64,000 nt of DNA from Adineta vaga (GCA_021613535.1 CP075492.1:558001-622000); one strand, 5' to 3'. Shown: positions 1 to 64,000, numbered from the stretch's first letter. Notes: a model not told the origin generated them from the sequence alone. Program-made: numbers and translations.

Positions 1-1125
1 GCATAATGAAGCTAACAACATAAAATATTTTTCAACAACAAGTAACGTTCGGCGTTTCGACTCACTCGGCTCTCGACTGTGAGAAAGACATAAGTATTTT
101 TTTGCATCTACTCATGCTCGAAGACTTGGTCTAGCAGCTGTATCGAAATAAGCAATATAAATCTTTTTATTTAAATTGAATCGTTCAAAAATAGTGTTTG
201 GTCTTTTTTGTGAAATAATTTGAGACAAAAAAAGATTTTTTTATTAAAAGCTTATAATATAATTATAAGTACATATAAAGTTTTACAGACGAGAGATAGA
301 ACGTAATTGTGTTTCTTTATATAATTTATCTAGTCTTTCTATTTCAGCGAGTTGAGATTAGCTTTTTTTTCCCGTTAATAACACTTTGCAGTCGAAATGT
401 CTTCAAATAGCTATATCATTGAAACGTTGCTAAGTAACAGCGGTACATAAATTGCGGCAATATCATCAGTTCGATTTCGTCGTTTTAACCCAAACAGTAA
501 TCGATCGATCCCTTATACTCCATCGGATCCCACAGAAATTCATCGGAAGCAGTCGGAATCTAACAACTTTCGATGAAAGTTGATCATTTTTCCCACTGTA
601 GATCCGATGGTCGGATTGTTCGTCATGGAATAGTAATAGATGACTATACACACTGTAGACACACACCGTTTGAAATATAACTCAATCACATCCATACCCC
701 TACTCATGATTTCACATAACTCCCAGGTGTATATTCCCATTCACACTCTCATCCATATCCACACTCCTCACAAGACATTAGTGTTTTACTATTTATCATT
801 ATCGTCAATTTTAACACAAATTTTATTTGTATGACTTTGATATTATTCATCGATTTTATAATAAAACTGTGATTACTCTAAAAAGAAGACATTTAACTTT
901 AGCAAATTAAGCTCTCAACACAAAAAGAATTACATGTATACTTTATAGACAATGTGCACACTCAGGAACCGAACTTAGCATGGTGTATAGTTATGTACCT
1001 TTTGATCTTGAATACTCCATTGAATTCTATAATTCCATCTTTTTATTGTTTTAAGTTTTATAGTTTTAGATAATGATATCATAAATATGGAAAACATCTT
1101 AACAACAACTTCTAACCAGCTTTAG

Positions 1126-4100
1126 ACAAGCAAAGATATGTCATACAAACACGTCACTATTGTCTGGCTAGGAAAGGATTCAAATAATGAGCCAGAAAAA
1201 TCAATAATTAGTAGAATCAAAGAACAAGTGCAAGAATTGGAAGTGTTTGATGATGCAGATGTGTGTATCGATTATCTCTCATCATTAGAAAATGAAACAG
1301 TGCTTATGATTACATCACACATATTCAGTGAAACAATCATACCACTGATTTCTGAAATACCATCAATTGCTGTAATCTATTTATACTGCGAAATCTGTTT
1401 AGTCTATGAAAATGTGAATAATGAAAGTTCTAACAAAGTGGCTGGTATTTTCGATAATGAAGACCAACTATTATCAGCTGTTCGTTGTTATACAAACGAT
1501 AATGAGTAAGTTCACTATGACTGTGTGAAAAGACTTTCTATTGTAACATCACACATTCACTATTACGTACGGTTTTATTCGCGATGTCTCTGGTAGAGTT
1601 TGGAGTTCTGGATAGTCTTCCATATTTTTCTAACTTTTAGACAGTTCTAAAAATATATGAATCCTCGTCGTCGAAATCCAGATCGCCGATATGCATTTCG
1701 AGGATACGACTTTCGATTGACTAATCATTGATGACATATATTTTCGATTATTTACTTTTTAACAGAACAAACGATTGATACACATCTTTAATAACGTACT
1801 TTCTCTATATCTGTTTATATATTCATGTGTGGATACAAATGAGAGCAAGCATACTGATAGCTAAAAAGAACGGTTAATGAAAAGGGTATTCAATGTGTCT
1901 ATAATTAAAAAAAGTTTGATGATATTCATTTCGACAATCTGTGATTTCGACGCAGTTTTCGACCATAACAATTTTCTATCAGGGTTATAATCCATCCTCA
2001 CAAAAGTTTCATGATGCACCTAGTCACATTATATTTTGATTTGTAATTTTTTTCTAAATGGGACTTCTATTCAGTATAAAGCGAATGAATTTTAATTTTC
2101 TCTTAGAACAGCCAGCAGATTTTTTCCTAATATCGTCTGGTTTGGAAAAAGCACACATAATGAGCAAGAAAAATTAATAATTAGTAGAATCAAAGAACAA
2201 GTGCAAGAATTGGAAGTGTTTGATGATGCAGATGTGTGCATCGATTACATCTCATCGTTAGAAGATGAAACAATACTTCTTATTACATCACACATATTCA
2301 GTGAAACAATCATAACACTGATTTCTGAAATACCATCAATTGCTGCAATCTATTTATACTGCGAAATCTGTTTAACATATAATTCTATCAATGATGGAAG
2401 TTCTAACAAAGTGGCTGGTATTTTCAATACTGAAGATCAACTATCATTAGCTGTTCGTCATTATATAAACGACAATGAGTAAGTTCACTATGACTGTATG
2501 CAAAGATGCTATAAGTCACAAAACTTTTCATGATATAATTGTTTACTAAAGAATTTGTCCACATTGTTATTTAGATACCTCATTGAAAATAACTCACTCT
2601 AAAATTGTTCTTCGTATTAGTAGATAACTGAGTATTTATAGACATTGTAAAGTTCCTTTGCGCATGTAGTATAACAAAAGCACTAGCAGTAACACATTAT
2701 TCTCGTATAATATACGTTAAAAAGCTTTATTTTAATTGTACCTCTAACAGACAAGAAAATATTCCATCTCGCTATGCTATGTGACTGTATCTCATACAAT
2801 ATATTAAGAATGAATTCATAGTGCGGTTAGGTTGGGCACAGTTCGTGATAGTCGTGATCAATACACTGTGTTGAGCATGCTTGAAGTCACTTGTCAATAA
2901 TCGTAATATGATTAAATACTGCAACACTGGACCAAAGTTGGAAATTAACTTTTCACTTAGTTATAGCTTTTACTAAGCAATTCTTAATGAAAGTAAAAGT
3001 GGTTTCCCGTTAAATATTAGTCATCTGAATATTTACTATATCAGTTTAATTTATATTAACGTACTGCTTTATATATCTCCTTTTATTTGATAGAACAAGT
3101 GCTAATTGCAGTTCGATTATACAACAAAAAATGTATACTGCATCGGAGAGCTCATCCAATGGTCCAGAAATCAAATTCTCAATTGTTGATGACGGATTCG
3201 TAGGTTTTTATAAAATGTTTTTTGACATATCTTTAAAATTTGATTCGAGTACGACTTACAATAATGCCATTGACAAATATTTAAATATCCGCGATTTTGA
3301 ATTTATATGGCTTGACACTTCTTTATACGAATTAGATATTGTGTTCCAAAATTTTACTTACAAATCATGGATTATCTATCAGAATGCTGTCAAATGTTTT
3401 ACTTATATATCACAAAATTATCGCAAAATATTATTTTTAGTAACTTCGGCAAGTTCAGCAGAAATACTTTTCAGTTTGTTGGAAGTTAAAGAATGTACTT
3501 CATTACACATGTATGTTTACGGTTCTAGAACAGATATTAGTTCTCGTTCAAATTGGATGAAAGTCTTCGCGAATAATATACGTGGACTATATTGTAATAC
3601 AGATGATTTAGCTCAGCAACTGGCAGCTGATGTTATTAAATTTTACATTGAAGTTGCCAACTTAGCGTTTACTCTTCGTGAGGAACTACATACGTTAGCA
3701 GCAGTATGTTACAAAAAATCATTAGATTTACTCGAGATATATTCTAACGATACATCATTGCAGTCAACAATATATGAAAAACTTATGGTGAGTGTTTTAT
3801 TAGAAATAGTGATAATTCATTACATGATGAAGACTTTATTTTGAATTTTGTCTCTAACCATATTCGTTTCTTATTTAAGAAAATCAAGCGATCTTGTTAG
3901 AGTGTAAGATCAGTTATTCTTATATGTAAATGAGATTGAACCACTAGCTCTTTGACATATTGAAAAAGTATTCGTTCTATATAGGATCTACCAAAAAGAG
4001 AAATTGAGAAGTGATAGTATTTTACGAATTCTATTTTATTTTCCTTAAAGTTAACCATCGAAGGATTTCACGAGTAATTTAATGATTATATTTGTTTTTT

Positions 4101-7100
4101 AATTTTTGAGAGATCTATCATATCTTATGAAATTTTAAACAGTTTAAACTAGTGGCGTAACCAGGGGGGGGCAGGGGAGGCTCAGCCCTCCCATCAAGCC
4201 CCCCCCCCCCCTCCGAAGACTTTATGGGGCTGAGTCCCCCCACCAGTAAAATCCTGGTTACGCCACTAGTTTAAACAGCATTTGAATTATTTTTGAGTTT
4301 TGAAATTCCGAGCCTTCGTCAATTTATTCTTTAGTCAAATTATCTGTGTATGAATTGAAGAAGATTATCACATGATAGCTACTATTCTGTATTTTCATTT
4401 AATGTAAATATATTTATTTGACTGATTACTAATAAAATAAAATAGAGAAAAATTAATTTTTCACTTCAATAATACTTTTCTGTATGGAGAGGACATTTCT
4501 TTCATTGATTGATCTCTAATGAAAGGTGCATTTTTGAAAAAGCTCTTAAAATTCTCCTCATAAAAACAATTGTTCCTTTAAAATATACAAGTATTTCCAC
4601 AAAATGATAAAAATATATGCTACCCAACGGTACGTTTTTACCACTCAATGTGTATTATGCTATCATGCTATAGATTTCAACTCTAAACAGAAATTAATAC
4701 AATATTACTAAAAACACTGAATAAGAATCAGAAAAGCTGTGAGGTAAAATCTATGTTTTTACTTTTGTGATAATAATTGTATTTTGAATGGTGTTTTTTT
4801 TAATAGTTTTTGTATTTATAGGCAATTATCGTTACATTACCGATGTATAAAGATCAGACTTCAACTTCAGAACATGAACCAAAGGAGAAGGCTGAAAAAG
4901 AGTCATTCACGTTGCCTGGATTCCATAAATTCTGGGATAGTATATCAGGAAAGGAACCAGATTTCGACGAATACATACAAAGATGCCCACCAATAGATGT
5001 AATGAATCAACTTGATTCTACGTTCATTTGGTTGGACGGCCAGTCACAAGACTCTTATGTAAAATTGTTTGATGAGTTGATATCACCAAAAAAATGGTTG
5101 CGGCAGGAAAGTGTTACTGAATATATGAATTATATCATAGACGCTGATGATAATCAACTTAATTTTATTTTAATGTCTCATAACATTTCAGAATCATTTT
5201 TTGAGTTGTTCAATGAATATTTAAGAGCATGTATAATTTTGATTTACAATAATGACGAACAAATCTATATGGATCACGAAAATTCCTATTCTATATCAGC
5301 GTCAACTTCATCAACAATTATTCGCTGTAATAATCTTCAGACAGCAAGAATTGGTGTATTAATTATGATTGCCGCGCGTTTGAAAGGATTCGGAAATAAG
5401 TGTGCCTTGGAATTCCAAAGAAAAAGATTAGCAAAAGAATATTATCGCAAAGCACTTGAGAAGCTGAATTCTGTTGGCGACTTTTCGGTACAAAAGTATA
5501 TTGAAGAAATACTCGAGAAGCTAAATGTGAGTATTATCACTAAATTAACATATATCTAGTAGAGTCAGTGTAAAAGGTAGCCTAAAAACAAAATGATTTT
5601 GCTCGTGAAGTAAAATGATGTTTCGATTTCTTTAAAAATCTTTTGAAAAGCCAGGAAACCAATATTTAACATTAAATATGGTAATTCCTACACAGTCTGA
5701 TTTTCTATAGTTATTATTTATGATACGAAGATCTTTATTGCGGTAGCTCGTCAAGAATTCTTGACATTCAATATCCATAAATTTCATAGATCGTTTACAG
5801 TCAAAGTTTGATTAGTGTTGACAAGAATAAAGTGATTAATTTCGAAAGATACATGATTAAATTATAAATACGAATTGTATTTTTTAGACACCGATTTATC
5901 CAATAAAAGAGATATATGGCGTCGAACAAGTCACCACAGAAAGTCACTTATTGTATATAAAGGTTTTTGGTGCTAGTTTCTTACAGCAGAAAACGTTTTT
6001 TCATAAAGAATGGTATGACAGAATATATCATTACTAAATCGAGAAAGCCACTAAATATTTTTCGCGTTCTTAACCTTAGTACTCTGTTCGCCAAAGTTTC
6101 TTTACAAACATGGGGAACTGAACAATATCAAGATTGGAGTGAAATTATAGATTCAGCTTATACTCAAGATCAAATCAATACAATGGATCCTATGTGGAAT
6201 GAAGGTTTTCTCTTTAGAGTAAGTGATTTTGAATTAAACATCTACCAATAAAGAAAAATTTGTTATATTTTGGAATTCACACAGGTATATCCTACGAAGC
6301 AACGTTTATTGATAGAAATATATAATGTGGACAGATATTTTGTGAGTATCAAATCGTATCTAATATATACGAACCAAAGAATAACGTAGCTAGATTATAC
6401 ACTTATTAGATAGTTCAGGTTGCATGACATCATAGTTTTTAGTCAATTATAACTTTGCTCAGTTTATTGCGGAATATTATCAATATTATTTAGGAAGAGC
6501 AAGTTGTTAGTGTATGTTTGATTGAACTGAATACCGAAATACCGACAGAATCAACAACTAACGTCATTCGGAAGAGAAGATATCAACTATATGAAAATAG
6601 GTGAGTAGATAGAGTAAGTTTGACAACTAGTGTTTTGATGTATTGTTCTAATTCCTTTGTAGTGCGGAATTTCGTGTAACGGGTTTAGCTACTATTGGAC
6701 TATTATATATCAATTCATCTAATTTCAACCTTCAGGTAAAGAATCAAGATCATAGGATATATTACCAACATATTCGTTCTTGTATTTTTATTAATAGGAG
6801 GAAGGTTCTGAAATGGAGAAGGCAATAGTATCATACAGAGTCTACAATAATTGGATAAGGGGTGGCTTTGGAGCAGTATTCGACAGGCCAGGAATAATGA
6901 GCGGAAATCACAAGTAATATATACTCTATTGTACTGCTACGCAACTTCGTCTATTCCATACTCTGAAATAACATATTTAGCAGATATTATAGAAGAATAA
7001 TGAGACGTTTAAAAGTATTTCTGACATTATTTTTATTATGACATAGAAAATGGTGAAACATAATATAAAGTATCTTCTTGATCGTCCACAAAGAGATCTC

Positions 7101-9184
7101 AAATTTATAATATATAGTTTATAATACGATTTTTGTCTAGTATGTTCTTTGACGAATCTTGTACGATTCTGTTTGCTGATGAAAACAATATACCAGATGA
7201 CATCGAAGAGATAACAGTGGTTCTATTATCGGATCGTTTCAATTGCAGTGTTGAATCACATGCGCTTATTTATGAAATAAAAATGATGAATTGTCATTTA
7301 GAAGTTTTTAACAGTATAGGTGATTTTAAAAACTATTTATATGCAGTTAATAATGAAAAATTGATCTTGATTGTATCCGATTATTTTTCTGAGCTTATTT
7401 TTGGCTTTATCGACGATTTATCTGCAATACAATACATTTATATTTTAACCACAGAAAATAGAACTCATTATCATGCCTCATGGATTACAAATTATTCCAA
7501 TATACGTGGCGTGTTTGATAACATTCAACTTTTAATATCACAAATCAAACAAGATATGAGCATGCTAGTAGAAAATAAGGAACATTCCAATATCTTCGAA
7601 TCTATTACTCAAATAAATATGGCTACAACACGAAGTATTTATGCCAAACAATTACAATCCAAATGTTTTCATTTATTACTTCAAATTTTGGTACAGACAA
7701 CTCCAGAAGCACACACTGCTAAGAAAAGAATAGCACAGTACTCTAGAGCAGCTAATTCATGTGGTGAGTTTAATCAGGATAACGAAAGACATTTAGAATT
7801 GGTAGATGAATTTGAAAATGACTATACTGCTAATGCCGCACTTCGATGGTATACACGTGAATCATTTGTCTATCGTTTACTCAATAAAATACTTCGCACT
7901 AATAATGTGGACGCAATATTAGATTTTGGATTCTATATTGCTGATCTTCATAATGGACTCAAGCAGTTATGCTCAATACAAAGTGAGAATTCAGCTGATA
8001 TGCACGTCTACCGTGGACAGTATATAAAGCCTGATGAGTTGAGAAAAATACAATTAAATGTCGGTGGTGTTATAGCAATAAATACATTTTTCTCCGCTTC
8101 TAGTAAACTCGATGTAGCGGTTGCTAACAGCGGAGTAGGATCACAAAGACCACTCTTCGAATCCGTTTTGTTCGATATTCAAATAAATAAAGACGACGCC
8201 AAATTTCACATATTCGCAAAGATTTCAAAAGAGAGTAAATATGAAAACGAAGATGAAACACTATTCACCTTTGGTACATCGTTTCATGTCAATTCAATTT
8301 TCTTCTCTAATGACAATGATGTATGGATAATAAAATTAACAATGGCCAATCGCAAAGAGCAACATTTGAATGATAGATTTGATGTTGTTCTGTTACATTT
8401 GGTGGATATTTTACGTCATATTTCATCTAGAACGCATACAATTGATCAAAAGATGCTTAAAAGATGTCGACAGTATTGTGCGAATAATGAAGTTGAACTG
8501 AAAAAACTTGATGTATTTGAAGCGAACTACCGTAGCGATGACGCAATTCGTTGGTACACAAAAGATTCTATACTTTTCCGGCTTCTCAATCGTGCGCTTC
8601 GATCGGAAGATGCCGAAATTGTCTTGGATTTTCGATGCTTTATTTTGGACCTCTATCATCAGCTCGACAGAATACATACAGACTTTGATCGACATACTTT
8701 AAATTCACAGAGTTATATCGTTTATCGAGGTCAGCAAGTTACTATAAAGGAAATCAATCGACTGAAGAGAAATATTAATGGATATATTGTCATCAAAACA
8801 TTTCTTTCTACTTCACTTTCAGAAGCAGTGGCTAAGATATTCGTCGGGGAGAGAATACAGAGGCCTGTTCCTGAAGAATCACTATTGTTTATTATTGACG
8901 TCAGTGCACAAATTCAGTGTCATAATACCGAAAAACCATTCGGTCATATCCGACAATATAGTCACATGGAAGATGAAGAGGAAGTCCTATTTATTCCAGG
9001 AACAATATTCCGCTTGAATGCTATTACAAAGTCTGCAAACGAACTTTGGACTGCTCATTTAACATTATATACTGGTAATGATGAAGAATTGAATAAACTA
9101 AATAACTATCAAAAACTAATTTTATCGTTAGCAAAACGTAGACAAATAAAGATAACTACTACAAACAATCAACTTGATCAATAA
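1126..9184 (+). CDS. Predicted single spliced gene: 2 receiver-like modules, 2 diverged receiver-like/helical modules, NEDD4-type C2 domain, receiver-like module, tandem R-S-E mono-ADP-ribosyltransferase domains
   Basis: Phase-compatible GT-AG exons: 1126-1505, 2107-2478, 3094-3787, 4822-5526, 5888-6012, 6080-6218, 6285-6341, 6494-6600, 6663-6735, 6798-6913, (possible mini-exons 6981-7014, 7047-7069), 7141-9184. The first four track ORFs each run through a GTAAGT/GTGAGT donor shortly before their stop. True 5' end uncertain. Confidence 0.6.
4150..4268. mobile_element. 119-bp hAT-type MITE in an intron
   Basis: Perfect 16-bp TIR TAGTGGCGTAACCAGG / CCTGGTTACGCCACTA; 8-bp TSD GTTTAAAC at 4142-4149 and 4269-4276. 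Confidence 0.92.
5888..6735 (+). CDS. NEDD4-like C2 domain split over 5 small exons (not resolved by the ORF track)
   Basis: Spliced translation LLYIKVFGASFLQQKTFF...FAKVSLQ...EIIDSAYTQDQINTMDPMWNEGFLFRVYPTKQRLLIEIYNVDR...CLIELNTEIPTE...RYQLYENSAEFRVTGLATIGLLYI aligns by eye with the NEDD4 C2 pattern (TLNPKWNEEFFFRVNP..HRLLFEVFDENR). Confidence 0.75.
7141..9184 (+). CDS. Terminal exon with two tandem ARTC/C3-like (R-S-E) ADP-ribosyltransferase domains
   Basis: Domain 1: WYTRESFVYRLLNKILR...VYRGQ...FFSASS...ENEDETLF. Domain 2: WYTKDSILFRLLNRALR...VYRGQ...FLSTS...EDEEEVLF. Both keep R, SxS and ExE. Confidence 0.9.
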
Positions 9185-9807
9185 TGTGACTATAATATAA
9201 TAACAACTTTCTTATTATATTGTACTGAAATCAGAATATAAAAAAATAAAGAATGAATCTAAGTTTGTGTCTGAGTGCTGGTACGGGGTGGACGAAAATG
9301 AAGAATAGATACTTATATTTACATCTGTGGTTACCCTCACCCAACCTCAATATGATTTGTTCACGGATGTTTGTAGTTTTCTTTATTCATTTCTTTGTAT
9401 TTCAATATATATTTTGAATTAACACGATGCCTTTCATCGGCTAAATAATATACAAATGATTCCTAATTGAACAGAAATAATAAAAATTATAAAAAATCAA
9501 TTTAATCAAGGTATCAATAAGCAGAGAGTCAACCGCTTGTTGTTCAATGGTCCTTCGATACGATATGCACATCATACACTTCCGTCAGCTTACCATTGGC
9601 GCTGCCATTAGTAACAACTATAATCAAATATACCTAATGTCATTTTGTGCAATTACTTTTCATACTACTTCTCTCGTTTCGTTTCTTTTCTTCTGTTTTT
9701 TCTCAGTAATACTTACATTAATTGAATTGCACATATTCTTCCGTCAATAATATACATTAATAAGTATTTTCAACACAAAATTTCTTGAAGGAAATAAGTT
9801 AAAGACA

Positions 9808-10623
9808 ATGGAAGAATCATCTACTTTAACATGGAAAACAAAGATTCTTAATACTTTGAAAACTCTCAATTTATTTGAATCAGAAGAAAGTGATATTGAA
9901 ACTGTTCGTTATCAACGATGGTCTACACGATTATATATCGTTCTTTTTTCTTCGTTTATGATGATTCTTATCATTTATGGTATGTTTACATCACGTACTA
10001 TTACTCAACCACTCGAAGATGACTTTCAAAAACTTTATAAATCATATTCTGAGACACTTTAATGTCCATGTTCACGAGTTGCTATACAATATAGTAAAAT
10101 TATTAATTCTAAAATTATCTTTTATGAAGTTTGTTCAAGTAAATATATTACTCAAGAATATATTAATTCAGTTTATAATGCAAATGTTTCATTTATTTCA
10201 TTTATTGATATTCGGACAACTATAAGTTCTTTTTGTAATATATCGAAAAATACTTGGAAGGATGCTTACAATAATTTTAATACAACTCTTTTAATTAGTT
10301 CTGTAGTAGAATCACCATTATTAATAGAAACACGGGTTAATAATTTACTTAATTTCTCACTTGCTTTTGCAGTAAATACTTTTGAAGATCGATGTTCTTG
10401 TTCAAATACTGATGGTTGTCTTCGATCAATTGTTATGTTTAGATCTAATAAAATATCAGATGTACCCGATATAATGTTTAATTGTTTGTCTTTACTTCAA
10501 CAATATTTATCAATCAATGAAAAACTACAACCATTGAATGCATCAACTCACTTCATATAAAATATAACAATAGAAACACTTATTAATGAATTAATGATTA
10601 AAAAATTAACAACAAACGTTTCA
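9808..10623 (+). pseudogene. Decayed, 3'-truncated member of a Cys-rich membrane protein family (LNLF...STRLY...CPCS...CSS)
   Basis: In-frame TAA just before CPCS (10060-10062); large internal deletions relative to the 60.3-61.9 kb paralog; ends abruptly at a (TGGGTG)n tract at 10624. Confidence 0.75.
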
Positions 10624-11004
10624 TGGGTGTGGGTGTGGGTGTGTTTGAACAAATAAATACCATAACCAGTTTCAACTTATTTTCATAAGTCGATCATCAG
10701 ATGGTATAAGAAATCTACATGGTTAAGATTAAATTCAAAATTAAATTAAAACGACTATTTCCCAGAAAGAGAAATAATCTCTCAATATTAATTTCAAATT
10801 AAATCTAATATGAAGTAGATAATTTAAATGATTCAAAGGGTGAGTTTGAACAAATAAATACCATAACCAGTTTCAACTTATTTTCATAAGTGGGTGTGGG
10901 TGTGTTCCCTCAGAGGGTACATAGCATGTTGAGGGTGCGGGTGAGAGTGTTGCCTCGATCTTGAGGGTGAGATTTTGATCATCTTGAGGGTGTGGTTGAG
11001 GGTG
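10624..11004 (+). repeat. Interstitial telomere-like repeat cluster containing a 47-bp direct duplication
   Basis: (TGGGTG)3 at 10624-10643; exact direct repeat 10644-10690 = 10845-10891; further GGGTGT/GGGTGA tracts and TCTTGAGGGTG units at 10890-11004. Confidence 0.85.
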
Positions 11005-11214
11005 AAACTACACTTGAATCGATTGATTGATTCTTTTCATTTCTTGAATTATTTCTGAACAAAATGGCAATCTCTTTTAGCAAGATTTGAATGATTTCTT
11101 ATCAATATTGAAGGTTCTTCTATCTTCTCAGTCTCTCTCTCTCGCTCTCCCTGTCTCTGTCTCTTCTTCCCCGTCCCCCGTCCCCCTAACGCTCAGCTGG
11201 CCCTTCGGGCCATG

Positions 11215-11295
11215 CTTGAGGGTGTGGGTGTGGGTGTGGGTGTAGAGGGTGTTAAAGAGCAGACACCCACGCCCACACCCATCCACACCCTCAAG
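11215..11295. repeat. Best-preserved copy of the inverted telomere-like palindrome
   Basis: CTTGAGGGTGTGGGTGTGGGTGTGGGTGT...spacer...ACACCCACGCCCACACCCATCCACACCCTCAAG; ATG on both flanks. Confidence 0.9.
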
Positions 11296-13059
11296 ATGGT
11301 TCAGTCTTCATTTATACACTGACTCGAGTCAGACAACTCATATTCATACGATGCTGATACCGTCGATCTCTGTATGAAAATAAATACGTATATGTACATA
11401 AGAATTAGTTTTTATTTCACTAGAATACTTATGTAATAAGGAAACTATGTGTCGTTTCAATATCATAATAGTGTAACTAAAAGTTGAGTATTATTTCTGC
11501 TGTTTATTATAATATCAAGATAGACTGTTTATAAGTATGTTATTGTATATGTTAATGATAGTTCGCTTCTGTATCATCAACAATCAGTTGAGTATTATGA
11601 TCAATCACATAACCAACTAAACGAAGACAATCAACTTCATATTTCAATGTTTCTTACACATGACAACGCCAAACAGAATCTACCTAAATAAAAAGAAATA
11701 TGACGAAAATTTCTTTAAATATGCGCTTGTTACTGCATAAGCGGATATAAGGGTGAGGATGAGGGTGTGTATTCTTATTTATACTCACACTATCGTACTC
11801 AACTATGCATGAAAGAAAAGAGCGACAACAGAAAATAAGTTTAACTATATGATTATTTTGTAATAAAGTTAATTATGATGGATTCGATCGATTTTCGAAA
11901 AAATCATCTCATGCGAAAAACTACATATGACACCAATTCTCATTGGTTCATTTTCCAGTTCCAATGATTCCAATTCCGTGTAAGAGAATTTGGAAAAATC
12001 GGATATCGATTCGGTTTTCGATTCCGTTTTTTTTAACCGTCCAGGTTCTATTGATACATCTCGTATCAGAAATCTCAGGTGGTTTTTGTATAAAAGTATG
12101 ATTTCGAAAGAATTATCTGTGGTATCGCAAAAAACATAGTGGCAGACCATTTCTAAAATGTCGCGATAACTTATTGACGTATCAAGTCATTTACGCGATG
12201 AGAAGAAACGACAACAAATCTTCTTCCTGTCTAAGAGTTCAAATTGAACTGATTGTTTGAGAGTCATTTCATCGTCATTCTATATTTTGTTTTTTTTGTG
12301 CGTTCAACAAATGAGAGTATTATATTAAACTTTTACGTTTAAAGATAAATTCTAATTACTTCTTCCTGTTAGTATGAACACTTCCAAAGATGTCATTGTA
12401 ATTTTTCTTATACACGTCTAACACATGTACGTATATCGTTTTCTTTCGTACACAGCACGACATTTGTTCTTATTCACTTCTCTCTCTCTCTCTTATATCT
12501 ATACGTGTGTTTTCTGTTCTTATTTTTTCGTTCATAATAATCGGAATTCACAACATCTTATCATTCATACAAACTTACAGATTTAATAATCATTTAGGGT
12601 CTTAACATGCAGCATGAAGACTCAGCCTCAGTGTTCTGATATAAACGATCTATAACATCCGTACCTCATTTATTTCATTTATTCCTGCTGTTATATATAC
12701 ATGTTAGGAATAAAGTTCTAGTCAGTTATATCGAGACGATGACGACAAACGAACCAATACGTCTATATTCTTAAATTTCTGGTTACATCGTTACTGTGTA
12801 CATCATCAATATTTTTCTCTTTGGGTTACCTATTCATCTCATGTATCGATATCAATCTGTATATGATTACTTCTAATGACAAAAGCTTATGTTACAAAAA
12901 TATCAGTAAAATAATTTCATAATCCTTGAATAAAAATAAAACTAATAAGTAAGATGATCATTTCATTGAAAATATTTTCTATAAAATAATTCAATAAGGT
13001 TAAATACAATGAGTAAGTAGAGATCTCGTTTATTTCGAAATAAAAAAATCTCTCGATCG

Positions 13060-14324
13060 AAAAAGAAATGTTCATATTTTGAATGTTTACAAATTCTTGT
13101 TGGTTTATTTGTATCAATTGCAATTACAATTTATACAATAATTCAAACTAACAATGAAAATTTCATTGCTGCACAAAATCGTCTACAAGATTTCGATTTA
13201 GCCAACAGAACACGTTTAAATGATTTAGCAATTGCTGACAATGAAGAAAAAGAAAGAATTTTAAATGATTATATTAAATATTTATCAAAATTTCTTGAAA
13301 AAACAAATATTTCAAATGAAATTACTCAAACTTCATCAAGATCGATTCTTCAATTTTATACATTAAGTGTTTTATCTCAATTATAGATTCAAAACGCAAA
13401 TCTTATTTAATTCGTTGTCTTTATCAAAATAATTTAATAACACATCGATTAAATGATAATTCTTTTCTTGATTTAAATTTTGCAAATTTACAAAACTTAA
13501 ATTTAAATATAAATCGTTTTATTCAAACACCTCATTCATTTTTTTCATGTGTTAATATGGCATTAGCTCATTTAAATGAATCTTCATTTGAATATAATCA
13601 ATTATCTGGAAATCATTTTCATCATTCTTTAATGTTTAAAGTAAATCTACGAGCAACAACAATTCATTTAACATATTGTGATGAGAATTCACCAATTCGA
13701 ACATCATTTACACGAGCATTTTTACTTCAATCAACTTTTAGCCAATCTCGTTATTATGGTATCGATTTTACTTATGCAATTATGAATAATTCTCTATTAG
13801 AAGAATTTTATTGCTACCGATGTAATTTTACTGAAGCTTTTATGATTAAATGTAATCTGAGTTATTCTAAATTTCAATATGAACCAATAAATGGTTATCA
13901 ATTTCCAAAAGATTATAAAGCTTCATTTATTCGAACTGATTTAACAGATACAATTTTATATCGAATAAGATTTGAAAGGATTGATTTTGAAAAAGCTATT
14001 TTAATACAAACTAATGCAACTCAAGCGACTTTTCTTTTTTGTAATTTAACAAATGTTATTATGAATGATTGTATTTTAATAGAAAGTCAAGCGAATCATT
14101 CAAATTTTATTTTATCAAATTTAAATAATTGTCAAATGAATCGAATTCAAATGTTTTATGTGGATTTTAGTCATAGTTATTGTTATTCATGTTTATTTTA
14201 TGGGGCTAATTTAACTGGAATCAATTTTTATAATTCATCTTTAGATAGAAGTAACTTTCAGAATTCGATTATTAATCGTGAACAATTAGCTGATGCTCGA
14301 TCAATTAATGAAATTTATTTATAA
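13060..14324 (+). pseudogene. Pentapeptide-repeat protein with N-terminal TM helix, frameshifted
   Basis: TM segment LQILVGLFVSIAITIYTII, then ERILNDYIKYLS...LSVLSQL, a 2-nt shift at ~13384, then DSKRKSYLIRCLY and A(N/D)LxG-type pentapeptide repeats. Paralog of 42059-43572; C-terminus truncated. Confidence 0.8.
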
Positions 14325-14927
14325 AAATAAATTATTTTATCAAAGGAATATTTGTGAATAAGATTTTTATGTATTTTCAATTCAAATAGACTTAGATTTT
14401 CAATGATGAATATGTTCAATATCGAAATATTCATACCTATTTTGTGGATAATCCTTTTTAGAGATCAATAGGAAGGGGAAAAAACGACACTTCAAAGTAC
14501 AGTGAAGTACTTCATTTTTGAAGTATTCGATAGAAAAGATTTGCTACATAAAATAATTATCTCAATTTGTTTTATAAAAGCAATTAATATTAACTAGATC
14601 ATGAACACAATCGTCCCTATTTTCTAACACATTTTCAGTAGATATATGAAAAATGACATTTTTTGAAGTAATTAATACATTAGTTAAACGTTTCTTTAGC
14701 GAATCAAGGAAACTAGTTTCATTATTTGATTGAACTGGAATTTTCGATAATCATCGATATGGTAAAACGGAAATCCAACAATAGGAATTTCGCCAACTGA
14801 ATTTCGACAGGAGAATACATCCTATTCCGCAATGTTGCACATTTGGGAATCAATTCCTACAATTTTAAGGAATTTCGGAATTGTATCCTTGCTTAAGCAG
14901 GCCTTTCTATCATCCTGGGTGATCGAC

Positions 14928-15285
14928 TAGGTGTGTGACAGCTCAGGTTCAATAGCTCGTGAGAACTGAATTAATGAACTGAGTGATCACTTCAGTTCAT
15001 ATAATGTGAACTATTCGAACGGTTCAGTTCAACTGAACTGAACTGGTCAGCAGCTTCAGTTGACGCGAACTGAACTGATCAATTACTCCAGCTCGCAAGA
15101 ACTAAACTGGCGAAGAATCTCAATTCAAATTTTTAACTGGCCAAATACATCGGCTTTGGACTAGTTCTCTATAGTTGATCAACGATTCGAAATTCAGGAA
15201 CTGCTCAGACAGTTCAGTTGAGTTGCACAGAACCAGCTCGATCAGTTTCAGTTGTGTGAACTGATATGGAACTGTCACAGATCTA
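14928..15285. mobile_element. 358-bp hAT-type MITE
   Basis: Imperfect TIR TAGGTGTGTGACAG / CTGTCACAGATCTA; exact 8-bp TSD TGATCGAC at 14920-14927 and 15286-15293; many internal GAACTG/CAGTTC repeats. Confidence 0.9.
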
Positions 15286-15459
15286 TGATCGACCAAATCC
15301 CCAAAGCGGAATAGGATGACTGCTCCTTTGTTCGATACCTTTATGCTTGTGTTGATAGTGCGTGAAGATTTTGTGTTTCCCTCTGCATTATCATTTCAGA
15401 TCATGTTTATCTATACTCTCCAATTTTTATTCACAAATTGTTTACTCTGTTTGTTTTCT

Positions 15460-15759
15460 CCTTAGTTCGTAATGGTGGTAATGTCACTGTGCTATGTTGT
15501 ACATTGTATGAAACGACTGAGTTTCGACAACGCGCTCCCAATTGTCTCAAATGATCATCTGGTAGCAATTCATTCAATTGTAATGATTGTCTAGTAAATG
15601 GACTATAGTACCGTGTTCATTAATCCATTGTGTGATTGCTGCTCGTTCATAGACACGTCCATCACTTGCAATTACCGGATCACGAAATAATTCCAGAGTA
15701 ATAGGACAAATAAGATCGTCATTATCGATATTCTGCGCACGACTGTGAGTTGTCGCCAT
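15460..15759 (-). pseudogene. U-box domain protein, frameshifted
   Basis: [37 protein letters not shown], shift near 15607, then [22 protein letters not shown] in another frame. Confidence 0.8.
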
Positions 15760-17199
15760 GATGAATGAATGTGAAGAAAAAAAAACGGAACTGATTTATT
15801 TACTTTTTATGTGAATCATAAGAATTGTTGCGATTATCGAAAAAATGTTTGCGTAATTGCTTAAAAATGTTGAAACAATAAGAGAGATCAAGTTTATTTC
15901 TTCCAACTGAAACAGATTGAATTCAATTACCACGAATAATAAAGTATTTCTGTAGAGATAATCCAGAAGAGAAGTATATTTTAGTAGATTTCAGTTGATT
16001 AAGAAAGTAGGTTGTTGGACAAAATTTTAATGGAAAGTTTTTCATTAGATATGGCTTTATATGTGGAAAAAAAAGTGGAGACGAAAGAATGATGGTGACG
16101 TTTTATGAATGGATGTATACTTGGCATAGATCCTAACTGTGGAACAAGAATGAAATTGGGAAGATTATTCATCAAATGTTTCGTATAATTAAATAAAAGA
16201 GAAAGATTTATTTCTCAACTAACACAAAAGGGTGAGGATGAGTGAGAGATGAATTATGTTGGAACATCTGCGTATCGGATTATTATGATCGATTTAGATA
16301 TGTTTTTAATAATTTTTGAAAAATCTCTTTTTATCAAAAGTCTTTGTATTTTTCCTCACGGATAATGAGAATTGATTCGATAATTCAATCATTTCTCATC
16401 GTTGAGCTGGAACAGAATAGTCGAGAAGATTGAATTATGCATAAAATTTCAGGTTGATTTATCTCTTCGTTGAAAAAATATCATATGAACAGACAAATAC
16501 ACCGAATGATTTCAGTAATTCACCCAGTTTTTCGATACTCTAAGTTAACTTTCTATTGTTTCATTATTTTCTTTCCAGAATATTTACTCCGAAAAATCGA
16601 TATCAAAATCGAAACTTTATTTAAAGAAAATAAGATATTTAAAGTTCAGTAGTAGTATTGCTTTAGTTCTTTACCACTGATCATCAAATACTTTTTTGCT
16701 TATATATATTCTATTAGTTTTTAGTATAGTGATTATCCTACTCAATCTTTTCATGGATTCAAAATAATCGATTATTGAGGTAAATCATTGTCAAATGTGA
16801 TGAATCTAACGAAATCTTCTTGGTAGAGAATAGAATAGAGAAAAATATCATTCGTTCACAATATTTCTCGTCAGAGTATACTATGAGATATGAATGACTC
16901 ATTTCAAGTCATTTTATTTTATCGTGTCGCAGGATTCAATGAAGAATATCGAATAAAGAAAAAGAAAAAATTATCACAAAAGAATAAAGATTTTAATCAT
17001 TCTCATTTGATAAAATTTTCGTGTGTCCAGAACTGGATATCTATTCGTGTTACATTATTTATTCATTATCAATCGAATTACCGTAAAAAAATGTAATAAA
17101 ACGACGGCAACAGTGAGATTTACTCGCTATTCAGTGTATCGTCATTAATTTTGGTCTATTGTTGACAATAGGACTTCCAGCTAAGATTCTCTTAGTTAT

Positions 17200-17514
17200 C
17201 CCAGGTCGAAAAATCCGAGCCGGATCCGGTCGGAACCAGAACATTCCGGTCATTTCATGGAAGCAGGATTCCGATCCGGATATTTTCGGACTTTTCCACT
17301 CGCTTCTGACTAACTTCCAGTAAGTTCCAGTCGGAAAACGACTGGAATTCACCAGAACAGTCCGAGAAATTCCGACCGGAATACTGCTTCCACTCTCCTT
17401 TGTTTTCCGGTTGGAACCTTTTGGAACTAGCAGGAACCGTCCGGAATATCCTTGGAAAGGCGTGATTTCTGGCAGGTTCCTTTCGGATCCGGAGGCCGGA
17501 ATGTCCGTCCTGGG
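17200..17514. mobile_element. 315-bp non-autonomous DNA element with CCC...GGG ends (CMC/EnSpm-like)
   Basis: Imperfect TIR CCCAGGTCGAAAAATCCG / CGGAATGTCCGTCCTGGG; AT on both flanks (2-bp TSD); TCCGG/GGAA-rich interior. Confidence 0.75.
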
Positions 17515-17840
17515 ATTCTTTACTTTATCGTATCTTATGGGTTAGAGTTGAAAAGTATCTATGACAATATTCAGTATAAAAATGGTTTTCATGACATGTC
17601 AACTAAAAAAGATTGTTATAAAAAGGCAGTGACCAATTAATCTGGGAAATATCATTTATAACTCTAATCGAGTAGAACACAAAATCACTGCTAACTGAAT
17701 TTATAACCTTTTATTAACATAAGTGTGAGTATTTTATTTCATCTTTTCATCATCTTGATTAAATCTTTATTTTAACTAAGAGAAAATCTAATGAAATAAA
17801 TCTTATTTTGTTTAAATAACTATATCTATAAACTTTATCG

Positions 17841-20800
17841 TTATTCAAATGATGATTGAAGTTTTTCTACTAACAGGCCAAGTCGATGACGATTGTCATA
17901 TGCTTCCATTTCTTCTAAATGTCCATATGCTAAATCAATTAATTTATCAATACTTTCAGGTTGAATATCGTCTAGGTCAATAGGATTTTCAAGCCATATT
18001 TGCCATCGGTGATAATTCTCATTAAGAACGTTATTAAGATGAAGATCAATATTATTTTGAGGACCATCCATTAGCACTTTGAGTACAGATTGATGATTTC
18101 GAGCCCAAAATAGCAAATTTCGACTTTCATTAGGGTTCAACGGATCGGATACATAATCTCCAGTACCCAACGATAGAAGTCGGATACGATTTTTATCACA
18201 CTTGCGATGAACAGATATAGCTTGATCATAAGCGAACATTGCTGGATTATTTGCTTGTACACCACCATCAACATACAAAACATTTCTAAGTTTATAAGCA
18301 GGAAAATAAGTTGGTGCAGCTGTTGTACACATAAGTACTTCCGTAAGTAGATGATTCTTTGTTCTATCTTTCAGACTAGCCTGTCGTGTGAAAATTTCAG
18401 TGACATTGCCGTCACTTTTTACTGCTGGTATAATCAGTTCGGCTACTGTATCCGAGAGACGTGAACGACCAAAGTAATCACTGAACAACATATGACGACC
18501 TGTATCCAAGTATTTAGATTCTTTTAATAAATAAGTTCGTATCTGACTAATAAAGTTTGCATTTATTGAGAAAACTTGATTCGCTTTTTTACGATAGATT
18601 TCAACTATATCTGCCGCTTGATAACGAGCTTTAGATGAATCAGTCAATGAGGGTGTTGTTAGACCTGCACCAATAATTGCACCAGTCGACGTACCAGCTA
18701 TAACATGAAATATGGACGAAATCGGTTGTCGAATCTTACGTTCTAATGACATTAACCAAATCGCTGGAATGATACCTCGAATTCCACCACCATCAATAGA
18801 TAAAATATTATAAAATGAATGTTCATTACGAAGATTTGAAGAACAAGAGTTCAAATCAATTGGATCATATATTTGTGATCGATCATCTTTCATTTTAATT
18901 GCTTTTTCTTCTCTTTGTATGTCAATATTGTTTCGATCAAGATTTAAAGCTCGCTGAATTCCGAATCTGGCATTATTATAATCACCCATGTTTCGTTGTG
19001 CTTGTGCATAAATTAGCCATAATTCAGCTGATGACAGATGCTGCCGTTCGCCTAGCCGTTCATTAATACGTGAGAATCGATGTTGTTTTAATAGACATCT
19101 ACAAAAGCCTAGTTCAGCTAAATCATGTTGCTCTTTTGAGATGACATTTTCCATCGATAGAATTTCGCTGAAATGATTCTGTGCTTTTTGCCAATTTGCC
19201 AAACCTATTATATAATACAAATATATGTAAAAATAAGCTTTTAGTTTCAAATATTTAATGAAGTGTGATAATGAATTTTTTAAATTCTGAGATGGTATTG
19301 TACGAGAAAATTCAAAAACTATTTGCTGGGAAAGAATATCAAATAACTTCGTATAATCGGCATAAGAAAACATTTCTGTGTTATTAATTAGATGATGCAT
19401 TAAAATCTGCTTTATATATACGTTAATCTATCTAAACAGCATATAACTATACCTGCTAAATGATTTCTCTTATCATCTTGACGAGCTTCATTCTCATAGT
19501 ACTTAGCAATTCGTAGAAGAACTTCTGCTCGTAACGGATGGTTCTTTGGTGTGTCTTCCATTTGCCAATGTAGATGATTTATTTCAATAGGAACAATGGT
19601 AAATATATGGCTAATACGATCATGTCCTGGAAGAACAACTACATATAAATCGTACACTTCAGTTTCCCCACATGTGTAATCTATCACAGCGTGAGATGTT
19701 GTGAAGACCATCCCATATTTCGTGTCAGGAATTATATTACATGGATGTATTTTTAAATTGACAAATGAAGATAGAATCGGTAAATAAGCTTGATGTTTGA
19801 ATATATTTTTAGTTGAATCAAATTGATTTGCCAATTCAGATCGATTTGAAACATGTTCTTGTCGTAAAATTGCAAGAATAAGTTCATTGTCACTTGTGTA
19901 TTTATTCAACATATGAGCAATTAATTGTTCATGAGTCAAACAATGCTTATTTGGTATGAGCTGAGCAAGCATCGCTAATTGATCATCTTCATCATTCGTC
20001 TTTATTATTTTTTGACAAGCATTATATCCAAGATCGGTTTTCAAATATTCAATATTATCAATATCGAATGATTTATTATGATCAATAGCATGTATATTTG
20101 TTGGATTAGTGAAATTTGGACTATCATTATCCATTCCAAATGCGCTCAAAAGATCTTCAAGTGCTTGAATACGTTCATCCGGTATATAGAAAAAACGATC
20201 ATACATTTCATTTTCCGACATTTTTAAGTTTTTTAATGATTGTTTACATCGTTCGTAATTGTCTTTACCTACAAAATAAACATCTATGATTTTTACTTCT
20301 GGTAAAATATTATAAAAATCTAAATCATTTTATCTATTCTATACAGAAGAGAAATAATTGAATGGAATGTTAAAATACTAAAAATTCTGTTAGCTTTATG
20401 TGTGAACCATGAAAGGAAACGAAAGAAAGAGAAAATGGGGAAAAAGTGATCTTCGTGGGATTCGAATTCACACCTTTTGCCATCTGATCAGATCTTCTAA
20501 ACCAGCTAGACTAGAAGAACAATCTTAATATCGAAAATATTCAATTCTATCATCTAATGTTAAAAATAATCTATTGAATAACAGCAATTAGTGTAAATAA
20601 AAATCGAACGTAAAAGATTCTGTAACAAAACTACTGTACCTCCAGCTAATAGACAAGCGATAGCATAATTGAGACGTGCAAGTCTATAATATCCTCTTAA
20701 ACGATTGGTGAATGGAGTTTCGCGTGCATCGACAATATCTTTCTCGGAAATTGTATTAACAATTTTGGAGACGAATCGACCAATTTTTTGATGATGATAA

Positions 20801-21688
20801 CTTTCAATCTGTTTATCAAGTTTTTCAGCGGCTTCAAATAAACGTGGATTATCATAAGTTCCTTGAAAAAGAATTTTACTCTGCTCGAGTAATGCTGTAT
20901 GTTCAGGATTTTTACGCTGTGAATCATTAAAGTCAACACCACGAAGAAGAACTTCACCAATTAAAATGAGAAGATATGCAATTTTATCTGCTCGAAAGCC
21001 ATGATCGAGTAAAGGTTCTATAATTTGTTCGACACGAATTTCGATACTAATCGTCTCACTTCCTAGTCGTTTATCCATTAATCGTCGTTCTTCATAATAA
21101 GGTTTACACAGAAATTCAATAAACTTATCATATTCTTCATTATTGTAATGTTGAATTGCACTACTCATCATTTTATTTAAATTATCACGAATTTTGTATT
21201 CAGTAGAAATATTTTTTGTTGATAATTGTTTAGTTACATAACTAAATACGAATATGTTGAATAGCAGTGAACCAGCTTTAGCGATTAATGGAATGGTCAC
21301 AAATAGAGCTAGATCTGCTGCCATACCAGTGACTTTCATAATCTTATTTGCAGATGTGCGAAAATTCGAATCTTCTACGTATCTATTTTCAACGGTGAAT
21401 TCGCTTAATTGTGCGCTACGAACGACACATTTTCGAAGAATTGTTTGTCGAATAAATATTTGAGTTTCATCGAGAATTTCTCTTGATGATAATTGTGGAT
21501 TGGTACATAAAGCTATTTCTCGATGTGTATTTGTAGATACTGTAGTATTAGTTTCTTCAGCAGTTATCTTCGTTAAACCTTGATATTTTTCTAAAGCTCC
21601 CTGTAACTGTCGTAATTTTTGAAATAATCGTTCAGTCATATTTGCTTGTGTAATAATATAGATTGCTGCAACAATATATAATTGTGCT
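17841..21688 (-). CDS. Large helical/TPR protein with C-terminal patatin phospholipase domain; 5' part cut by a transposon
   Basis: Exons 21688-20640, 20268-19453, 19204-17841 join in frame (introns 20639-20269, 19452-19205). Patatin motifs DGGGIRG, GTSTG, AAPTYF and DGG are intact; TPR-like helix pair AELWLIYAQAQRNMGDYNNARFGIQRALNLD. The frame stays open (AQLYIVAAIYIITQAN) up to the TIR at 21689. Confidence 0.85.
20447..20520 (-). pseudogene. tRNA-derived pseudogene or SINE head in a patatin intron
   Basis: Minus strand GTTCTTC-TAGTCTAGCTGGT (A-box-like)...GTGAATTCGAATCCCAC (T-arm/B-box)-GAAGATC-A. Acceptor stem 6/7 paired; no recognisable anticodon arm. Confidence 0.55.
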
Positions 21689-22488
21689 CAAGGGGGAAAA
21701 AACTGATTTAAATCACTCAAAACTCAAATTTAAATCAATTAAATCACTGTTAAATCAAATAAATCAAATAAATCAGTTTTGAGTCAAATAAATCAAAAAA
21801 ATCAGTTTTGAGTCAAATAAATCAAATAAATCACTTTTGAGTCAAATAAATCAAGTAAATCACTTTCGAAAACATTTCAATCAATAACGAAAACTATGTG
21901 AAATTAATTTGTTCTGCATTGTATTATAGAATCAATTGTTTCGTCTCGAATATATGACCAACATGTGCTTTATACAACTATAAAACATTTTCTTTCGCAT
22001 ATAATTTTCATGTTGTTCGTGTATTAAGAATCGAATAGAACGGAAAGAAAAAGAGTTTCCCTCGATTTGTTATATCATTATAAGACAGAGACATAGGAAA
22101 AAAAGACACATTTTCTTTCTCTCGGCTCGTTATCACATTCATTTTCATCCTATCTTTCGATTTATTCACTCGTCTTATTTTATCTGACAAGTTCAAATAA
22201 TATATAGTCATACTAGAGAGTCATGAAGATACTGTTAGAAAACAATATAGATTTATATTTTATTGTTCCGTTTTTGCAGTTTCAATCTATTCATTAAATA
22301 TAACTTATAGAATATTTGGCTGAATAATGTGTCGTGATACTCAGTTGTGTGATCTATCTGATGATAATTTTTGTCTAATACAGCAAGCTAGACTTTTTTC
22401 TTTCAATTAAGAATAATGGTTTCTTTAAAGCGAATTTGTAAATTTAAATACTAAGCATGTTGTATTTATTTAACTTTATTGTGTTTAG

Positions 22489-22746
22489 ATGTCGAACTAC
22501 TATCGTCATGTAGAACATGGAAATTGTCCGGTCATGGAGAAAAAATTGAATGATGAATCTGATCGAGATAAAAATGATAATGAAACCGATAGCAACAGCA
22601 ACAACAACAATGGAAACTCAAATAATTCTTCTGGCACACCGAAATCACCTTTAATCGATACACATCTCAACAAGAAACCTCCTAGAAAAAGACGTTTATC
22701 TGCACCTACAACTGCTCCTCGCCGTACTAAACGTCGACGATCATAA
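22489..22746 (+). CDS. Accessory ORF or exon inside the P-like element, ending in a basic NLS-like tail
   Basis: Preceded by a TTTAG acceptor; SNYYRHV...KKPPRKRRLS...RRTKRRRS. Confidence 0.4.
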   Translation: MSNYYRHVEHGNCPVMEKKLNDESDRDKNDNETDSNSNNNNGNSNNSSGTPKSPLIDTHLNKKPPRKRRLSAPTTAPRRTKRRRS

Positions 22747-23371
22747 ATATAAACTATACCGTAAACAATTTCTTCATCTCGTTTCGATGTTTTAATATAA
22801 ATATTTGTGGATGTTCCTATTTTATATCTATTTTTTTAAGTATTTTATCGACCTATTGATCTTTTAATACTCGATTTGTCTTATTTTCGCTGGTGTATTT
22901 GATTTATTTGTTGATATTGTATTTATTTGTTCAATTATTAAATATCTCAGAAGATCGTTTCAAACCTTTTTGTATAACGATATTTCAGCGGGAAATAACT
23001 AAAATTGAAAGGACAAGTTTGCTCACCATCAATTAATTTAGATATCACACTAAGTAATATTTGAATAATCTTTTTTAATTTCAATCTGACTGAAGATAAC
23101 ACGTGCATCATTTTTTTTAATAGAAAAGTCGAAAATGAATTAGAAACGAAGACACTCCTCTTCTATCGACGATTAGTAACATTAGAAATGAAATCTACGA
23201 TATACATATTAATTTTCTCTGATTCGATTATCCAGCATTTTCACATGTTATAATGATTATAATGCAGGCAACTATTTTCTATATGGTAATGACGTCAAAA
23301 ATATGTCACATATATTCTGTATCAATTCTCTTGTTATTGATTACATTTTCTCTGTTGAGTTTTCATTTTAG

Positions 23372-26195
23372 ATGACCTTTTCTCTACCAGTCGATTCTCT
23401 CTACCTATCAGGTGATTCATTTTACAACGTTGTTGAACAATTTTGCGGCGATCAAGCAGTAGAATTGCTTAAATTTCAACTGATTGATACCTCTATGAAT
23501 TTACTTGAAGTTGAGGATGTTTTTTCCATTTTGTATTTCGAATCTGATCGCACTGAAGCACTCAAAGAAATATTGGGTTTTCCATGCAAAGATGAATTTG
23601 GTAACTATTCGTTCTTCATTATGCCAGGAATTCGTCTGAAGCTTAACAAGTTTATTCATACACTTCGTTGTCTTTTACCATCTATTGATTCATCGTCAAC
23701 TATTGAACCTTTGATAATATCATCTGATTTAATTCAAAAATATCCATTTTTGATTGATCTTATATATTGTTGTGAATCCAACTTATTACCTGATTTTCTG
23801 CTTGACTTTATTTCGAACATGATTTCTAATTTAACACGAGCAAAAAACGGATATCGTTATAAACAATCGGTCAAGGATTTCGCCACATGTCTTTACATAT
23901 TGGGAGGAAGAACTGTGCATGAATTTGTGCGGATGAATTTGCTTGGATCTGTACCAAGCATACCTAGTCTTCGGGCTGGAATTACATCTGAAAAGAATCA
24001 GTATGTGGAAGGTGAATTTTACTTTGATCGTCTGAAAAATTATATGGATTCTTTCAAATGTACGTAAGCATTTGTCGGAGAAGATTGTACCGGTGTTGTG
24101 CCAAGAATACATTATGATGTTCATTCCAACTGTTTTATAGGATTCACTCTTCCACTTAAAGATGGATTTCCATCCACGTACTACTTTTCTACTAACTCAT
24201 TAGCTGAACTTGAAATGTGGTATAGTAGAATAGATAAAGCGTCTCTCCTAAACGTGCACGTTGTGCAACCTTTATCTCCATTGAATTCAACTCCACCACC
24301 ATCGTTTATTCTTTCAGTCTACGGTACAAACGGGAAGTTTACTGCTCAGGATATTCTTCAACGCTGGTTGAAAATATTTGATTTATGTTTTGAACGAAAT
24401 ATAAGAATATTAGGATTTTCAACTGATTGTGATCCAAGAAGTTTAAATGCGATGCGTAATGCTATGGGTTTTTTTTCAAAATCAGACTTACAATTGGAAG
24501 AACATCAACATCATTTTCACATTTCATCATTAAAAGTTAGTAATCTATTACTGTACTTAGTTTAAAAACAGATATTAAAATACTTTAATCAGTGGTTTGA
24601 TTATTTTTCTTTTATATTGCTTTAGAATAGTTGTTGGTTTTTTCTTAAGCCAAAACAACTTTTTGTTTGCTTTCAAGATCCCGTGCATATTTGCACGAAA
24701 CTTCGCAATCGTCTTTTAGCTCCCGATATTATTTTATTAATTGGAAAAAAACATGCAACTGTTGATTATCTGTTAGAATTAATTGAAAACTATTCAAGAT
24801 TTGATCATGCTTTAACCGTCTCAGATGTACTTGTAAATGATAAACAAAATTACTGTTCTTGAGAGAAAATTTCAAATGAAAATGTTCTTACTTTTCTTAA
24901 AAAAATTCCAAAATCTGAAGCATTACAAGCCTATCTCCACGTAAGATTTTGTTGATTTCTATCTTCATATGACTCTCGAGAAATAATATGATATTTTCTT
25001 ACATGTTTCAGCTACTTTAAGCACCAGATATTTAAGGAAACCGTTTTTTCTAAAATTAATCCTAAATGAATTATAAATTACATTTTTTCTCAAAATCTAT
25101 TGAATATCTGAATTTTTTTATTTAACAATAGCTGATTCGATTTGTTCGTCTGGCATTTATTGTCAAACAAACGGACACTATTGATCGATTATATTACTCG
25201 TGGACCGCGGTATTTATAGTTCGCCTCTGGTCTTCATGGTTAGGAATAACCGACTTTAATGATCTTCAGAAAATAATCTTGGATTTGTTACCGACAAGTT
25301 CTATGAAATCTATTTCGAAATCAGGATTATTTATAACCGTACCAGCTTTATTCTCATTGGAAATGAATGCTCATACTTTGACATACTTGATGGTTCTCGT
25401 CGCTGAAAAAATAATAACTGAAGAAGCTCTGAACATATCACTTTTCAATTCACAAATATGTGAAAACGTTTTCCGCTTAGCACGATCAATGTCTGGACCA
25501 TTCTCCAGCGTGGTGAATTTTTCTATCAATGAATTTCTTCAACGTGTTGAGAAATTGACTGTTCTTAAAAAAATATCAAATGTTCGTCTGATTCAGGCGT
25601 TAATAATCTGCTTTTCCCAAAACATCACAAGCAATCACAGCAAACACATCAATTGCCATCAATGAAGGCAACGAATTATATTACAGAAGAACTTATTGAA
25701 AAAACTGTATTTAGTGCTTATCTTCGTGCTAGCCAAATTCTTTCTGATTGCAATCTATCGATTCTGAATCCCGATGGTAACAGTATATCATTTGAAGAAG
25801 TTAATCAATTAGCTCACCAAAAACTAACAAGATCGCAATGCAAAGCTTTTAGTAAAAAGGATAATCAATCGAACTATGATAAACAAGATGAAGATGAAGA
25901 TCTTCAACAATATCTAAGTCAAAAGCAATCTAGTGGAGTAAATATAATGGATGATGTAGATGAATTGATATTGGATGATGAGTCAGATGCAGACATTTTT
26001 TCAAATGTATCTACTTCAACGTTTAATGGAATGCGAATCTTTGATTCCATCAGTGCACATCAAACTGGATCGTTCTTTCCCGTTGATATAAATGGAGAGA
26101 AAAAATTCTTGCATAAACAAGCGGCAAATTGGTATTTCTCAAAAGCAAAACATACTTTATCATCTGATCGATCAATTAGAGTTCAAAAGAAATAG
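23372..26195 (+). pseudogene. P-element/THAP9-like DDE transposase pseudogene with introns
   Basis: Motifs LYILGGRTVHEFVRMNL..SVPS, EDCTG, FSTDCD, QDPVHICTKLRNR, DKQN, SQICENVFRLARSM. Stops at 24065-24067 and ~24860, frameshift near 25570; introns ~24536-24625 and ~24941-25131. Confidence 0.85.
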
Positions 26196-26635
26196 TTTTT
26201 CTATATATTTGTCTTCTAAAAAAAAATATATGCAAACTATTTGCATAATAAAAGATGATCGTTCAATATTCCTATCCTGCCCTTTGATGTAATCGACTAA
26301 GATTCAAATCTTGCAGTCAAAAATATATACACAACAGTTTATTTGTTTTTGAAAAAGGAAAAGAACACCTCGAGTTAATTAAATGATCTCTCTTATATGT
26401 ATATCATACACTACATTAGACAAACTAGAACATGTAAACTGGAGAAGTGAGTAACCAGCTATATCTCTGTAAATCGTTTGATGATATCTGATTTACGTGA
26501 TTTTTAAATCAGTTTAAATCAGTTTTAAATCAAAAAAATCGCCTAAACTCATTTTAAATCAGAAAAATCACCTAAACTCATTTTAAATCAATAAATCACA
26601 AATTGTTTTTTCCCCCTTGGTACAAACTTTCATGT

Positions 26636-26658
26636 NNNNNNNNNNNNNNNNNNNNNNN
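26636..26658. other. Assembly gap
   Basis: Run of N. Confidence 1.
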
Positions 26659-27021
26659 TTTCAAATAAACAGTTAAATCCAATGATTCCAAAATATCATG
26701 CTTGAGAGTGAGAGAAGAATCAAAGCATGCGCAAATAAACAAATAGATTACGTGCTATACTCATTTATCTCACAAAATACATGCAATAGAAACAATATTA
26801 AATGCAGAAAGAAAAAAATATATATATGACTCACACACTCATAATATGAGTACGTACGACGAAGAATGGATATGCTTATCTGGAAGAATTCAAATGATAT
26901 CTGACTGCGTTAGAAGATTTCCAGAAACTAGAATATATGTATATTGTTTTTTTCTAACAGAAATTTGTATGAAATGATGATAGAAAAAATCATTGCATTC
27001 TTGGTTGATGTGAAACATAAA

Positions 27022-27063
27022 GTGGGTGTGGGTTAACAATATAGCCTCACCCACACCCTCAAG
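27022..27063. repeat. Inverted telomere-like palindrome abutting the truncated GPCR pseudogene
   Basis: GTGGGTGTGGGT-TAACAATAT-AGCCTCACCCACACCCTCAAG. Confidence 0.8.
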
Positions 27064-30000
27064 ATGTTCCTGATGAAGCTCCTATATTATTTTTGCATCA
27101 GACGACTTTCTATTGCCTTCAAACATTAGAAGAAAATAGCGTTATGGAAGACTTGGTTTTTCCAAATACTATTGATTCTAATTTTACTTTTGCCAAGTTA
27201 AAAGAGGGAAATATCACTAGTGAAATGTTACTTGGATGGTCCGCTTCCATTGATTTGGCTGAACGATATGAAATATTTTTGAATAACGATTCAAACTCTT
27301 TGTCTTCGAGGGAAATGTTATTTTATAATTGCACATCACCATGGTTTGGACCTTTATGTCGTTTTACATTCGATTATCAAATGGCTGAATCATTCTATGG
27401 TATTGTTCTGTCAAGTTTTCGATCAAAAACGATAAAGCAGAATAGTCTCGGGACATGTTATCAACATCTAAGTTGTCAAACAAAATTGTCATATTTGGAT
27501 TGGCGCGAGATTTGCAATGGACAAAGTGAATGTTTAGATGGTTCTGATGAAAACAATTGTTGGCAGCTTGAAGTGAATCAATGTGGTGATGAGGAATTTC
27601 GATGTCATAATGGTCTATGTATTCCAATAGAATTTTTTCATGACGACAGAGGCCATCCAGATTGTTTGGATAGAACAGATGAGAAAGAGCTAGGCAGGCG
27701 ATCTAACGCTGGATGTTATTCTAATCCTACGTTTCGGTGCGAAGAACATACGTGCAGATCAGTGCAAAGAGATTTGCCATGCGGTCATGGACAATGCACG
27801 AATAAGATCAATAGATGTGCTAATCGTCGTACCTCTCATTTCCCTGCTGACTTCTGCTCGAAAGCTGCGGCTTGTTTTATGGAACTCTACTATTTAGTCG
27901 ATCGTGAATGGTGTAGAAATATCCGCGCAAATTTAAGCTGTATAAAAGACAATTGCTCAATGTTTTATGAATTTTGGTATATTTCTCTCCTCTTGGCACA
28001 TGTAAGCTTGATGTTTTCAAATTTAACAGTCGAATCGGGCCAGTTTCCTGAACCGGAAATTCTGTGTTATGATGAAAAGCTGTGTGCAGACTTCCTTCCG
28101 GCTACGGTACATTTGAACGAGTTGACTTGCCGACATTTTAACTTGACGTTGAAAAATGTACGTCCATCTGATTATTTGGAAAAACTCGTCAACTATATTA
28201 AACCTTTTTTTACGGATTTCCCGGCAACGTCTTGTTGATGGTATTGCAGATTGTCCATTTAATGATGATGAAACATTCAATGAAAGTTGTTTATTGAGTG
28301 ATATTCGACAACGTTTTAAGTGTTACTCAAATGGACATGAAAAGTGTTTCGCATCATTAATCATTGAAGATGGAAAGGCAGTTTGCACAAATAGCGAAGA
28401 CGAAATCATTAATAATTTTTTTACTCGAACTTCTGTATATTTTCAAACGGTATGCGATGGAACAACAGACGTGTCACCTGTCTTATTAGATAAAGAAAAT
28501 GAAACGGATGAGACAAAATGTGAAGATTGGCCATGTAATAATAGTTATACAAGATGTAATAAATATTGGCAGTGTAAAAATGGAATTGACGAAGTCAATT
28601 GTCTACCTTCAACTTGTCCTGTACTTCAACATAGTTGTGTTTTTCCTAATGACATATCAAATGTGTCTTGTTTACCAATTAATCAAGCTGGTGATGGTAC
28701 TGATAATTGTCTTGGTGGAACAGATGAACGAAGATCTTATTCGACGCAAACTAATGTTGGTGTCGAATACTACTTTCATTGTTGGAATGAGTCGAAATAT
28801 ATTGGGGTCGCTAAACTTTGCAAGAATGCGAAAGACTGTAAGTTTAATGATGATGAATCTTTTTGTAAGAACTTCAAACCTTCTGGACTAACGTATTGCA
28901 CTTTCCCGCTGACAAATGTCGAATCATTTCTCTGTAAAAATAGAGCTGTCTTTCGACCAGCAAAACTGTATTTCAAAATACACAATATGCAAAGTTACCC
29001 ACTATCGTTAAATGTTGAAAGCAGTACACATTTTTCTAAAATTTCGGATCATTTGATATCTAAAAATGTAAGACATTACATGCCAAATAATTTCGCATGG
29101 TGGTGTAACCCAGGAGTGTCTATTCGAATTCGAATGGCTGGTAATACTTCAAATTTGTATTGTCTTTGTCCATCAAGTTATTCTGGAGACAGATGTCAAT
29201 ATCAAAATCAACGTGTTAGCCTCACAGTTCAGATTCGTGTATCATCAGACTGGCATGCTGTATTCATTTTCCTTATTACTCTAATTGATCATAAAAGAAA
29301 TATCCAATCACATGATCATATTGAATATTTACCTATTCAAGAATGTCGAAATAAGTTCAACATCTATTTACTCTATTCAATAAAAGCAAAAAACTTATCA
29401 GAATCTTATTTCGTACAAATTGATGTATTCAATCAAGTGATACTCAAATATCGGGCTAGTTGGATTTTTCCACTGCGATTTCCGTTCCTTCCTGTACATA
29501 GTCTACCCGTTTCACTTAAAGTTCCTCTGTCAAGTATGAAAATTCGACATAAATGTAACTGTGCAGCAGGCTTCGTTTGTATCAGTGATTCAATCTGTTT
29601 ATGTCCACCTGGTCGATTTAGACGAGAGTGTCATTTATTTCACCATTCATCAAATTCTAAACTCTGTCTCAATGGTGGACTTTATGTACCAAAAGATATA
29701 CGACACGTATTGAGCGATTCGAAGGATTATATATGTATTTGTACGGAAGAATATAACGGAATCCATTGTGAAGAGAAAAAAAGACAAAGTCGAATTAATA
29801 TATCGTTTCATCGTAAAGTGCCTATTCCGTCATTCTTACTAATTCATTACGTAACTATTTTTGATAACAAAAAAAAATCAAAGAAAAGCGTTTTTAAAAA
29901 ATCGGACCCTCTCAGTATTCATTGGTAGTCTACGTTTCAGATCCGTTCAATATTGCCTTTGTAGAAATGTCTAATCGATATTATCTCATCGTTCTTATAG

Positions 30001-31250
30001 AAACATCTATTGTTTCGGCAAATATGTCTACAGAAATCATCGCTGCTCATCGCTGTCGATCTATTGGTGAACTCTTCAATGAGACGTTTGCTAATCAACA
30101 TTTATTAAAGAGTATCAAATCTTATCACATGCCATGTAAAGAACTCTCTGAATTAGTTTGTTTTTATGATAAAGTTCACTTCTGTTTTTGCAATCTCGAT
30201 CGACAAGCCAATTGTTTTGAATTTGATCATAGAATAAACTATACCTGTGAAGAACATCAATTCTGTGAAAACAAAGGTAGCTGTCTTCAAGATGATCCAA
30301 AATGTCCAACACCGCCAATTTGTGGCTGTCATCAATGTTACTTTGGATCGAGATGTCAGTTGTCTACGAAAGGAGCGACCATTTCATTGGATACTATTCT
30401 AGGATATCATATTGGTCATAGAACTGTGATAAGTGGCCATATCAGTTGCCACAGTTATGTTCACCTTAGGTTTTACAAACAGTTTTCTATCTTTTCTAAC
30501 TTTTAAAGGAGAAGAAACTCGTAAAGTTGGTTGTGGTATTTATCTTTTTGTTTCGTCTGTTTTATCTCTGGTGATTGTTATAGTATTGACACTGAGGTTT
30601 TGTCTTCTTCTAGCATCACAAATAGGTTCAATCAACAACCTTTCATTTTTATACGTTCAATGCGTATTCATAGACTTTTCTCTTCGATGTCTTTTAAGCA
30701 TTAGTGATTGGCTTAGTGCTTGTGTCGCCTTTGAACGAGCTGTCAATGTTTCAAAAGGAATACATTTTGATAAATCAAAAAGTGAACAAAAGGCTAAATA
30801 GATCATTTGAATTGTTCCTCTTTTCACAATTTCTAGCTATATATATGATCCGCTTAGTCGTCATTTAATTGATGATCAAGAAGAACAACGTACATGGTGT
30901 CTAAATAAATATTCATCATCTCTATAAATATTCGATTGGGTGATAAATATTGTTCATCTTCTCTTCTTCCATTCTTGATTAATTGTATCTCTGCTGTAAC
31001 CGTTATTATAAGTACAGCCCGTATCCGGTCGAACTCTCAGGAGAAAAAAGCCTTAAAGAACATTTGCGGGAACAAATTAAAATTCATCAACATCTGCTCA
31101 TCTCACCAGCGATTCTAGTTGTATTAGGTTTACCGCGTCTAATTATATTACTTACATTCCAACGATGATGACATTTATCGTTTTTGTATTACCATCACAG
31201 ACGTATGAAAAACAATTCGTTGAATCAATTAGACTTATTCGACAACGATA
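27063..31250 (+). pseudogene. LDLa-repeat + EGF + 7TM GPCR pseudogene, 5'-truncated
   Basis: LDLa repeats (DWREICNGQSECLDGSDE; FRCHNGLCI...DCLDRTDE), EGF motifs (CLCPSSYSGDRCQ), 7TM motifs (VGCGIYLFVSS; WLSACVAFERAV). Frameshifts near 28220, 29880, 30430 and 31050; in-frame stops at ~30800 and ~30925. Confidence 0.88.
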
Positions 31251-31306
31251 GACTAATGTTAATATGACAATATTTTACACTTTGTATATTTGCGAAAATA
31301 AAACAA

Positions 31307-31368
31307 TCTTGAAAGTGCGTGTGTGAGTGTGTGTGATGATCAGGAGAATAACCACACCCACACCCTCA
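31307..31368. repeat. Degenerate inverted telomere-like palindrome between the GPCR pseudogene and SDHA
   Basis: TCTTGAAAGTGCGTGTGTGAGTGTGTGTG-spacer-ACCACACCCACACCCTCA. Confidence 0.7.
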
Positions 31369-31676
31369 TTGATCATAACAATCGAATTAATTTTTGAATT
31401 CATTACTTTCATACAATATTGATTTTTTTCATTGTCTTGCACAGAATATTCAAGTTTCAAGTACTCCATAAGAATAAATTTCTTCCTCATATATGTAATT
31501 TTTCTTCCTTTCTATGATTTGCTAATAGTAACCGTATATACAGTATACATTTAGTCGATTGACTGTGACGATAGAACGCAAAAAAAAACCCTACGATTGA
31601 TAAATATAAATAGGCGTTTTCATAAAAGAAAAAGAACCATCATTGATCGTATTGATATATCGGAAGTAAAAATAAA

Positions 31677-34159
31677 ATGAGCTTTCTATTGAAAATTCCC
31701 AAATTAATACGTTTTAATGTAAGTATATTTTTTCTAAAATAAAAAAAAGAACAAATTTTCGATTTATTTTTAGTCTATATCACGTTCATTTGCTGTTAAT
31801 ATTTCTCAAAAATATAATATTGATGCAAAACATACAACAAACACACATGTACGATGGAATATTCATTCATTTATTTTTCCTTCTTCTTCTTTTTGTATTT
31901 TATTTTTCCTATTAAATTACTTCAAAATATAAAATAATCGATCATGTCTATGATGCTGTTATTGTTGGTGCTGGTGGTGCTGGTCTTCGTGCTGCATATG
32001 GTTTATCATCAAGCGGTTTTAAAACTGCAGTTATCAGTAAATTATTTCCTACACGTAGTCATACAGTTGCTGCTCAAGGTGGTATCAATGCTGCATTAGG
32101 TAATATGGAACATGATGATTGGCGATGGCATATGTATGATACAGTTAAGGGTTCTGATTGGCTTGGTGATCAGGATGCTATACAATATATGACTCAAGAA
32201 GCCCCACGTGCTATTATAGAAGTATGAAAAATTTCAATTCAATAATCTTTGATTTATTTATTCTTTTTCTCTGTAAAGCTTGAAAATATTGGTTTGCCAT
32301 TTAGTCGAAAATCAGATGGAAAAATTCTACAACGACCTTTTGGTGGTCATACATATAATTATGGTCTTGGTGGAAAAGCACGTCGTTGTTGTTGCGTTTC
32401 TGATCGTACCGGTCATGCTATGTTACATACACTTTATGGCGAAGTAAATATAAAACATTGAAATTTAAATTTAGAAAAAAAGTATTTCTTTATTTTTATA
32501 GTCAATGAAATATGATACAGATTATTTTATTGAATATTTTGCACTTGATTTATTTATGAATCAAGATAATACACAATGTCTTGGTCTTATTGCATTAAAT
32601 CTTGAAGATGGTAGTCTTCATCGATTTCGAGCGAATAATATTGTTTTAGCTACTGGGTAAAAAGAAAAACAAATATGAATTCTTTCGATATATTTATGAT
32701 TTTAGTGGGTATGGACGAGCATATTTTTCATGTACGTCAGCTCATACATGTACTGGAGATGGTAATGCAATGATTACTCGCGCTGGTCTAACAAATCAAG
32801 ATTTAGAATTTGTCCAATTTCATCCAACTGGTTATTTTGATTGTATCGAATTGTAAAATTATGTTAAAGAAAATGTTTTCCTTTTCCAGGTATTATTGGA
32901 GCAGGTTGTCTTATAACAGAAGGCGCTCGTGCTGAAGGTGGTTTTCTTGTTAATAGTAATGGTGAACGTTTTATGGAACGTTATGCACCAGATTTAAAAG
33001 ATCTTGCTTCACGTGATATTGTATCACGTTCAATAGCAACCGAAATTCGTAATGGACGGTATGATATTGCTTCTGAAAGATTTTTCTTTATTTGATTTCT
33101 TTCAATAGGGGTGTTGGAAATTATAAAGATCATATTTATCTTCAATTAAGTCATTTAGATCCAAAAATATTGGATGAAAATTTACTAGGTATTAGTGAAA
33201 CTGCACACATATTTTGTGGCATAGATGTAAAAAAAGAACCAATACCTGTTATACCAACGGTTCATTATAATATGGGTGGTATTCCAACAAATTATAAAGG
33301 TCAAGTTATACAATACAAAGATGGAAAAGATATTATCATTAAAGGTTTATATGCAGCGGGTGAAGCTGCATGTGTTAGTGTTCATGGTGCTAATCGACTT
33401 GGAGCAAATTCTTTATTAGATCTTGTTGTATTTGGACGAGCATGTGCAATAACAATTGCAGAAGAAAATAAACCAGGAGAAATCTCTTCAGAACTCCCAT
33501 TAGTATTATTAGAAACTAGAATAGAATAATAAGAAATCATTTGTTAAAATATATTTTAGGATGCTGGTCAAATATCAATTGAAAATTTGGATAGACTTAG
33601 AAATGCTAATGGTTCAATATCAACAGCAAAACTTCGTTTAAAAATGCAAATGACAATGGAAGAGCATGCAGCTGTCTTTCGTGATGGTGAAACGTTAAGA
33701 AAAGGTTGTAAATTAATGGATAATATCTTTCAAGAACAAAAAGATCTACAATTAAAAGATCGTGGAATTATTTGGAATACAGATTTAATTGAAACACTTG
33801 AATTACAAAATTTATTACTCAATGCTATGCAAACAATTTATGGAGCAGAAGCACGAGAAGAAAGTCGTGGTGCACATGCAAGAGACGATTTTCGTGTAAG
33901 AGAGAGAAAAAAGATAATTTTTATTTGAAAATCATTTTTTGTTTAGAAAAGAATTGATGAATATGATTATTCAAACATAGAAAAGAATCCAATTACTAAT
34001 CAAAAAAAGAAACCAATTGAAAAACATTGGCGTAAACATACATTATCTTATACTGATCCTTCAACTGGAAAAACAATATTAACATATAGACCTGTTATTG
34101 ATAAAACATTAGATGAAAATATTTGTAAATCAATACCACCAATACCTCGTGTTTATTAA
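31677..34159 (+). CDS. SDHA: Succinate dehydrogenase flavoprotein subunit (divergent paralog; one splice acceptor appears lost)
   Basis: Multi-exon. Motifs [103 protein letters not shown]; ends PRVY*. Mitochondrial-type N-terminal exons 31677-31718 and 31774-31848. Confidence 0.93.
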
Positions 34160-34316
34160 AAAAAGAAAAGAAAAAGTTTTCGGATAATAGATGAAAAACA
34201 TTTTTTATTCAAAAATTCATTTTAATCATGAATTGGAATTAAATAATAAATAATAAATAACTGTTGATTGCATTTCATAATATTTCAGTGAAAAAAAAAC
34301 TTTGAAAAGAAAAACT

Positions 34317-34368
34317 AGGGTGTGAGTGTGAGTCTGAATCTAACACAAACACCCGCACCCACCCTCAA
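34317..34368. repeat. Degenerate inverted telomere-like palindrome capping the RT fragment
   Basis: AGGGTGTGAGTGTGAGT-spacer-ACACAAACACCCGCACCCACCCTCAA. Confidence 0.7.
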
Positions 34369-35215
34369 TAGTTGGTAGTACAATGGGCTCTGCATTTTCT
34401 TTAACGCTGGCAAATATTTTCATGTGGAAATGGGAAAAGGCATTTGCTCATAGATAAGCAGCTTCGAATGAAATCTATGGCCGGTACGTCTCATTCTTTG
34501 ATTTGAATGTTATCCTAGGCATTTATGTATCTTTTTGTTTACTTCGAACGAATCATTTGGACAAAATTAATGAAATGTTAGATAGAGCCAACAATTTTCA
34601 TCCAAATATTAAACTTGTACGTCAAATTGATTCATGCGTTTCATTTCTGGATCTCCACGTCGAAAATAAGAACGGCGTTTTGGTAACATCAGTACACCAC
34701 AAAGAAGCAGCTCAATCATACGTTGTACCATTTACATCTGATCATCCAAAGCATGTCTACCGAAATGTGATAAGTACAGCTCTACTATGAGCAGTTCGAT
34801 ATTCATCAACACTACTAGCATTCGAAGAAGAACGACGGTGCATCGATTTAATGTTATTATTTAATAGGTAAGTTTTCAGTCCACATTAAAACTAGCCATA
34901 GAAATGTTCATTCTTTCAGATATCCGCCACGATTTATCCATACTCAAATAAATCAATTTTTTCGGCAAAATAAACTCATAGTAACTTTTGACGACATGGG
35001 TGGCGATGAAACCGATTTCAAAATTTTACGTCATCAGTAATTAAAACAACCAATCATGTCTAAAAAAACAATGGTGCACTCTAGAAATTTTTTTCCCTAT
35101 AATCATTCGTCAACAAAAAGATTTATTCTTTCTAGTAAAAGTCTAAACTACCTGATGAGATCCTTCAGTGAGGTCGAAACGCGTCTTGCTTTGCTTTGAC
35201 TCACACCCACACTCT
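34369..35215 (+). mobile_element. 5'-truncated, decayed Penelope-like (Athena/Terminon-type) retroelement fragment with introns
   Basis: GSTMGSAFSLTLANIFMWKWEK (RT motif B), EIYGR|intron (YIDD missing), NFHPNIKL, FLDLHV, TSVHHKEAAQSYVVPFTSDHPKHVYRNVI, intron 34868-34919 then YPPRFI. No GIY-YIG seen. Hammerhead core and CACACCCACAC at the 3' end. Confidence 0.85.
35145..35192 (+). ncRNA. Minimal type-I hammerhead ribozyme motif (stem I degenerate)
   Basis: CTGATGA(35152-35158)-GATCCTTCAGTGAGGTC (stem II)-GAAA-CGCG-TC: conserved core with palindromic stem-III loop and GUC site, as in PLE hammerheads. Proximal stem I does not pair. Confidence 0.7.
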
Positions 35216-35286
35216 TACAAAGGACAAAATCTAGATCACGATTCACTTTCTTTATCGTCAGTTCACACTCAAGGTTTTGTGAGCTG

Positions 35287-36534
35287 TTACACTGCCAGTG
35301 ATAGAGGTGCGACATATTCTGAGCTATTGCAGCGTAAGTAATAGGTTTCAGTCGTCGGCTGCACAAGTGGCAATGGAACACAACGAGTGAGTGATACGTT
35401 GACAAATTTCGGTGATCGAAAAGAAAGATCAAACTCTGACGTAGTGCATTGATCAGACATCAACCAAAATCCGAGTTGTTTTAATTTTCGGATTTTAGAT
35501 ATTGTACCTGGTGCGCAGATTGCATGCACATAAAGAACATCTGCATCACATGGACTAATAATCTGATCTGGCGGACAGATCTGTCGGAATCGAGCATATG
35601 GTGACCGATATGTTGTCACGGCAGCCATTTTACTATGCTGATTTTTAGCATGAAACGGGTGACCAGCAACATGCACCATCGATACCATTTTGACACGATT
35701 GCATGACACTTTTGAATCGCAAACCATATAAGTCTTATTGTGCAAACGCATCAAGGTCATCTGTTCGGTAAGTTTGAACCAACTACGCGATGCTATCCAT
35801 TCTTCGAAACATGATATAACACGATCATTGGGAATTGCATAAAGATGTCCAGTGTTGATTGGCAATTCTCTCATAAATATAAGATCCGCTCCCGTTTTCT
35901 CACTCATTAATTCGTACGCTTTCCAAATATTTTTGGGAGCGAAACTAATGTCTGCATCACTTTTTATTATTGTATATCTTTTCCGAAGAATATCCAAACA
36001 AAGCGGAACCCAATACCACCCAATCGCTTCCCAATATGGTTGACCGTAAGTACCTTCACGTGGTAAAAATGTGTTCTTTTGATAGTTCGGCACATATGAC
36101 GACCCATTATAGCATGGAAGATTTAGCTCGATACAGACAAGTAATGTTACTTCATCAAATGCCACAACAATATAATTGGTTGCTCTAGCAAAACGAACTA
36201 GAGTAAATATGTTATTTTGTAGCATGGCTTGCCAATGCCAGGTGAATCCGAGCATAGTAACTTTTTTTGATTGTTTTGTTACTATCTGTAATAGAGCATC
36301 TAGATCATTATGCATTCCCAGATATGGAAAAAGTGTATTTGATTTGGGAAAAAGCCATGGTGTACCTAGTGCAATAATCGATAATTCTTGCCATTCATTT
36401 TGATTTTTTTTCATCAAGCTTTGAGAGATCATTCGAACTAAAGTCCCATCCCGCAAGGTTTTATATGATGAAAATCTAACAAGTGCTACGACAATAGACA
36501 AAATAGATATTAGGAATATAAATTTTTGCCGCAT
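35287..36534 (-). CDS. Nucleotide-diphospho-sugar transferase (PF03407/GT77-like), type II membrane protein, intronless
   Basis: Likely start MRQKFIFLISILSIVVALVRF (signal anchor; ORF is open to 36705); YIVVAFDE...LNLPCY, LDILRKRYTIIKSDADI (DxD), INTGHLY, EQ, YVHAIC...SKIRKLKQLGFW. Confidence 0.8.
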   Translation of the reverse strand: MRQKFIFLISILSIVVALVRFSSYKTLRDGTLVRMISQSLMKKNQNEWQELSIIALGTPWLFPKSNTLFPYLGMHNDLDALLQIVTKQSKKVTMLGFTWHWQAMLQNNIFTLVRFARATNYIVVAFDEVTLLVCIELNLPCYNGSSYVPNYQKNTFLPREGTYGQPYWEAIGWYWVPLCLDILRKRYTIIKSDADISFAPKNIWKAYELMSEKTGADLIFMRELPINTGHLYAIPNDRVISCFEEWIASRSWFKLTEQMTLMRLHNKTYMVCDSKVSCNRVKMVSMVHVAGHPFHAKNQHSKMAAVTTYRSPYARFRQICPPDQIISPCDADVLYVHAICAPGTISKIRKLKQLGFWLMSDQCTTSEFDLSFRSPKFVNVSLTRCVPLPLVQPTTETYYLRCNSSEYVAPLSLAV

Positions 36535-37493
36535 TGTATACACAAAATCTGAGAAATAAACGTCAATTAAGTTATATTTAACTATGGAGAGAGCTGTCGA
36601 TTGATATATAATTGATGACAGCTGGCTGTTTAGTTTAACAAGAATCACCATTTTCAATGTCAGAATTGAAAGCGTTGACAATATGGTATCTATCATTGGA
36701 GACAACCATCCACTAGACTAAGAATTTTTTCTGGTTCAGTCAATCATTTTTTATTAATGAGAATAGGCAGTGAAGAAAAAGTATGTTTATTTGCGATCGA
36801 CTTCAACCATATTCCCATATAAAAATCAGCATATGTACTTAATACTGAAACACTGATATAGAAATCGTGATTCTGGATAAACTAAACAGTCAGCTGTTAT
36901 CAATTATATATCAGCCGATAGCTCTTTCATAGACGTATCCATTAATGATACTGAATTTTAAAAAAAATTTGCTCCACGGTAAGATACCAACAGAGGCCAA
37001 GTTCTCGAATACTAAACTTTTTTTCTTTTTTCGTCGCTTACTTTTGATGGATATGTGGAGAATATTATATATGCATATATAAAGTTTCAATAGGGTTCAA
37101 TGAAAACTTTTTTTAAAATTGACATAAAAATTTCATTGGAAAAATCAATCAAAAGCAGAAATATAAATTTTCTCAATATATAACAAACGATAATCCCTTT
37201 TATCTTTAAACGCAGGATTTAGACGTATTTTTAATTAGCGTTTTATTTTCCATGTATTTTCTGTGAAGTGCTCTTATTAGGATCATTTTTTTGCTGGTTG
37301 TTCGAATTAAGAACACTGTACCTACAAGAGCTAAAAAAATCAATTTCCAAATTAGTATAACTCAACTATAGTGAATAATAAAACTGTACACCTTTGAATT
37401 TTAATGCATCAAATAATGAGAAACATTTTTTTTGTAAACGAACTATATCGCAATTTTTTTGATTTTCTATATATTTTACACTATATGTGCGTA

Positions 37494-38126
37494 TCAGAAG
37501 ATAGCCCGTGAAATTCTCTACAATACCTTATGAAAAAAGCTGTTCCAACAAATAACTATCGAATTATATTCGGTCAACACTATAATGCTCCAAAACACCA
37601 CATTTTCAAGGGCACATTTTTGCAAAATTAATTATTTCATTTCTTCCAGAAAGCCAGATACGATATCGAGCTTCTTGCTAGCGATCTTCTACAAAAAACG
37701 CTTTGAAATCATCGATCGTCCTTGTTATACATCTCAAGCATTGTAGGAAAACGCTTTACAACATTCTTCTCGTAGCGATATGATAGAGAAAACTCTTTTT
37801 TGCACGTTAGCAATAAAATTGAATATGTAATAATTTGCCATTTATAATAATAAAATTAAAACTGTGATAAACTTTAATTAAAGATTCTTAGAACGTGAAC
37901 AGAGGGGAAAAGGAAAGATTTCGTTCGAGTAAATTTAGAGTATGTCAAAAAAATGATTCGCTGAACCAATAGAGCTATTCATGAGCTACAAAGTGGCTAA
38001 TTCAGTCTCTTTATGTAGGATGAAAACGAGTGCGTTGTAGTGTTGGCCGAATATAATTCCATAGTTATTTGTTGGAGCAGCTCTTTTTATGAGGTATTGT
38101 AGAGAATTTCACAGGCTATCTTCTGA
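37494..38126. repeat. ~95-bp inverted repeat pair enclosing ~440 bp, just upstream of galE
   Basis: 37494-37588 (TCAGAAGATAGCCCGTGAAATTCTCTACAATACC...) is the reverse complement of 38032-38126 with about 9 substitutions. Confidence 0.88.
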
Positions 38127-38219
38127 AAAAAAAACTCAAGCGTCTTTGTCACACTTTGAGTAGAGAAAGATTTCTTCTTTTACAGTTGTATTGTACGCAA
38201 GCATCTATGAAAAACTGAT

Positions 38220-39248
38220 ATGATGTACAAAGTGTTAGTTACGGGTGGTTTGGGTTATATAGGGTCGCATACTACTGTTGAGTTAGTTAATGCAGGGTTT
38301 ACACCTGTGATTGTGGATAATTTGTCGAATTCCCGACTCGAAGTTATTCAACGTATTGAAAAGATAATTGGTTTTAAACCTATCATTCATGTAGTCGATC
38401 TATGTGATATGGCAGCTGTTAAATTTTTATCAGAAAAAGAATGCGATATTCAAGGTATTATTCATTTTGCTGCCTGTAAAGCAGTTGGAGAATCGTCTGA
38501 AAAGCCACTTCTGTACTATAGAAATAACCTAGTTTCTCTGCTAAATATATTAGAAGCATACAAATCGCAGTCGATCAATTTTATTTTCTCTTCCAGTTGT
38601 ACTGTTTATGGTCAACCAGACCAGTTACCCGTTACTGAATCAACACCTATAAAACCTGCTCAATCTCCATATGGCAGAACAAAACAAATGGCTGAGAGAA
38701 TGCTAGACGATGTATCTGCTTCTAATGAGAATATTCGAGTCTTATCACTACGTTACTTTAATCCAGTTGGAGCACATGATTCGGGTCTTATTGGAGAATT
38801 GCCACTTGGTGTACCTCTCAATTTGGTTCCCATTATTACGCAGACCGCAAACAATAAAAGATCAAACTTTACAATTTTCGGTAACGATTACACTACTAAG
38901 GATGGTACGAATGTACGAGATTATGTCCATGTTACCGACATCGCGAAAGCGCATGTCTATGCGCTTAATAAATTATCTAGCTATGAACAATCGTCTAGAT
39001 ATGACGTATATAATCTTAGTACTGGTAGAGGTTATTCAGTTTTGGAGATAATCGAAACTTTCGAAGAAATTTCTGGGGTGAAACTCGATTATAATGTGGG
39101 TCCACGACGTCTAGGTGATGTAGATGAAATTTGGGCTGATGTCCATAAAGCGGAAAACGAGTTAAAATGGAAAGCACAGTTGGACTTGAAAGCGATGTTG
39201 CTATCGGCTTGGCGTTGGGAAAAATCTATTGACGAACAAACTAGGTAG
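38220..39248 (+). CDS. galE: UDP-glucose 4-epimerase, intronless, bacterial-type
   Basis: TGGLGYIGSHT, IHFAACKAVGES, FSSSCTVYG, catalytic YGRTK, LRYFNPVGAH, GELPLGVPLNLVPIITQTA, DGTNVRDYVHV; full length 342 aa. Confidence 0.95.
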   Translation: MMYKVLVTGGLGYIGSHTTVELVNAGFTPVIVDNLSNSRLEVIQRIEKIIGFKPIIHVVDLCDMAAVKFLSEKECDIQGIIHFAACKAVGESSEKPLLYYRNNLVSLLNILEAYKSQSINFIFSSSCTVYGQPDQLPVTESTPIKPAQSPYGRTKQMAERMLDDVSASNENIRVLSLRYFNPVGAHDSGLIGELPLGVPLNLVPIITQTANNKRSNFTIFGNDYTTKDGTNVRDYVHVTDIAKAHVYALNKLSSYEQSSRYDVYNLSTGRGYSVLEIIETFEEISGVKLDYNVGPRRLGDVDEIWADVHKAENELKWKAQLDLKAMLLSAWRWEKSIDEQTR

Positions 39249-39257
39249 ATTGGTGAA

Positions 39258-39301
39258 TTGAGGGTGTGGGTGTGGATACAAGAGACCCACACCCACACCC
39301 T
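39258..39301. repeat. Inverted telomere-like palindrome in the galE-UGM intergenic spacer
   Basis: TTGAGGGTGTGGGTGTGG-ATACAAGAGAC-CCACACCCACACCCT; 15-bp perfect arms. Confidence 0.9.
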
Positions 39302-39409
39302 TTTAAAGTTTGTAGTTTTTCTACGAAACTTTCTTTGGTTTCTGCGCTAAAACCTTTTTTGTTTTCCGCCTACATCGCTTGTGCATTATTATTTTAGATC
39401 AGACAAGCC

Positions 39410-40906
39410 ATGAAAATTATTATTATTGGCTCTGGGCCGTGTGGTTTAGGCGCTGCGTGGCGCGCAGAAGAAGTTATTCGTCAGAGTATGTCTAATTTAT
39501 ATCAGAAATGCACTCAAAGTTTTTGCATAACGTGTCTAGGTTATCAGGGTTTAGAATGGAAAGTAGTTGAGAAGTCCGACAACGCAGGTGGCTTGGCCAA
39601 AACAATCATAGACGATAATGGATTTCTATGGGATATTGGTGCACATGTTATTTTTTCACATTACGCATATTTCACATCGTTACTTGATATAGCTCTTCCG
39701 TTAGAAGAATGGACTGTTAAAAAACGAGAAGCATGGGTGTGGATGCGCGACACATGTATTCCGTATCCACTTCAGCAAAATCTTTATCGTTTACCAACGG
39801 ATGAAATAATACGCTGTATGGATGGGTTACTTGAGGTTGAACAGAAAAGATTGTCCTTTCACAAACCAAAGAACTTTCGTGAGTGGCTTCAACAATCTTT
39901 CGGAAAAGGCTTGTGCGAGACATTCATGTTTCCTTACAATTTTAAAGTCTGGGCTTGTCCTCTGGAAAAAATGAATGTAGAATGGATGGGTGAAAGAGTG
40001 GCTACCGTAGATGTTTCGAAGGTCATCAAAAATGTTATTACAAAGACAGATGACGGAGGTTGGGGTCCGAATAGTACATTTCGCTATCCTAAGCATGGCG
40101 GAACTGGAGCCATTTGGATGGGCCTGTATAAAAAGTTACCGTCTAAGAACTTCGTTTTTTCGAAAAGTGTTACATCTATAGATGTTAAGAAGAAGGAGAT
40201 AATCTATTCTGATGGAGAAAGTGAACATTACGATGCACTTGTATCAACAATGCCGCTGTGTAGTTTATGCCGAGTTGTCAAAGGAACAAATATGTCCCTA
40301 GATGTTCTTCGTCATAAAGCTTCTCAGTTTCGTTATTCTTCGAGTCATATTGTTGGTTTTGGAATGCAAGGGTGTCCTCCTATATTGTTAAGGGACAAGA
40401 CATGGCTTTATTTTCCCGAAGACAACTGTCCATTTTACCGAGTTAGCATATTTTCCAATTTCGCTGAGGATAATGTACCTCGGCCTGGAAAACAATGGTC
40501 ACTGATGTGTGAAATAGCAGAGTCTGTCGATAAACCGATTAATTACAATAATATTATTGAACTTACTGAACAAGGACTAAAAAATACCAAATTAATCGAT
40601 GATAGAACGGAAATTGTGTCGCATTTTCATATACGCTTAGAGTATGGTTATCCGACGCCTTTTTGTGGTCGTGATGCTTTATGCCGAGAAATTTCAGAAG
40701 AACTAGAGGTCTTTGAAATCTATTCACGCGGAAGATTCGGAAGTTGGAAATATGAAATCGCCAATCAAGATCATTCATTAATGCAAGGAGTCGAAGTCAT
40801 TGATCGCATTTTATTCGGCGTAGAAGAAATGACATTTAAGCATTCCAATAGTGTCAATCAAAATAGAGATACGAATGGTAGACAACCACTGCCTTTATCA
40901 TATTAA
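39410..40906 (+). CDS. glf: UDP-galactopyranose mutase, eukaryotic type (UGM/Glf)
   Basis: IIIIGSGPCGLGAA, GGLAKT..D.NGFLWDIGAHVIFSHY, PYNFKVW, WMGERVA, WGPNSTFRYP..GGTGAIW, WLYFPEDNCPFYR, YGYPTP, YSRGRFGSWKYEIANQDHSLMQGVE. Likely in-frame 54-nt GT-AG intron at 39486-39539 (480 aa spliced). Confidence 0.92.
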   Translation: MKIIIIGSGPCGLGAAWRAEEVIRQSMSNLYQKCTQSFCITCLGYQGLEWKVVEKSDNAGGLAKTIIDDNGFLWDIGAHVIFSHYAYFTSLLDIALPLEEWTVKKREAWVWMRDTCIPYPLQQNLYRLPTDEIIRCMDGLLEVEQKRLSFHKPKNFREWLQQSFGKGLCETFMFPYNFKVWACPLEKMNVEWMGERVATVDVSKVIKNVITKTDDGGWGPNSTFRYPKHGGTGAIWMGLYKKLPSKNFVFSKSVTSIDVKKKEIIYSDGESEHYDALVSTMPLCSLCRVVKGTNMSLDVLRHKASQFRYSSSHIVGFGMQGCPPILLRDKTWLYFPEDNCPFYRVSIFSNFAEDNVPRPGKQWSLMCEIAESVDKPINYNNIIELTEQGLKNTKLIDDRTEIVSHFHIRLEYGYPTPFCGRDALCREISEELEVFEIYSRGRFGSWKYEIANQDHSLMQGVEVIDRILFGVEEMTFKHSNSVNQNRDTNGRQPLPLSY

Positions 40907-41792
40907 GAACACGTGGTACTTTATCTCAACTTGAGAGAAGAGAAATACATCGACAAAGACGTGTCTCTTTGATTAGCTGTCTGCCTATAAAACTATTCTC
41001 GATTGACAGGTGGCAAAAAACAGAACACTAGATTGATCTCCAAGGCTTTGTTTGAATAAGGATGTGTGGCTGATTGTGAGGAGAATATCGACGTAAAAAC
41101 TATGCGTAAATGAACAACGAAGGTATAGGTGTAGTAAATGTTATTCGTTTACACTCTTATCCACAAGCAATCAGTTCTCATTTTGAGTCATCCCAGCGAT
41201 TGAATACTTTTTTTTTATCTTCCAAAAGCTGCGATCATTCGATCCTAATGATACAAAGATAGGTCATAACGAAAAGAGAAAAACAAAACAGAAACGATAG
41301 AAAATGTAACATCCAAAGCAATAAAAGTATGCATCATACATAATAAACAGCGTAACAAGGGCAAAAACGTACACACTGTGACGAAAAACTAAATGATGAT
41401 GAAAAATATTCTGTTATTGCTGCAGTGTTTCCTATAATACAGAACATCGTCTTTTATAGATGACATAGCCAAGAACAGAAAAGAAGAAAGCCAAAAGCTA
41501 TTCTTCTCTAAAAATCAAAATATAAAGAACAACTCTTGTAGGCCTTCTTAAACTGTGAAAAGTAACAGTAGAAACCGTTGATGCGACTATGGGTTTCTGA
41601 TTTTACCGATTATTAGAAATAGAAAGGGTTTTCGTTGAAAATTTTTTGGTATCATCGTTCATTCAACTACGACCAAAGGCTGTCTAATTTATGGTTTAAT
41701 CTAAAGCGTTTTGTTAAGGACGATTATGAGCAGTATCATATACAGTTCCATGCAAAGGTTTTGTTCATAGGGTTTCGTTAAATACAATAAAA

Positions 41793-41845
41793 TCTTGAGC
41801 ATGAATGTGGGTGTGAAAGAAGAGGAGATACCAACACCCTCAAGA
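41793..41845. repeat. Inverted telomere-like palindrome copy
   Basis: TCTTGAGCATGAATGTGGGTGTG-spacer-ACCAACACCCTCAAGA. Confidence 0.75.
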
Positions 41846-42058
41846 GAATATTATTTATATATTAAACGAAAAAAAGATATAATCATAGAATATCGTAACT
41901 TTAATCTTTCTAAAAACAAGAATATTGATAAAATAAAGAAAAAAATATAAAAAACAAGAACTTTCTTATTATCTTCGATTTGTGGAAAACATTATCAAAT
42001 AAGTATAAATAACATCCACATCCTCACGAGAAACCACTGAATAGTTTTTGTAATTTGC

Positions 42059-43572
42059 TTACGGTGACAAATAAATATGAAAGGCGATATTGTCACAACT
42101 AGCAATATCAGCTTTTTCTAGTAATTTGTAATTATTAATGGTTCTTAATTTGAACAGAATCTCGACGCGAGTACTCTTTGTCTCAATTTTACCGTTGGAA
42201 ATCAAATCTCTGTAAAGAGTAAAATATGGTGACTGATAAAGCAATGCACTATGATCACAATATTCATCGTGCGTTGAACGAGCTATAAAAGAAAAGAAAT
42301 TTTCAATACTCAATTTAACGATATGTCATGTTTATACTTACAACAAATAGTTATTTTTTCTAAAACTGTTCCATTGGATGTTAAATGACGAAGATTAACA
42401 ATTATATCAATTTGTCCATTCTCTATTCCAGACAATGTAATATTAAAACCATAGAATGCTTGCTTATTTTCAATCCACTTTGAATAATCTCTCAAATCTA
42501 CTTCTTGATACATCGAAGATATATTATAAGATATCACTGGTACAAAATAACATTCGTTATTCAGTTCAATTGTATTTTCGGGATGTATGTTAGTTAAAAT
42601 ACTGCCATTTTGTACAATCCATCCATACGGTAAAGTTGCCGTATTATGTGAACATGTGTATTCTGCATCACCATTGATTAATAAGTTTTTTAATGAAGCA
42701 GTTGTACCATTCGGTAAAATAGCACCTTGAAATGTTAGTACTGTTGATAATTGTTCATCCGATATATTTGATCTATTGAGATTAGCATAAGTAAAAACAG
42801 CTTTACTAACTTTTGCTTTTGTAAAATCAACGTCATTTACGAGAGCGAAACGAAAATCAACATGTGGTAATTGTGTCCAAGAAAAATCAGAACTAGATAA
42901 ATCTGCTTGACTAAAATCAGAGAAATCTAGATTCCGATATCGAAATGATGAATTGATAAGAGAAACACCACGAAGTTGAATTTGAAGTACATTATATACT
43001 GAATATTGACTCTGTCTTAATTTTGGCAAATTCATATCTAAGTTATCTAATTCAGCATCAAATAGATTAATCGATGGATAATCACTTTCTTTTGCAATTA
43101 ACTTTGTTTCATATAGAAATATAATTACTTGCCGTTTTCGTTTACTGTCTAGTTGAAGTAGTGTTGTTAATGTTTTCGCTCGAATGATAGATGAAACGAC
43201 ATGGAATTTATCAAGTGTCATATTTTTGTCTAATAACATCATTGATATATCATGTAGATAGGTAGCTAAGATCCGTTCGTTTTCTGATTGATCAGCCAAA
43301 TATGCATCTTGTTGACGTTCTTGCCATGCAATTTTAAGATCATTTTCACGATTTTTTTCACTTAATTTTGCATGTTGAACCGAAAGTACAGTAGTAGCAA
43401 TACCTAATACTAATGGAACAAGAAGAGTACCAACAATTTTAAGAGTATCTTTAAAATCCATATGCCAAAAATGATTTATTGCTAATGAAATTGTAGACTG
43501 ATTTGAAGATTCATTATTGAAAAGTTCTGTGTTGGTTGATTGATCAGTAGGATTTAATTCCTGATTCTCCAT
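42059..43572 (-). CDS. TM + coiled-coil + pentapeptide-repeat protein, 2 exons
   Basis: Exons 43572-42342 and 42282-42059 (59-nt intron). LKIVGTLLVPLVLGIATTVL; IIRAKTLTTLLQLDSKRKRQVIIFLYE; repeats SDFSQ ADLSS SDFSW...ANLNR; GAILPNGT. Confidence 0.85.
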
Positions 43573-43928
43573 CTACTTTATTTATTTCATTCCATTATAT
43601 ATAATCATCAAAATTATTCAGATAAAATATAAGAATGATATAGAATATCTGTTATATCAAAATTTTAATACATTAGATATATTTAATAATATGTCATTTA
43701 TAGATTTTCACTAACAGTATTTGACTTGTCAAAATGTCCGCTATATCATAGCAAAATAGAAAAAGTTATTGATACCATATGTGCATTTTTCTCAGTCAGC
43801 TTTTATTGATTGATAATTTCAATTATTTTTAATAGAACATATTCTTCTATTATGAAATGTGTATGTAAAAATGAATCTTGTTTGTTAGAAATTAAAAGTA
43901 ACATTATCTTTGATTATAGAATGATGTA

Positions 43929-45476
43929 TTAGTAACTAGGACAGTCACATGAAAATATTTCTTGGCTTGCTCCATTTATTCTAGGTATACAATCAGAACA
44001 AACCATTGCGACAACAGTTGATGGTGGTGGTGGTTCATTCAGATTGGACCATGTTGTTGGCAGTAATGAGCAACCAGATTCAATCCATGGACCAAAACGT
44101 TCGACATCTTTCAATGACAGCATGGGATATTATTTATAAAACATAATAAATATAATATACAACTTACTTTGTCCGTTTACAATATCTCTTACACGTATGG
44201 ATCGAAAGTTTCCAGTTGTTGCATCTCGCTCATATCGAAGTGGTTCAGTGAGTTCAATTGTATTCCATGATGTGATATAAATACCGGTATTACATTTTTC
44301 TTTTGATTGATCAAGTGATAAAGCTGCTGGACATTCTTGTGCATCTTTAAGTTTTATTTGATTACCAATCTCCCAAGATGGAGGAAGGGCCCCACGTGAT
44401 CCATGACCTACGATAGCGTGTGCTGGTCGTTGTGAAAAGCGAGCTGCAAGTTTTTCTTGTTCAACTTGATTTTTAGTAGCCATTCGAGCTGCTACAGATG
44501 AATTTATTCGATGTAAAATTGCAAATTTTAGGTTATTTTTTACCAATGAATTTTGAACAACATCAAACCATGGAATATATTTTTCAATTTTTAATAATGC
44601 TGGATTAGAATTAATCGTTTGTATCCATTGATTTATATTGCTTATATTTGTGTCGCCTCCTATACGATGATCGACTATGATTCTGTGTCTTTTTTCAAAA
44701 TAATTATTATCTAATTTCGTTGTCGAGAATAGGTCATGTTTTAGCTGCAATTTTAATTGTGCATCTGTTAGACCATTTGTAAAATGACTTGATTCCCAGA
44801 TACAATTCTTCAAAAGTACTTGCTGTTCTCGCATACCTCCTAGTTCAGTTTTGACCGCAATATGAGTACCCCATGTGTCCAAAAAATCTACATAACTTTT
44901 GGTATCATATATTGTTGGTAAACTACGAATAGCTTCTTGTGCATACTGATTCAACTGATTTGTGATATTCATAGATTTGATAGTCAACGTATAGATCGGA
45001 TATAAATGCTGAATTATAGCTGGTACTTGATTTTCAACGAAAAAAGTTCTATACATATGTAATATATCTTTAGTATGACCGAATTCTCCACCAAACCAAC
45101 TGCCATTATTTTGTTCCCATATATTTATTGAATCTTGTTCTGTTTTAAATATATGAATATTAGGTTCTACAATTTCAGTACTATTCATTTTGGTGACGAT
45201 AATTTCATTTGGTATCATTGATCTTGTTCTATATGTGAATCGCAAAACAGGTAATTTTATCTTTCCTGAGCTCAAATCAATAGCTATACCGATACCATTT
45301 GATATAGATATTTGTGTATTTTGTTTTGAGAATCGGAATTTATTGGTAGCAAATGGACAAAATACACCATGATAACCAATGAGTGGACAGAACTCTTCAG
45401 AGAGTTTCAATAATAATGACATTTTGACATAGATACATAACAATAAAATTAGTAAAAAGTTGAACATTAAATTCAT
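43929..45476 (-). CDS. Secreted MACPF/perforin-like protein with a Cys-rich C-terminal region, 2 exons
   Basis: Signal peptide; MACPF signature YVDFLDTWGTHIAVKTELGG; RIGGD...WIQTINSNPALL; 60-nt intron 44167-44108 joins the ORFs in frame. Confidence 0.85.
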
Positions 45477-45717
45477 TTTAATTTAACGACAAGGAAAAAT
45501 TTGATGTAAAAGATAGTATATATTTATACATCCATTTATTTTCTTTCCAAGAAATAAATACAAAATTGATAAGCGAGATAAGGCGATTTACTCATATGAT
45601 ATAATTCTTCTATAGTTTCACAATAATAATATTTACTTCAAAGATTTGTCTTCATATTGCGTTTCTTTATAAATGATGAAGCAAATAACATATTAAAGTT
45701 CGTCGAGTATGTTTTAT

Positions 45718-45782
45718 TCTTGAGGATGTGGGTGTGGGTGCGGGTGATACTTTTTTCTTCGCCAACACCCTTACCCTCAAGA
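45718..45782. repeat. Inverted telomere-like palindrome copy upstream of MACPF
   Basis: TCTTGAGGATGTGGGTGTGGGTGCGGGTG-spacer-CGCCAACACCCTTACCCTCAAGA. Confidence 0.85.
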
Positions 45783-46075
45783 TAAAAATCGACGTAACGA
45801 ATTATCCTTGATTATATAGAATTTCTATCACTTTTCATCGCTCATTGCCTGTCAATATTAAAGAGCGAAATCGTGATTCTCGGACTCTCATGCATTCTCT
45901 ATGATATTTTGCAAAATCAATGGAAATCAAAGCATTCTACAATTTCGGATGCCACAGAAGTCAAAGAATCCAGAATCCTGGTATTTTTCCTTTGCATTCC
46001 CTGTATACACGGACGTATCATCGACATCTTGATGATCTTAGCCATTACGTAACGGCCTAAGTGAATTTTCTCCTA

Positions 46076-46098
46076 NNNNNNNNNNNNNNNNNNNNNNN
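46076..46098. other. Assembly gap
   Basis: Run of N. Confidence 1.
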
Positions 46099-46119
46099 AT
46101 TAAAGTATATAATAACATG

Positions 46120-47362
46120 ACTCTACAGTTAGAAAAATGCTTCGTGACGGAATCACTTTTTTCCGTGACGGAATCGCAGGTTTAAAATGTTGAAATTTAG
46201 AGAAATTTTATTTATCCGAAAACATAAATATAGTTCCTCAAAGTTGAGGGTGAGGGTGAGGGTATATGTATAGGTGGGTATAGGTATCCGCATGGGTGTA
46301 TGGCGGAAAGATGGAAAGTGAGTGATAGTTTCAACAAGCATGACTACATACTAATTCTGTCTTCACCTACGATCATACTTACATCCTCGCATATCCGTAC
46401 CATTAGTCCTTCACACCCTCACTATTTCCCACCCACACACCTACCCCCTTCCGAATCGACATCCTCTTCCAACTCATTCTCACAGTAAAAACCACACCTA
46501 CACTCTGATCTATGCGGTACTTGAATCTTCTCCGCGCCCCGTTTATTAATTAGTAGGATGTGATAAGAAAAAAAAGTGTTTTTGCTAATTCAGGTAAACA
46601 AACTGATTACCTGTTGGTGATTCCGTCACACTCGTTCGAAGTAACTTGAATGCCTTTTAAAAAGCAATGCAGTGCATCTGATAGAGCATGAAAAACTAGC
46701 GTTGGGGCATATATACACGAAATCTAAACCTTCCTACTTAAGGCAGAAAAAGAACTACAGAGTATTTTACGTGACGGAATCACATTCAGAAGTGCACTGC
46801 TTTATCAAAGCGAATATTTTTTTCAAGAAATGATGAATTCCAGATTTAACGACATAAATGAAGGGTCCATGTGAGTTGCATGTGCATCATATAATTAACT
46901 TTAGAAACAATAACATCTCTTAGTGAAAAAAAATCAGATCATAATCAAGGCGTATTTCCTAGTTATAAGTGGTCCCTCGAGTGCATCTCATACCACCAAG
47001 TTTTTTTTAAAGAAAGATACACCCATTGAGTTAAAAAATGCGCTTTCCGACGTTATCGATGATGCTCTACAAGATGTATATATTGGTTTTCTCCAATTGC
47101 ATATATCGACTTTCCTCACACTGGTGGACCGTTACGTGGACAGGTCGATCTGCAACCAATTCAACCAATTCTAATCCAAGAATTAGAACTGGTGCATTCC
47201 TAATAAGCGTAACATATGACATAAAAAACTTTACAGAGCAGAGTTTTCTCTACAAAACCTTGTGGACGATTTTTTCTCAAAAACGATGGGAAATGTATGG
47301 AGCAAATTCTAATACAATACTTCATATAATAGTTCTCTTAAAAGTCCTATTTGTACGGTAAG
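46120..47362. mobile_element. Probable non-coding transposon remnant(s) containing (TGAGGG)3 and degenerate G/C-rich arms
   Basis: GTGACGGAATC repeated at ~46145, ~46165 and ~46771 and inverted at ~46620; (TGAGGG)3 at 46245-46262. No matched TIR pair found. Confidence 0.35.
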
Positions 47363-47598
47363 TATCCTGCACAATGTTTCATTAAAATTTAGTGCATATT
47401 TTTCTATCAATTTCGAAAAGTTATCTATAGAGTTTTGAAGAGAGAATTCTCTGAATATTGTTTACATTTTGTCTTAAATTTTTCTATGAAACTATCCATT
47501 GTCTAATAATGATTTATATAATGATATTAAAATATTTATTAAAAAGCAAATTTAAAAAAAAAAATGTTTTAATATAAAAGTCTTGAAAATGTTTATTT

Positions 47599-48857
47599 TT
47601 AACTGGCATTTATACTCTTTTCTTGTTCCACCCAATCATAATGACCTGCTTGAGGTAAACCCCAACTTTGACTTGGATGAAGACCTATAAAATTCTGAGG
47701 AAAACCAAGTTGAAAATCATATGCCTTTTCAATTTCTTCAATTTCTTCTTTAGTTAATCGTACATTTAATGCATTTATACAATCTTGTAAATGTTCTAAT
47801 TTTCTGATACCAACAATAGGATAAATATATGGTTGTTTTGCCATTACATAAGACAAAGCAATTTGTGTAAGTGACACATTCTTCGATTTACCAATTTTAT
47901 TTAAAACAACAGTTACAGCTTGATCATCTTTGCTTGATCCTAAATTAATTGAATGAAGCTTAACTCTAATTTGAAGATAAACATTTTTATTATTACCTTC
48001 CGAAATACCCACAAATGATCGTCCTTTATCACCTTCTTTTTCCATTGCTGCTATTTGTTCTGCTGTTTTAAATTTTCCTCCACCTAAAGCTCCCCATGGC
48101 GCAAAAGCCATTCCTTCATCTCGAATCATTGGAAGAACTTCTCTTTCAACATCTCGTAAAGCTGCATTGTATAATCCTTGATAAATTGAAAACTGTCGAA
48201 AACCATGTTCTCTTGCATATTGATTTGCTTTTACAACAATCCATGCAGGTGCATCACTTATTCCCAAGTAAAGTACTTTCCCTGATGTAACTAAATGATC
48301 AAGAGATTGCATCAGTTCAGCAATTGAACATGTATAATCCCACCTAAAATAGAAGAGAAGATGTATATGAAATTTTCAGTTTTTTTAAAAACGAATTCAT
48401 TAAATTCATACCAATGTACATAGAGAAGATCAATATAATCAGTTTGAAGTTTTTTCAAAGAAGCATTAACACTTTCATGTAAACATTTTGTTGAATTTCC
48501 TGCAAAATTGACATGAATCGGTTCTTTTGTCCAATCTGATCGATATCCAGTTGTAAACTTTGTTGCAATAACCATCTGGCTACGATTTTTTCGTTTTGTC
48601 ATCCATTCTCCTATCCATGTTTCACTCTGCTCATTTTGATAATTGCTCGCAGTATCAATAAAATTTCCACCTGCGTCATAAAATGCATCAAGAATTTTGA
48701 ATGAATTTTCTTTGGAATTTGAACCAATGAATTCATTCCATGCATCACCAATAGACATAGCACCTAAACATAATGGAGACACCCGAACAGCAGCTGTTGG
48801 CGACAGTATACGATATCGACCCAAGATAGTTGGAGGTTGTGGTGCTGTTTGAAACAT
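47599..48857 (-). CDS. Aldo-keto reductase of the fungal aryl-alcohol dehydrogenase / norsolorinic acid reductase (AAD/NorA) type, 3 exons
   Basis: APQPPTILGRYRILSPTAAVRVSPLCLGAMSIGDAW...GGNFIDTASNYQNEQSETWIGEWM...IATKF...IDLLYVHWWDY; D-Y-K-H tetrad present. Introns 48411-48344 and 47996-47940. Confidence 0.9.
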
Positions 48858-48967
48858 AATAAAGATTTGAAACTGTTGAAAAGATCACAAAATACGACAA
48901 AGTTATGAAGGAACTAAAGGAATCAGAACGTGTTTTTATATTCATGTAGAAAACGTGCCTAAAGTTC

Positions 48968-49116
48968 GTTCTTTCTGTTTCTGCGTTCACCTTTCCTCGT
49001 TTATATGGTAAAGACGTAAAAGGTATTATATGATTCATCCGTGTGTTCTTTCTGTTTCTGCGTTCACCTTTCCTCGTTTATATTGTAAAGACGTAAAAGG
49101 TATTATATGATTCATC
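48968..49116. repeat. 72-bp tandem duplication upstream of the AKR start
   Basis: 48968-49039 and 49045-49116, one mismatch. Confidence 0.95.
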
Positions 49117-49344
49117 TAAGTTTCTTAAGAGAATATGTTCTTCCTGTACGTTTCCAGTTTGACCCCTCTCATTGATTACATTGTGGTAGCATACTAAATT
49201 TAATTGAAGAAGACTTTTTAAATCATTATTTGAAAATAATATAAAAGACTAAAGAATAACTCTCTGTTGGTAGACTACTATCTGTATGAAGAAAATCGTT
49301 TTATTTCAACACAAAAGCTAAAAAGTCTTGAATGTTTGAATGAA

Positions 49345-50747
49345 TTAAGAAAAATGTAAAATAGTTTGCATTAACGGTGCAACTTTATCCTTAGTATTCG
49401 TTATTGAATATTGATGTTGAAAAAATTGTCGTAGTTCTTTTGTTCCTAATTGAATTCTTAAAATCAATATAAATAATTGAATAAAATATTTATAAGCTTG
49501 TAATTCATCCAATTTATCAAGTAAATAATTCCAGAGTATTTTAGTAAAATAACATTGAATTCGATTAATAGCTAATGGATCTTTCAATAATGGTTCATTT
49601 TCATTCATCGATATACCTGGTGAAAACATTAATATTATTGAAAGAAGAGATAGAATTATTGAATCTCGTTCAGTTAATTCTATTAGATACTTAATTAAAT
49701 TTTCCAATTTATCTAAATTGTACGATAAAGTATCACATAAACTAAAAAATCGACGATTATTTTCATCTTCTTTTTGCCAGACTTCAATTGAACAACAATG
49801 AGATATACGTTTATAATAATAACCTTTTGATGAAAGAAATATCGATAAAAGATTAAACTTAATTAAAATAAAACGATCATCATTATTTAAATCTTCAAAT
49901 TGTTTCATATGACGAAAAAATTTAATAAAACGCATTGCATTTTCACTTCCTATATATGACCAAGATATAAGAGCTGAAGAATGATTAGATAAATCCATTA
50001 GAGTAAAATTTTCTTCTATTGGAATTTCACAAAAGAATTTAAATGAGGATTGAATATTTTGAATTGTAATCCAATCTTCAATAGATAATCGAGAAAATAA
50101 TGTATTATTAATTATATTTGAATCAATTTCATTGGATGATGATAATGAGATACTTAAATTTTCTTCAATATCTTTACTTTTTTTATTAGTTTTCATTCCC
50201 ATTGAAAAACATCGTTTTAATCGACATTTCTGACATTTTCGACGTATTTTATGCGAAACTGAACATTGTTCTTGATCCATTAAACATTGCAGTTTTTCCT
50301 AAATAAAAAACAAAACTCATTAGAATTTCTAAGAAAATTACTCGAACTTGAACTAACCACATCTTCATTAAGATTTCGTCGAAAAAACGTTTTACATGAA
50401 GCACATGTAAGAACATTATAATTATATCCAATACCTTGACCACCACAAATTGTACAAACAGTATCAATCCATTTTTTTCTTACTTTCATTGCATTTTTTC
50501 CATTGTTATTATTTGATTCCGATACATGTTTAGTTACTTGATTATCATTAAGTGATTTCTAAATAATAGACAATTGAATTTTTTAATTCAGTATCAATTA
50601 AATACATACAATGTTCGACAATAAGTGATGATGATTTTCTGTTGAATTAATTAGTTGTTTACCATCTAAATTAGTTTTATTTGATACAAAACGTTGAAGA
50701 ATATCTTTGTCTGATGTTATAATTATTATTTTTGTATTCTTATTCAT
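49345..50747 (-). CDS. Nuclear receptor, NR1J/HR96 (or NR1I)-like, 3 exons
   Basis: C4 fingers CTICGGQGIGYNYNVLTCASCKTFFRRN and C...C......RRKCQKCRLKRCFSMGM; LBD signature FIKFFRHMKQFEDLNNDDRFILIK; terminal APLMQTIL. ATG at 50747; introns ~50609-50559 and ~50357-50299. Confidence 0.88.
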
Positions 50748-52175
50748 TGTTTAACGATAGCTACTCCTTTTATAAAAGAAAAAAAACGTTAAGAAAATCA
50801 ATTAGAAATAAAATGTGTATTCTCCGTTGGTATTTTGTTTAATAATGAATCATTGACAATATTCAAATTCTATTCGTTAGAACTTATTACCAATAATAAT
50901 GAAGAAAAAAAAATATCTCTTTATGATAATCGAACAAATACAATAACATTATTTTAGAATAGATATTTCTCTTATCTTTATAAATGTTGGATTTATGTGA
51001 ACAATATATTTAAAGAAAAATTGTATTTAAATTCGTTTAAATTTGAAATTTTCACTCATTTATACAAAATCTAAATAATAATAATTGTTTGTCTATGAAT
51101 GTACAGTATGTTAAACTTTTCTTTTTCTTTTAATACCAATAATAACATTGGAAATTCATTTTTAACAAGTAATTAATATATTCTATCATATATTAACGTC
51201 AACAGATGACACTTGTTGTCGCTAACTGATTTCTTTTTCTTTCCTGTCGATAATCTTCTTTTTACGTCATTTTATTGCGTCGTTAATTTTCCGCTCTGTT
51301 TCTCTTATTGTTTTAGTTTACATCTTAGTTATTCTCTTTTATGCTTTTCCATTGTCCACTTACTGATGACATCAATGAAGATATTGATACTCACGAGCAT
51401 ATCATTTATCATTATACGATAGAATATTTTATTTTACTACGTGAATTTTTCTTTCATTATAGGACAGGTCTCATTGTTTGGCTTTCTTTGTTTTGGAGAT
51501 TATAGTCAGCGTCATTACATAGATCCTTACAGTTCTGAATTTAATGTTAATTTCATACGTGATGTATATTATATGGAGATCTAATTTATTGGTGTAAAGA
51601 TAAACATCTTTGTTTGATTATCTGAATCATGCAAAGATGAATATACTTTGTATATTAAATGAATTGGATTTTATTTTTCTAGTCAGGAATGAAAATCTTA
51701 TCTTAGTTTTATATTAAAATTCATCGAGATTTATTCTGAAGCATAACAGATGCACTTATCTTTCTATGTAATTTATAATATAGTGGATCATAGTGAAGAA
51801 GAATTCAATCAATACTGATCAAAACTGCTATAGTCTGCTGTTTTATAGAATGCAGTTCGTCTTATTTGTTTTTGTTTTTGTTTTTATCTTCAATTGAGTT
51901 GTAAGCTTTTATTTGATTTCTTTTCATTTTAAATCAAATTTGAACACATCTATTCAACAGCTATCATAATTTTCTAAATAGAAAATATGATATGGATATA
52001 AGCGTATAGGTCTCAGCTAATTGATTCTAAAACTACGGAAAAATGACAGATGCTTATTGAGTAAAAAAATTGAAGGGTATGGTTTAGTCAGTTTTGTATT
52101 TGTTTTTGTTTTCTTATATAAATGAAATAACTTGTTTGAAAGTTTTCTATCTCTTCTTATAATTTCTGTATCTGA

Positions 52176-52811
52176 ATGTTTTTTTCAATGATAGAAGTCA
52201 TATCTTCTAACAAAATAGGTATATTCAGAAGATTACAAAATTATTTCAATAAAATCAATCTTTACGACGATAATGAAAACATGTCTCTCATCCTTGATCA
52301 GTTATTCGCAATACGTTTATTTCTGTTTTTCCTATTCATCACATTTACTCTTCAAACATAATATGTCACTATTTATTCACCATCTCAAATTATCTTTGAA
52401 AAACTTTCTCTTCACTATCCAAGTACATCATCATGTTCATGTTCACAAACATCGATTCGTCATGAACAATTTCTTTCATTTCATCTGTGTTATAAATCTG
52501 ATTATCATACAATAGCAACATCTCATTTTCAAATTCTTGCTTTACTTTGTCGAACAATTCAGCAAATGATCGTTGATTCACTTCGTCAATTTTCTTTTCA
52601 ATATCTAATTCCTACTGAAGTTATATCCAAGGAAATATTTAATATTCAACTCGATTATCTTATTGAACAATTAAAAACAATAAATATTGTTAATATGAAA
52701 TATACAAGTTATTTTCTAGGATTAAATATTTTTCGGAATGGAATCTATTCCGGGCTGAGAACAAGTTATAGATTTCTATATTTATATGATGAAACAAAGT
52801 CAATGCATTGA
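52176..52811 (+). pseudogene. Heavily decayed member of the Cys-rich membrane family
   Basis: KINLYDD...QLFAIRLFLF, SCSCSQTSI, SHFQILALLC...SLRQF spread over three frames. Confidence 0.7.
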
Positions 52812-55799
52812 TCAGGATCATAAAATGTTTTGTTTTGTCAAAATCAATGTCGACTTTGTCATCCACTAGTTGTGACGCATAGAACTGCTCTAATTCTTCT
52901 CCGACTTCAAATCTTTCGTTCAGATGTACTTGCAAAAACTGTTTATTGCTATACGTTATTTATTTTGCGAAATCAATTGATAAAGGTATAAATCATTTCT
53001 TATTATTGTATTCCATATCAATAATGCTGGTATAATATTGAATATAGAAGATCTAATAATCACCGATCATTATTACTTACAGATGAATTCTATTTTAAAT
53101 TGAATAATTTAACGAATATATTAGATATTTTCTATATTCGTTATCTACTTGCGATAGTTCCTTCGAAGCATTGTAAAAATTCAACACACGATTATACTTT
53201 AGCGGTGAATGATGATATATCTCCATGAAATGTGAACGTTCTCGTTCTGCTCTTGCTTTCATAGCATGTACGATGGACTGTAAGAGAAAATTTTGATAGC
53301 TCTACTGCTGTATTATACTCCGTCATTTATATGATGTTCCTAAAGGAATCGATTATTTGTTGTTATTCTCCACTATCTTACCATCCCATTGACTTAGAAA
53401 TTCCGGCAAAAAAGCTTTTTTCAAAAGAACTACTACGGTACACTGATTTGTTTAGATTCAAAAATGCAGAAAAATGTTTTAGTTCTTTTCTTGCCATTCC
53501 TTTTTTTGAATCAAGTCAATCTCCGTATGTTACACTGAGTTTCGATCGAATATAATGCTCGTAATTGAAATGAATCTTACGTAAAGAATAGCCTTTTGCA
53601 TTGTTTCTACCTATGTGTAAGTGTTAGAAAAAGATTTTGTATTCGTATACACTTCCAGTTGATATCACAAAATAATCATCCGATAACATTATTTTCATTT
53701 TATTCTATCTTACACATTCAGATAAGAATGCAACAAAATAATTTTCGAAGTAATCTACCTTAATTCTTTGCATAGAATAAAACAACTCTCTATTTATCTT
53801 TCTGAAGAACAGAGAAATAGCGTATAAATCGTAAATTTGTTACGAATTATAAACTTTTACTCGGGTTTTGTAGTTCATCTTTGCGCATATATGTAGCGGA
53901 CTACGATAGGAATAATACATTTTGTAATGCACTGGAGTGAAGTTCGTGTACTTGGAATAGTCGAACCGAGTTCTCGAATTCTATACTGCTCGACTTGTGT
54001 GAACAATTTATTATGATTGTTTCCTTTGATGTCTTTAGTTGGGTTGCAAAATTTTCCGATTCAAATGCATCTACTTGTCATGACCAAGTAGATACGAGAT
54101 ATTTTGATGACTACGTCTTTTATACCTTCCAAGAGAGAGTAAGCTCAATAAGTAATGATGCTATACAACCGCGCTTGTTGATTGTTTGTTAGACAATGGT
54201 CTAGAATTTATTGCTGTGTCGGAGTATGGTTTAATAGCAAGAGAATGTGTCACTAGTAAGTAAATTGTCAATGGTTTAAACAAAAATGCTGTTAGCAGCT
54301 GTTTCTGTCAATCAATGGGTATAAATGCAGCATTTCGACAATATATTGTCTTTGTTGGATGTCTTGATCGACTATAAGGATAGCCAAGAGAACCTTTTAT
54401 ATTTGATTTCTTCGAAATGGTTGTAGTAAATTGATTGACAATATTCAGTAAAAAAGATATTAGTCGATTCTTTTTCGTGTCATTTTATTCAAATAATGTC
54501 TGAATCGAATTTTGAAGAGACTCTTGAACAATGAAACCTTATAATGTGAACGTATGTCAAATTAATTTTCCTACTCGTCCATGCATCGTCGCTCTCCAAA
54601 TACTTCGAAAGAGAATTGATCGTCTTTCTTTTTTAGATGTCGATTTGTAGAATAACAGCCGCTAATTGATAAACTAAACATAAACTTAATTCTCGATACA
54701 CGTACAAAGACGAGAACTTATCGTGTCATAGAAAGTCTTTCTATGGTCAGAATTTGTGCAATGAATTTTCTCGTTGAATAGCAACTTTTACTATACATTT
54801 GTTTTTCTCATTAAGAGCACAATTTCTATTTGAATAAAAAACGAGAAAATTACGGTTCATAGTTTATGTTATGTTATATATTTCAAAATGTAAAAGTGAA
54901 AATTTTGAAATAGATAAATGAATTGGATAATAGGTATTTTTATTTGATAAGTGTATTGAATAAAGACGATTTTGAACTGTTTTATCACTTGATAATTTTA
55001 AACAAAATTGTTCACAATGAAATTTGTTTTGAATATTTCGTATAAGAGTAGAGTGAAAGACCGTTCTTTTCTTTCATTTGAATAAGTACATTACATAATA
55101 TCAGAGATCATTTATTGAAATTTACTTTAAACAATTTTGCTACGAATGAAGATATTTACGATTTATCATGACTTCTCAAAAAATAAATACTGTTACTTTT
55201 CATTTATTTTCAACATTTTATGAGATTTATGAAATATTTCATGTCGTGATATTTTTTATGTTCGCCATCAAGTTTTGACGATTTAAAAACATAATAAGAA
55301 TAAACTCAATTGATAGATATATTACATGAGGATGATTTTCAGATAAAAAAAAGACTTTAAAAATATCTAAAACTCGTTCGAAATATGAGAGAGAGAGAGA
55401 GATTTTGGAAATTCTTTGATCTGCTCAGATAATCTACCAATGCTGCAGGAAATAATTATCAAGGAAAGATCTTTTGAAGAAAACGTTTTTCAAATGTTTG
55501 TTTCAATAGTGTTGTCGAAGACTCTTCGACTTTCTCGGTCTATCCTATTTTAAGTAGCAAATGACTTGATCATTGTCATCCTGTATGACATGCCTGTGTG
55601 AGATGAGTTGCTCAATTAAAATTTAAAAAAGACAATCAATTATTAATCAGTTCAATGTTACCAAGTCAAAATAAAGTTTTAAAATGATTTTATATATGTA
55701 TTTGAAGATACGATAAAAATAAATATTAACATTCAGATAATGATGAAATAATTAAATGAGACATTGATAAGATTAATTCTTTTTTTTTTATTAATGATC

Positions 55800-58700
55800 G
55801 TTGCAAACATGTCGATTTTATTGTTCTTTGATTCGATTACGTTTCTTTACAAAACTTTCAGTATTATTAACATAAATTTAATATCTTTGGAAAACTTTTA
55901 TTGCACGTTCAATAGTTACGCAAGCATTTAAGCAATTATTATAATACAGAAAAAGCTTTAAAATTGGTTCAATAATGATACAAACAATACGAAGAATATC
56001 AAATCAAAAATAGACGAAAAACATAAAAATTGTCAGAAGAGAAGTGATTGATGATGTCAAAGTAAGATAAAAAGATTATTGATTAATCCTCCAATAAACA
56101 TAAGAATTATTAAAACAGAACTTATTTGAATTGAATAAAATCGATTTTCACTATCAGATGATAAACTAGTTGTTGTTGAATAAAAATGACATAGATCTTC
56201 AGCTGAATAATTATTAAGTTGTTTAGAATCGAAAAAATGATTAATAGTAACATGATTTTCACCAGATATAAAAATAGTAAAATTTCCTGTTGTATTTGGA
56301 TAATTTGTTGTTACAACTAATATATATTTTGTATTTTCTTGAAGATTAATAAAGAATTTCAATTGATTTTGATTACATTCTTCATTATGTTGAATTATTA
56401 AATTAGTAAATGGTTGTAATGGATCAAAATTATCTTTATAAATGTAACCATAAGTATCTATTTCACTTTTACTCCAAATAATATATAAATCTGTTTTCTT
56501 CACATTGATTTCTAATGTTTCATAATAATAATTGGGATTTTTATAATCTCGACAATATTTTGGATTATTTGTCGTTAATTGAGATGAATAACTCGATTGA
56601 ATATTGACTAATGGAGCTATTTAATTAAAAAGAGAATTTCTTAGATATTATCTATTGATGAAATAATACTTACAAAGACGTGTCACTTTAACATTCTTTA
56701 AAGATGACATATGAATTGTAATATTACCAGTTTCCATTGGATAATGTGTTGTGACAATCAATATGTATATAATATTATTATAAAGAGGAAGTTCTAGTTT
56801 GAATTGATTATCAACTGCTCCGTCATTATCTTTGATAAGAAGATTTTCATTTGGATTAAGTAGATCAAATATATTTTCATAGATAAAAGCAGATGTATCA
56901 ATTTGAGCACTACTCCATATTGAATAATAACGATTTTCAGGTACTTGAACTTGAAATGATTCATAATAATGATTTCCTTTATTACAATCTTGAGAATATA
57001 ATTGACTATCTTTAGTCAATGGTGATGAAAATGTCCTTTCAATAACAGATGACATATCTAAAAATAAATAAATGAAAAGAAAAACATATTTGTATATATT
57101 TTCATTGAAATTTGTACCACAAGAATTTTTTGAATATTCAAATTTTTGTATTCGATTATTTCCAGAATCAACAACAAACATATTTCCAAAACTATCAAAG
57201 GCAAGATCAGATGGAGAGGATAATTCAGTAGATTTGATAGTAATTCCATTGCATCCAACAACACAATGAACACCATTTGTTCCTGAACGAAGAATACGAT
57301 CATTATCGGAATCAACAATAAACAAAAATTGTTGAAAATCTAATGTAATACTAGTTGGACATGCAAGTGGATATTGATGTTGTGCTGATAATGTATCTCC
57401 TACTTCTGTTTTACCAGATATTTTTCCTGATTCAAATCTTTGTATTCGATTATTTCCACAATCTGCTACAAATGTATTGAAATCTGTATCAACATAAATT
57501 TCATGTGGTTTATTTAACGTATCTGAAGTTGATCCTTGATCACCTGTACCAGCTACGGTAATCATTGTTAGAATAACTTCATTCAAGTTTCGTTTTATGA
57601 CTTGATGGTTTTTAGGCATTGAACAATATAGATGATCATCTCGATCGATAAATAATCCAAAACAAGATGAAGAAACAATAGCTTCAGTAGTAAATATTTT
57701 TGTATTCAAGGTCCATTTCTTTATTCGACCATTTATTCCATTATCAATGTAAATATCACCATTTAAAGCAACGAATAGAGAATATGAATCAGAGAAATCA
57801 GAAGGAAGAATTATAGATGATTGAATATTAGATTCATTCCAAATTAAGATTTCTTTTTTCTCTTGATTAAGCGAATAAATTAAATTTTTTTCATTTATAA
57901 AAATACTTGAAGGTTTTAAACCAATTGTTGATTGATCAGTAAAAGTGATTCCATTTCGATTCCAAACAGGTTTTGAACAAAATCTTCGTATATTCAATGG
58001 AAAACCTATATAGACAAGGAGAAATAATTCTTACATAGACATATTTAATGACAAAATCAGACGAATACTTTTTTATTCGTCGGAAATCCGAGATATACAT
58101 CGAGCCTGAGAATATGCTCTATAGTATCAAAAGAATGTCTAAAATTCATGAATTTTCAAAAAACAAAACAATTTATAACATCTATCACACCGCCATGAGT
58201 ATCCCTGTCGTAAATGTCAGATCGATTATTTGTTCTCGAATTCTTATCTTTAGACTCAAAAATAAAATGTAGAATATTTCTCGTAAAACGTATGAAAAAC
58301 TCAATAACATGAATGTTCATGTTCATCTTATTCGTGTTTTCACCATTAATAAAATATAATCTCAATTGATATTTTTCTTTTTAAAAAAAAATCAATGAAA
58401 TCAAGATATAATTTTGATTATTGAGTTTATTCATCACTCAACTTCTCTTTATATTTAATTAAACTGAAAACGTTCGATAAAGTCCTGACAAGAAAAGAAC
58501 TTTTATCAAAATATTGAATTTTGAAAACTTCGATTATGGTTCTTTTGTTTTCTTTATCTCTTTTTCTTATGCATACTTTCAGGACACTTTTTTTCCTTTA
58601 CCAAGTTAAGTATTTCATAATTGAAGTTTTAATATAACTTACCACAAAAATTTTCTAATTGAAATTTCATAATACGACTATTTCCGGTATCAACAACAAA

Positions 58701-59524
58701 TATATTTCCAAAACTATCAAAACTCATTGAAGCTAGAAATGGATCATTATATTGAGAACCATCTCCATAACATCCAATTAAACATCGAAAACCATATGGT
58801 CCTTCTCCAACAAATCGTTGATTATCTTTATCTACAATGAATAAAGATTTCGCAGCATCCAATGTAACTCCAGTAGGCCCACGGAGGCCAATAGTTGGAC
58901 GTGCCGATCGCCAACCAGCGACAGTGATGGCATTTGTTTCTCCAAATGGAAATAATTGAATTCGATTATTCTTAGAATCTGCTACAAATAACTCCAAGTT
59001 AACATCAACAAAGATTCCTTCAGGATGATCAAGCTGATTCGAATCAGATCCAGCTCTATTCATACCAGCAACAACTATCGAATCTGTTGAAGAACTTTTC
59101 AAGTTTTTTTTCACTACTTTCTGTTCAGCGCCCATTGAACAATATAAACTATCGTTGATATCGATAAAGATTTCGGCACATGGGCCTGATGTATTCATGA
59201 CAACGGTAAAAGTATTTGTTTCCGAGATCCATCTCATTATAATACTTTTGGTAAACCCTGTACTAATATAAATATCACGATTCGATGTTACAAATATAGA
59301 TTCAAGATTTCCGAAGTTGGCTGAAATAGTTTGTGTTGGCTTGATACTATTGTTATGCCATATTAAAATTTGTTTCTTGTCGTCACTAATGACATAAATT
59401 GAATTTTTTGTATCAATAAAAACATCATTGGGATTGACACCAACAATCGATTCGTTAGCAAACGTTATTCCATTACGATCCCAAGTTGCTGTATGACAAA
59501 ATTCTGGTTGATTATATGAAACAG
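55800..59524 (-). CDS. Two NHL beta-propellers + two repeated beta-sandwich-like domains + degenerate GPCR-like tail (3' end pseudogenised)
   Basis: Phase-compatible exons ~59524-58641, 58006-57117, 57057-56673, 56614-~56060. NHL motifs FVADSKNNRIQ, FDSFGNIFVVDTGNSRI, FVADCGNNRIQ. Repeated YYE...I.V....Y.IWS...IDT...IY...F unit. Downstream MFIGGLINN and LNACVTIERA remnants are out of frame. First exon not identified. Confidence 0.75.
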
Positions 59525-59819
59525 CTAAAATATATAATAAGAAAAGAGTTTTTCAATGTATCGTAACAATTGTAATAATTTAAGCACATATGTTGAAATA
59601 GGATTATCAAAATACTTAGAGTTATTTTTTATTTAATTGACTGATGATCATTATTGAAATGAAAGTTTAATTATAACATTTATTTTTATTTTTCAGTTGA
59701 CGAGAAGGCGATTCGAGGATTTTTTAAATAGAGTGAAAAACCTGCTTTGATAATTCTCATTTTATATATAGAAATGGATAAAAAAAAAATTCTCTCAACT
59801 ATTATATTACCGCAAATGA

Positions 59820-60242
59820 GCAGCAGCAATTCCGGAATTCCGTATGTATCACCATATCATGGCTTGCTCACATATCAATAGATGAACCAATTCCGGAGTT
59901 GGCCGGAATGACCAGGAAATGCAGGAATTCCCGTCAATTCCTATCGATTCCGGATGTGCACGAATTCCGGAATTCCGTAGCGGAATTCAATCGTGTTTGA
60001 AAGGTTATAAAACTTCGCAAGACAAGACGTGAGGGTGAGGGGAGAGGGTGTGATTCCGTAACGGAATTCCGGAATATGCAGGAATGACCAGGAATTTGCT
60101 GGAGTTGCTTATCATGGGATGCAGGAATTCCTGGTGGTTGCCGCTAACAATCGTTTTAGGTATTCCGGAATCGATGGAAAGTCATTCCGGGTGGGAATGC
60201 AGTACCGGAATGTGTAACTTTTGGGAATAGGGGGCATCCTCT
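59820..60242. repeat. GGAATTCC-rich non-autonomous repeat, interrupted by a telomere-like tract at 60030-60052
   Basis: Many TTCCGGAATTCC/GCAGGAATTCC units; similar in flavour to 14735-14918. Confidence 0.55.
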
Positions 60243-60276
60243 CTAATTGATGATTGTTTAAATTAATATTTAGTTA

Positions 60277-61896
60277 AAAATCGTTTATATCAATTTAAAG
60301 AAAATATTCAAAAACAATTAATTGAATTAAATATTTTTAAAGAATTTTCTAATACGGATAGACAAATACATTTTCAACGTTATGGAACAAGATTGTATTT
60401 ATTTCTTCTCATTAGTTCAATGATAATTATAACAATTTATGTATTTTTACAAAAATCAATTCAATCAAAAACAATTTTTTATCCAACTGAATCACAATTT
60501 CTTCAACTTCAATTTCAACATTCTCGATCACTTTCATGTCCATGTCAATCAATTTCAATATCTGATTTAAATTTTACACAAATTCAACCTGAATATCATC
60601 AATTATGTCGAAGTGATCTGATTTCTCAAAGATGGATTAATTACATGAAACTAAACACTACCTCTGGATATGTTCTTTATGATTATCGAATAATTGGTAC
60701 ACATTATTTCAATTTATTATCGTTATTTTGTATGCAAGCTGAACAAACGATTGTTGATGCTCTTGAAATTTTTCTTCGAAAAGAATTCGTTAGTTCACAA
60801 GTTCTTTCTAAAGAATCATTTGAAAGTCAAATATATTCATCAATTGAAGATTGGAAATTAACAACAACGAATAATTTTAAAAGAACTATTGAATTAATTC
60901 GACAAATTTATCAAGGAAATCAATTGATCAGTGGTATATATACGAGTACTTTTCCAATAGATCATGAGGGAAACGTAAACATAATTCAATGAAGTTCGGA
61001 ACTTTTTAAATCTGACACCTCGATTTCATAAAATATGTTCAAGTGATTTTATAAGTGAAAGATGGATTTTATATTTATATGAGAAAAGAGATAAAAGTAA
61101 ACGACATTCACCCGATGATTTTTATAATTCAGCTATTGGACAATTTCAATTATTATCTTCATTTTATCAATTATCAAAAGAAAAAATTTTTCAATCGATT
61201 TTTCAATTCGAAACAAATGATTTTATCAATAATCAACTAATATCTTCAAAAGTCTTACAAAATCGAATTGAAATAATTATTAATGAATTTCGACAAACAA
61301 TTTGCCAATCATTTGTTAATATTATTTCATTAATTCGAGAAATAATTAGTAGTCATAGATTAATGACTATATATCAAAGTAGTTGGGAATTGGAAAATCA
61401 TGTTACTGTCCCTGCTAACATGTATTTTGCTTTTTTTTCTCGAAATTATAATGAATGTAGTTGTTCATTATCATCAAAATGTGTAATGCCATCACGAGGA
61501 ATGTTAACTGGTTGTTATCCACTTGAATCAATATTTCAAACAACATTAGAATGTTTGTATAATCAATCATGTATTGATTCAACATATATATTCAAATCAA
61601 TAAATATTTCATCATTAGAAACGAGTCATTTTATATTAAATCAAACAATTGAATCACTTGTTAATGAATTAATGATTGAAGAATTAACACCAAATATAAA
61701 TTATAGAAACTATTTCGATGAATGTTCTCCATCATTATGTATTTATTCATACATTGATAAAACGAATTCTATTGAAGGAGTGACAACTTTAATTGGTTTA
61801 TATGGTGGTTTAGTTATTATTTGTCGGTTAATTGCGATTATTATTATCAAAAAAATGTATCGAGCAAATCGAAGAATTAATTCAATAACTAACTAA
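60277..61896 (+). pseudogene. Cys-rich membrane family member with internal deletion and frameshift
   Basis: ELNIF...QRYGTRLYLFLL...LSCPCQSIS...HQLCRSDLISQRW; break at ~60990-61050; second repeat HKICSSDFISERW; C-terminal YFDECSPSLCIYSY...TTLIGLYGGL. Confidence 0.8.
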
Positions 61897-62049
61897 CTAA
61901 TCATGTCATGAATAAATAACTTATTTACGCTTTTTTCTTTTAAATACATATTTATATTAATCACCTTCTATTCTTATTCAATAAATTTTATTTAAATATG
62001 AGGATATAGATATGAGTTTAAATGAGAGAACCCCCAAGACTAGTACTCA

Positions 62050-63070
62050 TTACAAAATGGGATCCGAAAATAATCAATGCTACACAACCATCACCTCCTT
62101 GTCTACCATCAAAAAGTTTGATAAATGAATATTTAGATGGCAGAAGATTGTCTTTATTTAAATATATTCACTGCATTATCAAATAATTTATCATCAAGAA
62201 ATCTTCTTCCAGTGATGATTTATATTTCTGGTGGTGAATTCAATATCGATTAGGTGAATATCACGTAATAATGATATTAAAGGAAATTTTGGAATACTTA
62301 ATAAACGTATGGCTATTGTCTGGGTAATAGATAACATCAATACATTTAGTAATGCTCCCAATCAAGTTTGAACACAATAAAGTTCTTTTCATAGATCACA
62401 TTATATTTGGACAAAGTTATGGTGCACAATCAACTGTTCTTCATTATTTAACATGTTTTTCGATCTCATTCAGTTGATGAAATTATTATTGCTCAAAATA
62501 AAGTAAATCTTCTACTTTCCTTTGAATCATGATTGCCAGTTATTGATAATGATATTGTTCATGGAATACTTATTCATACAATTCCAAATGTATCATTTCT
62601 ACTTAAACCATTTATTATTGGTACATTAACTGATGAATGTTATGATATGATTTATTCGGCTTTGAAAACAAATATGACAGTTGGTCTCTTTGGTAAAATG
62701 CATTAAAAATTCTTGAACATTATCCACCGATAAGTGGAAATGATCAACGATCAAATATCGCTCGAATTGCAACACACTGGATATTTTTTTGTTCAACTCG
62801 TAATCAAATCATTTCACCCAATTGTAAATAACATGCTTGTCATGGAGATGAAGTACCTTATCTTTTTTAATCATTTTGTCAACGTTTTAGTGATATTGGT
62901 CGATATATATCTCAAAGTATGGCTACTTATTGGACAAATTTTGCTAAAAGTGAAAATCCAAATAATTCATTGAGTGTACCTTTATCATGGTCAAAAGTCG
63001 CAAGTGGAAATGAAACTTATATGTTTATTTAAAAGATGAATGTGATTTATGGGATCAAACTGGTTATAAA
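62050..63070 (+). pseudogene. Type-B carboxylesterase pseudogene
   Basis: Fragments in order: EDCLYLNI, LPVMIYISGGEF, GNFGIL, FGQSYGAQS (GxSxG), CHGDEVPYLF, YWTNFAKSENPN; many frameshifts and stops. Confidence 0.85.
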
Positions 63071-64000
63071 TAAGACTTTATTTGAATAAAATAACAATAT
63101 ATTTTGTCTTTTCATTCCACTTCATCTTTTTTTTCTTCTATAATTATTCAATGATATACTAATAATACAACTGTGGTTTTGAATATCAATAGACGAATAT
63201 CTAGTTTGATGATGTGAATGAGTGAATGTCTGAATGAACACTATAATAAGCGAATTAAGCATTATTACCAAATACAATAATTGTTATATGATCTGTTGAA
63301 CCAAAATCGATTCGAATTTTGATAAATTCTTTTACAACAAATATATAATGAAATGATGTTAGAGCATTTGACTGTGTATTATTCTTAATAAATTTCATAT
63401 CATAGTGTTCACATAAATCTCTACCAATTCTACTCCCACACATATGAAGAAGTTTGCTACGTAATTTATGAATATTTCATCTAGTATAATTGAATTGCCA
63501 AAATCCCAAAATCAATATGATCTTTTTTGAAATCTGATCAACTTTTCTTGAATTGATGATCAGTTTGAGATACATGATGGTTATCTTCATCACCTAAATT
63601 TATAATAATGACATACACATATATTAGAATGTAGATGTTGACGAAGATGCTTTGTAAATAATCCATTTCTTTCTGGATTACTTCCATTCTGGCAACTATT
63701 CTTGATACAAGTGCAATTAATGATCCATCATTTATAGACACACCACTTTACTCAGAACTGTGAAGTTTTTTTAATTCATCGATGAAAATATTAATTGCAT
63801 TACGCTCTCTTACGATTCACATTGTGCGAAAGGACAAAATAATTTCAAAATTCCAGTTGAACTACTGTCACGTATCGGTACGGCGCAAAGAAACATTCTA
63901 GTTGTAGATTAAATCACAGATGGTGCCCTGGACTTAATAAAGTTCTAAAAGATATAACGCTTTGCTTCTGTTTAGAAAAGACAATCAGTGCTAAATTTCA

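Follow-up and report, generated by a model that had tools for sequence, protein, structure and literature searches.

A glycosyltransferase gene, a bacterial-type galE and a UDP-galactopyranose mutase gene juxtaposed among telomere-repeat seams of the bdelloid rotifer Adineta vaga, with a predicted route to UDP-galactofuranose

General features of the locus

The window, i.e. the whole stretch of 64,000 nucleotides that was analysed (GCA_021613535.1, CP075492.1:558001-622000), is located approximately 0.6 Mb from the end of A. vaga chromosome 3. Between positions 35287 and 40906 it contains three intact, open reading frames, encoding a glycosyltransferase (GT) on the minus strand, and a UDP-glucose 4-epimerase (GalE) and a UDP-galactopyranose mutase (UGM) on the plus strand. 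The original prediction of this trio was borne out by the open reading frames, and profile and structure matches confirmed the identities of the products. Its description of the genes as being of mixed ancestry also holds, with an intronless bacterial-type GalE, a eukaryote-type UGM with one intron, and a type-II anchored GT-A transferase. No nucleotide-sugar transporter was found at the locus.

GT and GalE are divergently oriented and separated by a 1.7 kb spacer (36535..38219), in which no telomeric tract was seen and which contains two foldbacks, one with 67-nt arms (36587-36653 and 36862-36928) and one with 95-nt arms (37494-37588 and 38032-38126). The GalE stop codon and the UGM ATG, both on the plus strand, are 161 bp apart, a distance that had been given correctly. 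The region was initially described as full of pseudogenes; this applies to an FAD-binding fragment located left of the GT (33092-33529) and to an aldo-keto reductase gene that is broken in two parts, and does not apply to several genes adjoining the trio, which are intact. In an independent DNA run from 2013 the entire stretch was found on one contig with a depth of 58. Based on this contig, the UGM intron and the flanking rotifer telomere tracts, the possibility of a contaminant, which had also been raised, can be discarded.

The glycosyltransferase gene

The GT open reading frame covers positions 35287-36705 on the minus strand, with the ATG at 36534 as its likely start, resulting in a CDS (35287..36534) of 415 aa. 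The protein displays a hydrophobic N-terminal signal anchor of type II (residues about 5-20, in both the sequence and the predicted model), followed by a GT-A domain with many conserved Cys residues. Its match to PF03407 is above the gathering score (49.7 bits versus a cut-off of 22), and this modest score covers profile positions 4-160 of 208 (157/208). D193 and D195 of the D193-x-D195 motif and five Cys are invariant among 24 sequences. The AF2 model (pLDDT 87.1, pTM 0.86) adopts a GT-A fold, for which Foldseek matched only retaining GT-A enzymes, belonging to GT8, GT34 and GT6, with probabilities of 0.99-1.00 and E-values of merely about 3e-3.

GT is present as a single copy in the A. vaga genome and has orthologues in Adineta and Rotaria with 50-60% identity; the orthologues and homologues all belong to PF03407, and dN/dS between bdelloid lineages ranges from 0.24 to 0.47. 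The nearest relatives are uncharacterised bdelloid proteins, proteins of eukaryotic microbes, and epimerase fusions from chytrids and blastoclads. These fusions, in which a PelX/WbpP-like 4-epimerase is joined to PF03407, represent seven of the 20 long homologues, one of which carries a nucleotide-sugar transporter as well, and they form a sister subfamily that is separate from the rotifer GT clade. The A. steineri orthologue has as neighbours a GT71 and a further gene of the SDR epimerase family; this SDR shows only 22% identity to the GalE of the window, and its A. vaga homologues are located elsewhere.

As family comparison we used CAZy GT77/PF03407, which comprises the plant RGXT xylosyltransferases, the RRA and XEG113 arabinofuranosyltransferases, and AgtA, an alpha-galactosyltransferase of Dictyostelium. 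The GT of the window resembles this family by its above-cut-off match, type-II anchor, DxD motif and retaining GT-A fold, but is not close to any characterised member. Since GT77 is classed as a retaining family and the Foldseek matches were exclusively retaining, the enzyme, if given UDP-alpha-D-Galf, would be expected to yield rare alpha-Galf; the characterised eukaryotic Galf transferases are, to our knowledge, inverting and belong to other families. We know of no sequence signature for the use of furanose donors within GT77/PF03407. Nematodes, which synthesize Galf, possess many PF03407 proteins. The 4-epimerases fused in the related subfamily suggest pyranose Gal or GalNAc as the donor, and UDP-Gal or UDP-GalNAc, pyranose UDP-sugars that a 4-epimerase delivers, are thus more likely donors than UDP-Galf. 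Furanosyl (Araf) transferases do occur among the GT77 members (PMC3355594); no observation supports the tie to furanose donors that had been proposed for this GT, and the Foldseek result and the fusions of the sister subfamily point elsewhere.

The UDP-glucose 4-epimerase gene

GalE (38220..39248, plus strand) is an intronless gene for a bacterial-type protein of 342 aa, which scores 389.2 bits with the TIGR01179 equivalog model (cut-off 262.3). The GxxGxxG NAD site and the Ser / Tyr-x3-Lys triad are kept, and the segments GGLGYIGSH, FSSSCTVYG and SPYGRTK align with the same residues of solved GalE structures. The gatekeeper residue is Ile304, which corresponds to Cys307 in human GALE, and not Tyr; the protein is predicted to interconvert UDP-Glc and UDP-Gal, and given Ile304 it could possibly act on UDP-GlcNAc as well.

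The best named relatives all belong to Mucilaginibacter (Sphingobacteriaceae), with 61-64% identity over 98-99% of the length. The Mucilaginibacter proteins have the same length, triad and NAD motif and are likewise encoded without introns, but the GalE of the window lies in an animal chromosome, with rotifer telomere-repeat tracts on either side, has a GC content of 35-38% and, unlike its bacterial counterparts, coexists with a native, multi-exon GALE (on C1 and C4). Ten metagenome or Logan proteins exceed Mucilaginibacter in identity (69-79%); telomere-type tracts on both sides of one of these, L027, show that it comes from a bdelloid. The bacterial-type GalE is present as a single copy in A. 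vaga. Between bdelloid lineages GalE has a dN/dS of 0.06-0.09, with saturated dS.

The UDP-galactopyranose mutase gene

UGM (39410-40906, plus strand) encodes a eukaryote-type enzyme and is composed of exon 1 (39410..39485), which contains the FAD-binding GxGxxG, and exon 2 (39540..40906), separated by an intron of 54 nt (39486..39539, GTATGT...CTAG) that is in frame and open. Spliced homologues lack the intron stretch, and the corresponding site of the paralogue contains stop codons, so that the single intron originally proposed is supported from both sides. Its removal gives UGM the same length as the homologues of A. ricciae, Rotaria and protists. The intron position is common to both paralogues and missing in protists.

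The protein aligns with the UGMs of Trypanosoma cruzi (4DSG; E 3e-132, residues 40-488 on 28-473) and Aspergillus fumigatus (3UKA; E 5e-123, full length), and all 14 of its 14 PDB matches are UGMs and not merely members of the amine-oxidase superfamily. Similar to these two enzymes, with which it shares full-length homology and the FAD-binding motif, it possesses the ERVA, FRYPxxGGTG, PFYR, YGYPTP and GRFGxWKY motifs; the one exception among the eukaryotic-UGM motifs checked is the histidine loop, which reads G-A-H instead of G-G-H. Of the four type-A orthologues scanned, three have GAH like the UGM of the window, and in P0021 the motif was not found; type B UGMs, protists and bacteria have GGH. 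As the lineage carries GAH rather than GGH, the activity of the UGM of the window is not assured.

Like glf-1 of C. elegans, this UGM is present in an animal. It differs from the T. cruzi and A. fumigatus enzymes (414-445 bits) by its loop and by being nearer to protist, algal and Gemmatimonadota-like sequences (520-660 bits). In the UGM tree, the bdelloid sequences form one clade among contigs of intron-poor eukaryotes (L030 and L031, the latter with a Sec23-like protein that is just 30-32% identical to that of A. vaga); Vitrella and MMETSP sequences follow next outward, and the bacteria are placed at the other side. UGM is nested among protist contigs and was therefore acquired horizontally, instead of being a gene that animals have in common. 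A. vaga has two UGMs, the second being an unlinked paralogue on C4. Between bdelloid lineages UGM has a dN/dS of 0.08, also with saturated dS; with dN/dS values of about 0.06-0.09, purifying selection on both GalE and UGM is strong across the bdelloid lineages.

Transcript structure

A polypyrimidine-AG acceptor-like motif is located at 39384-39397, 12 nt upstream of the UGM ATG; the motif is also present in species without GalE upstream of UGM, and an acceptor-like motif precedes the GalE ATG as well. No poly(A) signal (AATAAA) was found in the 161-bp spacer. The short spacer, its missing AATAAA and the acceptor-like motif are at most circumstantial signs of an SL trans-spliced GalE-UGM operon. 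The NCBI model joins GalE and UGM in one gene and uses a variant intron of 60 nt starting from 39480; this fusion looks like an artefact. Three runs guessed to be RNA yielded no contigs on the stretch, which is no proof of silence.

Telomere-repeat seams and blocks

The window contains 16 telomeric tracts, where 0.07 would be expected by chance; the telomeric hexamer of A. vaga is TGTGGG (PMC7943196). One head-to-head seam is located between GalE and UGM (39259..39301) and is composed of the G-tract TGAGGGTGTGGGTGTGG (39259-39277), a spacer of 10 nt, and the facing C-tract CCCACACCCACACCC (39283-39301). The seam tract recurs on other contigs of run X1 with different flanks. The block containing GT and GalE is delimited on its left (35153..35214, plus strand) by a hammerhead-like core, CTGATGAG...CGAAAC, followed by the C-strand telomeric tract ACTCACACCCACACTC about 75 nt past the GT stop codon. 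An Rfam search at this boundary found no hammerhead, and the ribozyme is a motif match only. The block with UGM, which also contains a pentapeptide-repeat gene and a MACPF gene, ends on the right at a further head-to-head telomeric seam (45724..45790) with the ends CTTGAGG...CCCTCAAG.

A hammerhead ribozyme followed by (ACACCC)n is a described 3'-end architecture of retroelements, and host genes have been reported to be captured between Athena/Terminon-type units (PMC6431247). In its sequence, the left boundary, with its hammerhead-like core and (ACACCC)-type tail, resembles the 3' end of such an Athena/Terminon retroelement joined to a former chromosome end, and similar to bdelloid Athena/Terminon subtelomeres the window is cut into gene-sized blocks by G-tract/C-tract junctions. 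Orthologous GalE (L027) and GT (L021, L022 and L039) genes are likewise bounded by telomere tracts. The seam described here happens to separate exactly the genes of two enzymes that act in succession in one pathway, which is why the locus looked like an engineered cluster.

Linkage in other bdelloids

Linkage was compared at L026, L027, L028, L029, L021, L022-24, L039 and the C4 paralogue; L025 was left out of the count because its contig ends there. No UGM was found in the 5 kb downstream of the GalE orthologue on L026 or in the 560 bp downstream of that on L027, and no GalE in the 1.5 kb upstream of the UGM orthologue on L029 or in the 635 bp upstream of that on L028. Neither gene is present within 10 kb of the GT orthologues in A. 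steineri, A. ricciae and Rotaria, and the UGM paralogue on C4 has unrelated neighbours, the partner genes being absent. Conservation of the linkage was the check that the original prediction had set for itself, and it fails at every testable bdelloid locus. The trio is a species-specific juxtaposition and not a conserved metabolic gene cluster.

Origin and possible role of the three genes

We consider it reasonably probable that foreign genes were joined here by chance, that two of them provide UDP-Galf, and that the GT uses a pyranose donor. The region is a subtelomeric patchwork in which short telomere-repeat tracts, placed back to back, join blocks of the size of genes, and two adjoining blocks contain three foreign, intact genes. 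GalE derives from a Bacteroidota-like bacterium and would convert UDP-Glc into UDP-Galp in the cytosol, besides the native GALE; UGM derives from a protist, later acquired a spliceosomal intron and a second copy, and would contract UDP-Galp to UDP-Galf. The biochemical logic of GalE followed by UGM, as originally proposed, is upheld by the gene identities, and bdelloids very likely possess a horizontally acquired UDP-Galf supply route, predicted from their gene content, which is new. The GT is a type-II anchored, retaining-type GT-A enzyme of the PF03407/GT77 kind, probably of the Golgi/ER lumen, where it would transfer a sugar to glycans that are secreted or displayed on the surface. GalE and UGM probably became neighbours in the A. 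vaga lineage through cap-and-join at a chromosome end, and were neither transferred nor selected as a unit. If any functional pair exists, GT and GalE, with their common block, are better candidates than GT and UGM.

The original prediction saw a selected supply-isomerise-transfer cluster, in which GalE provides UDP-Galp, UGM converts it to UDP-Galf and the GT places Galf or Araf on cuticle, egg or secreted glycans. On this reading, selection would keep the genes linked, and they might be transcribed together. The genes for successive steps adjoin each other in the order of the pathway, all genes are intact though their neighbourhood decays, the GalE-UGM spacer combines an acceptor-like motif with the lack of a poly(A) signal, and both the furanosyltransferases of GT77 and the many PF03407 proteins of Galf-making nematodes fit such a role. 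We nevertheless regard a co-adapted trio as unlikely: linkage is missing at every other readable bdelloid locus, a telomeric seam separates GalE from UGM, a second UGM is located elsewhere, the retaining fold would lead to alpha-Galf whereas the eukaryotic Galf transferases known to us are inverting, and neither a nucleotide-sugar transporter nor contigs from the three putative RNA runs were found. In a second reading the functional pair consists of GT and GalE: GalE would supply an alpha-Gal(NAc) transferase with UDP-Gal or UDP-GalNAc, and UGM would be an incidental gene joined later. GT and GalE share one block, divergently and without a telomeric tract between them, and the seven epimerase fusions of the sister subfamily (one with a transporter), the SDR epimerase-family gene and GT71 beside the A. 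steineri orthologue, the Ile instead of Tyr gatekeeper and the membership of AgtA in GT77 agree with this pairing. It appears improbable as well, given that no GalE lies close to the GT of A. steineri, A. ricciae or Rotaria, that the L027 GalE stands alone between telomere tracts, that the fusion clade is distinct from the rotifer clade, and that the A. steineri SDR shares only 22% identity with GalE, with its A. vaga homologues elsewhere.

That the three genes are silent passengers of subtelomeric junk, with frames still open due to recent arrival or chance, would fit the missing RNA contigs and a region rich in telomere seams and gene fragments. This is very improbable in view of the low dN/dS of GalE and UGM over saturated dS, of an intron that was gained and then kept at one position in both UGM paralogues, and of intact orthologues in several species; moreover, missing Logan contigs do not prove silence.

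As a counter-point to chance joining, two consecutive enzymes encoded 161 bp apart on the same strand would be unlikely by pure chance, since A. vaga has one bacterial-type GalE and just two UGMs; a rough estimate, which is not a computed value and precedes correction for the many windows scanned, is 1e-3 to 1e-4. Co-transcription of the two genes would fit the spacer without a poly(A) signal, the acceptor-like motif and the merged NCBI model.

Gene content of the locus

Three intact genes are present at 35287-40906 of the window, as the original prediction had stated. This is confirmed by reading frames open at the predicted coordinates for all three genes, by family matches, and by the 161-bp gap between the GalE stop codon and the start of the UDP-galactopyranose mutase (UGM) gene. 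The window (G000:C3:558001-622000) belongs to an assembly of 100.8 Mb in six contigs. For the glycosyltransferase (GT), on the minus strand, the most plausible start codon is the ATG at 36534; the resulting protein has 415 aa, an N-terminal hydrophobic anchor (MRQKFIFLISILSIVVALV) and a PF03407 match above cut-off. GalE (38220-39248, plus strand) scored 389 bits against the NCBIfam GalE equivalog model (cut-off 262), aligned end to end with solved GalE enzymes, and has kept the NAD motif and the Ser/Tyr-x3-Lys triad. For UGM (39410-40906, plus strand), all PDB matches were UDP-galactopyranose mutases, the best being that of T. cruzi (E 3e-132).

Residues 26-43 of the open UGM frame are without counterpart in spliced or intronless homologues, and the second A. 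vaga UGM copy, on contig C4, carries stop codons at the corresponding site. Since removal of 39486-39539 (GTATGT...CTAG, 54 nt) gives the UGM length of A. ricciae, Rotaria and protists, this segment is, by comparison, a probable intron that is in frame by chance. Searches with UGM used the open unspliced frame; joined exons were used only for the tree, dN/dS and motif comparison. In the C4 paralogue, X replaced the stop codons of the intron for the tree, dN/dS, intron and motif comparisons. The NCBI model P0020 (777 aa) joins GalE and UGM in one protein. It removes 28 residues, including the FSSS catalytic-serine segment, from an otherwise colinear bacterial ORF, and bypasses the GalE stop via an intron of ~200 nt across a telomere seam (a head-to-head junction of G-tract and C-tract telomeric repeats); on both grounds, this fusion is probably a prediction artefact.

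Origin of the three genes

Among the 120 best matches to GalE, all named proteins were Mucilaginibacter GalE (61-64% identity), and ten unnamed metagenome or Logan proteins reached 69-79%. One of these ten lies on contig L027, whose flanking rotifer-type telomere tracts assign it to another bdelloid. The native GALE genes of A. vaga are multi-exon and located on contigs C1 and C4. Since the named matches all belong to Mucilaginibacter and the native genes differ from this one in exon structure and location, the sequence comparison identifies GalE as a bacterial acquisition.

In the UGM tree, the bdelloid sequences fall into a single clade that splits three ways. Type A comprises the window gene together with A. 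ricciae and metagenome contigs, type B comprises the A. vaga C4 copy, Rotaria and A. steineri, and the third branch joins Didymodactylos with contigs of an intron-poor eukaryote. The bdelloid clade lies inside further intron-poor eukaryote contigs, followed outwards by Vitrella and MMETSP sequences, with Gemmatimonadota-like bacteria across the root. The Sec23-like protein of L031, a eukaryotic-microbe contig, is only 30-32% identical to A. vaga Sec23, so that this contig is not from a rotifer. Vertical metazoan inheritance of UGM was rejected, as no nematode or other animal UGM occurred among the 120 best matches to the window gene and protist contigs intermingle with the bdelloid clade in the tree; a protist-to-bdelloid transfer would be the simplest reading. 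The C4 copy (G000:C4:7951433-7952929, loci L002/L018) is a pan-bdelloid paralogue, 62% identical to the window copy and at most 89% identical to its nearest type-B relatives, whose clade also takes in the proteins of Rotaria and A. steineri. Its intron is at the matching position, and since this position is common to both types, intron gain is placed before the A/B duplication.

Orthologues of the GT were found in A. steineri, A. ricciae and Rotaria (50-60% identity), and its next relatives beyond bdelloids are uncharacterised eukaryotic-microbe proteins. The mixed ancestry proposed for the parts was thus upheld by a Mucilaginibacter-like intronless GalE and a protist-nested UGM with an intron. 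A contaminant origin of the locus was rejected on the basis of the UGM intron, the rotifer telomere tracts on the flanks, the chromosome-scale setting of the locus, and an independent run of 2013 in which the stretch lies within one 11.4-kb contig at depth 58.

Selection and predicted function

Between bdelloid lineages, dN/dS was 0.06-0.09 for GalE, 0.08 for UGM and 0.24-0.47 for the GT, with dS saturated. The UGM motifs are kept with one exception, the flavin-side histidine loop, which reads G-A-H in the window UGM and in three of the four type-A orthologues scanned (P0022, P0023 and P0027; the motif was not found in P0021), whereas G-G-H is otherwise universal (type B, protists and bacteria); this change may point to an altered activity or substrate. 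From their sequences, GalE and UGM are plausible as a UDP-galactofuranose (UDP-Galf) pathway. Three runs presumed to be RNA gave no contig over the stretch, and the matches came only from 2013 DNA-like runs.

Telomeric seams and gene linkage

The original prediction regarded the three genes as a candidate cluster and named conservation of their linkage across bdelloids as its test; linkage fails in every locus that could be read. Contigs with a GalE orthologue were without UGM (L026, in the 5 kb downstream; L027, in the 560 bp downstream) and contigs with a UGM orthologue were without GalE (L029, in the 1.5 kb upstream; L028, in the 635 bp upstream), L026 and L028 coming from one common sample. 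Neither GalE nor UGM lies within 10 kb of the GT in A. steineri, Rotaria or A. ricciae, and the neighbours of the C4 UGM are an M14 peptidase and other unrelated genes.

The telomeric hexamer of A. vaga is TGTGGG (PMC7943196). The 161-bp spacer between GalE and UGM consists in part of TGAGGGTGTGGGTGTGG, ten bases, and then CCCACACCCACACCC. In the window, 16 telomeric tracts were found against 0.07 expected by chance, with G-tract/C-tract junctions at about 11250, 27040, 31335, 34335, 39280 and 45760. Tracts are positioned at 10623-11293, 27021-27061, 31321-31368, 34318-34362, 35199-35214, 39259-39301, 45724-45790 and 46248-46503; most are head-to-head and divide the whole window into gene-sized blocks, and several seams have common outer ends (CTTGAGGG... 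/ ...CCCTCAAGAT). One block (35215-39258) holds the GT and GalE, and the next (39302-45723) holds UGM, a pentapeptide-repeat gene and a MACPF gene. At the left edge of the first block, a hammerhead-like core (CTGATGAG-N15-CGAAAC, 35153-35185) lies directly upstream of a C-strand telomeric tract. Core plus tract match the 3' terminus published for Athena/Terminon elements; these elements attach to the ends of chromosomes, and host genes become captured between them (PMC6431247). Rfam gave neither a hammerhead nor any other family at gathering threshold, and a search at E<=1 brought up nothing relevant. The GalE orthologue in L027 and the GT orthologues in three further loci (L021, L022 and L039) are likewise bounded by telomere tracts.

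Given the seam in the spacer and the absence of linkage in the other loci read, we infer that capping and joining of ends brought GalE and UGM together in the A. vaga lineage, and that the two were neither transferred jointly nor kept as a unit since ancient times. The proposed three-gene cluster was therefore not borne out. A point in favour of coupling between GalE and UGM is that a single-copy GalE stands beside a UGM of which the genome has two copies, with both genes on the same strand and following the order of the pathway. This arrangement is improbable a priori, although the improbability is weakened by the very many windows screened. The spacer is also without an AATAAA-type signal, and a polypyrimidine-AG motif stands 12 nt before the UGM ATG; however, the motif is likewise found upstream of type-A UGM in species without GalE upstream, and so supports a spliced UGM 5' end and not an operon. 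The 5' end of UGM is probably made by splicing, and spliced-leader trans-splicing is known in rotifers.

The GT-GalE spacer contains two foldbacks, 37494-37588 / 38032-38126 (95-nt arms, 91% complementarity) and 36587-36653 / 36862-36928 (67-nt arms, 87% complementarity, one arm 53-119 nt before the start codon of the GT), which may be MITE-like insertions. Five other genes of the window are probably foreign or expanded (42310-43572 and 44130-45476, minus strand; 13557-14324 and 7133-9184, plus strand; 17841-19400, minus strand); they encode two pentapeptide-repeat, one MACPF, one ART-domain and one patatin-TPR protein.

Fold and donor of the transferase

The AlphaFold model of the GT has a confident GT-A fold (pLDDT 87). 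Foldseek matches were weak (E about 3e-3) but uniform, all being retaining GT-A enzymes (XXYLT1, glycogenin, LARGE1, XXT1, PBCV-1 A64R and alpha-3-GalT), and at such E-values specificity is not readable from structure. A PDB sequence search with the GT gave a chance match only. D193-x-D195 and many cysteines are invariant among the aligned homologues, a pattern that fits a lumenal enzyme. The GT77 family includes an alpha-galactosyltransferase. Xylosyl- and arabinofuranosyl-transferases also belong to it (PMC6646851, PMC3355594), and since its donors are varied, family membership leaves the donor unfixed. A retaining GT using UDP-alpha-D-Galf would yield alpha-Galf, a linkage that is natural but rare, occurring for example in a sponge glycolipid (PMC7278926).

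In seven of the 20 long GT homologues scanned (P0267, P0271, P0275, P0281, P0287, P0297 and P0309), a PelX/WbpP-like UDP-hexose(NAc) 4-epimerase is fused to PF03407. Two are unnamed and five come from named chytrid or blastoclad hosts (Gaertneriomyces, Dinochytrium, Allomyces twice, and Catenaria); P0267 also has a nucleotide-sugar transporter domain. We know of no description of the epimerase-PF03407 architecture. As a Rosetta-stone signal in sequence, it links the wider GT subfamily to 4-epimerase products, and the fusion clade is separate from the rotifer GT clade in the GT tree. The fungal phyla with these fusions are predicted to make UDP-Galf (PMC8092308), so the fusions are compatible with a Galf donor. 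With low confidence, we rank pyranose Gal or GalNAc above Galf as donor.

In A. steineri (L021:4173-8941), one neighbour of the GT orthologue is an SDR epimerase/dehydratase-family protein of 683 aa whose C-terminal part is DUF7796-like. A GT71 (PF11051) gene also adjoins, with telomere tracts between all of these, forming a different glyco-gene neighbourhood. The SDR protein was rejected as a GalE orthologue (22% identity, with its A. vaga homologues located elsewhere).

Predicted galactofuranose in bdelloids

To our knowledge, galactofuranose is absent from vertebrates. Its documented animal sources are nematodes, some sponges and starfish (PMC7278926). The literature searched contained no mention of UGM or Galf in rotifers. 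Each part of the locus is of a known family, and both the joining process and horizontal gene transfer in bdelloid subtelomeres are already known; what appears new is a putative selected, foreign UDP-Galf route in bdelloid rotifers. The presence of Galf in bdelloids is a concrete prediction from two UGM paralogues under selection together with a dedicated GalE of bacterial type; if borne out, it would extend the known gains of bdelloids by gene transfer to a foreign surface sugar.

The most far-reaching reading is a working surface-glycan module for Galf (or another rare sugar), with its parts supplied by three donors, one bacterial, one protist and one a fungus-like eukaryote, and united by telomere capping and joining of free DNA ends. 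GalE and UGM would then be expressed as a single transcription unit that splicing resolves, and the GT would use their product. We consider this reading very unlikely; if true, an animal would have put together a metabolic cluster resembling an operon, newly made out of foreign genes. The locus is a clean example of how subtelomeric telomere-seam joining can juxtapose consecutive pathway enzymes. Such joining offers raw material for the evolution of clusters and operons, and adjacency in such genomes is weak evidence of functional coupling.

An intact 575-aa ORF on contig C1 (G000:C1:1100774-1101772; L038:910-2637, minus strand) carries PF03214 (456 bits) fused to a GT2-like PF13704 domain. 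It was rejected as a relative of the GT, its transferase part being GT2-like and not PF03407. The PF03214 domain is a plant-type RGP / UDP-arabinopyranose mutase, and the genome thus holds a second furanose-type nucleotide-sugar mutase of a non-animal kind.
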